A stretch of 62,735 nt of DNA, from contig JBDRMK010000007.1 in the NCBI GenBank assembly GCA_043812155.1, positions 1 to 62,735 on the forward strand, read 5' to 3'. A program made the translations under genes and the position numbers. The notes below the pieces were generated by a model. That model saw only the letters and a list, made by a program, of their open reading frames with translations, did not search any database and was not told the origin of the DNA. Source of the stretch: Patescibacteria group bacterium. Its GTDB lineage: Bacteria > Patescibacteriota > Patescibacteriia > JAXHNJ01. This document shows, piece after piece, positions 1 to 62,735 of the stretch (its first letter is position 1; each line of letters begins with the position of its first letter).

Positions 1-1
1 T

Positions 2-106
2 GTCCAGCAGAAAGTTAATGAATTCCTGCAATTCTACAACCATGAAAGGCCGCATTTATCCTTAAATTTATTAACTCCTACCGAATATTTGTCGCATTTG
101 CGATGA
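2..106 (+). CDS. 3' end of a DDE (rve/integrase-core) transposase, IS481/IS3-like; the 5' part lies outside the window
   Basis: Frame 2 reads VQQKVNEFLQFYNHERPHLSLNLLTPTEYLSHLR-stop. The Y-N-x-E-R-P-H-x-x-L tail is typical of rve-domain transposases. Confidence 0.6.
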   Translation, partial: VQQKVNEFLQFYNHERPHLSLNLLTPTEYLSHLR

Positions 107-120
107 AAGAATGCGAAGGC

Positions 121-149
121 TTGACGTTCGCTTTTTGTTCGTATATAAT
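121..149 (+). promoter_or_regulatory. sigma70-like promoter upstream of lexA
   Basis: TTGACG (121-126), 17-nt spacer, TATAAT (144-149). Confidence 0.5.
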
Positions 150-159
150 ATAGATAGTT

Positions 160-168
160 TGTGGATAA
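160..168. promoter_or_regulatory. perfect DnaA-box 9-mer (TGTGGATAA = reverse complement of TTATCCACA)
   Basis: Exact 9-mer in the lexA upstream region, context gtTTGTGGATAAgt. Confidence 0.5.
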
Positions 169-222
169 GTGAGCAGGGTTAGTTTTTGCTTGTTTTGTGG
201 CTTTTTTACGGGGATGCTATTT

Positions 223-395
223 AAATTCCAAATCCGAAATCCGAAATTCTAAACAAATCTTAAATCCCAAACCCCAAATCCGAAACCCCGTTAGAAATGT
301 GATTTCTAAACGGGGAAACCGGTTTGAAACATTGGAAAATTAGAATTTCGTGCTTGTTTATGATTTAGTGCTTAGAATTTATAATTTAGAATTTT
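223..395. repeat. long imperfect low-complexity hairpin (IVS-like arm element), no ORF in the loop
   Basis: The left arm (aaattccaaatccgaaatccgaaattctaaacaaatc...) mirrors the right arm (...gtttgaaacattggaaaattagaatttcgtgcttgtttatgatttag). The centre is ccccgttagaaatgtgatttctaaacgggg. Confidence 0.7.
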
Positions 396-406
396 AAGAC
401 AAACTT

Positions 407-1018
407 ATGGAAAAATTAACCAAAAAACAAAGAGAAATCCTTAATTTTATCCTCAGCTATCAGCAGGATCATGAATACTCGCCTTCATATGAAGAAATCG
501 GGGAAAATTTCGGTCTGACTTCCAAAGCGACGGTGCATGCTCATATTCAGGCTTTAAAAAATAAGGGTTATTTAAAAAGCGAAGCGGGCGCGCCGCGTTC
601 GCTAGAAATAACTTCGCAGGTTTTAAAAACAGACAAAGCTATTCAGCTGCCTTTACTGGGCTTGATCGCGGCCGGGAAGCCTATCGAGGCGATCGAAAAC
701 AAAGAGATGATCACTGTGCCGCAAGCCGTGGTGCGCGATCCTAACTCCTATGTTTTAAGAGTGAAAGGCGAATCCATGATCGAGGACGGGATTTTAGACG
801 GCGATTACGTGGTGGTGGAGCGGAATTATTATCCTAAGAACGGCGACGTGGTGGTGGCGCTTTTGGACAATGAATTTGCCACTTTGAAAAAATATTTCCG
901 CGAGAAGACAAAAATCCGCCTGCAGCCGGCCAACAAATTGATGAAACCGATTTTCGCCAAAAATCCGGCGATCCAAGGGGTGGTGCGGGGGATATTCAGG
1001 GTGTTTTCGCCGGTGTAA
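407..1018 (+). CDS. lexA: LexA repressor (S24 peptidase)
   Basis: N-terminal winged-helix region (SYEEIGENFGLTSKATVHAHIQALKNKGYL) followed by an S24 autopeptidase half with the VKGESM serine and a downstream TLKK lysine; 203 aa. Confidence 0.9.
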   Translation: MEKLTKKQREILNFILSYQQDHEYSPSYEEIGENFGLTSKATVHAHIQALKNKGYLKSEAGAPRSLEITSQVLKTDKAIQLPLLGLIAAGKPIEAIENKEMITVPQAVVRDPNSYVLRVKGESMIEDGILDGDYVVVERNYYPKNGDVVVALLDNEFATLKKYFREKTKIRLQPANKLMKPIFAKNPAIQGVVRGIFRVFSPV

Positions 1019-1024
1019 AAATTC

Positions 1025-1627
1025 ATGAAAAAATATAACCTTAAAAATCAAATACACTTTGTTACTATAGATACCGTCAAACAGACACGTCTATTTAATA
1101 ATGACAGTCTTTGCCGGATTATTGTGGATAATTTGAAATTTTACCGCCGAAAATTCGATTTTAAGCTTTTGGGTTTTGTTATTATGCCAAATCACATTCA
1201 TCTTTTAATCCTGTTAAGTGAAAAACATAATGATATTTCTAAAATAATGCAATTTTTTAAAGGATATTCGGCTAGGAAAATAATTGATTTTTTAAAGGAA
1301 AAAGATTCTAAAAAACTTTCTCTTTTTCGGGTACAGCCCGAGCCTCTGCTCGGGCTAAGTAAGGGTCGGAGCAGAGGCTCCGACCTACCCATAAGGAAGG
1401 TAAAATTATTAAAGAAAGAAAGAAAAATTCCGGAATTTCAGGTTTGGCAGCCGGATTTTTATGATTTTAATATATATTCTGAAGAAAAGCTAGAGCAAAA
1501 ATTGGGTTATATCCATTTTAACCCTGTTAAAGCCGGTCTTTGCCAGACCCCCGAGACTTATAAGTGGTCGTCATGTCGTTATTATGAATTTAAAGATGAT
1601 TCTTTAATAAAAATAGATTTTATATAA
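1025..1627 (+). CDS. IS200-like Y1 / REP-associated tyrosine transposase (RAYT-like)
   Basis: HUH motif (MPNHIHLLI) and C-terminal Tyr context (LGYIHFNPVKAGL). No tnpB partner is present. Confidence 0.85.
   Translation: MKKYNLKNQIHFVTIDTVKQTRLFNNDSLCRIIVDNLKFYRRKFDFKLLGFVIMPNHIHLLILLSEKHNDISKIMQFFKGYSARKIIDFLKEKDSKKLSLFRVQPEPLLGLSKGRSRGSDLPIRKVKLLKKERKIPEFQVWQPDFYDFNIYSEEKLEQKLGYIHFNPVKAGLCQTPETYKWSSCRYYEFKDDSLIKIDFI
1337..1384. repeat. two adjacent GC-rich hairpins carried in frame inside the RAYT ORF
   Basis: cccgagc-ctct-gctcggg (1337-1354) and gtcggagc-agag-gctccgac (1365-1384). gagcctctgctc (1340-1351) is the exact reverse complement of gagcagaggctc (1369-1380). Confidence 0.8.
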
Positions 1628-1630
1628 AAC

Positions 1631-1879
1631 ATGTATCAAACCATTAAAGAACCCGTCAAAGTCTTAGTTTCTTTTTTCGGGAAGCAGGTGCGGCCCCTGG
1701 CTTTTTTTTGGAAAGGCCGGCGCTATGAGATCGATAAGATAAATCTGGTCCATTCGCTGAAGAAAGGCCGGGACACGCTTTATTATTTTTCCGTTTCCGA
1801 CAAAGCTAATTTTTACCGCCTGGTCTTTGACACCGGGTCTTTGGCCTGGTCTTTAGAGGAAATTTACGCCGAAGGATAG
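1631..1879 (+). CDS. hypothetical small protein (82 aa) in the lexA-dinB neighbourhood
   Basis: Complete ORF starting 4 nt after the RAYT stop. No motif recognised. Confidence 0.55.
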   Translation: MYQTIKEPVKVLVSFFGKQVRPLAFFWKGRRYEIDKINLVHSLKKGRDTLYYFSVSDKANFYRLVFDTGSLAWSLEEIYAEG

Positions 1880-1895
1880 GTATTATTTTTGAGGT

Positions 1896-2220
1896 AAAAA
1901 AAATGCTCCGGCGGTCTTTAAATAAGAGATGACCATTCCGGAGCTGATTCCCTCGATTCCCCAGAGAGCGAGAAAAATTTAGAGGGGTTAGAGGGAGGGT
2001 GTCAAGAAGAGCGATATGAATTTCAAGTCAGGGAGCATAGGAACCGATATGGTGCACGGCATATCGCCAGCGAAACTGGCCTCAAGATTCCTCACGCTAA
2101 AGAGGGTTGGTTTTTGCCAAAGCGCAGAAGGCCCCGAAGGATTCCGTATCGGCGCCCCGCGCTACTGGCTTTTGGAATGCCTCTTAGGCGCTAGTTTGCC
2201 CCCTGACTCTTTAAATATTG
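1896..2220 (-). ncRNA. candidate structured RNA (about 320 nt), class unknown
   Basis: The minus strand has its own promoter (2228-2255) and an intrinsic terminator (stem gctccgg/ccggagc 1905-1944 followed by a T-run on the minus strand). There are many nested helices, e.g. agtcaggg/ccctgact, ccaaaagc/gctttgg, gccag-tttc-ctggc and gatatg..catatc. Confidence 0.45.
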
Positions 2221-2227
2221 TTTGTTT

Positions 2228-2283
2228 ATTATACACGAAATAATAATTCTGTCAACCCAGCCTCTCGCGAAGGGCTGGTTCAA
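2228..2283 (-). promoter_or_regulatory. hairpin-embedded promoter module (minus strand)
   Basis: Read on the minus strand: TTGAAC, stem ccagcc, loop ttcgcgag, stem ggctgg, then GTTGACA, a 16-nt spacer and TATAAT. Confidence 0.55.
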
Positions 2284-2287
2284 TGGA

Positions 2288-2505
2288 TAAAAAAAGGGGC
2301 GGGGAGAACTCATCCGCTCCCCATCCTCTCATATTCCTATGCCACCGCCGCCCAAAAAGGGCCCCCGGGAACAAGATAGGAAAGAGAAGACGAGGTTTTG
2401 GCTCCCCGCCCTTCAAAATATTTACGAGAAGCGGATCCTTTTAGAGACCCCACCTTATGCCCCGGAACCTAGCCCCAGGAGAGCTGATCCGCTTCTCACA
2501 ATGAT
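2288..2505 (-). ncRNA. second candidate structured RNA (about 210 nt), class unknown
   Basis: On the minus strand there is a 12-bp stem gagaagcggatc/gatccgcttctc. A long helix gggcggggag/ctccccgccc ends in ggggag..ctcccc-gcccc-TTTTTTT (terminator, plus coordinates 2288-2322). Confidence 0.35.
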
Positions 2506-2557
2506 CGATATATAAAGAGTTTTTCGCTGTTTGTTATTATTACTCAGTGTTTATAAG

Positions 2558-2887
2558 ATGTCAAATATCATCCTGCATATTGATATGAATTCATACTTTG
2601 CTTCCTGCGAGCAGCAGGCCAATCCTTTTTTAAGAGGAAAGGCCGTCGGCGTGTGTTCATATTTATCCAAAAACGGCTGTATTATCGCTTCTTCCATGGA
2701 AGCGAAAAAATTTGGCATTAAAACTGGTTGCCGGGTGATGGAGGCCAAAATATTGTGTCCGGAAATTATATTGCTTGAAAACGAGCCGGCCAAGTACCGC
2801 TCCATCACCGAGAAAATTTTTTCCATCTTGTCGGAATATACAGATACACTGGAGCCTTACAGCATTGATGAGGCTTTTTGGATCTGA
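2558..2887 (+). CDS. dinB: DNA polymerase IV (DinB), N-terminal fragment ending at a frameshift
   Basis: MSNIILHIDMNSYFASCEQ and YSIDEAF are Y-family palm motifs. The frame stops at 2885-2887, just after a T5 run (2875-2879). Confidence 0.85.
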   Translation: MSNIILHIDMNSYFASCEQQANPFLRGKAVGVCSYLSKNGCIIASSMEAKKFGIKTGCRVMEAKILCPEIILLENEPAKYRSITEKIFSILSEYTDTLEPYSIDEAFWI

Positions 2888-3783
2888 CCGGCTGGGCAAA
2901 GGATCTAGCGGAGGCGGAAAAGAAAGGGAAGGAAATCCAGCAGCGCATTAAAAGGGAAGCGGGGGAATGGCTGAAATCTTCCGTCGGCATTTCTCATACC
3001 CGGTGGCTGGCCAAGTTCGCTTCGGATATCGCCCCCAAAGACGGCGTTTTAGTGATCAAAAAAAACGAGATTGATGGATTTTTAAAAAGGCCTTTGACCG
3101 AGGCCTGGGGAATCAATGTCCGGCTGGAAGCGAGGCTAAACGCCTTGGGAATTTTTAGTCTGCTGGATCTGAAAAATTATCCAGTGGCCAACTTGATGCA
3201 GGCTTTGGGAAAAATAGGCTATTATCTTTGGGCTGACGTAAACGGCTTGGAAGGGGAAAAGGTGAAAAGGGGCGAAGAGATTCGGCCGAAATCAGTAGGC
3301 CACACTTATTGCCTGTATAAAAAATCCCGTGATATAAATTATCTTTCTTCTATATTGTTAAAACTCTGCGAAAAAACCGGCCGGAGATTAAGATTGATGC
3401 GTTTGGAAGCCTACCAGTTTAGTTTCGGTTTGGCATATGAGGCCGGCGGGGGCTTTGGCGGACAGAAGAAAATAAAAGCCGGCCTTTTCACCACGGCCAG
3501 TATTTTTACCGCCGCTTTTAATATGATGAAAAAAGAGAAACTAAACGGTAAAGTTTCTTTTTTAGCCGTGTCGGTTTCCGACTTAAGGCCGATTTCCCGT
3601 CAGATGTCATTGTTGGCGGATAACTTGAAAGAAAAGGAGATCAACCTGGCCATGGACGAGATCAACGATAAGTACGGCGAATACCTGGTTTTTTGGGGCC
3701 GGATGTGGGGAACAGATGATTATGCTAGAGATAGAATAGGATTTAGGAAGACGGTGGGCGTTAATTTTGGTCGTGGCATGTGA
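2878..3783 (+). CDS. dinB: DNA polymerase IV (DinB), C-terminal fragment in the -1 frame
   Basis: Continues the canonical sequence as (L)DLTGW..., then thumb and little-finger regions. Joined with the N fragment it gives a full-length DinB. Confidence 0.85.
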   Translation: MDLTGWAKDLAEAEKKGKEIQQRIKREAGEWLKSSVGISHTRWLAKFASDIAPKDGVLVIKKNEIDGFLKRPLTEAWGINVRLEARLNALGIFSLLDLKNYPVANLMQALGKIGYYLWADVNGLEGEKVKRGEEIRPKSVGHTYCLYKKSRDINYLSSILLKLCEKTGRRLRLMRLEAYQFSFGLAYEAGGGFGGQKKIKAGLFTTASIFTAAFNMMKKEKLNGKVSFLAVSVSDLRPISRQMSLLADNLKEKEINLAMDEINDKYGEYLVFWGRMWGTDDYARDRIGFRKTVGVNFGRGM

Positions 3784-3790
3784 TATTTTT

Positions 3791-3935
3791 AAATTCCAAT
3801 CACCAAATTCCAAGTTCCAAACAAATTCCAATTACCAAAATTTAAAATTCCAAAACGCTACTCAGTTTTTGGTTATTTGGATATTGAATATTGGAATTTA
3901 TTTGAAATTTGGTGCTTGTGTTTTTGGGATTTAGT
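3791..3935. repeat. long imperfect low-complexity hairpin, no ORF
   Basis: aaattccaatcaccaaattccaagttccaaacaaattcc... is mirrored by ...ggaatttatttgaaatttggtgcttgtgtttttgggattt. Confidence 0.7.
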
Positions 3936-3996
3936 ATGATTTTTAATGGGTTGATATTTTCAACCTAAAATTAATTCAGGTCGCCGCTCAACGTCC

Positions 3997-4024
3997 TTGA
4001 CAAAACCCCGGTATCTGCTAAGAT
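3997..4024 (+). promoter_or_regulatory. sigma70-like promoter of the structured-RNA/small-ORF locus
   Basis: TTGACA (3997-4002), 16-nt spacer, TAAGAT (4019-4024). Confidence 0.5.
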
Positions 4025-4056
4025 AGACTAAATTAACAATTTAATAAATCATGGTT

Positions 4057-4365
4057 TAATGAGGCGTGGAACGGCGGCCTGTACCTTGGACGCTTGGGCC
4101 GTCGGGAGCAAATAGCGTAACCGGCATTATCTTTTTTTGCCGTGTTACAAAACGCCTCTATTATCAGGTGTTTTTTTGTGCCCTTTAACTTCAAAAAAGA
4201 AAGGAAAGGAGTCTTAATGAGGCGGAGCGGGTATCCCTGAATGAGGACGCCTTGTCTTCTTACACCGGTAAGGAGCGGGGGATACGCCCATAGTGTCGCT
4301 ATGGGTTACCGTTAGCAAGTGGCGTAACCGGCATTAAGTCGACTTGTTACGTATTGCGCCTCATT
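4057..4365 (+). ncRNA. two tandem related structured RNA domains (riboswitch-like leader), class unknown
   Basis: Both domains open with TAATGAGGCG (4057, 4215) and close with CGCCTC(T)ATT (4153-4163, 4356-4365). Both contain GCGTAACCGGCATTA with a gtaac..gttac helix. Confidence 0.5.
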
Positions 4366-4440
4366 GACTGATTTCTGTTTCCCTTCCGCGTGCAAAAGTT
4401 TTGGAAGGGGGGAAATCCAGTCAAAAGGAGGTGATAGGAT

Positions 4441-4491
4441 ATGCATATGATGATTCTGTTAATCATCGATCTCCTTTGGTGGCTGCGCTAA
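4441..4491 (+). CDS. 16-codon hydrophobic small ORF (MHMMILLIIDLLWWLR)
   Basis: Strong SD aaaggaggtg 6-8 nt upstream. It lies between a hairpin (4366-4423) and a strong terminator. Coding status is unproven. Confidence 0.3.
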   Translation: MHMMILLIIDLLWWLR

Positions 4492-4568
4492 GCGCCGCCC
4501 CATCAATTGTTACTGTCCTGTAGAAGGACAGATAATCCTTTCTTCAACTAAGTAGCTTTTAGCTACAC

Positions 4569-4622
4569 GAGTCCGTCTGCTTGATCCCCCCTTTCCTAGA
4601 ATGGGCAGACGGACTCTTTTTT
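4569..4622 (+). terminator. intrinsic terminator
   Basis: 12-bp stem gagtccgtctgc/gcagacggactc followed by TTTTTT. Confidence 0.8.
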
Positions 4623-4649
4623 ATTTCCCTAAAAATTTTTTTAGAATGA

Positions 4650-4677
4650 TTGACAAAAAAGAGGGAAGTGATAAAAT
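4650..4677 (+). promoter_or_regulatory. sigma70-like promoter
   Basis: TTGACA, 16-nt spacer, TAAAAT. Confidence 0.45.
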
Positions 4678-4691
4678 TAAATTAGAAATGA

Positions 4692-4815
4692 GCCGTCGCA
4701 AGATATAGCGCCGTCGCAAAAACGAAGATTTAAAAAAGTGTTTAACCTTAAAAATTAATTCTAAAGAATTTATAGGCGAAAATACGAAAGCGCCGTCGCT
4801 TCCAAGCGCCGTCGG
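4692..4815. repeat. four copies of G(C)GCCGTCG(C/G) in an AT-rich spacer
   Basis: gccgtcgc 4692, gcgccgtcgc 4708, gcgccgtcgc 4790, gcgccgtcgg 4806. Confidence 0.6.
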
Positions 4816-4822
4816 CAAAAGT

Positions 4823-4840
4823 TGTGGATAAGTGGATAAA
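4823..4840. promoter_or_regulatory. two adjacent DnaA-box-like motifs upstream of ssb
   Basis: TGTGGATAA (perfect) directly followed by GTGGATAAA. Confidence 0.5.
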
Positions 4841-4994
4841 CACCCCGTCTATGAAAAAATATTGGCAAAATTTAATTCTATTTATTAGAGCGATAATTTA
4901 CCGCGTAATTTATTTAACTAAAAAATTTCCCCTTAACGATTAAGGGGAAATTTTATAATTAAAGCAATATTGGTGGCTTATATAAGGAAATCAT

Positions 4995-5402
4995 ATGGAC
5001 GTGAACAAAGTGACCCTCTTGGGCAACTTAGTCAAAGATCCTGGCAGCAAAAAACTGCCGACCGGCCAATCGCTGTCTTTCTTCCGCTTGGCCACCAATT
5101 ATTCATGGAAGGACATTAAAACCCATGAAAAAAAGGAATCCGTTGATTACCACCAGGTAACCGCCTGGGGAAGGCTCGCGGAAATCATCAGCCAGTACCT
5201 GAAAAAAGGCTCCCGGATTTATCTGGAAGGGCGGCTGCAGCAGAAGAATTGGAAGGACAAGGAAGGCAAATTCCAGTCCCGGACCAACATTATCGCGGAC
5301 AACCTGGTCATGCTGGGCAAAAGGAGCGCGGAAAAGGAAAAAGAGCCGAACGGCTTGGCCAAAGAGGACGTTGATTTGGAAGAAGTGGAAGTGGAGGCGT
5401 AG
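4995..5402 (+). CDS. ssb: single-stranded DNA-binding protein
   Basis: OB-fold N-terminus (NKVTLLGNLVKDP...FRLATN...YHQVTAWGRLAE...YLEGRLQ) and an acidic C-terminal tail. Confidence 0.9.
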   Translation: MDVNKVTLLGNLVKDPGSKKLPTGQSLSFFRLATNYSWKDIKTHEKKESVDYHQVTAWGRLAEIISQYLKKGSRIYLEGRLQQKNWKDKEGKFQSRTNIIADNLVMLGKRSAEKEKEPNGLAKEDVDLEEVEVEA

Positions 5403-5644
5403 GTTATCGCTTGTCGCTTATGGCAAATCGCTTATCGCTTCAATAGACGGACTTTGAAAACAAATTAAGCGAGTCAAATAAGGTCTGATGGTGAGTTTGC
5501 TTAAACCCATCGGACCTCGGCTTCTGCACACTATTGGGGAATAGATACCTTTCGCTCTTAACAACTTAAAAATTAAATTTAAGCCACCAAAATTTGTCTA
5601 TAAAAGGTATTATATTTTTCGAGTGTGCGGAGGCAGGGTTGTTT

Positions 5645-6146
5645 GACATGAAGACAATCGACAGTAGACACGAAGACACGAAGACACGAGGACAGGAAGA
5701 CAGTTGACAGTAGACATTGAGATAAAAAATCCCAAAATTATGATTAAACATTTTACCGATTTAAAAGTTTGGCAAGAGGGTCACCGTTTAGTTCTTGATC
5801 TATACAGGTTAACAAAAAAGTTTCCCAGGGATGAGCAGTTCGGTATAGTATCGCAATTAAGAAGAGCCGCTGTATCGGTAACCTCCAATATCGCCGAAGG
5901 TTATAGACGTTATTTTTTCAAAGAAAAAATACGATTCTATTACATGACAAGAGGTTCATTATCAGAGATTCAAAACCTTTTAATTATTGTGAGAGATTTA
6001 CAATATATAGATAATAAAGAATTTCAAGATTTTTACCGGCATAGTGAAAAAGTCTTAGCCATAATAAATGGTTTGATCAATAAAACACCGAATTTTGAAA
6101 ATTAAAATTTGCTGTCCATTGTCTACTGTCGAATGTCTAATGTCTA
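5645..6146. repeat. hairpin cassette whose loop carries a four-helix-bundle gene
   Basis: The left arm gacatgaagacaatcgacagtagacacgaagacacg...gacagtagacattg pairs with the right arm ctgtccattgtctactgtcgaatgtctaatgtct. Confidence 0.65.
5740..6105 (+). CDS. four-helix-bundle protein (23S rRNA IVS protein / Avd-like family)
   Basis: MIKHFTDLKVWQEGHRLVLDLYRLTKKFP..E.FG..SQLRRAAVSVTSNIAEG is the family signature. The ATG at 5740 is preferred over the ORF-track start. Confidence 0.85.
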   Translation: MIKHFTDLKVWQEGHRLVLDLYRLTKKFPRDEQFGIVSQLRRAAVSVTSNIAEGYRRYFFKEKIRFYYMTRGSLSEIQNLLIIVRDLQYIDNKEFQDFYRHSEKVLAIINGLINKTPNFEN

Positions 6147-6150
6147 AACA

Positions 6151-6296
6151 CAAAGGAGCTGATGCCTATGAATCAAAGCAGGCCACGTGAGTCGCGGCAC
6201 AATTTTCGCCGGGCTTGGGCAATAGAGATCTGTCTATTTGCCGAAGCCAAAATCGTTCGTTTAGAATGTTCTTTGTCAAGAAAAGAGGGCAAGAAA
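6151..6296 (+). promoter_or_regulatory. conserved 5' leader, copy A (paralogous to 7211-7357)
   Basis: Shares an identical 37-nt core ggcttgggcaatagagatctgtctatttgccgaagcc (6212-6248) plus flanking similarity with copy B. The core folds as a roughly 15-bp hairpin. Confidence 0.55.
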
Positions 6297-6869
6297 ATGA
6301 AAAACAAGAATGTTTTGTTTATTGCGGGTTTGATGATTCTTATGGTGTCTGGTATGGGATGCCAAAAAAGCAGTTCTGAGCGCTTGATTGCTCCTGCGTC
6401 GATCACAGAAGAGGTGATGAGTATTGTCCTCTATTCGGGTAGCGAGTCCGAAGAGGAAGTTTTGGCCGATATCGCTATCACCGAGAAAGCCACAGGTTAC
6501 CTTTTTAGCGTCGAGCAGAAAGAACAGATGCTCAAGGATTTCCGTAGCTTCCAGGAGAGCACGCTGTCGAAAAGTTCGGCGCAGACTCAGGCGATTGTCA
6601 CTGCCTATACCTGCCACTATGTTTACTCAGGCGACAAGGATCTTTACCTGGAGTACAAATGGTGGGACGGTTATCGGCACGCCTATTCTTTTCAAACGCC
6701 TAACTGGACACTCTATTGGTTGATTAAGGTTTGTTACGGCGGCCAGCTGACCAGCTGGACATGGATGGAGGGAGGATACCAGCGTGTTACCGCTATCGTC
6801 GGCTCGTGCGTTTATGTACCGCTGGGCGCCTCGTTTGTGCAGAGCTATCTCTGGGTGGTCTGGAACTAA
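6297..6869 (+). CDS. putative lipoprotein, function unknown
   Basis: The ATG at 6297 gives MKNKNVLFIAGLMILMVSGMGC (signal peptide plus lipobox-like Cys). It is visibly richer in G+C than its neighbours. Confidence 0.65.
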   Translation: MKNKNVLFIAGLMILMVSGMGCQKSSSERLIAPASITEEVMSIVLYSGSESEEEVLADIAITEKATGYLFSVEQKEQMLKDFRSFQESTLSKSSAQTQAIVTAYTCHYVYSGDKDLYLEYKWWDGYRHAYSFQTPNWTLYWLIKVCYGGQLTSWTWMEGGYQRVTAIVGSCVYVPLGASFVQSYLWVVWN

Positions 6870-6888
6870 GAACGAAGGTGATAAAAAG

Positions 6889-6928
6889 TGGGTAGCTTTC
6901 GATTGTTTATTCTTTCGGAAGCTACCCC
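6889..6928 (+). terminator. hairpin after the lipoprotein gene (weak T-run)
   Basis: gggtagctttc...ggaagctaccc. Confidence 0.5.
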
Positions 6929-6965
6929 TCTATTTATTAATTAATTATTTAGTAATATAATAAAT

Positions 6966-7196
6966 ATGCAAGAAAAAATTATGAAAAATCGCTTATTATT
7001 TTGGAGTTTAATTGCTTTTCTTTTCTCATATCTATTTATTGGGGTAATCCTTTTATTTATTTTTCCCGATAAGCAAGCCAATAATTATCTGAAAGAACTT
7101 TTAGCTAATTTTCCCCAGTCCACTCTATCTTTAGTAGGACATTTTTTAGCTCGGTTTTTTGAAATTTTACTTTGGCCGATTTATTTATTAACTTGA
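6966..7196 (+). CDS. small membrane protein, hypothetical
   Basis: 76-aa ORF with two hydrophobic segments (alternative ATG at 6981). Confidence 0.5.
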   Translation: MQEKIMKNRLLFWSLIAFLFSYLFIGVILLFIFPDKQANNYLKELLANFPQSTLSLVGHFLARFFEILLWPIYLLT

Positions 7197-7210
7197 TGCG
7201 TTGTTATGCA

Positions 7211-7357
7211 TGAAAGGAAGTGATAGGGATGGAGCAAAGCAGGCTACGTTAGCCGTGGCAGTGAAGTAAGCGGCTTGGGCAATAGAGATCTGTCTATTTG
7301 CCGAAGCCTATCGTTCATTCGGGTCGTTCTTTGAGAACGAAAGGCAAGGTAACAGAA
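7211..7357 (+). promoter_or_regulatory. conserved 5' leader, copy B
   Basis: Identical 37-nt core at 7272-7308. An upstream in-frame stop (atggagcaaagcaggctacgttag) shows the conserved part is non-coding. Confidence 0.55.
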
Positions 7358-8098
7358 ATGTTACGGAACAAGGGTCTGTTAGTGATGCTGGCGATTTTGG
7401 CCATTATGGTCATTTCGCCTTCCTGCGAAATGCTTGACCGGGAAGCGGAAAATCCGGTGGGGCCTGGAAGCGTGACGGAAAACCCTTCACAGAAGGATAA
7501 CCAAGACGGGCTACAAAAGGCGATGGTGTACAAGGATCCCATGAAGTGGCCGACGTCAATCAGCGACTTCCAGTGGCCGTTCGGGGCCTATGATTACGTG
7601 CGCGGTATTTGCGGCGTTCCCTGGCGACTTTGCTGCGGGTATGGTTGCTACCTTCATAAAAACACCTACTATCCCGGGGCTGGTAAATACGCAGTAGATT
7701 TTGTTCGCACGACTAGCTCCTGGACTGCGAACAGTTGGGTTCTTTCTCCGGCGAGAGGCGTAGTGGTTTTTTCGGGCTGGATGACTGGATATGGCAACTG
7801 CGTAGTGATTGATCACGACTACGGCCATACCGGCAGAGGATACAAGTCCATTGTCGCTCATCTGAAAGAAGATCCGCGTCGGTATGTGAACGTCGGCAAT
7901 GACCTTAAAGCGGGCACGTTCCTTGGTTACTGCTGGAACAGCGGTGGTAACTATGATTACCACATTCACTTCAGTATCTGGCAGAACAATGTTTCCGTGC
8001 CGTTGGCGGGTATTTCCGGCGACTATTCTATCTACCAGGGCGGGATTTATTACTCCGGTAATATTGCCGTCAGGCCGCCAGCCAACAGTCCGTGGTAA
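7358..8098 (+). CDS. M23 (LytM)-like metallopeptidase with signal/lipoprotein-like N-terminus
   Basis: GYGNCVVIDHDYG...YKSIVAHL and GG.YDYHIHFSIW match the M23 core including HxH. N-terminus MLRNKGLLVMLAILAIMVISPSC. Confidence 0.75.
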   Translation: MLRNKGLLVMLAILAIMVISPSCEMLDREAENPVGPGSVTENPSQKDNQDGLQKAMVYKDPMKWPTSISDFQWPFGAYDYVRGICGVPWRLCCGYGCYLHKNTYYPGAGKYAVDFVRTTSSWTANSWVLSPARGVVVFSGWMTGYGNCVVIDHDYGHTGRGYKSIVAHLKEDPRRYVNVGNDLKAGTFLGYCWNSGGNYDYHIHFSIWQNNVSVPLAGISGDYSIYQGGIYYSGNIAVRPPANSPW

Positions 8099-8114
8099 CC
8101 ATGTTCGTTCGAAA

Positions 8115-8143
8115 GGGGGAAGATAAGCAAGATTTCTTCCCCC
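8115..8143 (+). terminator. intrinsic terminator
   Basis: gggggaaga..tcttccccc followed by a T-rich tract. Confidence 0.6.
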
Positions 8144-8187
8144 ACAATTTTATCTTTTTTATTTTTAGAGTATAATATAATAATAAA

Positions 8188-9333
8188 ATGCCCAAAATTT
8201 CCAAGCAAAATTTTGCCATTATATCTCTTTTTGCCTTCCTAATAATATTATTGGGAGTTTTGGCTTATTTTATGGGTTTTATTTTCAGCGGCAAAATGCG
8301 AACAGTTAAACTTTTTGATTTAATTAAAAACGAGAAAATCATCTATAAACAGGAAACAGATAAAGAGGATCTATTATATCAAATGGACAATAAAAATAAG
8401 GCTCTTTTGACAGAAATTCCGGCGGGGGTGGATCAGCTAAAAATGTCTCCAGATGGGAAATATATACTATTTTATATCGGCGGTATGTCTGAAAGCCATT
8501 ATTATCTTTTTAATATTGCCACTAAAAGTTTAAAGGAAATAAATTTAGCGGAAAAAGGACAAATATTATCCATTATCTGGAATAATGACGGCCAAAGTAT
8601 TTATTACTTGGCGGGCGAATATGATAAATGTTGTATTTCGAAGCTTTATCTATATAGTTATAATTTTGCCAGCGATACCCGGCAATTAGTGAATGATTTG
8701 AAAAATATAATTTCTAATCAGCAAATTACTACCTCCAGTCTAGGAAAAGTTTTAAATGATGATATATATATTTATTCCGTTATTTCTGAAGGCAAAAACT
8801 TGATTATAGATAAATATAATCTAGAAGAAAAAAGCGGCCAAAAAGTGGCGGATTTTTCCGCTTATGAGAATCCCAGCTTCAACATATCCAATCAAGTATA
8901 TTGGCTTGATAATTACAATGTTATTACCAGTTTCTTTAATAATTCGTCCCGCTGGGTGTGTGTGGTATATAATCTTCAGACAAACAAGACCAAGGAAATC
9001 ACGAATTGCAGCACTTACACCGCTTTTGAAAGTCTGGCGAAAAATTTTTCCCTGGCAGGTGACAATAAGAATATGGTTTATTTTGACCACCCGAACCTGG
9101 TAAATGACAAAGAGACCAATTTAAACTTCTATGATTTTGAGAATAACGAGCTGAAAGTCCTGGATCAATTCACCTATCAGGTTTCTGTTCCCGTTGTTAC
9201 CTGGCTGCCGGATAATTCCGGCGTTTTATACAGCTACGACCAACAGACTTTTGTTTATGATTTTAACAAGAATAAAATAAAAAAAGTTTTATTGCCGGAA
9301 GGTGTGGAACTGTTAAATATATATAGTTTTTAG
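8188..9333 (+). CDS. membrane-anchored beta-propeller-like protein (TolB/PD40-like repeats)
   Basis: N-terminal TM segment. SPDGKYILFY and DGQSIYYLA resemble PD40 repeat motifs. Confidence 0.6.
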   Translation: MPKISKQNFAIISLFAFLIILLGVLAYFMGFIFSGKMRTVKLFDLIKNEKIIYKQETDKEDLLYQMDNKNKALLTEIPAGVDQLKMSPDGKYILFYIGGMSESHYYLFNIATKSLKEINLAEKGQILSIIWNNDGQSIYYLAGEYDKCCISKLYLYSYNFASDTRQLVNDLKNIISNQQITTSSLGKVLNDDIYIYSVISEGKNLIIDKYNLEEKSGQKVADFSAYENPSFNISNQVYWLDNYNVITSFFNNSSRWVCVVYNLQTNKTKEITNCSTYTAFESLAKNFSLAGDNKNMVYFDHPNLVNDKETNLNFYDFENNELKVLDQFTYQVSVPVVTWLPDNSGVLYSYDQQTFVYDFNKNKIKKVLLPEGVELLNIYSF

Positions 9334-9440
9334 GCATATTTAAATAATGGGAAAATGCCCTATCGCATCCAGGTGGAAAGGAGATTTTTTAATTTACTTT
9401 TCTTATGGTATGATATTAATGATAATTATTTCGCTAATCT

Positions 9441-10790
9441 ATGCGCCAAACATTCAAGGAAGTGAATAAAGAATCGTCATATATTCTGGCTAAAGCCGGC
9501 CGGCCGCTTTTTGGCGAGGTGGAGGTGGCCGGAGCCAAGAACATGGTGACTAAGATCATGACCGCCTGCTTACTCGCCAAAAAAGGGAAGCTTATTATCC
9601 GTAATGTGCCGCAAATAGGCGAGGTTTTCCTGACTTTGCAGCTTTTTGACCAGTTGGGGGTGAAATATAAGATGAATTCCGACAAGACTTTGGAAATTGA
9701 ACCGTCAGGTTTTAAATCTTCGGAAGTGAAATTCAAAGGCGAGGAAGGCAACCGCATCTCGCTTCTGCTGGCGGCGCCGGTCATCGCCCAGTTCGGGGAA
9801 GCGGTCATTGCCCGGCCCAAAGGCTGCAAGATAGGGGAGCGGAAGATTGATTTTCATGTTGAGGGCTTGAAAGCTTTCGGCGCCGAGATCAAGGAAACCG
9901 AGGACGCTTTATTTCTGAAATTAAAAAGCGGCCGGCTGAAAGGCGCCCATGTCCGTCTGCCTTTCCCAAGCGTGGGAGCCACGGAAAATCTTATCATCAC
10001 TGCCTCTTGCGCGGAAGGGGAATCTATTATTGATAACTGCGCCATAGAGCCGGAGATCATCAAAATGGTGGAATTCCTGCAGAAGGGGGGCGTGGAAATT
10101 TTGATCAGAGGGGATCGCTCCATTTATATCCGCGGCACGGATGATTTAAAGCTTTCTGATGTGACGATCATTCCTGACCGGATAGAAATCGTTTCCCTGG
10201 CCTGCGCTGCATTGGCCACCAAGGGCGATATATTTATTAAAGGCGCGCGGCAGGATTTGGTCCTGACTTTTTTGGGCGTGCTGCAGCGTTTAGGGGCGGG
10301 GATTGAGATCCGGGAAAACGGCATCCGTTTTTATTATCAGGACAATATGAAGCCGATGGCCGTGACCACGGAAGTCTATCCCGGCCTGCCCACGGATTTC
10401 CAGCAGCCATTGGCCATTTTGCTTTCGCAGATCAAAGGCACTTCCCATTTGCATGAAACTATTTTTGAAAATCGCTTTGAATATCTGAACCGGCTGAACG
10501 GCGTGATTAAAACCGGGAAGAAATTTGTCTTGGCACAAGATTGTCCGACTGATGATCCTTGCCGTTTTAAAGGCAAAGGCTTTAGCCATTACGCGGAAAT
10601 CACCGGCCCGGTTAGCTATGGCCAAGGCCAGGTGAGCATTTGTGATCTAAGAGCGGGCTTCGCCTTATTAACTGCTGGTCTTCTGTCTGATGGCTTGAAA
10701 ATCGTGAATCTGCCTCTGCTTTTCCGCGGCTATGAAAATCCGGTGGGGAAGTTAAAAAGCCTGGGGGCGGACGTGGAATTATTCGTTTAA
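9441..10790 (+). CDS. murA: UDP-N-acetylglucosamine 1-carboxyvinyltransferase
   Basis: GEVEVAGAKN...IIRNVPQIGEV at the N-terminus, catalytic-loop Cys (PKGCKIGERKIDFH), EPSP-synthase-type fold length (449 aa). Confidence 0.9.
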   Translation: MRQTFKEVNKESSYILAKAGRPLFGEVEVAGAKNMVTKIMTACLLAKKGKLIIRNVPQIGEVFLTLQLFDQLGVKYKMNSDKTLEIEPSGFKSSEVKFKGEEGNRISLLLAAPVIAQFGEAVIARPKGCKIGERKIDFHVEGLKAFGAEIKETEDALFLKLKSGRLKGAHVRLPFPSVGATENLIITASCAEGESIIDNCAIEPEIIKMVEFLQKGGVEILIRGDRSIYIRGTDDLKLSDVTIIPDRIEIVSLACAALATKGDIFIKGARQDLVLTFLGVLQRLGAGIEIRENGIRFYYQDNMKPMAVTTEVYPGLPTDFQQPLAILLSQIKGTSHLHETIFENRFEYLNRLNGVIKTGKKFVLAQDCPTDDPCRFKGKGFSHYAEITGPVSYGQGQVSICDLRAGFALLTAGLLSDGLKIVNLPLLFRGYENPVGKLKSLGADVELFV

Positions 10791-10848
10791 ATAATTATCT
10801 TAATTTTGGCCTGATTAATATTCTGGCTTTTTTTGTATATTATAAAGC

Positions 10849-10910
10849 GGGAAAAAGGATTTATAAACCATAGACCCTGTTGAGGGTGTATTTATGGTTT
10901 CCTTTTTCCC
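10849..10910. other. 62-nt near-perfect hairpin downstream of murA
   Basis: gggaaaaaggatttataaaccata..accctgttgagggt..tatttatggtttcctttttccc. Confidence 0.5.
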
Positions 10911-11029
10911 ACGAATATAAAGATAATATTGTTGTTTATTTTTGTCAAATTGTTTGACTGTGGATAGTTTGACAAGGGGAGTGTTTAGGTATTAAGATTG
11001 ACTTAGGTGGCTTGAAGGAGCCATTTTTT

Positions 11030-11443
11030 ATGTATAAAAATTCTAAATCCGAAATCCGAAACTCTAAACAAATCCTAATTTCTCAAATTCCAAATCCTAA
11101 ACCCGCTTCCTACGACTTAGAGAAGAGAACCTTTAACTTTGCCAAGCAGGTTATTGGGTATGTTTATCGTTTGCCGAAAAATATGGCTAATTATGAAATT
11201 GGTAAACAATTGATTCGATCAGCCGGTTCGGTTGGGGCGAATTATATTGAAGCAAACGAGTCTTTAGGCAAGAAAGACTTTAGAATGAGAATTAAAATAT
11301 CTAAAAAAGAAGCGAAGGAAACACGTTATTGGTTGGCTTTGACCCTGCCTATCAAAGAGGAGGAGGCGGAAAAAGAGGCATTAATCCAGGAATCGACGGA
11401 ACTGATGAAGATTTTTGGCTCAATTGCTGAGAAAAGTCAATAG
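11030..11443 (+). CDS. four-helix-bundle protein (IVS/Avd-like family)
   Basis: YDLEKRTFNFAKQV...GKQLIRSAGSVGANYIEANES...KDF..R..IS.KEAKET.YWL. The N-terminal low-complexity residues are encoded by the hairpin arm. Confidence 0.85.
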   Translation: MYKNSKSEIRNSKQILISQIPNPKPASYDLEKRTFNFAKQVIGYVYRLPKNMANYEIGKQLIRSAGSVGANYIEANESLGKKDFRMRIKISKKEAKETRYWLALTLPIKEEEAEKEALIQESTELMKIFGSIAEKSQ

Positions 11444-11517
11444 TTTGGAACATTGGAATTTCGAGCTTCGAATTTGTCTAGGATTTAGGATTTAGTGCTT
11501 CGGATTTAACCATAAAC
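11036..11517. repeat. hairpin cassette whose loop carries a four-helix-bundle gene
   Basis: The left arm aaaaattctaaatccgaaatccgaaactctaaacaaatcc... mirrors the right arm tttggaacattggaatttcgagcttcgaatttgtctaggatttaggattt. Confidence 0.65.
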
Positions 11518-11673
11518 ATAACTTGTCCTTTCTCTCAAAACATGCTATAATATAACCATCACTAAACACTCAAAACAAAAACAAATGCTTTTGATTTTTG
11601 GGCTAAAATTAAAGCAGTTTTATATATTAAAGAGGGCGCTTTTGTAACGAAGAGCGCTTTTTTGTTTTAAATT

Positions 11674-12342
11674 ATGTTAGTCCGCGGATATATTCTTATT
11701 GTTATAGGTTTGATAGAGGTGTTTTTAGGCCTTTGGTTTCTTTTTCGTTATAAAAGATCGGCTATTAATAATTGGTATGTTGTTTTTGTCTCTAGCGTCG
11801 CTTTTTGGGTGTTGGCTAACGCGGGCATCTATTTTTACACTAATAATTTAGACCAAGCGCAATTTTACAATCAACTGACTTGGCTTGGCGGCGTTTTCGT
11901 CGCTTTTGCTTTTCTCTTTTTTAGTTTCTATTTTCCCATTACTCTGAAGCCGGTTAAAAGATATTCTTACCTTTTAATTATTATTCCGTTGATTTTGTTT
12001 GTTTATCTTATTTTCTTTTCTGATTTATTTGTGACCGGAATGGCTTTTGAAGGAAATAACCAGAAGTTTTTCACAGGCTCTCTCTTTTTTCTTTTCCCAG
12101 TCTATTTCTTTTTCTATTGGATATGGGGGATAATTAATTTATTGCTTAAGCTAAAAACAACCGACGGCATACATGTCCAGCAATTAAAATTATTATTAAC
12201 TGGCGTAATCATTTCTTCCGTGTTTATTGTCATATTTGATCTCATTTATCCTTTAATAGGCAAAGCCGTGATTTCCGGCCTTGGTCCGGAACTTACCCTC
12301 GTCTGGCTAGGGTTTACGAGTTATATAATTTTGAAGAAATAA
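11674..12342 (+). CDS. stand-alone 7TM module related to the N-terminal 7TM domain of histidine kinases
   Basis: Multi-TM protein. The DGIHVQQLKLLLTGVIISS motif parallels the equivalent segment in the next ORF and in the kinase at 15578. Confidence 0.65.
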   Translation: MLVRGYILIVIGLIEVFLGLWFLFRYKRSAINNWYVVFVSSVAFWVLANAGIYFYTNNLDQAQFYNQLTWLGGVFVAFAFLFFSFYFPITLKPVKRYSYLLIIIPLILFVYLIFFSDLFVTGMAFEGNNQKFFTGSLFFLFPVYFFFYWIWGIINLLLKLKTTDGIHVQQLKLLLTGVIISSVFIVIFDLIYPLIGKAVISGLGPELTLVWLGFTSYIILKK

Positions 12343-12343
12343 A

Positions 12344-13027
12344 ATGGACATTATTTACTGGGGAAATTTCATCTTGATTCCGATCGCGATTTTGGAATTT
12401 GCCTTAGGTTTATACATGATTTTTCGCAAACCTCGCAGTGCGGTTTCGGTTTCGTTTGCCATTTTTTGCTTTAGCGTGGCCTTATGGGTGTTTAGCAATG
12501 GTTTTGGATTTATTGCCACAAGTAAAATGTTTCAATGGTTTTGGTGGAATTTAACTTTTCCTGCCGCCAGCGCCATTGCCTCAGTTTTTTTATTCTTTTC
12601 CTGGGTGTTTCCTTATAAATCAAAAGATATAAAAATCAGAGATTATATCTTGATTATAACGCCGACCGTATTCTTCAGTATAACTTTAATATTCACTGAT
12701 TGGTTTATAAAAGATATAGATTACACTAAATACCCGCCGCAATTTGTATTCGGTTTTCTTTTTCATATTTTCGCCATTTTTTTTCTTATCTTTTGGATCG
12801 GAGCATTTATTAATTTGGTATTAAAGTATAGAAAAAGCGATGGCATTCATCGCTGGCAACTGAAATATCTGATTTGGGGCGTGGCCTTTTCTTCAATTTT
12901 CGGCATGGCTACAAATTTACTATTACCTTGGGTTATGCATCTAATCACATTTTCATATGATTTTATTGGCCCAGGTTCTTCAATTATTTGGCTGGGAATG
13001 GTGAGTTATATAATTTGGAAAAAGTAG
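12344..13027 (+). CDS. stand-alone 7TM module, paralogue of 11674-12342
   Basis: Same topology and motifs (ALWVFSNG, SDGIHRWQLKYLIWGVAFSS). Confidence 0.65.
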   Translation: MDIIYWGNFILIPIAILEFALGLYMIFRKPRSAVSVSFAIFCFSVALWVFSNGFGFIATSKMFQWFWWNLTFPAASAIASVFLFFSWVFPYKSKDIKIRDYILIITPTVFFSITLIFTDWFIKDIDYTKYPPQFVFGFLFHIFAIFFLIFWIGAFINLVLKYRKSDGIHRWQLKYLIWGVAFSSIFGMATNLLLPWVMHLITFSYDFIGPGSSIIWLGMVSYIIWKK

Positions 13028-13092
13028 ATTATTTCATAAGTCTAAAAAGTAGTATTGAATTGAAACGGAAAGTAATTTTTTAAGACAAAATA

Positions 13093-14418
13093 ATGATTTC
13101 TTATAAGATACTTCATTTCTTTCTTGCCCCGTTATTTAGGTTGTGGATTAAAGATGTTATCGGTCTTGAGAATATTCCTAAAAGAGGTGGCGTAATAATT
13201 GCCATAAACCACAAAAGTTACTTTGACTTTTTGTGCTTTACGAGCATTTGTCCAAGAGAGATCAGATTTATGGCAGCCGACAAGTTCTATAAAAGCAAGT
13301 TCTGGCTGCCAATAATGAAGTTAACCCATCAAATTAAAGTTGATCGCACAGCAAAAGATAAAAGTAAAATTTTTGCAGAAGTTTTAACAGTATTAAATAA
13401 TGGCGGAATTTTTGGTATTTTTCCCGAGGGCACACGTTCTCGGACAGGTGACTTACAAAAAGCGTTTCCTGGAGTCGCAAAGTTATCTTTTTTATCTAAA
13501 GCGCCGGTAATACCAGTGGGTATTGAAGGAACATTTAAAATTTTACCGCCAAATAAAAAAATTCCCAGCCTTCGTAAATGCAATATTAAAGTAGGCAAGC
13601 CCGTGTATTTTAATAATTTGTATGACAGAGTACAGACAGAATCTCTATACCACAATTTAGCTCATCATATAATGCATAATATAGGGGATTTAAGCGGAGA
13701 AGCCTACAAGTGGTTTGTCAGAAGAAATTTTTCTTTTTTAAATATAAGCGGCGGAAAAAAAGTTGTATTCTTTGATGTTGATAATGTATTAATAAAAGGA
13801 CAAAGTTATCGATTATTTGTTCATTATTTATTTAAAAAGAATATCATTTCATTTACACAATTGTTTGCTTCTAAGTTATTATTTTTACTTTATGATTTTA
13901 ATATATTAAGACATTCTGACAAAGTAAGAGAGCTTCATTTTAATGTAATTAAAAGAATAAAAATAAATGATTTTAGAGAAATAGCCCAAAATTTCTTTAC
14001 TGATGTTATAAGGGATAGAATAAGTAGCCATGCTCTAGGAAGACTTAGGACTCATAAGAATAATAACGACATTATTATTTTATTCTCAACATCATTGGAA
14101 GATATTTTGGAGCCTTTAAGGCGATATGTTAACGCGGATTTATTGATTGCGACAAAACTTAAAATAAAATACCCTTATTACACCGGAAAAATTGATGGTT
14201 ATTCGCCACACGGCAGAATGAAAGTGGCAGTAGTTCAAAATTTTATTAACAAACACAATTTTGATAGGAGAAATATTTATGCTTATGCTGATCATTATTC
14301 GGATTTAGATTTATTGGAATTTGTTAATTATCCCGCAGTTGTAAATCCCGATCTTAGATTAAAGAAAGTAGCTATTAATAGAAAATGGCCGATATATCAT
14401 TGGAATAATAATAAATAA
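13093..14418 (+). CDS. fusion of a 1-acylglycerol-3-phosphate O-acyltransferase (PlsC-like) domain with a HAD-IB-type hydrolase domain
   Basis: HX4D (NHKSYFD) and FPEGTRS acyltransferase motifs at the N-terminus. FFDVDNVL (DxD) and ADHYSDLDLL HAD motifs at the C-terminus. Confidence 0.8.
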   Translation: MISYKILHFFLAPLFRLWIKDVIGLENIPKRGGVIIAINHKSYFDFLCFTSICPREIRFMAADKFYKSKFWLPIMKLTHQIKVDRTAKDKSKIFAEVLTVLNNGGIFGIFPEGTRSRTGDLQKAFPGVAKLSFLSKAPVIPVGIEGTFKILPPNKKIPSLRKCNIKVGKPVYFNNLYDRVQTESLYHNLAHHIMHNIGDLSGEAYKWFVRRNFSFLNISGGKKVVFFDVDNVLIKGQSYRLFVHYLFKKNIISFTQLFASKLLFLLYDFNILRHSDKVRELHFNVIKRIKINDFREIAQNFFTDVIRDRISSHALGRLRTHKNNNDIIILFSTSLEDILEPLRRYVNADLLIATKLKIKYPYYTGKIDGYSPHGRMKVAVVQNFINKHNFDRRNIYAYADHYSDLDLLEFVNYPAVVNPDLRLKKVAINRKWPIYHWNNNK

Positions 14419-15575
14419 TGTCTGTAAATTTAGTAAAATATAATATAAATATTAGTCTTGTTGAGCAAATACAAAATTTACTGCTTCCATTTAATATTAA
14501 TTTTGGTAAAAGAGTTTTTATAAAGTCAAATTTATCTGCTAGGCCGCCGGAAATCAAGGGTGAAAATACTTCATTATTATTTATTGATGCTTTAGTAAAA
14601 TATTTAATAAATAGTAAATGTTCAGAAATAATAGTCGGCCATTCTTCCTTGATTGGAACAAAAGAAAAATCTTATCCTTTTGAATTATTAATAAAAGCTT
14701 CTGGTTTTTATAAATTGTTAAATAATAAGCAGGTAACACTATTAGATCTTGATAACGTTGAGCGCCAGGAGATAGAAATAAATAGTTTTAAGTATAAAAT
14801 TCCAAAGATAATACATCAAGTTGATTCTTATATTAATTTGGGAGTTTTGAAGACTCACATGGAAACAACTGTGAGTCTCTCAATGAAAAACCAAATGGGT
14901 CTACTTGAATTATTTGGAAGAAAGGATTTCCACAAGAAGTCTTTAGAAAAACCAATTGCATATTTATCTAAAATGATAAAACCAAAAATTTCTATATTGG
15001 AGGGTATTATTGGAATGGAGGGTAATGGTCCTCACGATGGCACATCTAAAAAGGCTAATTTAATAATAGCAAGTGATAACATGTTAGAATTAGATACATT
15101 AGGATGTTATCTAATGGGTATTGATTATGAAAATATTGAACATATAAAAGAAGCCAAAAAAATAGGAGTAGGTAATTTTATTAATATAGAAACAGAAAAT
15201 AAATATAAAGATTATATAGTCAAATTTAAACAAGCAGAAAAAATAATTAGTTACGGAAAAAAAATAAAAGTATATCCTACTACTAGTTGTTCTTTTTGTC
15301 AGCAGGTATTAAGAACGGCAGGCAAAAAGTTAAAAAGTAATTTCAAAACAGCTATAATTTTTCTCTATAAAGCATATTTTTCAAAAAAGGAAATTCGCAT
15401 AATTATGGGTACGGGTAAAGGTTTGGAATCATTTGATAGTGATGATATTATTATACCAATAGGTATTTGTACAAAGGAATGGTGCGAAAAAAGAAATTTA
15501 AATGGTATTTACGGATGTCCTCCTGATATTAATATAGTTTCGGAATTAATTCTCAATAAGATTAAAGGTAAATAG
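14418..15575 (+). CDS. DUF362-like protein
   Basis: LKTHMETTVSLSMKNQMG and GMEGNGPH resemble the DUF362 core. Cys pairs at the C-terminus. Confidence 0.6.
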   Translation: MSVNLVKYNINISLVEQIQNLLLPFNINFGKRVFIKSNLSARPPEIKGENTSLLFIDALVKYLINSKCSEIIVGHSSLIGTKEKSYPFELLIKASGFYKLLNNKQVTLLDLDNVERQEIEINSFKYKIPKIIHQVDSYINLGVLKTHMETTVSLSMKNQMGLLELFGRKDFHKKSLEKPIAYLSKMIKPKISILEGIIGMEGNGPHDGTSKKANLIIASDNMLELDTLGCYLMGIDYENIEHIKEAKKIGVGNFINIETENKYKDYIVKFKQAEKIISYGKKIKVYPTTSCSFCQQVLRTAGKKLKSNFKTAIIFLYKAYFSKKEIRIIMGTGKGLESFDSDDIIIPIGICTKEWCEKRNLNGIYGCPPDINIVSELILNKIKGK

Positions 15576-15577
15576 CT

Positions 15578-18328
15578 ATGGTAAAATTATTTGTTGTTTC
15601 GGAGTTAATAACTGCATTGCTATCAGTTGTGCTGGGGTTATTCGTATTGTATAAAAGAAGAAGTCTTCAAAATTTTATTTGGTTTTGTGTTAGTATATCA
15701 GTTGCTTTGTGGAGTTTAGGCATTGCTTTATTAGTTAATAATACTAGTGATTTTTGGGCGAGATTTTGGATAGAAATATTATATTTTGGTGCAATATTAG
15801 TTCCTGTGTTTTATTTTCATTTTATTATAATTCTTACAAGGTTAAAAGATAAATATTCATTAGTAGTCAAATTAGGATATGTAATTTCAGTATTCTTTTT
15901 AATTATCAGTTTCACTCCATTATTTATTAAAGGAACTCCTCCATTATTTGGATTTAGGCATTGGATTTCTATCGGACCATTATATTATTCTTATTTTGCG
16001 TATTTTACTATTTATATTCTAATGAGTATTTTTGTACTTATTAGTGTTTTACGAGTAAGTTTTGGTATTATACGAAATCAGATTAAATACATTTTAATTG
16101 CGGGAATAATTGGTTTTAGTGGCGGCGTAACCGCCTTTTTTCCACAATTATTTGGTATCTATCCTTTTGGTAGTTATTTCGTAGGTTTTTATATAGTAGC
16201 AGTTGCATATGCAATAGTTAAACATCGTTTAATGGATATTCGTGTTATTATTACTCGTTCAATTATTTATTTCTTTCTTGTTTTGTTTGTCGCCGCTATG
16301 TTTACTGGTATCACATTTGTTACGGGTTTATTATTTGAACAGACTTTAGGAGCTAATAAATTATTAGTTACTTTAGGTTCATCAATAATAATCGTGGCTT
16401 TATTGGATCCCATTAAACGTTTGATTTCTCGTACCACTGATTCCGTGTTCTTTAAAGCCAAAATTGAATATCCCATACTCTTGCGTGATCTTTCGGAAGT
16501 TATTTCCACGGAGATTGAAATTGACGCGTTAGTTGAGAACTTAACTAAAAGATTGGATTCTGGTTTGAAGGTTAAAAATTCCATTTTGGTTCTGCAGAGC
16601 AAAGATGGTTCTTTTCGGGTAAGGACTTTAGGTCATCCTCATACTGAACCTTTGGTTTTTGAGCAGAATAACCCGCTTATCAAATATTTAAATAAAGAAG
16701 ATAAAACCATTATTACCGAGGAATTGCAAAGAAAGATTGAAGATACTACGGAAGAAAAAGGCAAAGCGGAACTTGAAAAATCCATGATTGAATTGGAAAA
16801 AATTCAGGCCTCGGCCATTGCGCCCGTAAAGACAAAAGAAAAACTTAATGCCGTATTATTATTTGGGCCTAAGCTTTCCGGCGATGTTATTAACCGCGAG
16901 GAAATTAACCTCATTGAAGTTTTGACCCCGCAAATCGCTTCCGCCATTGAAAAGTCAAAACTTTTTGAAGAGGTAAAAGGCTTCAGCGAAACCTTGCAGA
17001 AAAAAGTAGATGACGCGACTGTAGAATTGTCCGAAAGAAACCGGTTTTTGCTGTCTTTGCAGAAAGTGACTAATGTCATCACGCGGTCGCTGGATTTGAA
17101 TAAAGCGGCCCAGACCATTGTCAATTCCATCCAGAAAGATCTGGGTTATGTCGGAGGCCTCTTGCTATTAATTGATAAGGAAAAAGACCGCATATATCCG
17201 GCCGCCATTACCCAGAGCAAATTGACGGAAAAGACCTTGAAACTTCTGCCCAAACCGATTTACGAGTACTACAGTTCTTATTCGGAAGATACGACCCTGG
17301 ACACCAAGGCGGCCAAAGAGCAGAAAATCAAGATCGGCAACGGTTTTGAAGATTTTGTCTCGCCGCCGATTCCCAAATTGGTCTGCCAGGGGATTGATAA
17401 ATTATTAAAAGTAAAATCCTTGGTGGCGGTGCCGATTTTCTCGGAAAACGAAGTCATTGGCATTATTGATTTTGTCCTGCAAAAACCAAAGGAAGAAATT
17501 TCCGAAAGAGAAATAGACCTAATGAAATCCCTGGCTGACCAGACTGGGATTGTGTACCGGAATTTAAAACTTTTTGAGCAGATCAAAAAAGCCAATGAAG
17601 AGCTTGAAGAAGCCAACGTCCGTTTGAAAGCTCTTGACCAAGCCAAGACCGAATTCGTTTCCATTGCTTCCCATCAGTTGCGCACCCCGATGACCGGCAT
17701 TATGGGTTATCTGTCCATGTTGACCTCCGGCGACTTTGGCAAGCTGAAAGAAGAGCATTTGAAGATCTTGAAAGAACTCTTAGATGAAAGCCAGCGCATG
17801 ATCCGGCTTATTAACCAATTCTTGAATGTCAGCAAGATTGAAGCCGGCAAATTCGAGCTGACCAAGCGCGAGGTAAGCCTGGAAAACGTGATGGCTGAGA
17901 AGATCAAGGAAATCACCCAAGCCGCGGAAAAGAAAAACCTTAAATTGATCTATAATCCGCCTAAGAAAAAATTGCCACAAGTTTACGCCGATCCGGATAA
18001 ATTAAGCGATATCATCTTAAACCTGATTGATAATGCCATTAAATATACTAATAAAGGCAGCGTAACCGTGAGTATGGAGCATAAAGATTCGGAAATTCAG
18101 GTATCGGTCAAAGACACTGGCGTGGGCATTAAGAAAGAAGACGCGAAAGAATTATTCGGCAAGTTTCAGAGAGGTACGGGTATCGCCAGAATCCAGCCGG
18201 ACGGCTCGGGTTTAGGCTTATTCATCGCCAAGAGCGTGGTGGAAGGGCATCATGGACGGATATGGGCGGAAAGCGCGGGCGAAGGCAAGGGAAGCACGTT
18301 TTTCTTTACGATACCGATAAAAAAGTAA
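15578..18328 (+). CDS. sensor histidine kinase with N-terminal 7TM domain, GAF-like regions, HisKA and HATPase_c
   Basis: H-box SIASHQLRTPMT, N-box NLIDNAIKYT, G-boxes DTGVGI and GSGLGL; 916 aa. Confidence 0.9.
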   Translation: MVKLFVVSELITALLSVVLGLFVLYKRRSLQNFIWFCVSISVALWSLGIALLVNNTSDFWARFWIEILYFGAILVPVFYFHFIIILTRLKDKYSLVVKLGYVISVFFLIISFTPLFIKGTPPLFGFRHWISIGPLYYSYFAYFTIYILMSIFVLISVLRVSFGIIRNQIKYILIAGIIGFSGGVTAFFPQLFGIYPFGSYFVGFYIVAVAYAIVKHRLMDIRVIITRSIIYFFLVLFVAAMFTGITFVTGLLFEQTLGANKLLVTLGSSIIIVALLDPIKRLISRTTDSVFFKAKIEYPILLRDLSEVISTEIEIDALVENLTKRLDSGLKVKNSILVLQSKDGSFRVRTLGHPHTEPLVFEQNNPLIKYLNKEDKTIITEELQRKIEDTTEEKGKAELEKSMIELEKIQASAIAPVKTKEKLNAVLLFGPKLSGDVINREEINLIEVLTPQIASAIEKSKLFEEVKGFSETLQKKVDDATVELSERNRFLLSLQKVTNVITRSLDLNKAAQTIVNSIQKDLGYVGGLLLLIDKEKDRIYPAAITQSKLTEKTLKLLPKPIYEYYSSYSEDTTLDTKAAKEQKIKIGNGFEDFVSPPIPKLVCQGIDKLLKVKSLVAVPIFSENEVIGIIDFVLQKPKEEISEREIDLMKSLADQTGIVYRNLKLFEQIKKANEELEEANVRLKALDQAKTEFVSIASHQLRTPMTGIMGYLSMLTSGDFGKLKEEHLKILKELLDESQRMIRLINQFLNVSKIEAGKFELTKREVSLENVMAEKIKEITQAAEKKNLKLIYNPPKKKLPQVYADPDKLSDIILNLIDNAIKYTNKGSVTVSMEHKDSEIQVSVKDTGVGIKKEDAKELFGKFQRGTGIARIQPDGSGLGLFIAKSVVEGHHGRIWAESAGEGKGSTFFFTIPIKK

Positions 18329-18333
18329 TTTTA

Positions 18334-18434
18334 CCCGCTGTCATACTGAGCCCTGAGCCGCGGCGAAGGTGTCGAAGTATAGACAGCGGCCATAATTAAG
18401 CGTCACCCTTCGAGGCTTCGCACCTCAGAGTGAC
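18334..18434. repeat. GC-rich REP-like double hairpin
   Basis: cccgctgtc...gacagcgg and gtcac...gtgac, with an internal ggcgaagg motif. Confidence 0.5.
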
Positions 18435-18446
18435 AGGATAAAATAT

Positions 18447-18860
18447 ATGCGCCAAACGAAAAAAATATTAATCGTCGAAGATGAGGTTCTGACTACTCAG
18501 ATGTACAAGGATGCTTTCGGGAAAATGGGTTATTATTTGTACGCGGTCAAGAACAAGGTGGAAGCCTTAAAGAAGATAAAAGAAGAACAGCCGGCCATGA
18601 TCCTTCTGGACCTGCTTATCCCGACCGAGGACGGCGAGTTTGGGAAGTTTGATTTCCGGACGCCGATCGGCCTGGATATTCTGAAGTCGGTTAAGCAGGA
18701 TCCAGCCACGAAAGACACCAAAGTGGTGGTTTTGACGAATTTGGAAAACGACCAGGCCCGCTTGGGGGCGAAGTCCGCCGGGGCCAATGACTTTATCATC
18801 AAAACCGAACTGACGCCAAGCCAGGTTGCCGAAAGGGTGATTGGGTTGCTAGAGTCTTGA
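18447..18860 (+). CDS. single-domain response regulator (receiver only)
   Basis: ILIVEDE, phospho-acceptor context ILLDLLIP, VVVLTN and a conserved Lys region; 137 aa. Confidence 0.85.
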   Translation: MRQTKKILIVEDEVLTTQMYKDAFGKMGYYLYAVKNKVEALKKIKEEQPAMILLDLLIPTEDGEFGKFDFRTPIGLDILKSVKQDPATKDTKVVVLTNLENDQARLGAKSAGANDFIIKTELTPSQVAERVIGLLES

Positions 18861-18895
18861 GTTTTGAGAATTGAGCGGTGAGGCGGACGAGGGTT

Positions 18896-19023
18896 AAAAT
18901 CCTAAACTCTAAATTCGAAACTCTAAACAATATCTAAATTCTAATTTTCTAAATCCCAAACCGGTTTGAAACATTCGGGTTTAGAATTTGTTTAGGATTT
19001 AGAAATTAGGATTTAGGATTTAA
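18896..19023. repeat. long imperfect low-complexity hairpin, no ORF
   Basis: aaaatcctaaactctaaattcgaaactctaaacaa...cccaaaccggtttgaaacattcgggtttagaatttgtttaggatttagaaattaggatttagg. Confidence 0.7.
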
Positions 19024-19074
19024 GGTAAATCAATAACATTATGCCATGTAATAATACAAGATGGTTATTTTATT

Positions 19075-19102
19075 TTACATTCGGCTGAAAATATAGTATA
19101 AT
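19075..19102 (+). promoter_or_regulatory. sigma70-like promoter of the hydrogenase genes
   Basis: TTACAT, 16-nt spacer, TATAAT. Confidence 0.45.
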
Positions 19103-19111
19103 ATATCTAAC

Positions 19112-20089
19112 ATGAAAATTATAGATATCCATAAGATCATCAAGGGTTTGAACAAAAAATACCGGATTTACGCCCCGCAAAACCTTAAGGGACGTCTTTT
19201 GTTTAAAGAGCTTAAAAGTCCGAAAAATTTTGACTATACCGGCCGGATCCCGGAAAATTCCTTTAAAGACATCTTATTTCCCGACGGCCATGTCTTGTAC
19301 GAATATGAGGGAACCGAAATAAAGACGCCGAAATACGAGGAGCCGGAACTCTGCCTTTTCGGCCTTACGATCTTTGATATCCGGGCTTTGGATTTTATCA
19401 ATCACGTCTTGGAAAAAGACCCGTATTTCCAGGCCCGCTGCCGCAAGATCGTCATTGTCGGCCAGTCTTACGTGCCGGAAGTGGGCGACGCGGCGGATGA
19501 GATTGAAAAGGATTATGAAGACAAAGTTTTGGAGCACGTGCGGTTTGATATTTTTATCAAAAGAATCGATAAAAGCAATTTTAAACTTTACACCGGCTCA
19601 CGCAAAGGCCAGAAGATCCTGGAATTTTTGGGCTTTCCCGATTATGAGCATATTGAATTTCGGGGCTTGGAGTGCGATTTTGAACCGGCCGGAACCAATA
19701 AAAAGAATATCTTGAAAACTTATAAAAAACCAATCTGGGAGCAGTGGGGCAAGCTCTGCCTTAATTGCGCCAAGTGCACGGTTTCCTGCCCGACCTGCTA
19801 TTGTTTTGAATTGGAAAATATTTCCACCGGCAAGAACCAGGGGAAAGTGATTAGGAAATGGTCCAGCTGTTTTCAAACCGAGTTTTCCGAAGTGGCAGGC
19901 AGGGCCAAGTTTTTAAAAAATTCCACGGACCGGATCTACAACTGGTATTACCACAAGCACGTGAGAAATCATGATGAATTGTGCCTGGTCGGCTGCGTGG
20001 GCTGCGGCCGCTGCGACCGGGTCTGCCCGGCCGGCATTAAGCGTCTGGAAGTTTTAAATTCCCTTAAATCCAAAAAAAATGCGCAATAA
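19112..20089 (+). CDS. group-3b-type hydrogenase beta subunit (4Fe-4S protein, AsrA/HydB-like)
   Basis: CLNCAKCTVSCPTCYC and CVGCGRCDRVCP cluster motifs, and its position ahead of the gamma subunit. Confidence 0.8.
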   Translation: MKIIDIHKIIKGLNKKYRIYAPQNLKGRLLFKELKSPKNFDYTGRIPENSFKDILFPDGHVLYEYEGTEIKTPKYEEPELCLFGLTIFDIRALDFINHVLEKDPYFQARCRKIVIVGQSYVPEVGDAADEIEKDYEDKVLEHVRFDIFIKRIDKSNFKLYTGSRKGQKILEFLGFPDYEHIEFRGLECDFEPAGTNKKNILKTYKKPIWEQWGKLCLNCAKCTVSCPTCYCFELENISTGKNQGKVIRKWSSCFQTEFSEVAGRAKFLKNSTDRIYNWYYHKHVRNHDELCLVGCVGCGRCDRVCPAGIKRLEVLNSLKSKKNAQ

Positions 20090-20909
20090 TTTTATCCCTC
20101 GGGAAGTAAAAGTATTGGAAGTGTCAAAAGATTCCATTGACACTAAGCTTTTTACTTTGGCATATTCTGCCAAAAAGGAGCAGCAAGAATTTTCCTTTGA
20201 GCACGGACAGTTCATGATGTTCGGGCTTCCGGGGATAGGCGAATCCGCTTTTGATATATGCTCGTCTTCAAAAAATAATAAGAGATTTTTTCAATTAAAT
20301 GTCCGTTTAGTCGGCAAAGTGACCAAAAAATTGCATGAATTGAAAAAAGGCGGCACCGCCTGGGTCAGGGGGCCTTTTGGCCGGGGCTTTCCCATGAGGA
20401 AAATTAGTAACCGGAATTTGCTTCTGATCGGCGGCGGCTGCGGCAGCGTCACTTTGCGTTCTTTGATCCTTGACCATCTGGACGGTCGTCTAAATCCAAA
20501 AAATTCGGTTCAGGTTTTTTACGGCTGCTTGAACGAAAAAACTTTGCAGTTTAAGAATGAATACGGGCTTTGGAAAAAGAAAATAGAATTGAATATCGTT
20601 TTAGACAAGCCTTCGGCGGCCTGGAAAGGGGAGAAAGGCCTGATCACGAAATTATTTCAGACGGTAAAAATCGCGGCCAAGCCGGTGGCCATCCTTTGCG
20701 GCCCGCCGGTCATGTATAAATTCGTCATCGCCGAATTGAAAAAACTCAATGTTCCGGACGAAGATATTTATGTTTCTTTGGAAAGAAGGATGTCCTGCGG
20801 GATCGGCACCTGCCAGCACTGCGCGGTCGGTTCCAAATACGCTTGCAAAGACGGCCCGGTGTTCAGTTTAGCAGAGATAGGCTCAAGTCATATGTTAGGC
20901 GCTTATTAA
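20079..20909 (+). CDS. hydrogenase gamma subunit (FAD/NAD(P)-binding, 2Fe-2S; HydG-like)
   Basis: Ferredoxin-reductase-type fold motifs (LLLIGGGCG) and C-terminal CGIGTCQHC. Confidence 0.8.
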   Translation: MRNNFIPREVKVLEVSKDSIDTKLFTLAYSAKKEQQEFSFEHGQFMMFGLPGIGESAFDICSSSKNNKRFFQLNVRLVGKVTKKLHELKKGGTAWVRGPFGRGFPMRKISNRNLLLIGGGCGSVTLRSLILDHLDGRLNPKNSVQVFYGCLNEKTLQFKNEYGLWKKKIELNIVLDKPSAAWKGEKGLITKLFQTVKIAAKPVAILCGPPVMYKFVIAELKKLNVPDEDIYVSLERRMSCGIGTCQHCAVGSKYACKDGPVFSLAEIGSSHMLGAY

Positions 20910-20982
20910 CTCTTTTGTTGTGGTCTTAAGTTATAGGGTATGGCTGCTAGTATGGTCATAGGGTATAGTTATTGGTCTTTTA

Positions 20983-21132
20983 CAAATTCAAAGCACAAAG
21001 CACTAAGCACAAAACAAATTCAAAATTCAAATATCAAAATTATAAACACGATTCTCCGTCTAGCCGCGTTTTGGATTTCGTATTTTGAACATTAGATATT
21101 GTTTTGGATTTTGTGCTTTGGATTTTGGATTT
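20983..21132. repeat. long imperfect low-complexity hairpin, no ORF, directly upstream of hypC
   Basis: caaattcaaagcacaaagcactaagcacaaaacaaattc... is mirrored by ...gttttggattttgtgctttggattttggattt. Confidence 0.65.
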
Positions 21133-21174
21133 AAAACGGCTAATCAACGCTTTATTACGAATTTCAATAATACT

Positions 21175-21372
21175 ATGTGTCTATCCATCCCCGGTAAAAT
21201 CAAATCGATTAAAAGCAAGACTTTTACGATTGATTATGGTTCAGAAAAAAGATGTATCGGAAAAAGCCTAGTAGGGGTTAAAAAAGGGGACTGGGTGCTG
21301 GTCCAGAATAAGACGATTGTGAAGAAAATGCCGGAAAAACAAGCGCGAGAAGTATTAAGTTTATTAAGTTAA
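21175..21372 (+). CDS. hypC: hydrogenase maturation chaperone HypC
   Basis: Starts MCLSIPGKI (essential Cys2) and contains GDWVLVQ. The ORF-track start at 21085 lies in the hairpin arm. Confidence 0.85.
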   Translation: MCLSIPGKIKSIKSKTFTIDYGSEKRCIGKSLVGVKKGDWVLVQNKTIVKKMPEKQAREVLSLLS

Positions 21373-21395
21373 TTTAGTTAATTAAGATTATAAAC

Positions 21396-22304
21396 ATGAA
21401 AAAAGGATATTTATTAGTTATTTCTACCGCCTTTATCTCAGGGCTATCCATTTACCTGAACAAATTTTCCGTCAGCGTGATAAATCCTTATGTCTTTACG
21501 ACTTTAAAAAACGTGGTAGTGGCCGTTTTTCTTTTAAGTTTAATTCTGGTTTTTAGAAAATGGGAAGAAATAAAAAAATTGACGAAGAAAGACGCTTTAA
21601 AATTGATCGCTATCGGCTTGATCGGCGGGGCCATTCCGTTCCTGCTTTTTTTCAAAGGCTTATCCATGACTTCGGCCGCCAAAGGCGGATTTATCCATAA
21701 AACCATGTTTTTATCCGTGGCTATCCTGGCGGTTGTCTTTTTGAAAGAAAAGATCAATAAGAAATTATTTCTGGGAATACTGGCGCTTTTAGCCGGAACC
21801 CTGCTTTTAGTTAAGCTGACCCCAAGCGCCTTGAATAAAGGCGATTTATTAGTATTTTTGGCGGTCTTGCTTTGGTCTTTTGAGCAGATCGTTTCCAAGC
21901 ATGTATTGAAGAAATTAAGCGGCCTGACCGTGGCTTGGGGAAGGATTTTTTTCGGTTCAATATTCTTATTAATATTCTTAGGCCTCACTGGACAGTTGAA
22001 TGGCCTTTCTCATTTGACCGCCAGCCAGATCAGCTGGACGCTTCTGACGGCGGTTTTATTAATCGGCTACGTAATAACTTATTACACGGGTTTGAAAAAA
22101 TTGCCGGTTTCCGTGGCGGCCTGTTTGCTGGCCTTAGGGGCGCCGATCACCGTTCTTCTTAGCCTTATCTTTGACCGTAAAATAATCAGTCTTTTTGAGA
22201 TCAGCGGCTTGTTATTAATATCCCTGGGTGTGTTTTTGGTCACGGACTTGTTCACTTATTTGCGCTCTTTAAAAGGAAAAATTTATGTCCGCCCTGGGTC
22301 TTAA
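21396..22304 (+). CDS. EamA/DMT-family transporter
   Basis: Ten predicted TM segments in two EamA-like halves; 302 aa. Confidence 0.8.
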   Translation: MKKGYLLVISTAFISGLSIYLNKFSVSVINPYVFTTLKNVVVAVFLLSLILVFRKWEEIKKLTKKDALKLIAIGLIGGAIPFLLFFKGLSMTSAAKGGFIHKTMFLSVAILAVVFLKEKINKKLFLGILALLAGTLLLVKLTPSALNKGDLLVFLAVLLWSFEQIVSKHVLKKLSGLTVAWGRIFFGSIFLLIFLGLTGQLNGLSHLTASQISWTLLTAVLLIGYVITYYTGLKKLPVSVAACLLALGAPITVLLSLIFDRKIISLFEISGLLLISLGVFLVTDLFTYLRSLKGKIYVRPGS

Positions 22305-23013
22305 ATTAGCCGCACGGTATTCCTACCGGCCTTTTTCCCTGGGATTTTGCGGACCACAAGGTTTCCAGGCAAAAAAAACAATTACCCACTATTTGCTGGG
22401 AGAGAAAAATATTGAAAAAGAGGTGAAAGCTGTGTTCAAGAAATTCGTCGGCGCTTATCCTTACTACCAGCTGATCGCCTGGAAAAACGGCCTCAAAGAT
22501 GTGTTTAATGAAAAGGTCATTGAAGCCTATTGGGTGGGCAACAAGCTTCTGGAAAAGGTTTCTAAAAAAGATATCGCTTTGATGATCTTAGGGGCATTTT
22601 CTTTCCCGGGGTGGCTTCCTTTACCGGCGGCCAAAAAAATAATTGAAGATCTTCCCATCTCCGCCTTACCGCACCACACTTTTCACGTTTTGTTCCTCGG
22701 CTCGGTCACGGACACGGTAGCGATAAAAGGCAAAGCGATAGATTTATGCCGGATATCTTGGGGACAGGTAAAAAAGGTGAGCGGCGATAAATTGACCCTG
22801 GAATACAAGCCCCTGGTATTAAAACCCCGGCCCAGATTAGCCGGGAAGATAAAGAAGAAAATTTCTTATGAGCCGAATTTCGGGATTAAAATCAAAGCCG
22901 GCGACTGGGTCTCGTTTCACTGGGATTTCGTCTGCGACAAAATAAATAAAAATCAAGTAAATAATTTAGAAAAATACACTTTGCAAAATTTAAAGTTATA
23001 TGCCCAAAAATAA
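22285..23013 (+). CDS. hypothetical protein inside the hydrogenase cluster with a HypC-like C-terminal segment
   Basis: The C-terminal AGDWVSFHWDFVCDKI resembles the GDWVLVHVGFA motif of HypC/HupF. The rest is unrecognised. Confidence 0.55.
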   Translation: MSALGLKLAARYSYRPFSLGFCGPQGFQAKKTITHYLLGEKNIEKEVKAVFKKFVGAYPYYQLIAWKNGLKDVFNEKVIEAYWVGNKLLEKVSKKDIALMILGAFSFPGWLPLPAAKKIIEDLPISALPHHTFHVLFLGSVTDTVAIKGKAIDLCRISWGQVKKVSGDKLTLEYKPLVLKPRPRLAGKIKKKISYEPNFGIKIKAGDWVSFHWDFVCDKINKNQVNNLEKYTLQNLKLYAQK

Positions 23014-23755
23014 GAAGAAAAAAGTCATCTCCATCATTTCTCTGACCTGCTGTGAAGGCTGCCAGTTCGCCATTTTGGATTTGGGGCCTCGCTTAGTGGA
23101 ATTACTCAAAGATTTTGATCTAAGGGAATTTCATCTTGTGATGGATGACAAGTCGCTGAAACCTCTGGATATTATTATTGTGGAAGGAACGCCTATCACA
23201 AAAGAAAATTTCAAGAAATTAGAAGAGGCGAGAAAGCGGGCGAAAGTCCTGGTCGCTTTAGGTTCCTGCGCCCATTTAGGCGGATTCCAGCAGTTGAAAA
23301 ATTACGGGGATAAAATAAAGCATTTAAATTATGTCTATAAATTTCCCAAAGGTTTGGATAATCCGGAGATCAGGCCGATCTCGGATTTCGTGAAAGTTGA
23401 TTTTACGATTCCCGGCTGTCCGATAAACAATGAGGAATTTGCGAGAATTATGGCTGATCTGCGCGATGATAAGATTCCCCATATTCCCGACCGGACCGTG
23501 TGCTGGGAATGCCAGTTAAAAGGCAACGAGTGCCTATTGCAGAAAGGCCTGCCTTGCTACGGTCCGGTGATCTTAGGCGGCTGCGACGCGGTCTGCCCTA
23601 CTCATGGTTTTCCCTGTTATGCCTGCCGGGGCCCGGTACGCGAGCCAAATATTGAATCCCTGCGCGAGATATTCAAAAAGAACGGCCATGAAAAGGATTT
23701 TGAAGTTTTGATGCAGGAATTCGGCGCAGCGGACGAGGTTTTGGGGAACCACTAA
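23000..23755 (+). CDS. NiFe hydrogenase small (delta) subunit
   Basis: CCEGCQ proximal-cluster motif, GSCA, and C-terminal Cys-rich CPxxGxPC motifs. Confidence 0.85.
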   Translation: MPKNKKKKVISIISLTCCEGCQFAILDLGPRLVELLKDFDLREFHLVMDDKSLKPLDIIIVEGTPITKENFKKLEEARKRAKVLVALGSCAHLGGFQQLKNYGDKIKHLNYVYKFPKGLDNPEIRPISDFVKVDFTIPGCPINNEEFARIMADLRDDKIPHIPDRTVCWECQLKGNECLLQKGLPCYGPVILGGCDAVCPTHGFPCYACRGPVREPNIESLREIFKKNGHEKDFEVLMQEFGAADEVLGNH

Positions 23756-23811
23756 TCTTTAATTTTTCTAATTCATAGCGACTTTAGTCGCGTACGACAA
23801 TAAATACCAAC

Positions 23812-23855
23812 GCCACTTCAGCCAAAGGCTGATCCGCCCCGGGCGGAAAAGTGGC
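23812..23855. repeat. GC-rich REP-like three-stem element between the small and large subunit genes
   Basis: gccactt..aagtggc encloses cagcc-aaa-ggctg and ccgcc-ccg-ggcgg. Confidence 0.45.
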
Positions 23856-23948
23856 TGTGAAAAAATGATTTAGACTAAGATTAGCTTATAGAGTTTAAAG
23901 TGAAAAAATTCGTGTTAATTCGTGAAATAAAATTAGTGGATAAAAGAT

Positions 23949-25199
23949 ATGAAAATAAATATTGAACACGTTTCCAAAATCGAAGGCCATGGCGGTTTTG
24001 AAGCCGAGTTATTTTCCGGTCAGATAAAAAACGCCATTATGCGGACCAAAGAGGGAGCCAGATTGGTGGAAGGAATTTTACGAGGCCGGGATTATCATGA
24101 GGCTTTTGTCATCACGCCGCGGATTTGCGGGGTCTGTCCGGTGGTTCACAATTTGGCCGCAATTAAGGCTTTAGAAAACGCTCTAGGCGTCAAAGTCAGC
24201 CCCCAGACGGTTATTTTGCGCAAGGCTATGGAATACGGCCAGCTGATCCAAAGCCACGCTTTGCACGCTTATTTCATGGCCATGGGCGATTATTTCGGTC
24301 TGGACAGCGGCTTGGATTTAGTGAAAAAATTTCCCCAAATTTCCCAGGAAGCTTTGGCGGTGCGGGAGCTGGGCAATAAGATCATTGATTATATCGGCGG
24401 CCGGACCATTCATCCGCTTAAAACCAGAGTTGGGGGTTTTACCAAATTGCCAAACCGGGAAAAAATAAATTGGATTATTAAAAATATTGACCCAGCGATT
24501 GTTTCTGCTCTAAAGATAGTTGACCTTTACCGAAAGATAAAATTTCCGAAGTTTTGGCGGCCGACGGAATTCCTGGGTTTAAAAAATCCGAAAGAGTACG
24601 CTATTTACGAAGGCAATATCGCGACTACGGACGGCCTGAACATTCCGGTCAAGAAATTTGAGCATAATATAGAGGAGATCCAGATTCCTTATATGATGGC
24701 CAAGCGGGCCCATTATAAAGGCAAGCCATACATGGTCGGATCTTTGGCGCGGCTGCATTTGAATCGGCAGAAATTAAATCAAAAAGCCAAGGGATTATTA
24801 AAGTATATGCCGAAGTTTCCCAACTATAATAATTTTTATAATCTTTTTGCCCAAACGATTGAAATGGTCCATTGTTTGTCGGAAACGAAAAAATTACTGG
24901 CTCAATATTTGAAAATGAAAGAAGGCAAACCTTGCGTGGAATATAAAATCAAAGCCGGAAAAGGAGTGGGCTCGGTGGAAGCGCCCCGTGGCACGCTTTA
25001 CCATTATTATGAGCTTGACAGCCAGTGGAAGATCGTGAATTGCAATTTAATCACCCCGACGGTTCAAATGCTGGCCAACCTGGAAAGCGACTTGGCGAAA
25101 TGGATCCCGGAGATGAAATACAAGGCCATTGAGCGCGATAAAAAAATCCAGATGTTGATCCGGGCCTATGATCCGTGTATGACCTGCGCGACGCATTAG
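23949..25199 (+). CDS. NiFe hydrogenase large (alpha) subunit
   Basis: N-terminal RICGVCPVVH and C-terminal DPCMTCATH nickel-binding motifs. The ORF stops immediately after the His. Confidence 0.9.
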   Translation: MKINIEHVSKIEGHGGFEAELFSGQIKNAIMRTKEGARLVEGILRGRDYHEAFVITPRICGVCPVVHNLAAIKALENALGVKVSPQTVILRKAMEYGQLIQSHALHAYFMAMGDYFGLDSGLDLVKKFPQISQEALAVRELGNKIIDYIGGRTIHPLKTRVGGFTKLPNREKINWIIKNIDPAIVSALKIVDLYRKIKFPKFWRPTEFLGLKNPKEYAIYEGNIATTDGLNIPVKKFEHNIEEIQIPYMMAKRAHYKGKPYMVGSLARLHLNRQKLNQKAKGLLKYMPKFPNYNNFYNLFAQTIEMVHCLSETKKLLAQYLKMKEGKPCVEYKIKAGKGVGSVEAPRGTLYHYYELDSQWKIVNCNLITPTVQMLANLESDLAKWIPEMKYKAIERDKKIQMLIRAYDPCMTCATH

Positions 25200-25205
25200 A
25201 CTGTT

Positions 25206-25343
25206 TTATCGCTAGCGCTCGTTGGATCGCTTCACTTGTTCAAGTCGTTGAATCGCTTTCGCTTGTTGAAAATGTTGAATCGCTCACGCTTGTTGAAGTC
25301 GTTGAAAAATAGTGCGAATTCAACGAGCCCAAGAGGGCGATAG
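25206..25343. repeat. degenerate tandem repeat of about 27 nt (about 3.5 units) ending in a palindrome
   Basis: Units resemble cgttgaatcgct(n)cgcttgttgaa. The ends ttatcgc / gcgataga and cgttgaa / attcaacg are inverted. Confidence 0.6.
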
Positions 25344-25424
25344 AACATTTTAACGATTAGAACGTTAAGAAAATAGAAAAGTGAACCAAAGTTTAAAACC
25401 TTTAATACAACTAAAACGAATACT

Positions 25425-25688
25425 ATGCATGATATAATGGCGGCGAAAGACATTTTTGACCTTATTCTGCGATACGCTCACCGCAATAAGTTTAAAATTG
25501 TGAAAAAAGTGGAAATTGAGCTGGGTCTAGTGGCCGGTGAAGACCACGTGGAAGACATTTTACCCGCAAATTTAACCGCTAATTTAAAAATGCTGGCCAA
25601 AGGTTCGGCGGCGGAAAAAGCGGAGTTTCACATCATCAAAACCAGCGGCCAGGGATACCGTCTGGTGTCCATAGAAGGCGACAAATAG
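25425..25688 (+). CDS. HypA-like protein lacking the zinc-ribbon half
   Basis: Starts MHD (compare the MHE nickel site) and has V.KVEIELG and GSAAEKAEFHI blocks like HypA. There are no Cys residues in its 87 aa. Confidence 0.55.
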   Translation: MHDIMAAKDIFDLILRYAHRNKFKIVKKVEIELGLVAGEDHVEDILPANLTANLKMLAKGSAAEKAEFHIIKTSGQGYRLVSIEGDK

Positions 25689-25738
25689 GCCATTTTTTAA
25701 ATAATTTAAGGCCCGGTATTAGGCTGGGCTTTTTTGGT

Positions 25739-25796
25739 CTTGACCCCGCCCTTCGCGAAGGGCGGGGTTGACAAAAAAACTAATTTCGGCTAAGGT
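25739..25796 (+). promoter_or_regulatory. hairpin-embedded promoter module upstream of the FHA gene
   Basis: cTTGAC, stem ccccgccc, loop ttcgcgaa, stem gggcgggg, then TTGACA (25768-25773), 17-nt spacer, TAAGGT. Confidence 0.5.
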
Positions 25797-25847
25797 ATTG
25801 TTAATAATATTGGTCAGCGTTCCTTTCCTTTTGCCAGGAGGTAGAAG

Positions 25848-26171
25848 GTGTCGAGAAAAAAAGCGGCCAAGACCGGACAAGCGCGACCCAGAATCAGGAT
25901 AGAGAACAGTTGTTTTAGGGGGTTAGAGATTCCCCTGAAGAAGAAAAGGGTGATCATCGGCCGGAGCCTTTCAAGCGACATTTGTCTGGACGACAGCCTG
26001 GTTTCTGACGAACACGCCGAGATCAGCCGGACGAAGGACGGTAATTTCAAAATCAAGGATTTGAACAGCCGTAACGGATTGCAAGTCAATAGCCGGGGGG
26101 CTCATGAGAGAATTCTGAAAAACGGCGATATCATCGGGATCGGCTCTTTCCAGCTCAAGTTCATTTGCTAA
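25848..26171 (+). CDS. FHA-domain protein
   Basis: GTG start behind aggagg. IGRSLSSDICLDDSLVSDEHAEI...NSRNG..VN are FHA core motifs. Confidence 0.8.
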   Translation: MSRKKAAKTGQARPRIRIENSCFRGLEIPLKKKRVIIGRSLSSDICLDDSLVSDEHAEISRTKDGNFKIKDLNSRNGLQVNSRGAHERILKNGDIIGIGSFQLKFIC

Positions 26172-26189
26172 CCTACTATAGATTCTATC

Positions 26190-26226
26190 GCCTGGGAGAT
26201 GTTTCGTCCTCCAGGCTTTTTTTGTC
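26190..26226 (+). terminator. intrinsic terminator
   Basis: gcctgggag..cctccaggc followed by TTTTTTT. Confidence 0.6.
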
Positions 26227-26253
26227 TAATTTTACTTTTTTTCAATTGGGGGT

Positions 26254-26303
26254 CTTGACCCGCCTTCGCCCCTCGACTACACTCAGGGCTACGGCGGGCG
26301 GGA
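26254..26303. repeat. GC-rich REP-like hairpin, related to 47082-47125
   Basis: cccgccttcgc-N-gctacggcggg is shared with the copy inside rnpB. Confidence 0.5.
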
Positions 26304-26520
26304 CTCAATAAGTTTTTGTTTGTACTGTTAGACAATATTATGTATTTAGTATAAGTATATCCGCCTGGCTTGACATATTTTTTATTTTGTATATAATATA
26401 GTGTAATTGATTTTCAACGAAGGAAATGCACCTAAAACGCCCTTGACTTGCCGGGCAAACAAAAAGGAGGTAATAGGCAAGATTAATTCGTGGTTATCTC
26501 TCGTAACGAAAGGAGAAGCC

Positions 26521-27003
26521 GTGAAGAAATTCATCTTCATGATTCTCGTAACGTCACTGACGTTCGTCTTCGCACTCGGACCCCCGGTCTCGGCGGCTAC
26601 GCTTTCCTACAATTATTATTACAACAGCACGACCGAGATCGCGATCACCGACGGCGCCGGCACGATCAGCCCGGCCCTCAACCACATGAATGTCGATTTC
26701 AAGTCGCTCACGACGAGCGCATACGGCACGGAGAATGCGACATGCATGTCGGGCGTCAGCCCCGTGATCAAGACGTCGATCCATAGCGTTCAGAGCTCTT
26801 TCGATAATTATACTTTGATCAACGACGCGATCACGGATACCGGAGTCGCCGCTTACAAATTGGATATCTACTCCGCGGCGAACCTGTCCGGCCACTACTA
26901 CATGAACGGCTACCAGCCCGGTGTGACGAACCACTACCCGTCGAGGTCGGGCCTTAAGTATCCGCTGACATCCTTCTACGAAGGGGTCACGCGGGCCACC
27001 TGA
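26521..27003 (+). CDS. secreted protein, function unknown, in a G+C-rich patch
   Basis: GTG start behind aaaggag. Signal peptide VKKFIFMILVTSLTFVFALGPPVSA. Composition differs clearly from the flanks. Confidence 0.6.
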   Translation: MKKFIFMILVTSLTFVFALGPPVSAATLSYNYYYNSTTEIAITDGAGTISPALNHMNVDFKSLTTSAYGTENATCMSGVSPVIKTSIHSVQSSFDNYTLINDAITDTGVAAYKLDIYSAANLSGHYYMNGYQPGVTNHYPSRSGLKYPLTSFYEGVTRAT

Positions 27004-27018
27004 GTTCAGCACGGCGCC

Positions 27019-27070
27019 GAGCCCTTGGCATCAGTTCCCAACCGGGAGCCGGCCAAGGGCTCTCTTTTTT
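27019..27070 (+). terminator. intrinsic terminator
   Basis: gagcccttggc...gccaagggctc followed by TTTTTT. Confidence 0.8.
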
Positions 27071-27074
27071 TATA

Positions 27075-27375
27075 ATAAAAAAGGCCCTGCTCCGTATTGA
27101 AGCAGGGCTTTCCGATCTCTAGTTTTTCGAGACGGTGCGTTTTAATGTCCCTCCAAGTATTTTGGCAAGCGTTTATCTCTTCTGTCGAGATCGGCGTCTT
27201 TCAAGACCTTCCATGGTGGCCTTGTTCAGACCTTTACTCGGAAACCCGAGAGCAGAATAGAGGCGCTTGCCTCAACGCGCGTTTTGGAGGGGGTTCGGAC
27301 GTTTGGCCGCGGCGAACCTCGATTGAGGTAAGGAACAGGAACATCAGCCAGAACGCGCCGAACTTATACAAGATA
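27075..27375 (-). ncRNA. candidate structured RNA on the minus strand, class unknown
   Basis: Minus-strand terminator (gccctgct/agcagggc plus T-run, 27075-27108). Helices include ccctccaa/ttggaggg, ggcaagcg/cgcttgcc, ctcgg-aaac-ccgag and ggttcg..cgaacc. No credible ORF. Confidence 0.35.
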
Positions 27376-27405
27376 ACAAATATATTTATTAAGTCAATAA
27401 CTGGT

Positions 27406-27414
27406 TGTGGATAA
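27406..27414. promoter_or_regulatory. perfect DnaA-box 9-mer upstream of pgk
   Basis: TGTGGATAA in context ggTTGTGGATAAct. Confidence 0.45.
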
Positions 27415-27457
27415 CTATTTCTGTTTAATTTTTAGTTTTTACGCCAATGTCTTTTTG

Positions 27458-27466
27458 TGTTATAAT
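27458..27466 (+). promoter_or_regulatory. extended -10 element upstream of pgk
   Basis: TGTTATAAT. Confidence 0.45.
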
Positions 27467-27478
27467 AAAGGTAAATTT

Positions 27479-28651
27479 ATGCGGTTAAGAACACTGAAAA
27501 AAGTTATGGTTGCGAATAAAAAAGTCCTTTTACGGGCGGGATTTGATGTGCCTTTTGGTAAGAACGGCAAAATTGAGGATGATGAGCGGATCCGCGAGAG
27601 TTTGCCCACGATAAAATATCTTACTAAAAATAGAGCTAAAGTCATTATTATCAGCCACAATGGCCGTCCGGGAGGAAGATATGTCAAAAAATTGGCCATG
27701 GGCGAAGTGGCCAAGCGCTTGAGTCAGCTGTTGAAGCAAAAAGTTTATAAATTGAATGATTGTGTTGGTAAAGAAGTAGAGAGGTTTATTGATCAAATAA
27801 GACCCGGTCAGGTAGTTTTACTGGAGAATCTTCGTTTTCATGTAGAGGAAGAGAAAAATGATATTTTATTTGCCAAAAAATTGGCTCATTTAGGCAACCT
27901 TTATGTTAATGATGCGTTTTCTAATTCCCATCGGGGGCACGCTTCCATGGTCGGTATTCCTAAATTTTTACCTGCTTACCCCGGATTTTTAGTAGCCAAG
28001 GAAGTAAGCGCCTTGTCTCAGATTTTGCAAAAACCCAAAAGACCTTTTGTTGCCATTATCGGCGGCGCGAAAATTTCCGACAAATTAAAAACCATCATCA
28101 ATTTGTTCCATAAAACCGACGCCATACTGATCGGCGGCGCCATCGCCAACACGATTTTAAAAGCCCACGGTCTTCAAGTGGGAAAGTCTCTGATTGAAGC
28201 CGACATGGTGGCAAAAGTAAAAAAATTAAAATTAACCGATGTTCGCCTGAAAATTCCGGTGGATGTGGTGGTGTCTGATAAAATCAGTAAAAACGCCAAA
28301 GCTTGGTTCCGGCCGGCCGGCGGAGTGAGAAAGAACGAAATTATTTTGGATATCGGCGAAGACACCTTAAATTTATACAAAGCGATAATTACCAAAGCCA
28401 GGCAGATCGTCTGGGCCGGACCGATGGGGTATTTTGAAATCAGGAAGTTTTCCCGCGGCAGTTTCGAAATCGCCAAAGCTTTGGCCAAATGTAAAGCCAA
28501 GACTTGCGTCGGCGGCGGCGATACCCAGAGCGTGCTGGAAAAACTTGGTTTAAAGAATAAAATTGATTTTGTTTCCACTGGCGGGGGAGCGATGCTCAAG
28601 TTTTTGGAAGGTGGAGTTTTGCCCGCTTTAAAGCCGTTAATTAAAAAATAA
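27479..28651 (+). CDS. pgk: phosphoglycerate kinase
   Basis: KKVLLRAGFDVP, IISHNGRP, and GGGDT..VL with STGGGA near the C-terminus. The ATG at 27479 is preferred. Confidence 0.92.
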   Translation: MRLRTLKKVMVANKKVLLRAGFDVPFGKNGKIEDDERIRESLPTIKYLTKNRAKVIIISHNGRPGGRYVKKLAMGEVAKRLSQLLKQKVYKLNDCVGKEVERFIDQIRPGQVVLLENLRFHVEEEKNDILFAKKLAHLGNLYVNDAFSNSHRGHASMVGIPKFLPAYPGFLVAKEVSALSQILQKPKRPFVAIIGGAKISDKLKTIINLFHKTDAILIGGAIANTILKAHGLQVGKSLIEADMVAKVKKLKLTDVRLKIPVDVVVSDKISKNAKAWFRPAGGVRKNEIILDIGEDTLNLYKAIITKARQIVWAGPMGYFEIRKFSRGSFEIAKALAKCKAKTCVGGGDTQSVLEKLGLKNKIDFVSTGGGAMLKFLEGGVLPALKPLIKK

Positions 28652-28658
28652 AAATAAT

Positions 28659-29909
28659 ATGCCAAAAATCAATAAGATCAAAGCGATTGAAATATTAGAC
28701 TCGCGGGGCAATCCCACAATTGAAACCTGGGTTTCCTTGGATAACGGCCTTAATGGCAAAGCAGCCGTGCCTTCCGGCGCTTCCACCGGCACATATGAAG
28801 CATTGGAATTGCGCGACGGGGATAAGAAAAGATATTCGGGCTTAGGGGTGTTAAAAGCGGTGGAGAACGTCAATTCCAAAATTTTTCCTTTATTAAAAAA
28901 CGCGGAAGTGGATGACCAAGAGGCGATAGACAATAAAATGCGCGAGCTTGACGGGACAGACAATAAAACCAATCTGGGTGGCAACGCCATTTTATCCGTT
29001 TCTCTGGCTTGCGCCAGGACGGCGGCCAAAGCCAAAGGAATTCAATTGTTTGAATATATAAGCGAGGTTTATGGTTTTAAAAAGAAGGACGATTTTCCGA
29101 CGCCGATGTTCAATATTTTCAACGGCGGCAAGCACGCGGACACCAACCTGGATTTCCAGGAATTTATGGTCATCCCGGTTTTAAAAACCGATATCAAGGA
29201 AAAGATCAGGATCGGGGCGGAAGTTTTCCACGAACTGGGGCGGGTTCTGAAAAGCAAAGGCCTGGATACCGATGTCGGCAATGAAGGCGGTTACGCTCCG
29301 AATATTGACCACTCAATTGACGCGATTGAAATGATCCTGGAAGCGATAAGGAAGGCCGGTTATAAACCAGGAGAGGAAGTGTCGTTGGGCATGGACGTCG
29401 GGGCTTCCACTTTATTCGACAAGCGAAAGAACGAATATATTTTTAAACTTGATAATTCATTTTTGAATTCCGAGCAGCTGATCGAGCTCTATAAATCCTG
29501 GCAGGAAAAATATCCTTTTGTTCTGATCGAGGACGGCCTAGATGAGGATGATTTCCCCGGCTGGAAAATATTAACCAGAGAATTAGGCAAAAAACTTCTG
29601 CTGGTCGGCGACGATCTTTTTGTTACGAATGTGGAAAGATTTAAGAAAGGAATCAAAGAGGGTTTGGCCAATGCTATCCTTATCAAGCCAAACCAGATCG
29701 GCACTCTTTCCGAAACAGTGGATTGCATCAAGCTGGCCCAGAGTAAAAAATACAAAGTGGTTGTTTCCCATCGTTCGGGAGAGACCAATGACAGTTTTAT
29801 TTCGGATCTGGCTTTCGCCTCCGGCGCTGACTTTATCAAGGCGGGCGCGCCCTGCCGGGGAGAAAGACTGGCTAAATACAACCGATTTTTAGAGATATAT
29901 GAAAGATAA
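28659..29909 (+). CDS. eno: enolase
   Basis: ILDSRGNPT, SGASTG..EA.ELRD, and SHRSGET near the C-terminus. Confidence 0.95.
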   Translation: MPKINKIKAIEILDSRGNPTIETWVSLDNGLNGKAAVPSGASTGTYEALELRDGDKKRYSGLGVLKAVENVNSKIFPLLKNAEVDDQEAIDNKMRELDGTDNKTNLGGNAILSVSLACARTAAKAKGIQLFEYISEVYGFKKKDDFPTPMFNIFNGGKHADTNLDFQEFMVIPVLKTDIKEKIRIGAEVFHELGRVLKSKGLDTDVGNEGGYAPNIDHSIDAIEMILEAIRKAGYKPGEEVSLGMDVGASTLFDKRKNEYIFKLDNSFLNSEQLIELYKSWQEKYPFVLIEDGLDEDDFPGWKILTRELGKKLLLVGDDLFVTNVERFKKGIKEGLANAILIKPNQIGTLSETVDCIKLAQSKKYKVVVSHRSGETNDSFISDLAFASGADFIKAGAPCRGERLAKYNRFLEIYER

Positions 29910-31476
29910 CGAAAAAACAAAAGAAAGATCACCGGTTTTACTGGTTATTCTTGACGGTTTCGGCATTGCGCCGCCGAGCCGGGGGAATGCGGTGACATTA
30001 GCGAAGACTCCTTTTTTGGATCATCTTTTTAAAGATTATCCTAATACGGTTATTTCCGCTTCCGGCCGAGACGCCGGTTTGCCTTCAAATCAGCATGGCA
30101 ATTCCGAGGCCGGGCATTTGAATCTGGGCGCCGGCCGCGTGGTTGATCAGGATTCGGTCAAGATTTCCAAGTCCATAAATGAAGGCCTTTTTTTCAAAAA
30201 TTCCGCTTTTTTGGAGGCGATCGATCACGCCCATAAAAATAAGTCAAATCTTCATATTATGGGTCTTTTATCAGGCGACCAAAGTCCGCATATGCAGCCG
30301 GATCATCTTATCGCTCTTATCACTTTGTGCCGGCTAAAAAATGTACACCCTTTGTACCTGCATATTTTTACCGACGGCCGGGATTCTCCGCCTTATAAGG
30401 CCCTGGAATTTATCAGTAAGCTGAAAAAAACCTTTGATAACGGCGAAAAAATCGCCACGATTTGCGGACGTTTTTACCTTGACCGCAAAAAAAACTGGCC
30501 GGTGACCGAGATGATCTATAATACCTTGACTTTAAGCGAAGGCTTGATTTTTAAAACGGAGGAAGAGGCGATTTTGCACAGTTATAACATGAAAAAATCG
30601 GATGAATTCGTACCGCCTTCAGTCATCGCGAAAAATAATAAGGAAAAATTTGAAACAAGGATTTCCGACAATGATTCCGTCATATTTTTCAATCATCGTT
30701 CTGACCGGGCCAGGCAATTGACCAAGGCATTTGTCCAGCCTGATTTCGAAACCAGGAATCCCGGCGCTCAAAAACGAAAAAAGGTCTTAAAGAATCTGAA
30801 GTTCATCGCCATGACGGATTTCGGGCCGGATCTGCCAGGCGTTCTGACCGCTTATCCTTCCATGGATTTGGCCGAGACCCTGCCCATGACTCTGTATCCT
30901 TTAAAACAATTTTACATCACTGAAACGGAAAAATACGCCCACCTTACCTTCTTCTTTAACGGCGGATATGATCATCCAGTGGCCGGCGAGAACCGCGTCT
31001 TGATCCCATCGCCCCAAGTGGACAATTACAAAAACACGCCGGAGATGAGTTCGCCGGAAATTCTTCAAAGAATATTAAGGGAATTAAAAAATGATGCTTA
31101 CGATTTTATGGCGGTGAATTTTTGCAATGGCGACATGATCGGCCACACCGGCAATCTCCCGGCCGGCATTATGGCGGTGGAATATTTGGACGGATGTTTA
31201 AAAACTTTAGTCAGCGAAGTTTTGGCGAAAAAAGGCGCCTTATTTATCACCGCTGACCACGGCAATATTGAGGAAATGACAGAATTGGATTCCGGGGAAA
31301 TAAACACGGAGCATTCCTCTTTTCCGGTGCCGTTTATTGTTGTCGCTCCGCACGTTAAGAAAAAATTAGTTTTAAGAAAAGACGGCATTCTGGCTGATGT
31401 CGCGCCGACTATTCTTGCATATTTGGGCCGGGCGAAGCCCGGCTTAATGACGGGAAAAAGTTTATGCCAATTTTAA
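29899..31476 (+). CDS. gpmI: 2,3-bisphosphoglycerate-independent phosphoglycerate mutase, copy 1 (more diverged)
   Basis: LVILDGFG, GNSEAGHLNLGAGR, FTDGRDSPP, ETEKYAHLTFFFNGG, DMIGHTG, TADHGN. Confidence 0.9.
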   Translation: MKDNEKTKERSPVLLVILDGFGIAPPSRGNAVTLAKTPFLDHLFKDYPNTVISASGRDAGLPSNQHGNSEAGHLNLGAGRVVDQDSVKISKSINEGLFFKNSAFLEAIDHAHKNKSNLHIMGLLSGDQSPHMQPDHLIALITLCRLKNVHPLYLHIFTDGRDSPPYKALEFISKLKKTFDNGEKIATICGRFYLDRKKNWPVTEMIYNTLTLSEGLIFKTEEEAILHSYNMKKSDEFVPPSVIAKNNKEKFETRISDNDSVIFFNHRSDRARQLTKAFVQPDFETRNPGAQKRKKVLKNLKFIAMTDFGPDLPGVLTAYPSMDLAETLPMTLYPLKQFYITETEKYAHLTFFFNGGYDHPVAGENRVLIPSPQVDNYKNTPEMSSPEILQRILRELKNDAYDFMAVNFCNGDMIGHTGNLPAGIMAVEYLDGCLKTLVSEVLAKKGALFITADHGNIEEMTELDSGEINTEHSSFPVPFIVVAPHVKKKLVLRKDGILADVAPTILAYLGRAKPGLMTGKSLCQF

Positions 31477-33059
31477 AAAAACCGGTAGTCTTAGTTATTA
31501 TGGACGGTTGGGGCGTGGCGCCGCCTTCGCGGGCCAATGCTTTAAGCCAGGCGAAAACGCCGGTCTGGGATAAGCTCTTAGCTACCTATCCCAGCCTGAC
31601 CTTGCAGGCGGCCGGCGAGTCGGTGGGTTTGCCCTGGGGAGAAATGGGAAATTCGGAAGTCGGGCACTTGAATTTAGGAGCGGGAAAAATTATTTATCAG
31701 GATCTGCCGCGGATAAATAAAGCCATTGTTGATAATACATTTTACGCCAATAAAGCCCTAAAAGAGGCGGTTCGCCAGGTAAAAAAGAAGAATTCGGATT
31801 TTCATCTCATGGGCTTGGTTTCCACCGGCGGAGTCCACAGCGCCCTAGACCATCTTTACGCCTTGCTAGAATTTTGCGTTAAGGAAGGCTTGAAAAAAGT
31901 TTATATCCACGCTTTTTTGGACGGCCGCGACACGCCGCCGAAAGCCGGGGAGAATTTTATTGAAAAATTAAGCGTCAAAATGGAGGAGCTGAAAGTCGGG
32001 CAGATCGCCACAATATCCGGCCGGTTTTACGCCATGGACCGCGATAACCACTGGGACAGGATTGAAAAAGCTTATCTGGCCATGACGCAAGGAAAAACGG
32101 CAAAAAAGGCGCCCCATGCCCTTGAGGCCATAAAGGAATCGTATAAAAACAACATCTTTGACGAAGAATTTGTTCCCACGATCATTACGGACAATAAAGG
32201 CGAACCGCTGGCCACCGTCAAGGAAGAGGACGCGCTGATATTTTTCAACTACCGATCGGACCGGGCCAGGGAAATGACCAAGGCTTTTGTTCTGCCGGGA
32301 TTTGAAAAATTTCCCAGGGAAAAATATCTGAAAAATTTGTTCTTCGTGACGATGACTGAATATGAAAGCAATCTGCCGGTAGTGGTCGCTTTCCCGCCGG
32401 AAAAAATTTCCGAGCCTTTGGCCAAAGTTGTAGCGGACAATAAATTGAATCAGCTCCATATCGCGGAAACGGAAAAATACGCCCATGTCACTTTTTTCTT
32501 CAACGGCGGCCGCGAAGAGCCTTTTTTAAATGAAAATAGGATATTGGTTCCTTCGCCTTCTGTGTCCAGTTATGATCAGAAGCCGGAGATGTCGGCCCGG
32601 ACGCTAACTGATAAATTGATCAAGGAAATCAATACCGGAAAATACGCATTTGTGGTCGTAAATTACGCGAACGCGGACATGGTCGGACACACCGGAATTT
32701 TTCCGGCCATTGTCAAGGCGATTGAAACCGTGGACGAATGCTTAGGCGAATTAATTGACTGCGTTTTAGGGGTCAACGGCGCCTTGATCCTGACGGCGGA
32801 CCACGGCAATGCCGAGGAAAAGATCGATCTGCAAACCGGTTTTTTAATTAAAGAACATTCTTCTAACCCAGTGCCCCTGCTTATAATCGGCCAGGAATGG
32901 CAGAATCATCCTTCTGCTTTGTCTTTGGGCAGTGATCTAAGCTCTCTCACTCCTTTTGGCCTTTTATCCGATGTCGCCCCGACCGTTTTAGAGCTTATGG
33001 GTTTGCCTAAACCTAAAGAAATGACGGGGCAAAGTTTATTAAAATACATTAAACACTAA
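31464..33059 (+). CDS. gpmI: 2,3-bisphosphoglycerate-independent phosphoglycerate mutase, copy 2
   Basis: LVIMDGWG, GNSEVGHLNLGAGK, GGVHS, FLDGRDTPP, GRFYAMDRD, DMVGHTG, TADHGN. Confidence 0.92.
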   Translation: MPILKKPVVLVIMDGWGVAPPSRANALSQAKTPVWDKLLATYPSLTLQAAGESVGLPWGEMGNSEVGHLNLGAGKIIYQDLPRINKAIVDNTFYANKALKEAVRQVKKKNSDFHLMGLVSTGGVHSALDHLYALLEFCVKEGLKKVYIHAFLDGRDTPPKAGENFIEKLSVKMEELKVGQIATISGRFYAMDRDNHWDRIEKAYLAMTQGKTAKKAPHALEAIKESYKNNIFDEEFVPTIITDNKGEPLATVKEEDALIFFNYRSDRAREMTKAFVLPGFEKFPREKYLKNLFFVTMTEYESNLPVVVAFPPEKISEPLAKVVADNKLNQLHIAETEKYAHVTFFFNGGREEPFLNENRILVPSPSVSSYDQKPEMSARTLTDKLIKEINTGKYAFVVVNYANADMVGHTGIFPAIVKAIETVDECLGELIDCVLGVNGALILTADHGNAEEKIDLQTGFLIKEHSSNPVPLLIIGQEWQNHPSALSLGSDLSSLTPFGLLSDVAPTVLELMGLPKPKEMTGQSLLKYIKH

Positions 33060-33064
33060 AAAAT

Positions 33065-34060
33065 ATGAAAAAATTTCAGATCGTGACGATCGGCGGGGCC
33101 ACCCGGGATATCAATTTTTTTACCCGGCGGGCGAAAGTGATCGCCACGCCGGAAGACCTGACCAGCCAGAAAATGATCGCTTTTGAATACGGGGCCAAGC
33201 TGATTTCCGAAAAGGTTAATTTTACGCTGGGCGGCGGAGCCTGCAACGCCTCAGTTTGTCTGGCCCGCTTGGGCCTTAAAGTGGCCAGCATCGCCTGCGT
33301 GGGCAAAGACCGGGAAGGGGACTCCGTTCTCATCAATTTGCAAAGGGAAGGCGTCGACCCGTCTTTGATGAAAAAGGCTGATCATTACGCTACTGGCTTT
33401 TCTTTTGTCATCACGGATGAAACAAGCAAGGAACACGTGATATTTCTTAACCGGGGAGCGAACGAATATTTTAGGGTGAAAAAGGGGGAGTGGAAGGGGG
33501 TCAATTCTGATTGGCTTTACGTTACTTCGCTATCCGGCAAAAGATGGCCGGAAATCTCCGATGAAATATTGAGAGTTTTAAAAAATAAAAAGATCAAGCT
33601 GGTCTGGAATCCGGGCGAAACCCAATTAAAAATGGGAAAAAGAGGTTTAAACAAATTATTAAAATTCACTGATATACTCATATTAAACAAGGATGAATCC
33701 ATAGAGCTAGTTCTTTCTTCCCAAGGAAGGATAAAAGGCATTAATAATAGCAGGGTTCTTCTCAAAACTATTCATCAGTGGGGGCCTAAAATTTTTGTCC
33801 TGACTAACGGCCGCCATGGCGCCTATGCATACGACGGCAATAAAATATATTTCTCGCCTATCTTCCAGTCAAAAGTCATTGATACCACCGGCGCGGGCGA
33901 TTGCTTCGGCTCCTCATTTTTAGCCGGGATGATCCTTTTTAAAGGCGATATCCATAAAGCGATCAAGCTCGGCATCTATAACACTTCTTCGCTGGTGACC
34001 GTGGCCGGGGCGCAGAACGGCCTGCTTACAAAAAAAGATTTAAAAAAATATTTTAAATAA
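33065..34060 (+). CDS. PfkB-family carbohydrate/nucleoside kinase
   Basis: GGGACN near the N-terminus and DTTGAGD near the C-terminus. Confidence 0.8.
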
Positions 34061-34076
34061 AAAGAAAGGAATAATT

Positions 34077-35993
34077 ATGACCAAGGGGATCGTTGAAGAA
34101 GCCACCGAAGTGCTTCTTAAAGAAGACAAGCTTTATGAGCCATCGGCCAAGGTAAAAAACCAGGCTAACGTAAAAAATTACGAGGAAGTAGTGGTAAAAG
34201 CGGAAGGCGACTACGAGAGTTTTTGGGCCGAAGCCGCCGAGGAACTTTCCTGGTATAAAAAATGGGACAAGGTGGTTGATGAAAGCGAAAAACCCTTTTA
34301 CAAATGGTTTAAAGGCGGCCAGACTAATATTTTTCTTAATGCTCTAGAAAGACATCAAAACACGCCGACTAAAGATAAAATCGCGTTTTATTGGGAAAGT
34401 GAGAGCGGTCAGTCTCGTAAAATCACCTACGCGCAGTTATTTGAAATGACGAATAAATTCGCCGGTGCTTTAAAAAAATTAGGGGTGGTCAAAGGCGACC
34501 GAGTTTCCATCTATATGCCGAATATTCCGGAAACCGCCATGGCCATGCTTGCTTGCGCCAAGATAGGGGCGATCCATTCCGTGGTTTATGCCGGTTTTTC
34601 CGCCGCCGCTTTGGCTGATCGGGTAAATGACGCCGAAGCGAAAATTATAGTGACCGTGGACGGCGGGATGAGGCGGGGCAAAGCGATCAAATTAAAGGAT
34701 ACGGTTGACCAGGCTATGAATTTAGGCTGTCCGTCCGTCAAACACGTAATTATCGTTAAATACGCCGATATAGAGGTTAAAATGGAAGCCGGGCGGGATT
34801 TACTTTATGAAGATTTGGTTAAAGAGGAAATGGAAATTCCCGCCACGGAAAAAATGGAAGCGACCGATCCTTTGTTCATTCTTTATACTTCCGGCACCAC
34901 GTCAAAGCCTAAAGGTGTTTTGCATGTGCACGGCGGTTATCAGGTGGGCATCGCCAGGACCTTGAAATGGGTCTTTGATCTCAAAGATAATGATGTCTAT
35001 TGGTGCACGGCTGACCCGGGCTGGATCACCGGCCATAGTTATATTGTTTATGCCCCTTTGATCTGTGGGGCGACCAGTATTATGTATGACGGAGCGCCTG
35101 ATTTTCCCGGTCCGGACCGATTATGGCAGGTGGTCGAAAAATATAAGTGCACGATTTTTTACACCGCGCCGACCCTGATCCGCATGATGATGAGTTTGGG
35201 CGACCAATATCCGGAGAAATACAAAATGGAGTCATTAAGGCTGTTAGGCTCGGTCGGCGAGCCGATAAATCCAGAGGCCTGGCGCTGGTATTATAAAAAT
35301 ATTGGCAAAGAGCAATGTCCGATCATGGATACCTGGTGGCAAACGGAAACCGGCATGTTCATGATCACTCCTTTGCCGGTTCTGCCTTTGAAAGCGGGTT
35401 CGGCCACCAAGCCTTTCCCCGGCCTTATTATTGACGTGGTGGATAAAGACGGTGATTCTGTGCCTCCTGGCAAGGGCGGATTTCTGGCCATTAAAAATCC
35501 CTGGCCAGCCATGTTCACTACTCTTTATAAAAATCCGCAGCGTTATTTAGAAACCTATTGGCAAAAGATTCCCGGTGTCTACACCACCGGTGATTTGGCA
35601 ACCAGGGATTCAGAAGGTTATTTCCGCATTCAGGGAAGAAGCGATGATGTCTTGAAGATCGCCGGGCATAGGATCGGAAACGCGGAAATTGAAAGCGCCT
35701 TAGTGGCCCATGAAAGTGTGGCCGAAGCCGGCGTGATCGGCGTGCCTGACCAGATACGGGGAGAAATCGCCAAAGCCTTTGTCATCTTGAAAAAAGGAAT
35801 TGAACCGAAGCCCGAATTGCAAAAAGAACTGCAATTAAAAGTTCGCGAAGTTTTAGGTCCGGTCGTAGTCTTTAAAGACATTGAATACGTTCAGAAATTG
35901 CCCAAAACCCGTTCCGGCAAAATCATGCGCCGGGTTCTGCGGGCCAAGGAATTAAACGAGCCGCTGGGCGACACAAGCACGCTGGAAGAGTAA
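34077..35993 (+). CDS. acs: acetate--CoA ligase (AMP-forming acetyl-CoA synthetase)
   Basis: [14 protein letters not shown]-binding motif, WWQTETG, YTTGD and [11 protein letters not shown]. Confidence 0.92.
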
Positions 35994-36009
35994 ATCCCTA
36001 GTAATTTGT

Positions 36010-37056
36010 ATGGGTAAAATAAACTGGCAACTTTTGGTTACCCGCGAGGTCTGTCTTTTAGAAAGATACTGGCGGGTAAAGGGATACACGAGAAGGTTTT
36101 TCCCTCTTACTCGGGTAAAAGCCAAAAATTTTTTAACTCTTAGCGAAAAAAATGTAATCTGTGTTTATGATGACCCGGTGGCCAGTTTATGGCGAAGAAG
36201 AATTATTCGGCGTGATTTTTCCCAAAGAAATGCCGTAAACAAATTCAATCTTTATTTTGAAACCGTATTAGAGGATTTAAAAGCATTTCAGCAAAAACTT
36301 GTTAAAACTAATGATTTTAGTTTTTACCGGAGATTTATAGATTATTATCAAACCAGCCGGGCGATTGTTTTTTATACTCGCGAAGTTGTTAACGTGGCTC
36401 TGGAAAAAAAAGATCGCCGATTCGCCCGGTGGGCCGGTCGTTGGCATCATAGATCTGAAGAACTCAGTTGCCAGGCTTGGGATAACCTTAAGTCATTTTT
36501 TCTTTTTGTCGGACGGCAAAAAGGCGTTTATTGGAGTAGACTTCAATATTATACCCCTGAAGAATTTAACAAATTGCTGGCTGACGGACAAAAAGTTAGA
36601 ATCAAAGTAATTAAAACCAGGCAAAGAAAATACGGTCTTATTTTACTCAATAATAAGATAAATTTACTTACCGGCCGTGCCCTTGACGCCTTTATCGCCA
36701 AAAATTTGCCAAAAGTAAAAATAGAAGCTAAACATAAAATTACCGGCCGCGCCGCATATTCCGGTATTATCCGGGGACGGGTTAGGCGGGTTTTTACCGG
36801 GACGCAGGCCGCTAAAATGAAAAAAGGCGAGATTTTAGTCACGCCCATGACTTCGCCGCGGATGATTCAGGCCGTTAAATTAGCCGGGGCTTTTGTCACT
36901 GACGAAGGGGGATTGACCTGTCACGCGGCCATTGTCGCCCGCGAACTTCGCATCCCTTGCGTCATCGGCACGAAGATCGCCACCCAGGTTTTAAAAAACG
37001 GCGACTTAGTGGAGGTTGACGCCAATAGGGGGATAGTGAGAAGATTAAAATATTAA
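36010..37056 (+). CDS. protein with an unknown N-terminal domain and a C-terminal PEP-utilizer mobile (phosphohistidine swivel) domain
   Basis: ILVTPMTSP...FVTDEGGLTCHAAIVARELRIPCVIGT..G..VEVDAN.G. Confidence 0.7.
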   Translation: MGKINWQLLVTREVCLLERYWRVKGYTRRFFPLTRVKAKNFLTLSEKNVICVYDDPVASLWRRRIIRRDFSQRNAVNKFNLYFETVLEDLKAFQQKLVKTNDFSFYRRFIDYYQTSRAIVFYTREVVNVALEKKDRRFARWAGRWHHRSEELSCQAWDNLKSFFLFVGRQKGVYWSRLQYYTPEEFNKLLADGQKVRIKVIKTRQRKYGLILLNNKINLLTGRALDAFIAKNLPKVKIEAKHKITGRAAYSGIIRGRVRRVFTGTQAAKMKKGEILVTPMTSPRMIQAVKLAGAFVTDEGGLTCHAAIVARELRIPCVIGTKIATQVLKNGDLVEVDANRGIVRRLKY

Positions 37057-37073
37057 TATTTAATAATTAAAAT

Positions 37074-38552
37074 ATGAAATGGGAAAATTTTGTAAAAGCA
37101 GGAACAAGATTGCCTTTTTATATGCATCTTTTTATTGAAGGAAATAAAATAGATGTTCCGCGTCTAATCGGCTATAAAGCCAAAGCCTGGGTAACTGTTA
37201 CTGAGGGGCGGCTGACCTCAGTTAATCAAAGCGCCGAAGAAGTAAAAAGGTTTGAAAAATTCCTGGCCGGTATTGCGAAAGACAAAACAAGACAGAACAA
37301 AATAATGGATAATTTCATAGCCACTGATGAGAATATACTAACTTATTGCAGGCAGCTATATTACAAAGATTACCAGGGCAAAAGCAACAAAGAATTAAAA
37401 GATATGTTAGCTCAGTTTGTTGTGCTATTTAGGGCGAAGTTTGGTGTATACGGTATGCCGGGCATGATAGATCTAGCGGCAGCATGTGTAGTGCCGAACT
37501 TTATCAGCAAGAAAATAAAAGACAAGGATTACGCTGCCCTTATTGAAGCAGACCGGCAAACAGATTTTACGAATGAACGGATTGCTTTATTAAAAATAGT
37601 TAAAAAAGTAAAAGATAGAAAATTAACAGATTTGTTTAAACAATCAAACAATGAAATTATCAGCCACTTGGGCGGGTTTGCCCCCACTATTTATTATCAG
37701 CTTGAATCCTATGTACGGGAATATGCCTGGACACCGGTTACTCACCATGTTCAGCCGATGAACCTAGATCAGGCGCTTGATGCCATCAAAGAAACATTAA
37801 AAGACCGCACGGCCATTTCTGAGCTGAAAACACTTATCAGTAAGCCGAAAAAAGTACGCCACAAACAAAAAATACTGATGAAAAAATACAAATTTACCAA
37901 ACAAGAAGCTGATTTTGTAATATTTTTGCGGCGAGTAAACGTTTTTAAAGAAAATAGAAAAGCCGCTTTTAGCAAATCCTTATTATGGTCATATCCTTTA
38001 TTCCAAGCCATTGCCGATAATCTAAAAATAGACGTAGTCTCGCTTAGGCAGTTAAATTATAAACAAATATATTCAGCCCTTTACAGCCAATTGTCAAAAA
38101 AACACTGGGAGTTAATTAGATTAAGGCAAAAAACTTATGTTTGTCAATTGCTGAATAACAAAATAACAGAACTTAATGGCCCGAAAGCAAAAAAATTCAT
38201 TAAAAAAGAAATAGCCACAGACAATAAGGGTATAAAGGTTATAAAAGGTATGACTGCCCAACAAGGCAAAGTAAAGGGCAAAGTACGGGTTATTCGCCTG
38301 GAACACCAAACCGCATTGCTTAAAACCGGTGAAATACTAGTTACTTCCATGACTGATCCAGATATGGTGCCTGCCATGAAAAAAGCTAGAGCAATTGTCA
38401 CGGATGAAGGAGGAATTACTTGCCACGCCGCCATAGTCTCCCGAGAATTGAAAATTCCCTGCGTGGTCGGAACCAAAATTGCCACTCAGGTTTTAAAAGA
38501 TGGAGACAGGGTGGAGGTTGATGCGAACATAGGTATTGTGAGGAAAATATGA
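37074..38552 (+). CDS. paralogous protein with a larger N-terminal region and a C-terminal PEP-utilizer mobile domain
   Basis: ILVTSMTDP...IVTDEGGITCHAAIVSRELKIPCVVGT..G..VEVDAN.G. Confidence 0.7.
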   Translation: MKWENFVKAGTRLPFYMHLFIEGNKIDVPRLIGYKAKAWVTVTEGRLTSVNQSAEEVKRFEKFLAGIAKDKTRQNKIMDNFIATDENILTYCRQLYYKDYQGKSNKELKDMLAQFVVLFRAKFGVYGMPGMIDLAAACVVPNFISKKIKDKDYAALIEADRQTDFTNERIALLKIVKKVKDRKLTDLFKQSNNEIISHLGGFAPTIYYQLESYVREYAWTPVTHHVQPMNLDQALDAIKETLKDRTAISELKTLISKPKKVRHKQKILMKKYKFTKQEADFVIFLRRVNVFKENRKAAFSKSLLWSYPLFQAIADNLKIDVVSLRQLNYKQIYSALYSQLSKKHWELIRLRQKTYVCQLLNNKITELNGPKAKKFIKKEIATDNKGIKVIKGMTAQQGKVKGKVRVIRLEHQTALLKTGEILVTSMTDPDMVPAMKKARAIVTDEGGITCHAAIVSRELKIPCVVGTKIATQVLKDGDRVEVDANIGIVRKI

Positions 38553-39148
38553 CTATTCTCCAGGGCCTAAAATTAATTGAAAAGTATAAACTTCCTCATC
38601 CGGAATGGGAGTTTGTCCGTACTTTAAAAGGCTTAAAGAAGTTCTACAGTGTAAAAGATTATGTCGGCTGGACCATCCGCACCGTGGCGGTGGAAAAAGG
38701 GTCTTGGCGGAATTTATATGTCAATTGGCTGCCGAAAAAACAGGTGCCGGCAAAAGTTGATGAATTACAGCGAAAACAAAAGGGGAAAGCTTTATTTGTC
38801 GTTTACCCTTCCTGGCGTTGGAAAAAAGGAGGGACAATCTTGAAAGAGAAGGGGAGAACAATAATTGAAGCAGTTAAGGGAGAAATTGTAAATCTGATGA
38901 GGAAGGGAAAAATTAACTCTTCTTATGTTTATAATGGCAATCGTTTACGAGAATTTTCCGGTCAGAAAAATTTTCTAGGTCAAACGGAATTAAGAAAAAT
39001 AAGAGAGGCCGCTGGCCAAATAAAAATGAAGGGAGTAATATTAGAGTGGGCCATAACGACGCAAAATAAATTTACTATATATCGCCTGGAAAAAATCCGG
39101 GAAGCGTCAAAATTATTGCTCAAAAAATATGGAGGAAAAAAAACATAA
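38549..39148 (+). CDS. hypothetical protein, translationally coupled between swivel-domain genes
   Basis: 199-aa ORF overlapping both neighbours by a few nt. No firm motif; an ATP-grasp-like role is only a guess. Confidence 0.5.
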   Translation: MTILQGLKLIEKYKLPHPEWEFVRTLKGLKKFYSVKDYVGWTIRTVAVEKGSWRNLYVNWLPKKQVPAKVDELQRKQKGKALFVVYPSWRWKKGGTILKEKGRTIIEAVKGEIVNLMRKGKINSSYVYNGNRLREFSGQKNFLGQTELRKIREAAGQIKMKGVILEWAITTQNKFTIYRLEKIREASKLLLKKYGGKKT

Positions 39149-39479
39149 TATTATTTTAAAAGGTATCTGCGGTTCGCCGGGTTTGGTTGAAGGCAAAGTT
39201 TGGATAATCAGAAATCCTGAAAAAAGGCCGACGAAAATCAAAAAAAATTGCATCGTTGTGGTGAAATACACCAGTCCTGTTCTGGCCGTGGCTTTAAAAT
39301 TCGCCCGGGCGATTATCTGCGAAATGGGAACAACCACTTCGCACGCAGCGGTGATTTCCCGCGAGTGGGGGATTCCTTGCCTGGTCAGCGTCAAAGATGC
39401 CCTAACCATTTTAAATAATGAGGACTGGATTATCGTAGACGCTGATAAAGGAAAAATTTATAGAAGTTATTTAGATTAA
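39129..39479 (+). CDS. stand-alone PEP-utilizer mobile (phosphohistidine swivel) domain protein
   Basis: GSPGLVEGKV...IVVVKYTSP...ICEMGTTTSHAAVISREWGIPCLVS...VDADKGKIY; 116 aa. Confidence 0.75.
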   Translation: MEEKKHNIILKGICGSPGLVEGKVWIIRNPEKRPTKIKKNCIVVVKYTSPVLAVALKFARAIICEMGTTTSHAAVISREWGIPCLVSVKDALTILNNEDWIIVDADKGKIYRSYLD

Positions 39480-39486
39480 AATAAAA

Positions 39487-39510
39487 ACGGGGAAGCGTGT
39501 GCTGCCCCGT
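39487..39510. terminator. hairpin between convergent genes
   Basis: acgggg..ccccgt. Confidence 0.55.
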
Positions 39511-39534
39511 ATCTGGTACATTATTGATGAAGTC

Positions 39535-40011
39535 TTAGACTTCCTTTTCGCCGCCGCCGATATCGCCGTAGGCGGCGATCTTTGTGAAAGTTCCATTTTC
39601 CCAGGTGTAGACGGCCGCGGATTCGCCTTTTCCGCCGATGTCGTTTAACATCGGTCGTCCGCCGCAGATCACCGCATTGTCGGGTAAAGAAGAGAGGAGA
39701 ACGAGAAGAGCTTCTTTCATCCCGCGCTTATCGTACATCGTGCGCGGGATGCTCTTGCAGTCAGCCAAGCTCACAGTGCCGTCTTTTTCCAGGCTTTCCG
39801 GCCGGCCGACGAGAGCGTTGTAGCAGGTGATGGCCAGGCCGAGAGCCTCGGCCACATCACGGTGCCGCAGCCCCGTGCCGCAGATCACCTCGCTCGGGTG
39901 CTTGGGCAGATGTCCGACCAAAGCCCGGATTTGTTCGAAGCCTTCGTCCGTCATGGCGGGATCGCCGCCGGGATATTTGCTGCCATGTGTGACAATGTAC
40001 ACTTTTGCCAT
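39535..40011 (-). CDS. divergent histidine-phosphatase-superfamily-like protein (SixA/PGM-like fold suspected)
   Basis: N-terminus KVYIVTHGS..........LTDEG. has THG where the superfamily has RHG. It is a G+C-rich gene on the opposite strand. Confidence 0.45.
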   Translation of the reverse strand: MAKVYIVTHGSKYPGGDPAMTDEGFEQIRALVGHLPKHPSEVICGTGLRHRDVAEALGLAITCYNALVGRPESLEKDGTVSLADCKSIPRTMYDKRGMKEALLVLLSSLPDNAVICGGRPMLNDIGGKGESAAVYTWENGTFTKIAAYGDIGGGEKEV

Positions 40012-40095
40012 GATTACCTCCTATTTCGAGAATGTTTGGGAATGACTATCTGGAAGAATCTGATTTATATCATACCTTAACAAAATATATTCCTT

Positions 40096-40124
40096 TTGTC
40101 AAGATACCGAATATATTGTATAAT
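40096..40124 (+). promoter_or_regulatory. sigma70-like promoter of the oxidoreductase operon
   Basis: TTGTCA, 17-nt spacer, TATAAT. Confidence 0.55.
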
Positions 40125-40132
40125 TTAGGCAT

Positions 40133-41152
40133 ATGCCAGAAAAAGCTTTTCTAATTGGCAATGAAATAATCGTAAAAGCGGCTTTAGCCTGCGGCGCGGA
40201 GGCGTTTTTTGGCTATCCCATCACTCCGGGTTCGGAGATCATGCACGCCTGGGCCAAGGCGCAGGTAAAACAGGATATTAAGTTTTTACAGTGCGAGGAC
40301 GAAATGACGGCCGGTTTTGCCGTTATTGGTGCCTGTTTGTCCGGCCACAAGGCCTTTACCGCCACGGCAGGACCGGGCAATGTCTTGATGCAGGACGCGG
40401 TTTCCATGGCGGAGGCGATGCGGATCCCTTTTGTCGGCATAATTGCCCAGCGCGGCGGGCCTTCCACCGGTTCGGTCATCTATTCCCAGCAGGAAGTGAC
40501 TTTGACCGGCTGGGGCGGGAACGGGGAGGGGTATAGGATTGTTTATTCGCCCTCCACTCTGCAGGAAATATACGATTATACGATAAAATGCTTTAACACC
40601 GCCTGGACCTATCGTTTGCCCACATTTTTGCTGACGGACGGATACTTGGGCAAGATGCAGAGCGATGTTTTACTGAAACGGCCGCCAAAAATGGTACCGG
40701 CCCAGAATTTACTATCCAAGGGTTACACTAATTTGCGAAATTGTTATGATTTAGAGGAGGAGATCTATGAAGTTAATTTAAAATTAAAAAAAATTCACGA
40801 TAAAGCCAGCCGCGAGATAACGGAATTTGAGAATTATAAGTGCGACGACGCAGAAACCATTATCGTCAGTCATGGCATTGTCGGCGCGGCCGCCCGGGAA
40901 GCGGTGATGGAATTAAGGAAATTAAAAAAGAAAATCGGCTTGTTCCGGCCGATCACTCTGAATCCTTTTCCAGGCAAAGAGGCGAGAAAGATCCTTAAAA
41001 AAGCCAAGGAAGTGATCGTGGTGGAATCGGCCATGAATCAATTGAACAAACTTCTCAAGGAACATCTTTATGGCCTGACCGTCAAGATCACTCAATACGG
41101 AAAACCGGCCTTGGGCATCACTCCTGAAGAGATCGTGAATTTATTGAAATAA
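40133..41152 (+). CDS. 2-oxoacid:ferredoxin oxidoreductase alpha subunit
   Basis: GNEIIVKAALACGAEAFFGYPITP, and its operon context with beta/gamma/delta. Confidence 0.85.
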   Translation: MPEKAFLIGNEIIVKAALACGAEAFFGYPITPGSEIMHAWAKAQVKQDIKFLQCEDEMTAGFAVIGACLSGHKAFTATAGPGNVLMQDAVSMAEAMRIPFVGIIAQRGGPSTGSVIYSQQEVTLTGWGGNGEGYRIVYSPSTLQEIYDYTIKCFNTAWTYRLPTFLLTDGYLGKMQSDVLLKRPPKMVPAQNLLSKGYTNLRNCYDLEEEIYEVNLKLKKIHDKASREITEFENYKCDDAETIIVSHGIVGAAAREAVMELRKLKKKIGLFRPITLNPFPGKEARKILKKAKEVIVVESAMNQLNKLLKEHLYGLTVKITQYGKPALGITPEEIVNLLK

Positions 41153-41185
41153 GACAAGATATTTTAATCAACTAAAACAAAAAAT

Positions 41186-41287
41186 ATGGAGGCAAAAAAA
41201 CAGCGCGCATCTTTTGTCATGCCCTTGGCGATCATGGCTATGTCAGCCGTGGCCGTGGCCTTGATCGTTTGGTGGACAATCCAATAG
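41186..41287 (+). CDS. 33-codon ORF resembling the N-terminal TM segment of the next gene
   Basis: MEAKKQRASFVMPLAIMAMSAVAVALIVWWTIQ compared with MYLKQRKAFILPLAVMVISAVAFTFLVL. Confidence 0.3.
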   Translation: MEAKKQRASFVMPLAIMAMSAVAVALIVWWTIQ

Positions 41288-41334
41288 GCTTATCAGTGTT
41301 AATTGTTAAATTATCGATTTCTTCTCTTTAAATT

Positions 41335-41685
41335 ATGTATTTAAAGCAGAGAAAAGCATTTATTTTACCTTTGGCTGTGATGGTAATATCAGCCGTCGCG
41401 TTCACATTTTTAGTTTTGCTGTCAGTTGACAAGAAACAGGGAAACATCAAGGATAATCTTAACACTGATTTAACTTCAGCCGGTTGCATAAAATCCGGCT
41501 GCTCAGGCCAGGTCTGCACGGAAGAAGGAAGCGACATCATTACTACCTGCGAGATCCAGGCTTGGTATTCCTGCCTTACTTTGACCAGGTGCGAGAAGCA
41601 GAAAAACGGCCGGTGCGGCTGGACGGAAAACGTAGCTTACATAAATTGCATGAAAGAGAAAAATCCATATTATAATCAAAATTAA
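41335..41685 (+). CDS. membrane-anchored/secreted Cys-rich small protein
   Basis: N-terminal TM/signal segment, then eight Cys in about 60 residues (GCIKSGCSGQVC...CEIQAWYSC...CEKQKNGRCGW...C). Confidence 0.6.
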   Translation: MYLKQRKAFILPLAVMVISAVAFTFLVLLSVDKKQGNIKDNLNTDLTSAGCIKSGCSGQVCTEEGSDIITTCEIQAWYSCLTLTRCEKQKNGRCGWTENVAYINCMKEKNPYYNQN

Positions 41686-41690
41686 TATTT

Positions 41691-42407
41691 ATGCCAGAAT
41701 TACCTTTCCCCAAATGCTGTAAAATATCGTCAAAGCCCCACAAGTTCTGCCCGGGCTGCGGCCATCCCATTACATTAAAAGCCTTGGGCTGGGCGATTGA
41801 TGAGCTCGGTATACAAAGCAATACCGTGATCGGTTTTGATATTGGCTGCTCTCTTTTGGCCTGGGATTTTTTTGACGTTGATTCTTTTCAGACCCATCAT
41901 GGCCGGACCGTGCCGGTGATGGTCGGCTACAAAAAAATGGACCCGGAAAAAATATGCATCGCTTACGTGGGCGATGGCGGCGCTTACGCCATCGGAGCTC
42001 AGCATCTGGTCAGTGCCGCTTTAAGGCATGACAATATAACTATGATCGTCGTTAATAACACTAATTACGGCATGACCGGCGGCCAGGAAGCGCCGACTAC
42101 TTTACCCGGCGAAATCACCAAAACCACGCCGGGAGGGGCGGATGACAGTTTTATGAAAGGTCCGGAGATGGTCGCCTGTTCTTTTGCCAAGCCCGGCGAT
42201 TATATCGCCCGAGGCGCAATTGATAACCCGGTTCAGCTTAAGAATATGTTCAAAAAAGCCATAGAGAACCAGATCGCCAATAAAGGTTTTTCCTTCGTGG
42301 AATCATTGTCCGTTTGCCCCTTAAATTGGCGGACGGACGCCAAGGAGACTTTTGCCAAATTGAACCACAACAAAGTTTGTTTTCCGGTCAAGGAATTCTA
42401 TAAATAA
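41691..42407 (+). CDS. 2-oxoacid:ferredoxin oxidoreductase beta subunit (TPP-binding)
   Basis: FCPGCGH near the N-terminus and GDGG..AIG TPP motif. Confidence 0.9.
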   Translation: MPELPFPKCCKISSKPHKFCPGCGHPITLKALGWAIDELGIQSNTVIGFDIGCSLLAWDFFDVDSFQTHHGRTVPVMVGYKKMDPEKICIAYVGDGGAYAIGAQHLVSAALRHDNITMIVVNNTNYGMTGGQEAPTTLPGEITKTTPGGADDSFMKGPEMVACSFAKPGDYIARGAIDNPVQLKNMFKKAIENQIANKGFSFVESLSVCPLNWRTDAKETFAKLNHNKVCFPVKEFYK

Positions 42408-42408
42408 T

Positions 42409-42996
42409 ATGAAAATTATTAAGGAAGTAAAAAGGGATATAAAGAAGATCCTGATCGCCGGCGAAGGCGGCCAGGGCGTGCAGACCATGGCCAAGCTTTT
42501 AAACCAGTCGGCTTATGACAAGGGCTTGAAAGTCTCTTATATCCCGAATTACGGGGTGGAGCAGCGGGGCGGCGTGTCCATCGCTTTTATTTACATTCAG
42601 GACAAGCCGGTGATCTTTCCCAAGTTTGATAAAGCCGATCTGGTCGTTATTTTATCCGAACGCTCCGTCTTGCGCACCTGGCGCTATGTCGGCTCGGAAT
42701 CAATCGTCATTTACAATTCTTCTTATATCACGCCTAAACTGATAAACAGTCAGAAACCGCGGATAAAAAATCTGATTCCCATTGACGCGACCAATTTGGC
42801 CCAGAATAAACTGAAAAGTCCGCGCGTGTTTAATACCATTGTTTTAGGGGCGATCTTAGGTAAACTCGGCAAGGTCACTTTCGCGGAAATGAAACGGGCG
42901 ATCAAGAAATCTTTAGGCGCGAAGATAAAAGCCAAGCCGGAATTGGAAACTTTAAATAACGATGCCCTGAAAATGGGGATGGAGTTGGTTAGATAA
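42409..42996 (+). CDS. 2-oxoacid:ferredoxin oxidoreductase gamma subunit
   Basis: ILIAGEGGQGVQT...PNYG.EQRGG. Confidence 0.85.
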   Translation: MKIIKEVKRDIKKILIAGEGGQGVQTMAKLLNQSAYDKGLKVSYIPNYGVEQRGGVSIAFIYIQDKPVIFPKFDKADLVVILSERSVLRTWRYVGSESIVIYNSSYITPKLINSQKPRIKNLIPIDATNLAQNKLKSPRVFNTIVLGAILGKLGKVTFAEMKRAIKKSLGAKIKAKPELETLNNDALKMGMELVR

Positions 42997-43079
42997 GATA
43001 TCAAGATATTGAGATATTTAGATATTAAGAATAACAAATTATAATAATCGATAAATATCTTGACCCTGATCACAAAAAT

Positions 43080-43436
43080 ATGAGGAAAAAGAAAATAAAA
43101 AAATTAAAGAATAAAACCATCAAGCGGAAAAAAATATCCATCCGCAAAGAGACTTTTAGTCCCTCGACGATTGCCAATAACCAGCGGTCATTCACCAATT
43201 ACCGCGGCTTGTGCAAAGGCTGCGGTATCTGCATAGAGATCTGCCCTAAGAAATGCCTGAAATGGTCTAAAGAAGTCGGTTATTATAAAACTCCGGCGGT
43301 GGATTGCGATATAGAAAAATGCATCAGCTGCAAAACTTGCGAAACAAGATGTCCGGACGCGGCCATAAAAATTGAGAAGTTTGAAAGTGAAGAGCCTCTT
43401 TTAGCTGAACCGCCGAAGAAAAAATTGCTTAAATAA
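43080..43436 (+). CDS. 2-oxoacid:ferredoxin oxidoreductase delta subunit (2x[4Fe-4S] ferredoxin) with a Lys-rich N-terminal extension
   Basis: CKGCGICIEICP and CISCKTCETRCP. Confidence 0.85.
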   Translation: MRKKKIKKLKNKTIKRKKISIRKETFSPSTIANNQRSFTNYRGLCKGCGICIEICPKKCLKWSKEVGYYKTPAVDCDIEKCISCKTCETRCPDAAIKIEKFESEEPLLAEPPKKKLLK

Positions 43437-43437
43437 A

Positions 43438-43977
43438 ATGGCTTTGGCCGAAGATTTGAAAGCAAAGATCAGGAATATCCCCGATTGGCCGAAAAAGGGG
43501 ATTATTTTCCGTGATATCACGCCGTTATTAAAAGACAAGGAAGCTTTTAAAATAGCCGTGGATTGTCTAGCAAAACCCTACTTAAATCAAGGAATAACCA
43601 CGGTGGTGGGAATAGACGCCAGAGGCTTCATCCTTGCTTCGGCCGTCGCTTACCAAATCGCAGCCGGCCTGGTCTTGATCCGCAAAAAAGGAAAATTGCC
43701 CCATAAAACTATTGCCTGCGATTATTCCCTGGAATACGCCAGCAATACCTTAGAAATTCATGAGGATTCCATTAACCAGGGCGAAAAAATCCTACTCGTT
43801 GATGATTTGCTGGCCACCGGCGGGAGCATGGAAGCGACCATTCATTTGGTGGAAAAATTGGGCGGAAAAATAATGGGCATTTCTTTTTTGATTGAACTGA
43901 CGGATCTGGCCGGCCGGAAAAAATTAGGCGAATATCCCGTTAATTCATTAATCAAATTCAAAGAAGATGAAAAATAA
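43438..43977 (+). CDS. apt: adenine phosphoribosyltransferase
   Basis: IRNIPDWPKKGIIFRDITPLL and the PRPP loop LLVDDLLATGGS. Confidence 0.92.
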   Translation: MALAEDLKAKIRNIPDWPKKGIIFRDITPLLKDKEAFKIAVDCLAKPYLNQGITTVVGIDARGFILASAVAYQIAAGLVLIRKKGKLPHKTIACDYSLEYASNTLEIHEDSINQGEKILLVDDLLATGGSMEATIHLVEKLGGKIMGISFLIELTDLAGRKKLGEYPVNSLIKFKEDEK

Positions 43978-44767
43978 AGCGGAGATCGGAATTTTGGGCG
44001 GGACCGGTCTTTATGAATTAATAAAGGATCCCATTAAAGTTCAGGTAAAAACTCCTTATGGTTTTCCTTCCGCAAAAATCAGTTTAGGAAAAATCGCCGG
44101 CCGGTCTGTCGCTTTTATTCCCCGGCACGGCGAAAAGCATCAGTTTCCGCCCCATTCAATTCCTTATCTGGCTAATGTCTGGGCTTTGAAAAGCTTAGGG
44201 GTAAAGAGGATCATCGCGCCGGCGGCCGTGGGCAGTTTGAACTTTACGATCAAACCGGGAACTTTTGTTGTCTGCGACCAGTTTATTGATTGGACTGAAG
44301 GAAGATTGGATACATTTTATAACGGCCCCAAGACAGTGCATCTCGCGACCGCTGATCCTTACTGCCCCATTTTAAGGAAATCTGCCATCCAGTCCTGTAA
44401 AAAATTGAAGATAAAATGTTTGGAAAAGGGGACGGTGGTGGTTATCCAGGGCCCGCGATTTTCCACCCGGGCCGAAAGCCGGTTTTTTGCCAGACAAGGT
44501 TTTGATCTCATTAACATGACCCAGTACCCGGAAGTCATTTTGGCGCGTGAACTGGGCATTTGTTACGTGAATATTTCCTTGGTCACCGATTACGACGCCG
44601 GCTTGGAAGGCCATAAAGATTTCAAGCCGGTGAATTTTAAGGAGATCGTCAGAATTTTCAACGATAACGAGCAAAGAGTTAAAAAGTTAATTTATCTGAT
44701 GATCAAGAATCGGCCCGGAAAATTTGATTGCCATTGTGAAAAATACCTTAAAGAGGCGGCTAGATAA
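43967..44767 (+). CDS. mtnP: S-methyl-5'-thioadenosine phosphorylase
   Basis: IGILGGTGLY, FIPRHG..H..PPH.IPY.AN and NMTQYPE. Confidence 0.88.
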   Translation: MKNKAEIGILGGTGLYELIKDPIKVQVKTPYGFPSAKISLGKIAGRSVAFIPRHGEKHQFPPHSIPYLANVWALKSLGVKRIIAPAAVGSLNFTIKPGTFVVCDQFIDWTEGRLDTFYNGPKTVHLATADPYCPILRKSAIQSCKKLKIKCLEKGTVVVIQGPRFSTRAESRFFARQGFDLINMTQYPEVILARELGICYVNISLVTDYDAGLEGHKDFKPVNFKEIVRIFNDNEQRVKKLIYLMIKNRPGKFDCHCEKYLKEAAR

Positions 44768-44854
44768 ATATTTAGGCAGAATTCAATGATACTCTGATGA
44801 GAGAGTGTTTTTTTATTGCCAGAACTCTAAATTTGTGTTAATATTAACTCCAAT

Positions 44855-46573
44855 ATGGAAAAAAAGTGGCAGATCGCGCCGCCGATGCCGGCGGAATTCA
44901 AAAACGAATTTCCGGAGATCCATCCGGTTATTTTACAATTGCTTTATAATCGGGGGCTTTCTACCCAGGATAAAATTGACGAGTTTTTAAACCCGGATTA
45001 CGGCCAGGATCAGTATGATCCTTTTCTTTTCCGGGAAATGCAAAAGGCGGTTGACCGCATTTTTTTGGCCCTTAAAAAAGAGGAAAAGATCCTGGTTTAC
45101 GGCGATTATGACGCGGACGGCATCACGGCCACCGCGCTTTTGTATACGGTATTAAGGGATCTAAAAGCCAAGGATCTGCTGGTCTATATCCCTTACCGGC
45201 TTTCCGAAGGATATGGATTGAATGAAAAAGCGGTGGAAGAGATAAAAAAATGGGGCGTTAAATTGATCATTACCGTGGATTGCGGCATTGCCAACAAGAA
45301 CGAGGTCAGCCTGGTCAAAAAAAGCGGGATGGAGATCATCATTACCGACCATCATCATGAGCCCTTATATCCGCCCACTGACGCCTACGCCATCATTAAT
45401 CCTAAGGTGAAAGGAGAGACTTATCCCTTTAAAGACCTGGCCGGCGTCGGAGTGGCTTTTAAACTGGCTAAAGGCCTGATCCAGCAGGCCAAAAAATACG
45501 GCCGGGATCTAGGCCCGGCTTACGAGAAATGGCTGCTTGATCTGGTAACCATCGGAACGGTCACGGATTGCGTGGATGTTCTGGGAGAGAACAGAACAAT
45601 CATTAAGTACGGCTTGGTTGTTTTGAATAAAACCCGGCGTCTGGGCTTGAGGAAACTGATGGAAGTTTCAAAACTCTCGGCCGGCGATCTTCTGACCTGG
45701 AATATCTCTTTTCAGCTCGGCCCCCGCCTCAACGCCTCCGGCCGGCTTAATCACGCCTCGGCTTCTTATCAGCTGCTTTTATCCAGTGATGAAAAAGAAG
45801 CGGCTAAGCTGGCCCAAGACTTGGAAAAGACCAATCAGGAAAGGAAAAGCATAACCGAAAAAATATTGAACGAAGCGGAAAAACAGGTGGCCAAGCAAAG
45901 GAACAAAAAAGTTCTTTTTGCCATCGGCGACGGCTGGTCTATCGGCGTCGTGGGCCTGGTCGCCGGCAAGTTATCCGATGAGTATTATAAGCCGGCCATT
46001 GTGATGGGCCGCGAGGATTTTGAGATCGTGGGCTCCGGCCGCAGCATCGCGGAATTCGACATAATTTCCGCCATTGAAAAGATCAGCCAGTATTTTAGCC
46101 GTTTCGGCGGCCACGCCCAGGCCTGCGGTTTCACTCTGACGGGCGAGAAAAATTTAAAGAGTTTTCAAAAAGAAATAGAAAAAATAGCGGCCGACCAGTT
46201 AAAAGGCCTTGATCTGCAGCCCAAGATTCATATTGAAAGCGAGATCAGCTTGGAGGCGATTGACTATGATCTACTGACGGAGCTTTCCAAATTCGAGCCT
46301 TTCGGTTCGGGCAACGAGCGGCCGAAATTCCTGCTGAAAGATCTTTCAGTCGTCGGTATAGAAAAAGTCGGCGCCAAGACCCAGCATTTGCGGCTGATGG
46401 TCAGCCAAAAAGAGAACTTGGTCCGCAAATGCATCGGTTTTTCTTTGGCCGAGACTCATGGTAAACTTAATGTCGGCGACACCATTGACCTGGTCGGGGA
46501 GGCTTCTTTTAACGACTGGAACGGGATGAAGGAAATACAGATAAAGATCTGTGATTTAAAAATAAAAACATGA
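44855..46573 (+). CDS. recJ: single-stranded-DNA-specific exonuclease RecJ
   Basis: DHH-family motifs YGDYDADG, TVDCG, ITDHH and a DHHA1 region. Confidence 0.9.
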   Translation: MEKKWQIAPPMPAEFKNEFPEIHPVILQLLYNRGLSTQDKIDEFLNPDYGQDQYDPFLFREMQKAVDRIFLALKKEEKILVYGDYDADGITATALLYTVLRDLKAKDLLVYIPYRLSEGYGLNEKAVEEIKKWGVKLIITVDCGIANKNEVSLVKKSGMEIIITDHHHEPLYPPTDAYAIINPKVKGETYPFKDLAGVGVAFKLAKGLIQQAKKYGRDLGPAYEKWLLDLVTIGTVTDCVDVLGENRTIIKYGLVVLNKTRRLGLRKLMEVSKLSAGDLLTWNISFQLGPRLNASGRLNHASASYQLLLSSDEKEAAKLAQDLEKTNQERKSITEKILNEAEKQVAKQRNKKVLFAIGDGWSIGVVGLVAGKLSDEYYKPAIVMGREDFEIVGSGRSIAEFDIISAIEKISQYFSRFGGHAQACGFTLTGEKNLKSFQKEIEKIAADQLKGLDLQPKIHIESEISLEAIDYDLLTELSKFEPFGSGNERPKFLLKDLSVVGIEKVGAKTQHLRLMVSQKENLVRKCIGFSLAETHGKLNVGDTIDLVGEASFNDWNGMKEIQIKICDLKIKT

Positions 46574-46977
46574 TGAAAAAAACCGCGGAAATTTTCACGG
46601 ACGGCGGCTCCAGGGGCAATCCGGGCCCGTCTGGTCTCGGGGTGGTCATTTGGCAGGGCCATCAATTGCTTGGCCGTTTTAAAAAATATATCGGCGAGGG
46701 AACCAATAATCAGGCGGAATACCAGGCGATTTATTTCGGCCTGCAAAAAGCCCAGGAATTAGGGATACAGGAAGCACATTGTTTTTTGGACAGCGAACTG
46801 GTGGTCAACCAGTTGAACATGAATTATAAGGTGAAAAACAAGGAACTGGCTCCCTGGTTTGTAAAAATCTGGAATCTGCGCCAGTCATTCAAGAAAATAA
46901 CCTTCACTTATATCCCGCGGGAAAAAAATACAGAAGCTGACAAGCTGGTCAATGAGGCGATTGACGAGAAAAAATAG
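46570..46977 (+). CDS. rnhA: ribonuclease HI family protein
   Basis: FTDGGSRGNPGPSG, NNQAEY, DSELVVNQ and N.EADKLVNEA carry the DEDD-type residues. Confidence 0.85.
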   Translation: MMKKTAEIFTDGGSRGNPGPSGLGVVIWQGHQLLGRFKKYIGEGTNNQAEYQAIYFGLQKAQELGIQEAHCFLDSELVVNQLNMNYKVKNKELAPWFVKIWNLRQSFKKITFTYIPREKNTEADKLVNEAIDEKK

Positions 46978-47062
46978 CTTTAATAAATAAGTAAATAATG
47001 CTGCCTTTTATTGGCAGTTTTTATATTGACAAAATCCTTGTTTTAGGTTAAAGTATTAATTG

Positions 47063-47756
47063 CCTAAGTAAACCGGATGATCGCCCGCCTTCGCTCTGCG
47101 CTTTACGCTTGAGCTACGGCGGGCAAGCCCCTTTTTTTAGAGAAATAAGGGGGCCTGCCCGCCGAAGCCCGAAGTGAAACGTAGGGCGAAGGCGGGAGGA
47201 AAGTCCGAACACCTCTTTCGCCAGTTTTTGGCGAAAGAACAACGATAGTTCTTAACAAGAACCGAAGGGTAAGTGGTCAAAACGCTCGCGCGAATTTTTG
47301 ACGCTTTGCTTTTTAGGGAAAGTGCAACAGAAACATACCGCCGCAAGCCCTATTCACTTATCGGGGCTGGCAAGGGTGAAATCGTGTCCTCCTTCGTCTT
47401 CCTACGGAAGACTATGGCGGATTCTCCGAAACCAAACGCATTCTGTATCATCTTTGTTTTACAAGGATTGATACTCCGAAGCCTTGGCGAAGGAGTAAGG
47501 TAAGAGCTCACGCTTTTCCAAGGTGACTTGGAAAAGGGGAAAACCCTATCGGGTGCAAGACCAAAGTTATTTCCGGTTAAAATTTAGCCGGGGATGGGTA
47601 GGTCGCATGACTCCGGCCGCAAGGCCAGGGGCAAGAGAGATGATCATCCTGCCTTCGTCAAGACTTCGGCAGGCAAGCCCTCTTATTTTAAGGAGGGACT
47701 TGTCCACCGTAGCCTTGGCGAAGGTGGACAGAATTCGGCTTATAGGTTTACTTAGG
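47063..47756 (+). ncRNA. rnpB: RNase P RNA (bacterial type), unusually long because of GC-rich hairpin insertions
   Basis: P1 cctaagtaaacc/ggtttacttagg. Conserved blocks GGAGGAAAGTCCGAACAC (47196), AGTGCAACAGAAACATACCGCC, GGGTGAAA, GGTAAGAGCTCACG and ACAGAATTCGGCTTATAGG (47728). Confidence 0.85.
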
Positions 47757-47775
47757 CATTTTTAATAGAATTTTT

Positions 47776-49167
47776 ATGAAAAAATCTGAGCTAATTTTTT
47801 CCGCGGTATTGGTGCCCATAGATTATCTAATGATTTTAGCGGCGGGTCTTTTTGCCTATTATTTGCGTTTTCAATCGGCACTGACCGATCTGCGTGAAGT
47901 TTTTTATGAAATGAGTCTGGAGCATTATTTCATAATTTTAAGTCTGACAGGAATCGTCTGGCTGGGTGTTTTTGCCGTTTCCGGGCTTTATAATATCCGC
48001 GGCACCCGCAAAGCGATTGACGAGCTGGCCCGAATTTTTATCGCCTGCTCGACCACGGTCATGTTGATCATTATCGTGATCTTTTTCCAGCGCGAATTTT
48101 TTTCTTCGCGCTTTATTATTCTGTCCGGCTGGGTATTAAGCATTATTTTTGTCTCCTTGGGCCGGATATTGATTCGGGCCTTTCAGCATTCATTATTTAG
48201 AAAAGGTGTTGGCGTTCACAACGTGTTGATTATCGGCCGGGACAATAATACGGACCAAGTGGTAAAACAAATTCACCTTAAGCCCTTACTAGGCTATAAA
48301 ATCATCAATCATTGGCAAAATTTTGATGACGAAAAACTAAAATTAGCCGAAGTCATGGCACAAAATCAAGCCATTGACGAAATTATACAAGCTGATTCAA
48401 ATTTACCCAGAGAAGAGGTATTAAGACTGATTGATTTTTGCAATAATTATCATCTCGTCTATAAATACGCGGCGGGTTTCGCCGAGGCGCAAACAGTTCA
48501 CCTGGAAGTAAATACTTTGGCCGGTATACCGATTGTCGAAGTGAAAAGAACGCCACTGGATGGCTGGGGCAAGATACTTAAAAGAGTTTTTGATATCGTA
48601 TTTTCCCTGTTTGTTTTGATAGTATTATCTCCCGTATTTATCCTCGTCGCCTTGGTCGTAAAATTGGATTCGAGCGGCCCGGTTTTCGCCCGTTTGGAGC
48701 GGATCGGCGAGAGCGGGCGTCCTTTTATTCTCTTTAAATTTCGGTCCATGATAAAGAACGCTCATGACCTAAAGAAGAATCTCGTTGCTTTAAACGAAAG
48801 GAAAGACGGCCCTCTTTTTAAGATTAAAAATGATCCCCGGATAACGCGAGTCGGCGGTTTTATCCGCAAAACAAGTTTGGATGAGCTACCCCAGTTTTTT
48901 AACGTTTTAAAAGGGGAAATGAGCGTGGTCGGACCCCGTCCTCATGAACCGGAAGAAGTGGCCCAATATCAGAAAAATCACCGTAAATTGCTCGCCATTA
49001 AGCCGGGCATTTCAGGTCTGGCCCAGATTTCCGGCCGATCAGACCTTGTTTTTGAGGAAGAGGCAAAATTAGACATTTATTATATTGAAAACTGGTCATT
49101 TAGCCTTGATCTGCAGATAATCATCAGAACCCCTTTTGTCGTATTATCAACTAAATCCGCCGGCTGA
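47776..49167 (+). CDS. polyprenyl glycosylphosphotransferase (WbaP/EpsB-type sugar transferase)
   Basis: Several N-terminal TM segments. C-terminal bacterial sugar transferase domain ([37 protein letters not shown]). Confidence 0.88.
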
Positions 49168-49174
49168 ATATTTT

Positions 49175-50281
49175 ATGAAGATCGCTTTAGTCCATGAACA
49201 TCTGGCTCAAGACGGGGGAGCGGAAAAGGTTCTGAAGATTTTTCAGGATATATACCCTGAGGCTCCGACCTATACTCTTGTTTATGACAAAAAAATGGCG
49301 AATCCCGATTTTTTAGGCAAGGATATAAGGACTTCTTTTTTGCAGAAAATACCCCTGGGAGTGAAAAAATATAAATGGCTCTTGCTTTTAATGCCGACGG
49401 CGGTAGAAGGATATGATCTGTCAGAATATGACGTGGTTTTATCCTCTGCCTCGGCCTTTGCCAAGGGGGTAATTACCTTGCCAAAAACGGTGCATATCTG
49501 TTATTGTCATTCGCCCACCCGTTATTTATGGAGTGACACTCATTCATACGTGGGCGAACTTCCTTTCAGCCGGTTGATCAAAAAAATCATCCCTTATTAT
49601 CTTACTCGTTTGAGAACCTGGGATAGGCTGGCGGCCGACCGGGTGGACGAATTTATCGCTAATTCCCGGACCATCCAGAAAAGGATCTATAAGTATTATC
49701 GCCGTGATTCAAGCGTTATTCTGCCGCCGGTGGAAACCACTCAATTCGCTTTGAGCGACAAGGTGGATAATTATTACCTGATCGGCGGCCGTTTGGTCGC
49801 TTATAAAAGGTATGATCTGGCGATCAAGGCTTTTTCCAAATTGGGCATTCCTTTGAAGGTTTTTGGCGAAGGCCCGGAATTTGATAAATTGCGGGAGAAC
49901 GCGAAATCAAACATTGAATTTTTAGGCAAGGTTTCGGCGGATGAGCTGAAAAAACTTTATAGCCACTGTCTCGCTTTCTTGCACCCGCAGGAGGAGGATT
50001 TTGGCATTACGGCCGTGGAAGCGATGGCCTCCGGCCGGCCAGTGATCGCTTACGCCGCGGGCGGCGCCTTGGAAACGGTTATAGAGGGCCAAACCGGGGT
50101 CTTTTTCGACGATCAGGAATGGGAAGCATTGGCCGACGCGGTCATTCGCTTTAAGCCGGAGAATTTTAAATCCGCCGCTATAAAACAGCACGCTTATGAA
50201 TTTGACACGGCCAAATTTAAGGAGAAAATCAAAAATTACGTTGAGCAATCTTTTCAAAAATATCAAGAGAAAATTAAATAA
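49175..50281 (+). CDS. glycosyltransferase (GT4-like)
   Basis: MKIALVHEHL start. E(x7)E-type region FLHPQEEDFGITAVEAMASGRPVIA. Confidence 0.85.
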   Translation: MKIALVHEHLAQDGGAEKVLKIFQDIYPEAPTYTLVYDKKMANPDFLGKDIRTSFLQKIPLGVKKYKWLLLLMPTAVEGYDLSEYDVVLSSASAFAKGVITLPKTVHICYCHSPTRYLWSDTHSYVGELPFSRLIKKIIPYYLTRLRTWDRLAADRVDEFIANSRTIQKRIYKYYRRDSSVILPPVETTQFALSDKVDNYYLIGGRLVAYKRYDLAIKAFSKLGIPLKVFGEGPEFDKLRENAKSNIEFLGKVSADELKKLYSHCLAFLHPQEEDFGITAVEAMASGRPVIAYAAGGALETVIEGQTGVFFDDQEWEALADAVIRFKPENFKSAAIKQHAYEFDTAKFKEKIKNYVEQSFQKYQEKIK

Positions 50282-50293
50282 AGGATAAAATTT

Positions 50294-50923
50294 ATGGAAT
50301 TGAAAGAATATTTTTCCGTGGTAAACAAATACAAATTCTTGGTAATTTTTATTTTGTTGTTGGCGGGAATATCCGCTTTTTTATTAAGTTTTTTTAAGCC
50401 GGCAGTTTATGACGCTTCAGTTTCTTTTGCCGTCAACCGGATAAATCGGGAAATAACCACCCAGTATGAATATGACGGTTATTATGCCATTCAGGCTTCT
50501 GACCTGGTTTCTCAAACGGTGGTCAGCTGGTTTTCCACGCCTTCCGTGGTCAAGGAGATATACGCCGAAGCAGGAATCAATCCGGACTTGGATTCATTGA
50601 ATGAATACGCCAATCTTTTTAACACAAAAAAATACTCCGGGCAGAATATCGGCGTGAAGTTCACGATGGCGGAAAAAAGCACGGCTGAGAAGTTGGCCTT
50701 GGCCATGATTGACGTCATTAGTAAAAAAGTTGCCGACCTTAACAAGACCGCAGATACAAAAGCGCTTTTTGAGGCCGTGGCTTCACCGGTCGTAATTGTT
50801 ACCAACAAGCCAAAGGTTTTTTTAATCACGCTGATTGGTTCGACGTCCGGCCTGATCATTGGTTTATTCCTCGCTTATTTTATTTATTACTTAAAGTCAG
50901 AAAAAAAAGAAAGCCACTATTAA
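50294..50923 (+). CDS. Wzz/polysaccharide chain-length-determinant-like protein
   Basis: TM segments at both ends with a periplasmic-type middle part; EPS context. Confidence 0.55.
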   Translation: MELKEYFSVVNKYKFLVIFILLLAGISAFLLSFFKPAVYDASVSFAVNRINREITTQYEYDGYYAIQASDLVSQTVVSWFSTPSVVKEIYAEAGINPDLDSLNEYANLFNTKKYSGQNIGVKFTMAEKSTAEKLALAMIDVISKKVADLNKTADTKALFEAVASPVVIVTNKPKVFLITLIGSTSGLIIGLFLAYFIYYLKSEKKESHY

Positions 50924-50926
50924 TTT

Positions 50927-52066
50927 ATGCGGATCGGCATTGACGCCCGTTTTTACGGCCCATTGACCAAGGGGCTAGGGCGTTATAGTGAAAAATTGAT
51001 TCAGTATTTGCAGGAATTGGACCACCAGAATGAGTATGTTATTTTTTTGAGGAAGGAGACTTGGGAAAAATTTCAGCCGAAGAACGCCAATTTCAAAAAA
51101 GTCTTGGCCGATTTTCGCTGGTATTCTCTGGCGGAGCAGATTAAAATGCCGGGTCTGATAAAAAAACAACACTTGGATCTAATGCATTTTCCGCATTTCA
51201 ACGTCCCGTTATTATATCGGGATAAGTTTGTCGTCACTATCCACGATCTTATATTAACTCATTTTCCCACCCAACGGGCCTCCACTTTAAGTCCTTTAGT
51301 CTATTGGCTGAAACATTTGGCTTACCGGCTCGTGATCCGACGAGCGGTGAAAAAAGCGGCCAGGATCATTACCATTTCCCAATATTCCAAAAAACAGATT
51401 ATTGCCAATTTCGGAGTGGCTCAAAATAAAATCGCGGTCACTTACGAAGCGACCAGTGATTTCAAGCCGACGCCGGCCAAAGTTTCCGAGGAGGATTTTT
51501 CCCTTAAATACAAGATCCAAAAGCCATATCTTTTGTACGTTGGCAACGCTTATCCCCACAAAAATTTAGAAAGATTAATTTCCGTGTTTAAGACTCTGGT
51601 CCAGGAGAAAAGCCTTGACTTGAAGCTGGTCTTTGTCGGCAAGCTGGATTATTTTTACACCCGATTGCAAAATCTGGTCAATGAATTAAAATTAGACCAT
51701 AAGGTGTATTTCTTGGGTTATGTCGAGGATGAAGAACTTAAATTTTTGTATCAGAATGCCTTGCTTTACGTTTTTCCTTCTCTTGAGGAAGGATTTGGCT
51801 TGCCGCCTTTGGAGGCGATGACCCAAGGCCTGCCTGTGGTGTCAAGCAAAGCTTCCTGTTTGCCGGAAATATTGAATGAAGCGGCTTACTACTTTGATCC
51901 GAAAAGCGAGAAAGAAATGGCTGAGGCGATTATTAAAATGACTAGTGATGGAAGTTTGAGAAATAATTATAAAGCTAAAGGAATTAACCAGGTAAAAAAG
52001 TACGCATGGCCGGTTTTGGCCCGAGAGACCTTAGAGATTTATCAATCAGCCATAAATAACCGATGA
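50927..52066 (+). CDS. glycosyltransferase (GT4-like)
   Basis: VFPSLEEGFGLPPLEAMTQGLPVVSS. Confidence 0.85.
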   Translation: MRIGIDARFYGPLTKGLGRYSEKLIQYLQELDHQNEYVIFLRKETWEKFQPKNANFKKVLADFRWYSLAEQIKMPGLIKKQHLDLMHFPHFNVPLLYRDKFVVTIHDLILTHFPTQRASTLSPLVYWLKHLAYRLVIRRAVKKAARIITISQYSKKQIIANFGVAQNKIAVTYEATSDFKPTPAKVSEEDFSLKYKIQKPYLLYVGNAYPHKNLERLISVFKTLVQEKSLDLKLVFVGKLDYFYTRLQNLVNELKLDHKVYFLGYVEDEELKFLYQNALLYVFPSLEEGFGLPPLEAMTQGLPVVSSKASCLPEILNEAAYYFDPKSEKEMAEAIIKMTSDGSLRNNYKAKGINQVKKYAWPVLARETLEIYQSAINNR

Positions 52067-54222
52067 ACAGCCATTATCAGAAAAATACCTCCAAAGATGA
52101 TCAAGAGGAATATTTAAAAAAAACACGGGTCCCCCGCGATAATGTTTTAGATTTAAAACATTTGTTTGCCCCGGAAGAAGAGGTGAAAAGAACCAGTCTG
52201 CGGGGTAAATTTAATCTGAGTAAATTTTGGCCAAAATTGCCCGCGGCAAAAAAAATAAAACTCGGCGGGCTGGTTATCGGCTGGAAAAATGTGATAGTTT
52301 TCGGGGTAGTCTGTCTCGTTTTGATATTGCCTTTTTTATGCGCCCAAGGCTATCAAGGTATAAATAATCTAAAAGGCCGGGTCTTGGGTGTTTCGGTGAG
52401 CGCTTTGGATAATTTAAAAAGCGCCGGGCTGGCTTTGAGCAATTTTGACATGGCGACCGCCGCCGACCGCTTCAATCAGGCGGAAAATGATTTTAACGCC
52501 GCTCAAAAAGAACTGAGCCAAATTAATGACGTAATTTTCGCCCTGATAAAAATCATTCCCTTTAAAGGGGAAACCGTGACTTCCGGCCAGCATCTGATTT
52601 CCGCGGGCAAGAATATCGCGGAAATAGGCCAGCTTATCAGCGAACAATTAAAGCCTTTAACCGGAGAGCTTAAACTTAAAGAAGGCGAACTGGTCGTTCC
52701 AAAAGTGCTGTTTTCATTCCGACAGAGCTTAGAAGTGGTGTCGGATAAAATGAAAGCGGTTAAAAACGATTTAGACAAGGTAAAGATCGAGAGTTTGCCT
52801 CAGGAATATCAGGTCCAGATTCTGAAAATCAGAGAGGCCTTACCGGCCTTGGATGAATATCTTGAAAAAAGCAAATCAATGTTTTCCGTCTTAACTTCTC
52901 TTTTAGGCCAGAATAAGACCCAGGAATTTATTTTCATTTTTCAAAATAACCGGGAAATAAGGCCGACCGGCGGTTTTATGGGCAGTCTGGCTTTGGTGAC
53001 GGCGAAGAACGGCGAGGTGAAAATTTTGGAAGTGCCGGGCCGGGGGCCGTACGAGATAAACGATGATCTGTCTGCCGACATAATTCCACCCAAGCCCTTG
53101 TGGCTGGTCAACAATAAATGGGGGATACAGGACGCCAACTGGTTTCCCGATTTCCCGGCCACAGCCCAAAAAATAAACTGGTTTTATGAACTGTCCCGCG
53201 GCTTTTCCGTGGACGGCATCGTGAGCCTTACCCCGGATATTATTATTGATCTGTTGAGAATAACCGGACCGATAACTTTGGATAAGTACGAAACCGTGAT
53301 CACCGCCGATAATTTCATTGAAAAAACCCAGCTTAAGGTGGAAGTGGAGTATGATAAAGCGACTAACCAGCCTAAAGCCATAATCGGAGACTTGATCCCG
53401 CTGCTTTTAAATAAAGTTTTAAAGACCAAGCCCGGCGATTTTCTGGAACTGGCAAAGGTTTTACAAAAAGCGGTGTCAGAAAAAAACCTGCTGATCTACG
53501 CCAAAGACGAAAATTTGGAAAAAGAATTGATTGACCTGGATTTGGGCGGTGAGATCAAAACCGCGCCTAAAGATTATCTAATGGTGGTCAATACCAATAT
53601 CGGCGGCGGGAAAACCGACGGCGTGATTAGGCAGGAAATTTTACACGAGGTTTCTTTTTATTCTGACGGCGAGATTGTAGATACTTTAACAATTAAACGG
53701 ACGCATCAAGGTGATCCTAATAATTCTGTTACTAAAATAAAAAATATGGATTATTTAAGAGTTTATGTGCCGGCCGGCGCCGAACTTTTAAGCGCTTCCG
53801 GTTTTAGCGAGATCGATAAAAATTTGCTTAAATATCCTGATGAAAAGGCGGTTGAAGACAAGGATCTGATGAATATTGAAAAAGATCCGGTGATTGACGA
53901 AAGAAGCAACACGCGGATAACTTCTGAATTCGGCAAGACTTGTTTTGCTAATTGGTTAAACGTGGAAGTGGGAGAAAGCAAGGAAGTTGTTCTAAAATAT
54001 AAACTGCCCTTTAAACTTGAAGAGGCGGGTGTTTATTCTTTGTATTTACAAAAACAGCCGGGAGTAAACGATTCCTCGTTCACCGGCACTTTAACCCTGC
54101 CTTCAGATTTCAGCTTAATCCAAGGCTTGCCCGAAGGCATAATTAAAGATAATGAGGTTAATTATCAAACAACCATTAATGAAGATAAGGTTTACGGCGT
54201 GGAATTGGATAAATTAGAATAG
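52063..54222 (+). CDS. DUF4012-like membrane-anchored protein
   Basis: N-terminal TM segment, FIFQNNREIRPTGGFMGS block, 719 aa, EPS context. Confidence 0.65.
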   Translation: MNSHYQKNTSKDDQEEYLKKTRVPRDNVLDLKHLFAPEEEVKRTSLRGKFNLSKFWPKLPAAKKIKLGGLVIGWKNVIVFGVVCLVLILPFLCAQGYQGINNLKGRVLGVSVSALDNLKSAGLALSNFDMATAADRFNQAENDFNAAQKELSQINDVIFALIKIIPFKGETVTSGQHLISAGKNIAEIGQLISEQLKPLTGELKLKEGELVVPKVLFSFRQSLEVVSDKMKAVKNDLDKVKIESLPQEYQVQILKIREALPALDEYLEKSKSMFSVLTSLLGQNKTQEFIFIFQNNREIRPTGGFMGSLALVTAKNGEVKILEVPGRGPYEINDDLSADIIPPKPLWLVNNKWGIQDANWFPDFPATAQKINWFYELSRGFSVDGIVSLTPDIIIDLLRITGPITLDKYETVITADNFIEKTQLKVEVEYDKATNQPKAIIGDLIPLLLNKVLKTKPGDFLELAKVLQKAVSEKNLLIYAKDENLEKELIDLDLGGEIKTAPKDYLMVVNTNIGGGKTDGVIRQEILHEVSFYSDGEIVDTLTIKRTHQGDPNNSVTKIKNMDYLRVYVPAGAELLSASGFSEIDKNLLKYPDEKAVEDKDLMNIEKDPVIDERSNTRITSEFGKTCFANWLNVEVGESKEVVLKYKLPFKLEEAGVYSLYLQKQPGVNDSSFTGTLTLPSDFSLIQGLPEGIIKDNEVNYQTTINEDKVYGVELDKLE

Positions 54223-54238
54223 CAGCGTAATTCAGCAG

Positions 54239-54247
54239 TTATCCACA
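54239..54247. promoter_or_regulatory. perfect DnaA-box 9-mer
   Basis: TTATCCACA immediately after the DUF4012 stop. Confidence 0.45.
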
Positions 54248-54249
54248 AA

Positions 54250-54271
54250 GGCCAGATGTTGGCCTTTTTTT
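54250..54271 (+). terminator. intrinsic terminator
   Basis: ggcca-gatgt-tggcc followed by TTTTTTT. Confidence 0.75.
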
Positions 54272-54383
54272 AATATCCAAAAAACAGGCATTTTTGACTG
54301 ATTTTGCCTTGTTTTTGATCATATTAAATAATTAATTTAACCTAACATTAGGCAAAAATAGACTGGGGTGGGGATAACCCCCC

Positions 54384-54412
54384 TTGACAATAAAACCAGG
54401 CCATTCTATATT
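54384..54412 (+). promoter_or_regulatory. sigma70-like promoter at the left edge of the island
   Basis: A GC hairpin ggggtggggataacccc abuts TTGACA, then a 17-nt spacer and TATATT. Confidence 0.55.
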
Positions 54413-54873
54413 GACCAGTTAAGTGAAAAGAGGGAGAGAGACAAAGTCTTAGAGGAGGGGACTTTGACAACCAAATAAGAGTGAGGAGAAAGAGGAGAGA
54501 GAACCGATTTTTATATAGTCGGTAATAGAAGATTTATATTAAAGTGTTTTTAATATTGAAAAAGGGCTCTCTCCAAATATGTTGGTAGGGTCCTTTTTTG
54601 TTGGCTTATTATCTTAATGAGAGAAAAGGAGGGTAGTTAAGGCGTTCTCCCCGAAAGGGCTTGGAACGACCGAGGCCTGAGAGAAAGTCAGGGCAGGAAT
54701 TATCTTGCCCTAGAACTTTCACGAAAGGCCGGGCCTGGTCTCAAATCAATCGATATGAGAATCAAGCCGCACTATCCTTCTGTTCTCTCCTTAAAGATCT
54801 TTGAGGAGCAAGGAGGGGAGGGGGTCTAGTATCCTCTCTCTTCCTACCGTAGTTTTCCTTGAAAAAAAATAAA

Positions 54874-55016
54874 ACCTCCAGGGTAGTCACAGGGAGGGTG
54901 AGAAAATCATTTCGGATGATGTTGAATGTTTGGTCGGGTTTACTCGATCATCCACTCACTTCATCTTTAGGCCTGTTCTTTTTTTAAGAAAAGATTGCCA
55001 TTTTATTCTCACCTCC
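54874..55016 (+). repeat. diverged member (R0) of the SD/anti-SD-ended structured repeat family
   Basis: 5' ..cctccaggg..agGGAGGGTGAGaaaat and 3' attttattCTCACCTCC are inverted. It shares the ttaggcc-hairpin-gattgcca-ttttatt-ctcacctcc layout with R1 and R2. Confidence 0.4.
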
Positions 55017-55080
55017 GTGTGCGTGCTCTGGATTACATAACAAACGTTTGGATAAGGAATTCCGAAATGAAGAAGTGATT

Positions 55081-55320
55081 ATGTTCAAAGTATTGATTAT
55101 TGTCGGTACTATGATAGTAATTCGTCGGATACTTAATCTTCATTTCCATATTACCAAGCATGGCGTTCATCGCCCTGTATGGTGGATATGGAAAGATGAA
55201 GGCTGCTGGCGTTATATTCCTCGTGAATACGATCCCAGCGAAATGCGGGAATGTACTTGCTGCGGGAAGGCGTTCTGGCGGGCGAAAGGAAGTATCTTCT
55301 GGCAGGCAGTTTGCCATTAA
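55081..55320 (+). CDS. possible small TM plus Cys-rich protein
   Basis: MFKVLIIVGTMIVIRRIL... then CTCCGK. Several overlapping ORFs exist on both strands, so the call is uncertain. Confidence 0.3.
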   Translation: MFKVLIIVGTMIVIRRILNLHFHITKHGVHRPVWWIWKDEGCWRYIPREYDPSEMRECTCCGKAFWRAKGSIFWQAVCH

Positions 55321-55587
55321 ATCTTTGTTCTTTTCTAAAGGATATATTCCAGGCCAGTCTTTGGCCAAAACCGGGGAACGAGATTGCCATTGCTTCAAAG
55401 CTTTCGCATCACTCTCGTCCCCCGGACTTTTTCAAGGGCATTAATGCTTTAGTGCCTTAGAAAAAGTCCAAATTAATTTGGACATTGTTCTTCTTTAAGA
55501 GATGCCCCACAAAGGTATCTCCCCGCTAAGACCAGTTTACTGGTCATCCCCGGGGGAGTCGTATCAAAGACCCGATTCCTCCATTCC

Positions 55588-55618
55588 CTTGAGAGCATTG
55601 AAACAAAATGCTTTCAAG
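55588..55618 (+). promoter_or_regulatory. leader hairpin (cttgagagcatt / aatgctttcaag)
   Basis: Paralogous to 56118-56153. Followed by agagtgaaagtgg.. and an SD. Confidence 0.5.
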
Positions 55619-55669
55619 AGAGTGAAAGTGGTCAGGTAGATTTTGACAACTCGAACAGGAGGTTCTGAA

Positions 55670-55855
55670 ATGACTTGGAAAAAGGTAGGTTTATCAAACT
55701 GCGGGATGCTGCTGTTCGTGCTCGGTTTCGGGCCGCTCGGGGTCAACCATTGGTTGACTCATACGATCGGTTGCGGACTGATCTTCGGCGGTTTGACGCT
55801 GACGCTTACCATTGTGTTGACGCCAAGCCCGTCGGTAAAGGAGGCAATAAGATGA
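55670..55855 (+). CDS. small 2-TM protein (61 aa)
   Basis: SD caggagg 7 nt upstream. MTWKKVGLSNCGMLLFVLGFGPLG...GLIFGGLTLTLTIVL. Confidence 0.6.
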   Translation: MTWKKVGLSNCGMLLFVLGFGPLGVNHWLTHTIGCGLIFGGLTLTLTIVLTPSPSVKEAIR

Positions 55856-56046
55856 AAGCCATCTGTATACTTCTGGTAACGGTGGATGCGTGCCTATACT
55901 TGGCCGCGATTACCGTTCTGGCAACGCTAATGCCGCCATATTACGTGGTATGCGTTGTCCTGGGGGTCGGCATATACGATTTCATCGCCACTACTCGGTT
56001 TTCTCGCCGTTGGTGGCAGATGACAAGGAGAATCCTCGGCCGGTAG
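55852..56046 (+). CDS. small 2-TM protein (64 aa), translationally coupled
   Basis: ATGA start/stop overlap with the previous ORF, SD aaggagg upstream; MKAICILLVTVDACLYLAAITVL... Confidence 0.6.
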   Translation: MKAICILLVTVDACLYLAAITVLATLMPPYYVVCVVLGVGIYDFIATTRFSRRWWQMTRRILGR

Positions 56047-56117
56047 CCATATCGGCCATTATGCACCTTCTTGCACAACCAACCTTTGGGGGGTCCGAAA
56101 CAGCAACGACCCCCTAT

Positions 56118-56153
56118 CTTCCGAGAGCATTAAAAGATTAGTGCTTTCAGAAG
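56118..56153 (+). promoter_or_regulatory. leader hairpin (cttccgagagcat / gtgctttcagaag)
   Basis: Same design as 55588-55618. Followed by agaatgaagtcgg.. and SD taaggagg. Confidence 0.5.
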
Positions 56154-56194
56154 AGAATGAAGTCGGCTGTTTGTAAATTTTAAGGAGGTCAGTC

Positions 56195-56368
56195 ATGCGT
56201 GAGATTCTTATCAATTTACTGATATCAAGTATTGCGTGTGTCATCTTGGCGATTGGATTGAATGCAAATCATAAGATTCAGCTTGGAATCAGCATCTTGG
56301 CGACCATACAGGTGATTTTGGGAAGCCTCAATTTTGTTCTTATATCCCGTAAGAACAGAATAAAGTAG
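56195..56368 (+). CDS. small 2-TM protein (57 aa; below the ORF-track cut-off)
   Basis: SD aaggagg 6 nt upstream. MREILINLLISSIACVILAIGL...ISILATIQVILGSLNFVLI. Confidence 0.55.
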   Translation: MREILINLLISSIACVILAIGLNANHKIQLGISILATIQVILGSLNFVLISRKNRIK

Positions 56369-56641
56369 AGGCAACGCACTTTTACCCGAGAGAGAGATCC
56401 GCTTCTAGCGCTTTTTTCTCTCGGCTTTCCCAAGCTAAGCAATAAATTGGTTAGCTTAGGAAAGAGTTCTTTGACACGCCTCCGTCTCCCTGCGGGAGAT
56501 TTCGGCGCGCGAGACTCAGTAAAACCATGTTTATTTCTGTTTGGCAAGCCCTGATGTTTGTCATCGGGTATTCCGTTGAGCTTGACCAAAAAATCCCATG
56601 GCCATGAGCCACAGGATTTGAGAAACGGGTATTTTGAAAAT

Positions 56642-56935
56642 TTAATATTCCAGTTTAACCTTAACTTTACGCGCCAGCTGGCGGATTAGGTCTTCCAGGC
56701 GGGCAACCTCTTTATAAAGAGCGCGGTCAAGCTTAGCTTCTATTCTTGATAGGCGTTGGCCGTGATCAGAGAGTTCCTCGTGAATAACTTGTAAATCCTG
56801 CTTAGTTGCCATGTCCTTAATATCCTGTTTCGTTGCCATATCGGCAATATCGCGTTTAGTTGCGGTTTCGTCAAAACCACGGGCCACCATCCTGGCCAAT
56901 TCATTCAGAGTAATTTGTTTTTTTGACTTTTTCAT
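56642..56935 (-). CDS. coiled-coil protein with a short tandem peptide repeat
   Basis: TKRDIADMATKQDIKDMATKQDLQ repeat followed by a heptad-like C-terminus. Has its own promoter. Confidence 0.65.
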   Translation of the reverse strand: MKKSKKQITLNELARMVARGFDETATKRDIADMATKQDIKDMATKQDLQVIHEELSDHGQRLSRIEAKLDRALYKEVARLEDLIRQLARKVKVKLEY

Positions 56936-56973
56936 AATCTATCTTCCTATTTAGCCGCCAAAACTGCTTACTT

Positions 56974-57002
56974 ATTATAGTTTAGCCTTTAAAAAGCGTC
57001 AA
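56974..57002 (-). promoter_or_regulatory. sigma70-like promoter (minus strand)
   Basis: Minus strand reads TTGACG, 17-nt spacer, TATAAT. Confidence 0.55.
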
Positions 57003-57056
57003 GATGCATTAATATATTAAATATAAATCCGTCTTATCAGCTCTTTGACTAAAAAT

Positions 57057-57246
57057 CTTTCTTCGCCACCTCCATGGAGGGTGAGTCTCCCTGTCGAAAG
57101 ATAGGGCAATCGACTGGGGATATATTGATTGTTTAACTTGGTTTCACTAAGTTAAATTAGTTGATTATCCCTTAGGCCCTTTACTTCTTAACCGGGTAAA
57201 GATCAGCCAAATTAAACTCACCTCCAGTGAGGTGGTGGAAGAAGAA
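57057..57246 (+). repeat. structured repeat R1 (about 190 nt) with inverted SD-like / anti-SD-like ends
   Basis: 5' cgCCACCTCCatgGAGGGTGAG and 3' CTCACCTCCagtGAGGTGGtg. The internal long hairpin is gggatatattgattgtttaactt / aagttaaattagttgattatccc. Confidence 0.6.
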
Positions 57247-57297
57247 ACAACGGTTTCAGAAAGACTGCTAGAAAAGGCGGTCAAGAAAGGAGTCGTC

Positions 57298-57549
57298 ATG
57301 GACGACTATGAAGGCAGTTTTCGCCAGGAAGGTCAGCAAGCGTATAATGCTTGGCTGAAACAGATGCTCATAATGGCTCTCGTTATATTCGGGGTTTTGA
57401 TTGTCGCAATCTGGGTTATTCCTCTGGCAATGTGTCACGGCTTGCAGATTCATAGCAAGGTGATGACGCAAGCCAAGATTGCCGCTACGGTCATTGGCGT
57501 ATTGGGTATCGTGTTGGGCTTTTGGTCAATTTGTTCCGAAAGGAAATGA
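57298..57549 (+). CDS. small 2-TM protein (83 aa)
   Basis: ATG behind aaaggag. The ORF-track GTG start (57232) lies inside repeat R1. Confidence 0.6.
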   Translation: MDDYEGSFRQEGQQAYNAWLKQMLIMALVIFGVLIVAIWVIPLAMCHGLQIHSKVMTQAKIAATVIGVLGIVLGFWSICSERK

Positions 57550-57810
57550 ACTCGACCAAGTAGTACCTACGGTTTTACGGGCGTCTGCCAGCCTAAGATG
57601 GTAGAGTTTTTCTCATGAAAAGAAGGATTGATGACGTACGAACCTTAGGTGGAGGTGAGACCACCTTAAAAAACACTAAAAGATATGGCGGCGGACGCCT
57701 GAAACTGAAGTTCCGCGGGGGCTTGAGCGCACAACTAAGTCTTAAGCCCCTTCCTTCTCAAGCCGACAATGAATTGCCGGTTTAAGAAGGAAAAGTTCTT
57801 TATATCAAAC

Positions 57811-57999
57811 CTTTCTCCGCCACCTCTATGGAGGGTGAGTTGACCCTGTCGAATGACGGGGGCAATCGACTGGGGATATATTGATTGTTTAACTTGGTTT
57901 CACTAAGTTAGATCAGTTGATTATCCCTTAGGCCCTTTACTTCTGAAAAGAGTAAAGACAAGCCAATTTAACTCACCTCCAGTGAGGTGGCGGAAAGAA
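57811..57999 (+). repeat. structured repeat R2, direct copy of R1
   Basis: Roughly 85-90 percent identical to R1 by eye, including a 48-nt identical block. The closing pair changes from ggtggtg to ggtggcg. Confidence 0.6.
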
Positions 58000-58060
58000 T
58001 AATTAATTTAAGTATTGAACTTTTCAGGCAGTTATTCAACCTTTGCTAGGAGGTACGGTC

Positions 58061-58798
58061 ATGAACGGTAGAATCAGCAAGACGGGAGACGCCGGTTACT
58101 TTTTTATCGCCGGCGATGACGGGGGCAACTACTATTCCCGCGACGAATGGGTCTATTCCAGCTTCCGTGGCAGGATCGAACTCAACGCCCGGGTGGAGTT
58201 TCAGACCCGGGTATGGCAGGGAAAGCCGCAGGCTTTCGCGGTCAGAGCGGAAGCTTTAGCCGCGTCGCAAGCCAAGTCGGTCAGGACCGTCAAGTTTGAC
58301 GAGCACCACGATGGCCGGCTTCAGCTTCTTCACTCCATTCTGGAGGAGGGAAGGAAGCCGAGCGATGATGAGCAGAAAACGCTCTTCGCGGTGTGGCTGA
58401 CGGATGCCCAGGGGCATCTGCTCACGGATCAGTACGACTGCGGAAACTGCGCCCGGCACCCGCGCTTCTACCGGCAAAGGTTCGACGGACTCTACGTCGT
58501 GACCTTCGGCCAGGATTACCCCGCGGTGATTCTCTGTGAGAAGTGCCGCCGTCGCTTCTCCCAGCTGTACCCTTCGTGCCAGACGAATATCAGTCCGCTC
58601 TATGATACCCTGGAAAGACTCGGTATTCGGCCGAACGGTCGCGGCTGGACTCTCGGTCAGGCCGCCAATTCCCATCGTCGGGAAAAGAATCGGCGAATCA
58701 TCAAGCCGATTTTCCAGGCTTCGGAAAAGGCCCGGCAGAGCAATGAAGAGCTCGTCGAGAAGTTCTCGAAACGCTGGCGCGAGCAGAAGACCGCCTGA
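58061..58798 (+). CDS. cold-shock-domain-like N-terminus plus CxxC..CxxC zinc-ribbon protein
   Basis: SD aggagg. GRISKTGDAGYFFIAGDDGGNYY...RVEFQ...GKPQAFAV follows the Csp pattern (KGFGFI..DDG...V.F...G..A..V). Also CGNCARH...CEKCRRR. Confidence 0.65.
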   Translation: MNGRISKTGDAGYFFIAGDDGGNYYSRDEWVYSSFRGRIELNARVEFQTRVWQGKPQAFAVRAEALAASQAKSVRTVKFDEHHDGRLQLLHSILEEGRKPSDDEQKTLFAVWLTDAQGHLLTDQYDCGNCARHPRFYRQRFDGLYVVTFGQDYPAVILCEKCRRRFSQLYPSCQTNISPLYDTLERLGIRPNGRGWTLGQAANSHRREKNRRIIKPIFQASEKARQSNEELVEKFSKRWREQKTA

Positions 58799-58920
58799 CA
58801 TCGTATAAAAATTAGGAAGGGGCTCGCAAGACTTGAAATACAGTTTTGTCCGCCCCTTCCGCTCTCTTGAGCCTATCAGAAAAAATCTGGTAGACTGAAG
58901 AGAGTTCTTTGAGAAAAAAG

Positions 58921-59042
58921 TTGGCAGCGGTTCGTCTGTTAGCATATAGCCTATGGCTTATGGCATATAGTTTGTTTGTTTAGTAGTTTTTTCCATAAGC
59001 TATAGGCTATAAGCCATACGCTAGCAGTTGGGCCGCTGCCAA
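58921..59042. repeat. low-complexity long hairpin, no ORF
   Basis: ttggcagcgg..gcatatagcctatggcttatggcatatag // ccataagctataggctataagccatacgc..ccgctgccaa. Confidence 0.6.
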
Positions 59043-59045
59043 TCC

Positions 59046-59183
59046 TGTTTGACCCGAAATCAGACAGTAAAATAATCGGGTGAGCGATTATTTTTGCCGA
59101 TAAGGCGGCAAATGAGGGCCCGAAACCCTCGACTGTTACCCGGACCCGAAATCCGGATTTCATACCGACGGCCCGAAACCGTC
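59046..59183 (+). promoter_or_regulatory. array of four stem-loops with an identical CCCGAAA loop
   Basis: tgtttga-CCCGAAA-tcagaca (59046), gaggg-CCCGAAA-ccctc (59114), ccgga-CCCGAAA-tccgg (59140), gacgg-CCCGAAA-ccgtc (59167). The SD and ATG follow at 59192-59206. Confidence 0.6.
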
Positions 59184-59203
59184 ATAAATCAGGGAGGTTC
59201 GAA

Positions 59204-59761
59204 ATGTCGAACGTATATGTTGAGAGGCTCGAAGCGGAATACCGCCGAGCCAGCAATCTGGTCAAGTTCTTCGTCGGGTGTTTGATCATCGTCGGTCTCG
59301 TTCTGGTCCTTTGCTTCAAGCCGTTTTTTGGTGATCGTCCGGCTTTGGACTCCCTGTGCTGGAGCACGGGAATTGTCGTCGTCGGCATCGGCGCCGCCGC
59401 ATTTCTTCTGATGGAAATGAAGAAGAAGATGGTTGATGGCCAAGTGGATAAGGCTTTCAAAAACTTCTTCGGGTTTTATCCGCAGATCGCCGATATAGAG
59501 CAGTTTTCGGTCACGGCCGAAGGCATGGTGAGGAATCAGCTTAAAATCAAGTCTGCCCTACTGAAACAGACGCTGGGAGCGAAAGATGCGCTCAAGTCCG
59601 CGATCAAAGAGGGCAAGATGACCAAGGCTTTCCAGTACATCAATCGCTGCCTTAAGCAGGATGTTGATGAGATCTTCAACGCGTACGATGCCGCGATGTA
59701 TCGCGGCTACCTGCGCGACGTGCTCAAGGAGAGGTCCCTCGAAGCCCTAGCTTCGCTCTAA
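59204..59761 (+). CDS. 2-TM protein with a helical soluble C-terminal domain (185 aa)
   Basis: SD agggagg 6 nt upstream, two hydrophobic segments, then a charged helical tail. Confidence 0.7.
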   Translation: MSNVYVERLEAEYRRASNLVKFFVGCLIIVGLVLVLCFKPFFGDRPALDSLCWSTGIVVVGIGAAAFLLMEMKKKMVDGQVDKAFKNFFGFYPQIADIEQFSVTAEGMVRNQLKIKSALLKQTLGAKDALKSAIKEGKMTKAFQYINRCLKQDVDEIFNAYDAAMYRGYLRDVLKERSLEALASL

Positions 59762-59846
59762 TCTCTGATTACCTGTCTCACCGCAGGTAATTGATCTTTG
59801 GAAGGGGAGCGAACGTTTTGAAAAATTCGTTTGCTCCCCAACCTAC

Positions 59847-59875
59847 TTGAGTCCGCAATTAATAAAGTGTATAAT
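59847..59875 (+). promoter_or_regulatory. sigma70-like promoter
   Basis: TTGAGT, 17-nt spacer, TATAAT. Confidence 0.5.
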
Positions 59876-59932
59876 TGTAGGCTCAAATAGGTTCATTGAA
59901 AGTTTTAAAACAACTAGCGCGGAGGTTATGAC

Positions 59933-60355
59933 GTGAAGAAGATTAGTTTGATTGAAGTCTTTATTGGTATAGTCGTGGTGGCTTTGCTCGCGGCAGTCTT
60001 GTCACCTTCATTGACTCTCTGGCTGGTACGGGCTCGGGAAGCGGAGTTCGCGGTCAATTATTCCGCTGTCCAGAAAGCAGCCGAGGATTTCGCTATTCAG
60101 AATTACGGCCGTTTTCCTCGGAATATCGATAAAGATAAAACGCCGTCCGGACAAACGCTTCGGGATATCGTGTCTGCATACGACAGCATTTCTAATCCGT
60201 TCACCAAGAACGGGGTCACGGTAGTAATCAACGGGATAGCCTGGAAGATTGGGCAGGTCGGATACTTGCCAAATTTTCAGGACAGTATCCCGGTCGGCTG
60301 TACGATTACCGCCGTTGGTATTATAGGTGATACAGTCATCGTCTGTCCAAAGTAA
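59933..60355 (+). CDS. pilin/pseudopilin-like protein (atypical N-terminus)
   Basis: GTG behind ggagg. MKKISLIEVFIGIVVVALLAAVL resembles a class III signal but lacks the Gly before the cleavage site. DFAIQNYGRFP resembles the GspG-type Y..dnG.yP segment. Confidence 0.55.
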   Translation: MKKISLIEVFIGIVVVALLAAVLSPSLTLWLVRAREAEFAVNYSAVQKAAEDFAIQNYGRFPRNIDKDKTPSGQTLRDIVSAYDSISNPFTKNGVTVVINGIAWKIGQVGYLPNFQDSIPVGCTITAVGIIGDTVIVCPK

Positions 60356-60367
60356 CGGAGGTTAGTG

Positions 60368-60766
60368 ATGAGAAAAGCCTTGATTTTCGCCTTGATTTTT
60401 TTGGCCGTAGTCGGCGGGCTCTCCCTTCGTTCCTATATCCTTGAGAAGAAGGAACTGAATGATGTCCGCCGGATCTGCTCTTTCTATTATGCTGTGGCCG
60501 TCCATTATGAGGAATTGAACGGCCGACCGCCGGAGTCGTTATCGGCCAAAATCGGCGGCACGACTCTGGCTGATTCGATCGTTACTCGGTGTTCCGAAGC
60601 AGGGATACCGGTAATCTCCATGGATTCGATGATGGTCTATAAGGACGTCATCGAGATCCGGCATGCGCCATGTATCACTATGAATCTCGATAGCAGTTTT
60701 GCAGTATACTGGAAGGAGGATTTTACAGAACATCTGTACGCCGTATACTCGCCAAGCGGTGAGTAG
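60368..60766 (+). CDS. second TM-anchored pseudopilin-like protein
   Basis: ATG behind ggagg. N-terminal hydrophobic helix, then HYEELNGRPPESL. Confidence 0.5.
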   Translation: MRKALIFALIFLAVVGGLSLRSYILEKKELNDVRRICSFYYAVAVHYEELNGRPPESLSAKIGGTTLADSIVTRCSEAGIPVISMDSMMVYKDVIEIRHAPCITMNLDSSFAVYWKEDFTEHLYAVYSPSGE

Positions 60767-60888
60767 GGAATTGCCCTTTTTTCGTCATATCGGGCACGTT
60801 CAAGTCCAACTCTTCGGACGTGCCTTCCTTCCTAGGTCATTATTACTACCAAAATAGTGGCTTGAGAAGGGTAATATTTATTAACCCC

Positions 60889-60916
60889 TTGACATTTTAT
60901 TCAATATAGTTATATA
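60889..60916 (+). promoter_or_regulatory. sigma70-like promoter at the right edge of the island
   Basis: ccccTTGACA, 16-nt spacer, TATATA. Confidence 0.5.
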
Positions 60917-60922
60917 TTGAAG

Positions 60923-61066
60923 ACAGAAAGCTGTCTGTAAGCCTAAAATCAAGAATTTCTGTGGCAATAGCAAATCTCTCTCCTCTTGTTTTAGAAACGC
61001 AAGTTTTTAAAGCAAAGCTACTGAACAGTCATTCTCAAATTTACAAAGCTTACAGGCAGCTTTTTG
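60923..61066 (+). ncRNA. candidate small RNA (about 140 nt)
   Basis: A 14-nt 5' segment agctgtctgtaagc (60929-60942) pairs with gcttacaggcagct (61048-61061) and is followed by TTTTT. It lies just downstream of the promoter. Confidence 0.4.
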
Positions 61067-61130
61067 CGTTTACTTTATTTTTTCGCTTTGAAACTGGGTT
61101 GGTTATTGTTATTTTAAGCATACTGCTGGT

Positions 61131-61650
61131 TAAATTCCAAATTTCAAGCATCAAATTTCAAATAAGCTCCAAATTTCAAAACCAAAATTCAAAACACAAG
61201 GTTATTTGGATTTTTCAATTATAGAACAGAAGATTTTCTTGAGCTCAATGGATTCGTTAAAAAGGAAATAGCCTTGTTTTTGGATATCTTCTTTATTGGT
61301 TTCCATTAACAATCTTAGCCAATAGGCGGATTCTTTCGCTTCTTTGCGGCAAATTTTTGCTCTTAAAAGAAAATCTTTTCGGCTCAAAGACTCATTGGCC
61401 TCAATATAATTGGCACCAACAGAACCGGCTGATCTTACCACTTGTTTTTTATATTCCAAGTTGGCCGCCGTGTAGGGTATTTTTTGCGTATAAAGAGCGA
61501 CGTTTTTGGCGAACTTAAAACATCTTTCCTCTAAGTCATAGTATTTGTTTCGGTCATTGAAATTTTGGTCATTGTCCGCCCGAGGCGGAACAGCCTTGGG
61601 CTGAGGATTTATTTGTGTTTTGGGATTTGTGATTTGGTGCTTAAACATAA
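61131..61650. repeat. hairpin cassette whose loop carries a four-helix-bundle gene (minus strand)
   Basis: The arm taaattccaaatttcaagcatcaaatttcaaataagctccaaatttcaaaaccaaaattcaaaacac mirrors ggatttatttgtgttttgggatttgtgatttggtgcttaaac. Confidence 0.65.
61202..61648 (-). CDS. four-helix-bundle protein (IVS/Avd-like family)
   Basis: YDLEERCFKFAKNV...KKQVVRSAGSVGANYIEANES.SRKDF..RAKICRKEAKES.YWL. The start MFKHQITNPKTQ is encoded by the arm. Confidence 0.85.
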   Translation of the reverse strand: MFKHQITNPKTQINPQPKAVPPRADNDQNFNDRNKYYDLEERCFKFAKNVALYTQKIPYTAANLEYKKQVVRSAGSVGANYIEANESLSRKDFLLRAKICRKEAKESAYWLRLLMETNKEDIQKQGYFLFNESIELKKIFCSIIEKSK

Positions 61651-61739
61651 AAAGAGGCCTTCCAAAGCCACCTATCACAATTATATAAAAAGCGCGGCCA
61701 GTTGTCAAAAGCGCGAATTTCTGTTAAAATTCGTTTATT

Positions 61740-62735
61740 ATGTTTGGTAAAATATGGCATAAATTGCAAACAACCGTGGCCGGGGGAGCGATGATCATCG
61801 CTTTTGCTTCTATTATTTCCCGCCTTTTAGGATTATTGCGCGACCGCTTGTTCGCCTCCACTTTCGGAGCAGGGGATATTTTGGACAGCTACTACGCGGC
61901 CTTCCGTTTGCCGGACCTTATTTTTAATGTTTTGGTCTTAGGCGCCCTTTCCGCCGCTTTTATCCCGGTATTTTTGGAATATTGGCAAAAAGATAAAGAA
62001 GGGGGTTTTACCCCCAAGGAAGCCTGGCGGATCACCAATTCCGTTTTAAACATTTTTTGCCTGATCCTTGTTTTTTTAGGCTTGATATTTTTTATTTTTG
62101 CTCCCCAGATCACTTCCTGGATAACGCCCGGTTTTTCTCCGGAAAAACAGGCGATGACCATGAAATTGACCCGGATAATGCTTTTATCAATAATATTTTT
62201 TGGCGTTTCCAATATTATCGGCAGTATTCTTAATTCTTTCCGGAAATTCGTCGCTTTTGCTTTCGCGCCGGTGATGTATAATATCGGAATTATTCTGGGC
62301 ATTACGTTTTTTTACAAATGGTGGGGGCTGGCGGGTCTGGCCTGGGGTGTTGTCTTAGGCGCTTTTTTGCATATGGTTATTCAGCTGCCTTCGGTCTTGA
62401 AGACCGGCTATCATTACCAATGGCTTTTTGATTTTCACCATCCCGGCGTCAAAAAAATGTTCCGCCTTATTCTGCCCCGTACTTTCGGCCTGGCGGTGGG
62501 TCAGATCAACCAGCTGGTGATCACCATTGTCGCTTCTTTTCTGGCGGCCGGGTCGCTGGCCGTTTTTAATCTGGCCAATAATCTGCAGAGTTTTCCCATT
62601 AATGTCTTTGGCGTTTCTTTGGCCATTGCCGCTTTTCCTCTGATGAGCGAGGCTTTTGCTTCCCGGTCCACGGAAAAATTCGTGGTCCAGTTTTCCGTCA
62701 CTTTGCGCCGGGTTTTATTTTTGATTATTCCCGCC
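61740..62735 (+). CDS. murJ: lipid II flippase MurJ (MviN), 3' end outside the window
   Basis: The open frame from the ATG at 61740 reads ...ISRLLGLLRDRLFASTFGAGDILDSYYAAFRLPDLIFNVLVLGALSAAFIPVF. It is absent from the ORF track because no stop lies in the window. Confidence 0.88.
   Translation, partial: MFGKIWHKLQTTVAGGAMIIAFASIISRLLGLLRDRLFASTFGAGDILDSYYAAFRLPDLIFNVLVLGALSAAFIPVFLEYWQKDKEGGFTPKEAWRITNSVLNIFCLILVFLGLIFFIFAPQITSWITPGFSPEKQAMTMKLTRIMLLSIIFFGVSNIIGSILNSFRKFVAFAFAPVMYNIGIILGITFFYKWWGLAGLAWGVVLGAFLHMVIQLPSVLKTGYHYQWLFDFHHPGVKKMFRLILPRTFGLAVGQINQLVITIVASFLAAGSLAVFNLANNLQSFPINVFGVSLAIAAFPLMSEAFASRSTEKFVVQFSVTLRRVLFLIIPA

Follow-up and report, generated by a model that had tools for sequence, protein, structure and literature searches.

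Why would a bacterial leader display one and the same seven-nucleotide loop four times, each time on a different stem, directly in front of the ribosome-binding site of a small membrane protein gene? The question is raised by one locus in the window, which is the whole stretch of 62,735 nucleotides of Patescibacteria DNA that was analysed here. The initial annotation had described four stem-loops with the heptaloop CCCGAAA in a single 5' leader, and all four were found there, at 59045-59183 on the coding strand, after the stop codon of the upstream gene and before the SD of a gene for a 185-aa protein (59204-59761, + strand). The first hairpin, hp1 (59045-59067), reads CTGTTTGA-CCCGAAA-TCAGACAG and has an 8-bp stem including one U.G pair, with its loop at 59053-59059. 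The second, hp2 (59113-59131), reads (T)GAGGG-CCCGAAA-CCCTC(G), with five Watson-Crick pairs plus an outer U.G pair and the loop at 59119-59125. The last two have stems of 5 bp, namely hp3 (59140-59156, CCGGA-CCCGAAA-TCCGG, loop 59145-59151) and hp4 (59167-59183, GACGG-CCCGAAA-CCGTC, loop 59172-59178). All four are read on the + strand, and the loop is identical throughout, while the stems differ and still pair.

The four copies are not evenly spread. The hairpins hp2, hp3 and hp4 follow one another at 26-27-nt spacing, with linkers of 9 nt (GACTGTTAC) and 10 nt (ATTTCATACC). As a refinement of the first description, hp1 is set apart from them by 45 nt that hold two unrelated + strand hairpins, one of 9-10 bp with the loop GGUGAG (59070-59093) and one of 6 bp with the loop AUAAGG (59094-59111). 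This pair of hairpins (59070-59111) folds with an MFE of -16.5 kcal/mol (z = -4.0). From the end of hp4 there are 7 nt to the SD (AGGGAGG, 59191-59197), where about 10 nt had been estimated, and 20 nt to the AUG at 59204.

The array belongs to a longer structured region. Along the + strand, 58799-59203 contains, in order, a GC-rich hairpin, a second hairpin, a 124-nt hairpin, hp1, the two unrelated hairpins, hp2 to hp4, the SD and a hairpin around the AUG. The first two belong to a conserved intergenic module. Its hairpin 1 (58815-58860, GGAAGGGGC...GCCCCTTCC) lies directly 3' of the stop codon of the upstream gene, which encodes a 251-aa protein, and is about 90% conserved in the related loci L296 and L297; the same kind of GC-rich hairpin opens every intergenic module in the related locus L299. 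Compared with the L299 copies (TCTGGCAA/TTGGCAGG), the arms of hairpin 2 (58862-58904, CTCTCTTGAGCCTATCAG-AAAAAAT-CTGGTAGACTGAAGAGAG) have changed in a paired manner, and similarity to L296 breaks right after this hairpin, at 58906/58907. The near-perfect long hairpin of 124 nt (58920-59043) stands immediately 5' of the array. At the opposite end, a 6-bp hairpin (GTTCGA-AATG-TCGAAC, 59197-59212) holds the start codon in its loop, and no U-tract terminator was found 3' of hp4.

The word CCCGAAA as such shows no excess in the window, where both strands together contain 16 copies and 20.8 would be expected, and the 12 copies outside the array are flanked by stems of only 0-3 bp. In 200 block shuffles of the window, hairpins combining this loop with a stem of 5 bp or more averaged 0.015 and never exceeded 1, whereas four were observed, all of them on the + strand within 138 nt. 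The initial annotation had named a genome-wide chance frequency and absence of clustering as the observations that would speak against its reading, and within the window neither was found.

The pairing of the stems is equally non-random. In an alignment of the four 17-nt hairpins, all 20 stem cells are standard pairs and four of the five pairs show double-sided changes, which bears out the earlier remark that the stems vary and nevertheless pair. The observed pairing or covariation score was reached by none of 500 shuffles, and the paired fraction falls to at most 55% when the alignment registers are slid. The penultimate pair is G-C in all four hairpins and the closing pair is always R-Y (G-C in two, A-U in the other two), so that an 11-nt core, G-R-CCCGAAA-Y-C, is conserved. 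The loop bases are identical at 28 of 28 positions, while comparing the three outer stem pairs between copies shows a difference in 15 of 18 cases, about as random sequence would. Since the outer stems are nearly random while the loops are invariant, loop identity itself appears to be selected; recent duplication alone is insufficient, because it would not leave invariant loops on near-random stems. The array therefore argues for selection on a displayed loop, far beyond chance, and on this point the shuffle excess and the stem covariation support what had first been proposed.

Each hairpin folded alone adopts the drawn structure both as MFE and as centroid. In transcripts assumed to start at 58800, 58862, 58907, 59045 or 59110, the predicted mean unpaired probability of the loops is 0.93-1.0, with two exceptions that lie within a few nucleotides of the assumed 5' end (0.58 for hp1 with the start at 59045, and 0.77 for hp2 with the start at 59110). 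The whole leader is predicted to fold at -122.8 kcal/mol (z = -7.7) on the + strand versus -110 kcal/mol on the - strand, because the U.G pairs of hp1 and of the 124-nt hairpin become A.C mismatches on the - strand, where the fold of the long hairpin is weaker. The strand argument rests on these two elements, since hp2 to hp4 taken singly fold slightly better on the - strand. With the neighbouring genes all on the + strand, the predicted folds favour the + strand as RNA. In the MFE structure of the leader the SD pairs with 58905-58912, and its predicted unpaired probability lies between 0.26 and 0.64, depending on where the transcript is assumed to start. Because SD accessibility swings in this manner, sequestration of the SD is not relied on here; it is not a robust prediction of the folding models.

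The initial annotation had suggested looking for the pattern across genomes and metagenomes, and no further instance came to light in the matches listed. There is no second array elsewhere in the window. When genome contigs were searched for three CCCGAAA loops at the spacing of the array, no array with differing stems was present among the matches listed (at least 120 loci), and the one locus among them with two or more stemmed copies is a tandem repeat. The three-loop pattern with closing pairs likewise gave no differing-stem array among the matches listed from metagenome contigs (at least 120 loci); nearly all of these matches are satellite-like CCCGAAA tandem repeats, and in the two loci with at least two stemmed copies the stems are identical. 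Complete scans of the IMG/VR viral contigs with the three-loop (55 loci) and two-loop (61 loci) patterns yielded no locus with two stemmed copies, and no phage or plasmid record matched the leader in blastn. To judge by these searches, the array is private to this genome. It is a singleton, and conservation can therefore be used neither for nor against its function.

Known families were also searched. In Rfam 15 the array region gave only chance-level matches of at most 17.1 bits, below half of each gathering threshold, and the matches to miRNA models (up to 30.8 bits, with thresholds of at least 80) fall on the neighbouring 124-nt hairpin. In literature text searches, CCCGAAA came up alongside stem-loop or hairpin only incidentally, in primer or mitochondrial contexts, in line with the earlier statement that no described motif has this loop. 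A repeated loop on free stems in a leader is a kind of element that is already known; the CCCGAAA loop and its fourfold arrangement are new. Elsewhere, the window also contains an RNase P RNA and a c-di-GMP-II riboswitch, as befits bacterial DNA, and the homologs of its murJ assign it to Patescibacteria (CPR).

Between a DUF4012 gene and murJ lies the ORF-poor, hairpin-rich island that contains the array; it is made up of small genes, is hypervariable and also includes a conserved sRNA candidate. Homologs of murJ led to eleven related loci (L298-L302 and L360-L365), which include duplicates from one relative. The comparison covered nine islands from relatives, each upstream of murJ (L296, L298, L299/L300, L301, L359, L360, L361, L362/L363 and L364/L365). 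In L359 and L363 the available island sequence is well below 1.5 kb, and L302 has no sequence upstream of murJ. None of the nine islands showed a CCCGAAA array or another group of hairpins sharing one loop on unlike stems. In L296, the ortholog of the 251-aa gene keeps an upstream element of about 190 nt and a downstream module of about 100 nt, with no array. Similarity of L296 to the window stops at 58906 and resumes at 60888, with 10 nt there versus about 1,981 nt here, and the segment missing from L296 (58907-60887) comprises the long hairpin, the array, the 185-aa gene and two pilin-like genes. In the locus L299, whose MurJ is 86% identical, the module is retained together with a homolog of the 124-nt hairpin, but there is no array. 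This homolog lies at 6925-7040 of L299 and at the same relative position in L300, and in both the long hairpin is followed by about 56 nt and then a pilin-like gene.

The gaps between the small genes of L299 all have one layout, consisting of a GC-rich hairpin, a long hairpin, a TTGAnn stretch and a leader with SD. The first hairpin is variable, the TTGAnn stretch is short and T-rich, and the long hairpin is conserved as CTCTC(T/G)AG-TCTGGCAA-N6-8-TTGGCAGG-CTCAAGAGAG. Moreover, several island genes carry a structured leader of about 190 nt, seen in seven copies from three genomes, with 51 predicted pairs of which 22 show double-sided changes; structured leaders are thus normal in the island. 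The gene content of the island turns over quickly between relatives, and the array is a further leader device, on a cassette that is carried only by this genome and in part by L359.

The proteins encoded on either side were examined for hints of a function. The downstream gene is a near-orphan. Its 185-aa product has two hydrophobic segments (residues ~19-41 and ~51-71), which fits the two transmembrane segments originally assigned to it, and a helical C-terminal part. It had no homolog in a word-indexed search, no meaningful Pfam family, no tblastn match among phages and no match in PHROGs or PADLOC. An exhaustive HMMER search recovered its sole relative, P0124 of L359, which is the JGI contig Ga0373629_0273315 of 3300035660, with 48% identity over residues 65-185 (E = 1.4e-21). 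The two proteins each form a single-member cluster. The P0124 gene lies just upstream of murJ, and its leader is lost, because the contig starts inside the gene.

For the 251-aa protein encoded upstream, one ortholog was recovered, in L296, with 60% identity. The N-terminal ~65 residues of the 251-aa protein model as a five-stranded barrel (pLDDT ~70-75) whose Foldseek matches are almost all cold-shock proteins, with a TM to target of 0.65-0.76, and the barrel is followed by a CxxC...CxxC segment and an Arg-rich tail. This cold-shock-like domain escaped sequence searches of Pfam and PDB. The designation as Csp-like, made from the sequence, is accordingly correct at the level of the fold, and the model makes the protein a plausible candidate RNA-binding protein, encoded immediately upstream on the same strand. 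The further suggestion of the initial annotation, that the array is linked to this protein, finds no support in synteny. The sole ortholog, in L296, has no array nearby, so that the adjacency of array and protein is not evidence of partnership.

Taken as a whole, the array is probably a regulatory RNA. The reading that we prefer, with a probability of roughly 35%, is a cis-acting leader RNA whose repeated loop is read by a trans-acting factor, most likely an oligomeric RNA-binding protein, that controls the start of translation. The leader would be the 5' UTR or an intercistronic region of the 185-aa membrane protein gene, and each hairpin would serve as a scaffold for the same 11-nt core, that is, CCCGAAA with its G-C and R-Y pairs. 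A sequence-specific factor, likely a dimeric or oligomeric protein, would occupy several loops cooperatively. Since hp4 ends 7 nt from the SD and 20 nt from the AUG, and hp2 to hp4 are spaced by 26-27 nt, occupied loops would overlap or abut the landing zone of the 30S subunit and thereby set the rate of translation initiation. In the simplest version the factor would repress by occlusion, and in an alternative version it would unmask an SD that is otherwise paired with upstream sequence. We infer that the region is transcribed as part of the mRNA, that the loop is read by a factor and that this factor is a protein, and that translation is what is affected.

The trans-factor reading is supported by the exposed loops, the identity of the loops, the preference for the + strand and the place between a conserved module and a strong SD, as well as by the long structured leaders of other island genes and the candidate RNA-binding protein next door. 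It is weakened because the array is a singleton, because the ortholog of the 251-aa gene has no array and because SD sequestration is not robust. One would expect a dedicated RNA-binding protein to act on more targets than this one, and cold-shock domains (CspB/CspA) normally prefer U-rich single strands, both of which count against it. Nevertheless, by analogy with known systems, a platform for a multimeric RNA-binding protein, as first proposed, is plausible.

Proteins that recognise loop arrays on free stems are familiar, among them CsrA, ANTAR proteins, coat proteins and N-type proteins. As in the Csr/Rsm systems (CsrB, RsmZ and CsrA-regulated leaders), several hairpins with different stems show one loop motif here; in the regulated leaders one site overlaps or abuts the SD, and it is established that the dimeric protein bridges sites. 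The loop motif there is A(N)GGA, however, while none of the four loops here contains GGA, no CsrA-like gene was seen in the window, and the array belongs to a leader rather than to a sponge sRNA. Hairpin pairs with a conserved loop on variable stems, in leaders or non-coding RNAs, are also known as ANTAR targets and as the TwoAYGGAY motif. The ANTAR target consists of two hexaloop hairpins (A1/G4), the second of which competes with a terminator, in contrast to the heptaloops starting with C found here, and TwoAYGGAY has two hairpins with AYGGAY loops; neither Rfam model matched the array. The thrS operator, lambda boxB and MS2-type hairpins are similar in that a protein reads a hairpin loop near the ribosome-binding site or in a leader while the stem is largely free, but they consist of one or two hairpins with different loops, and counterparts of ThrRS, N or coat protein were not identified here. 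Finally, in type III TA systems (ToxI), too, short RNA repeats stand in tandem right before the gene of a protein that may be harmful. The repeats of ToxI are near-identical including their stems and neutralise an endoribonuclease (ToxN/AbiQ-like), whereas only the 11-nt core is common to the hairpins here, the stems and spacers differ, and the two-TM protein has no PADLOC or Pfam match.

The main rival to the trans-factor reading, drawn by analogy and in our estimate rather unlikely, is a protein-free device resembling the guanidine-II riboswitch, in which the loops would kiss via their self-complementary central CG, maybe with a bound ligand or cation, and so alter the accessibility of the SD. 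The guanidine-II riboswitch consists of two short hairpins with identical ACGR tetraloops and two conserved G-C closing pairs, separated by a linker of 7-40 nt, and its loops kiss via C and G so that the SD is freed (PMC5558903). The anatomy of the array agrees almost point for point with this published definition (PMC5558903): both place tandem mini-hairpins with one identical loop and covarying outer stems just before an SD, the two pairs next to the loop are conserved (here one G-C and one R-Y), and the linkers of 9 and 10 nt fall within the range, while 45 nt lie between hp1 and hp2. Such a mechanism accounts for the anatomy no less well than a protein platform does. The number of hairpins is even, and possible dimers would be hp2-hp3, hp3-hp4 or two pairs; a purine follows the central CG of the loop on its 3' side, the MFE structure allows pairing of the SD with sequence further upstream, and the downstream gene encodes a small membrane protein. 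The resemblance ends at several points, however. The loop is a CCCGAAA heptaloop in all four copies and not an ACGR tetraloop, there are four hairpins instead of two, and the closing pair is R-Y where it is strictly G-C in guanidine-II (mini-ykkC, RF01068). The RF01068 covariance model gave no match at E <= 10 on either 176 nt or 601 nt. As to gene association, the gene that follows has no relation to guanidine detoxification, its product being neither SugE/EmrE-like nor a carboxylase, and no ligand can be proposed. Over 800 occurrences of guanidine-II stand against one here, and riboswitch classes are normally widespread, while no second example of the array was found. Judged by its sequence, the array is not a guanidine-II member, because the loop, the covariance model and the gene association all fail; it may still work as guanidine-II does.

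It is unlikely, too, that the hairpins are generic structure, such as a stabiliser, RNase barrier, pause site or spacer, or the leftovers of duplication kept by template-switch correction, with a loop that nothing reads. The intergenic regions of the island are rich in hairpins of many kinds, the array is lineage-specific and therefore young or dispensable, and template switching, an established mutational mechanism, can produce paired stem changes without selection. What tells against this explanation is the contrast within the hairpins: the outer stems are near-random, yet every loop base and the penultimate G-C pair are unchanged. Neutral drift of duplication leftovers would not yield such a contrast, and the spacers are also unrelated to one another.

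Very unlikely, in our judgement, is a third explanation, in which the loops are read by another RNA through a kissing UUUCGGG, or the hairpins are look-alikes of tRNA anticodon arms that decoy or recruit an anticodon-loop enzyme or nuclease. The geometry of hp2 to hp4 is exactly that of an anticodon arm, with a 5-bp stem and a 7-nt loop, and A37 is present in these three. Numbered as positions 32-38, CCCGAAA is what we take to be the tRNA-Ser(CGA) loop CUCGAAA with U33 changed to C, and hp3 presumably resembles the E. coli tRNA-Ser(CGA) arm. C32 and A36-A37-A38 fit the usual composition of anticodon loops, and the thrS operator, a mimic of the tRNA-Thr anticodon arm adjoining the SD, is an established precedent. 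Position 33 is C in all four copies, however, where U33 is nearly universal, and SerRS is known not to read the anticodon. The window has no tRNA gene with which the arms could be compared, and a search of it for a kissing partner gave no convincing complementary exposed loop, only chance-level 6-mer complements such as the loop UUUCGGA at 54910.

The weakest proposal, a DNA-level element whose ssDNA hairpins or cruciforms would act as a recombination, cassette-boundary, replication or uptake signal tied to the ~2 kb segment 58907-60887, is highly improbable: the array does lie 140-280 nt inside the left edge of the 2-kb indel relative to L296 and adjoins a long inverted repeat, in an island that looks like exchangeable small-gene cassettes with a conserved hairpin module between them, but no recombinase, transposase or integrase is encoded in the island, no target-site duplication was seen at the edges, the cassette boundary is the conserved module and no other cassette junction has an array, and the U.G pair of hp1 is an A.C mismatch on the other strand.

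Several narrower candidates were considered and rejected. A dsDNA operator or iteron would require the opposite of what is seen, because here the 'spacer' is conserved and the 'half-sites' vary, and the spacing of 26-27 bp is no multiple of the helical repeat. A peptide repeat encoded by the 63-aa ORF at 59094-59285, which spans hp2 to hp4, was discarded because the loops are in different frames, the spacings being 26 and 27 nt. As for the 124-nt hairpin, an integron attC site does not fit, since the order of the terminal GTT/AAC is wrong and there is no integrase, and a GAAA tetraloop/11-nt receptor contact with the UAUGG repeats of this hairpin was rejected because those segments are plain Watson-Crick duplex.

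If the array were a new class of tandem mini-hairpin sensor, with a heptaloop that dimerises with or without a ligand and switches the translation of a membrane protein, or else an equally new array of anticodon-arm decoys, it would be a novelty of a larger kind, which we consider quite unlikely. If the loops themselves or a small molecule proved to be the partner, a new loop type would be added to the smallest riboswitch architecture known. The value of the finding is limited by the single known instance, the near-orphan 185-aa gene and the uncultured organism. The array itself is a statistically solid and cleanly testable feature, for which loop and stem mutations give unambiguous predictions.

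Patescibacteria (CPR) have tiny genomes with few recognisable regulators and many orphan surface and membrane genes, and to our knowledge almost nothing is known about gene regulation in this group. Against this background, the island, with its hairpin modules, its recurrent leader RNA of about 190 nt and its sRNA candidate, may prove more broadly useful than the array. One loop shown four times beside a ribosome-binding site nonetheless provides a clean, testable handle for finding its partner, be it a protein, an RNA or a ligand.

The interval between the DUF4012 gene and murJ consists of an array of small, rapidly turning over genes that encode two-TM, pilin-like, and orphan proteins, and throughout this island the noncoding junctions are better conserved than the genes. 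Between the small genes lies a conserved two-hairpin module, in which a variable GC hairpin is followed by CTCTCxAG-TCTGGCAA-N6-8-TTGGCAGG-CTCAAGAGAG and then by TTCTTTGA. This module was found at 58815-58904 and at the other gene junctions of 54200-61000, as well as in two related islands upstream of murJ, L299 (positions 1-10000, in every intergenic gap) and L296. The module may serve as a terminator/promoter unit or mark a boundary for cassette exchange, and no recombinase was seen in the island.

Comparison with L296 (at its positions 6193-6202) indicated that a segment of about 1,981 bp, 58907-60887, is absent from that relative, and no target-site duplication was seen at its edges. The segment contains a long hairpin, the CCCGAAA array of four hairpins with an identical loop, the 185-aa gene, and two pilin-like genes (140 and 133 aa). 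The GC content of the 185-aa gene is 0.52 and that of the 251-aa Csp-like gene upstream of the array is 0.59, versus 0.43 for the window. The long hairpin (58920-59043) is a near-perfect structure of 124 nt composed of short ATAGCC/TATGGC-like repeats, and was also located at L299 6925-7040 and, in the related locus L300, at about 1520-1636. A relative's copy keeps its position with approximately 70% identity and has a pilin-like gene downstream. The only Rfam matches of this hairpin were to miRNA models, and these were rejected as spurious.

A small-RNA candidate (60888-61075) lies directly 5′ of murJ and is conserved in every relative covering that position, namely L299 9579-9772, L296 6203-6400, L298 at about 630-825, L301 at about 690-885, L360 6513-6703, L361 2087-2280, and L364 4329-4518. 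It has a promoter-like site, TTGACA-17-TATATT, and a rod-like fold with a 19-bp closing stem and a U-run at the end. Identity to the relatives was 70-90%, with double-sided changes in 10 pairs. The unpaired CU-rich AAAUCUCUCUCCUCUUG was invariant and looks like an anti-SD-type seed. The Rfam search with this candidate returned no match. A 23S_rRNA_IVP gene encoding a four-helix bundle (61202-61708, minus strand) is inserted between the candidate and murJ. This gene is also present at L298 980-1438 and L301 994-1431, but gene calling in L296 and L299 gave none at the corresponding spot. AT-rich TCCAAATTTCAA repeats flank the gene and occur again in the window at 221-388, 11003-11511, and 18891-19023.

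Elsewhere in the window, a c-di-GMP-II (GAG type) riboswitch was located at 4051-4135 and a class A RNase P RNA at 47146-47689. The latter spans 544 nt versus the 367 positions of the model, and therefore contains large insertions.

Recurrent leaders precede several small genes of the island. One is a short conserved hairpin, GAGAGCAUU-(loop)-AAUGCUUUCAAGAGAG, at 55585-55672 and 56107-56197, upstream of two small TM ORFs. It recurs at L296 2829-2993, L360 4812-4854, and L364 2628-2670 with up to 94% identity, and its TM ORFs show no conservation.

Another leader is a structured RNA of about 190 nt that recurs 5′ of differing small genes (57053-57242 and 57808-57997, with a diverged third copy at 54876-55020; L296 5128-5316 and 2280-2436; L299 3908-4106 and 614-780). 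It precedes both the 251-aa gene (58043-58798) and its ortholog. The protein combines an N-terminus that is cold-shock-domain-like by fold with two CxxC pairs and a C-terminal tail rich in Arg (SHRREKNRRIIKP...). Sequence searches of Pfam and PDB gave no match, and only one homolog was found among 5.8 billion proteins. The protein is possibly a lineage-specific RNA-binding regulator. The outer helix of the leader is formed by GCCACCUCC...GGAGGGUGAG / CUCACCUCC...GGUGGC and encloses two hairpins, with an optional insert hairpin that covaries. Double-sided changes were observed in 22 of the 51 predicted pairs, and the Rfam comparison gave no match at E <= 1. In this Patescibacteria lineage, the leader is a candidate for a new RNA of cis-regulatory or riboswitch-like type.
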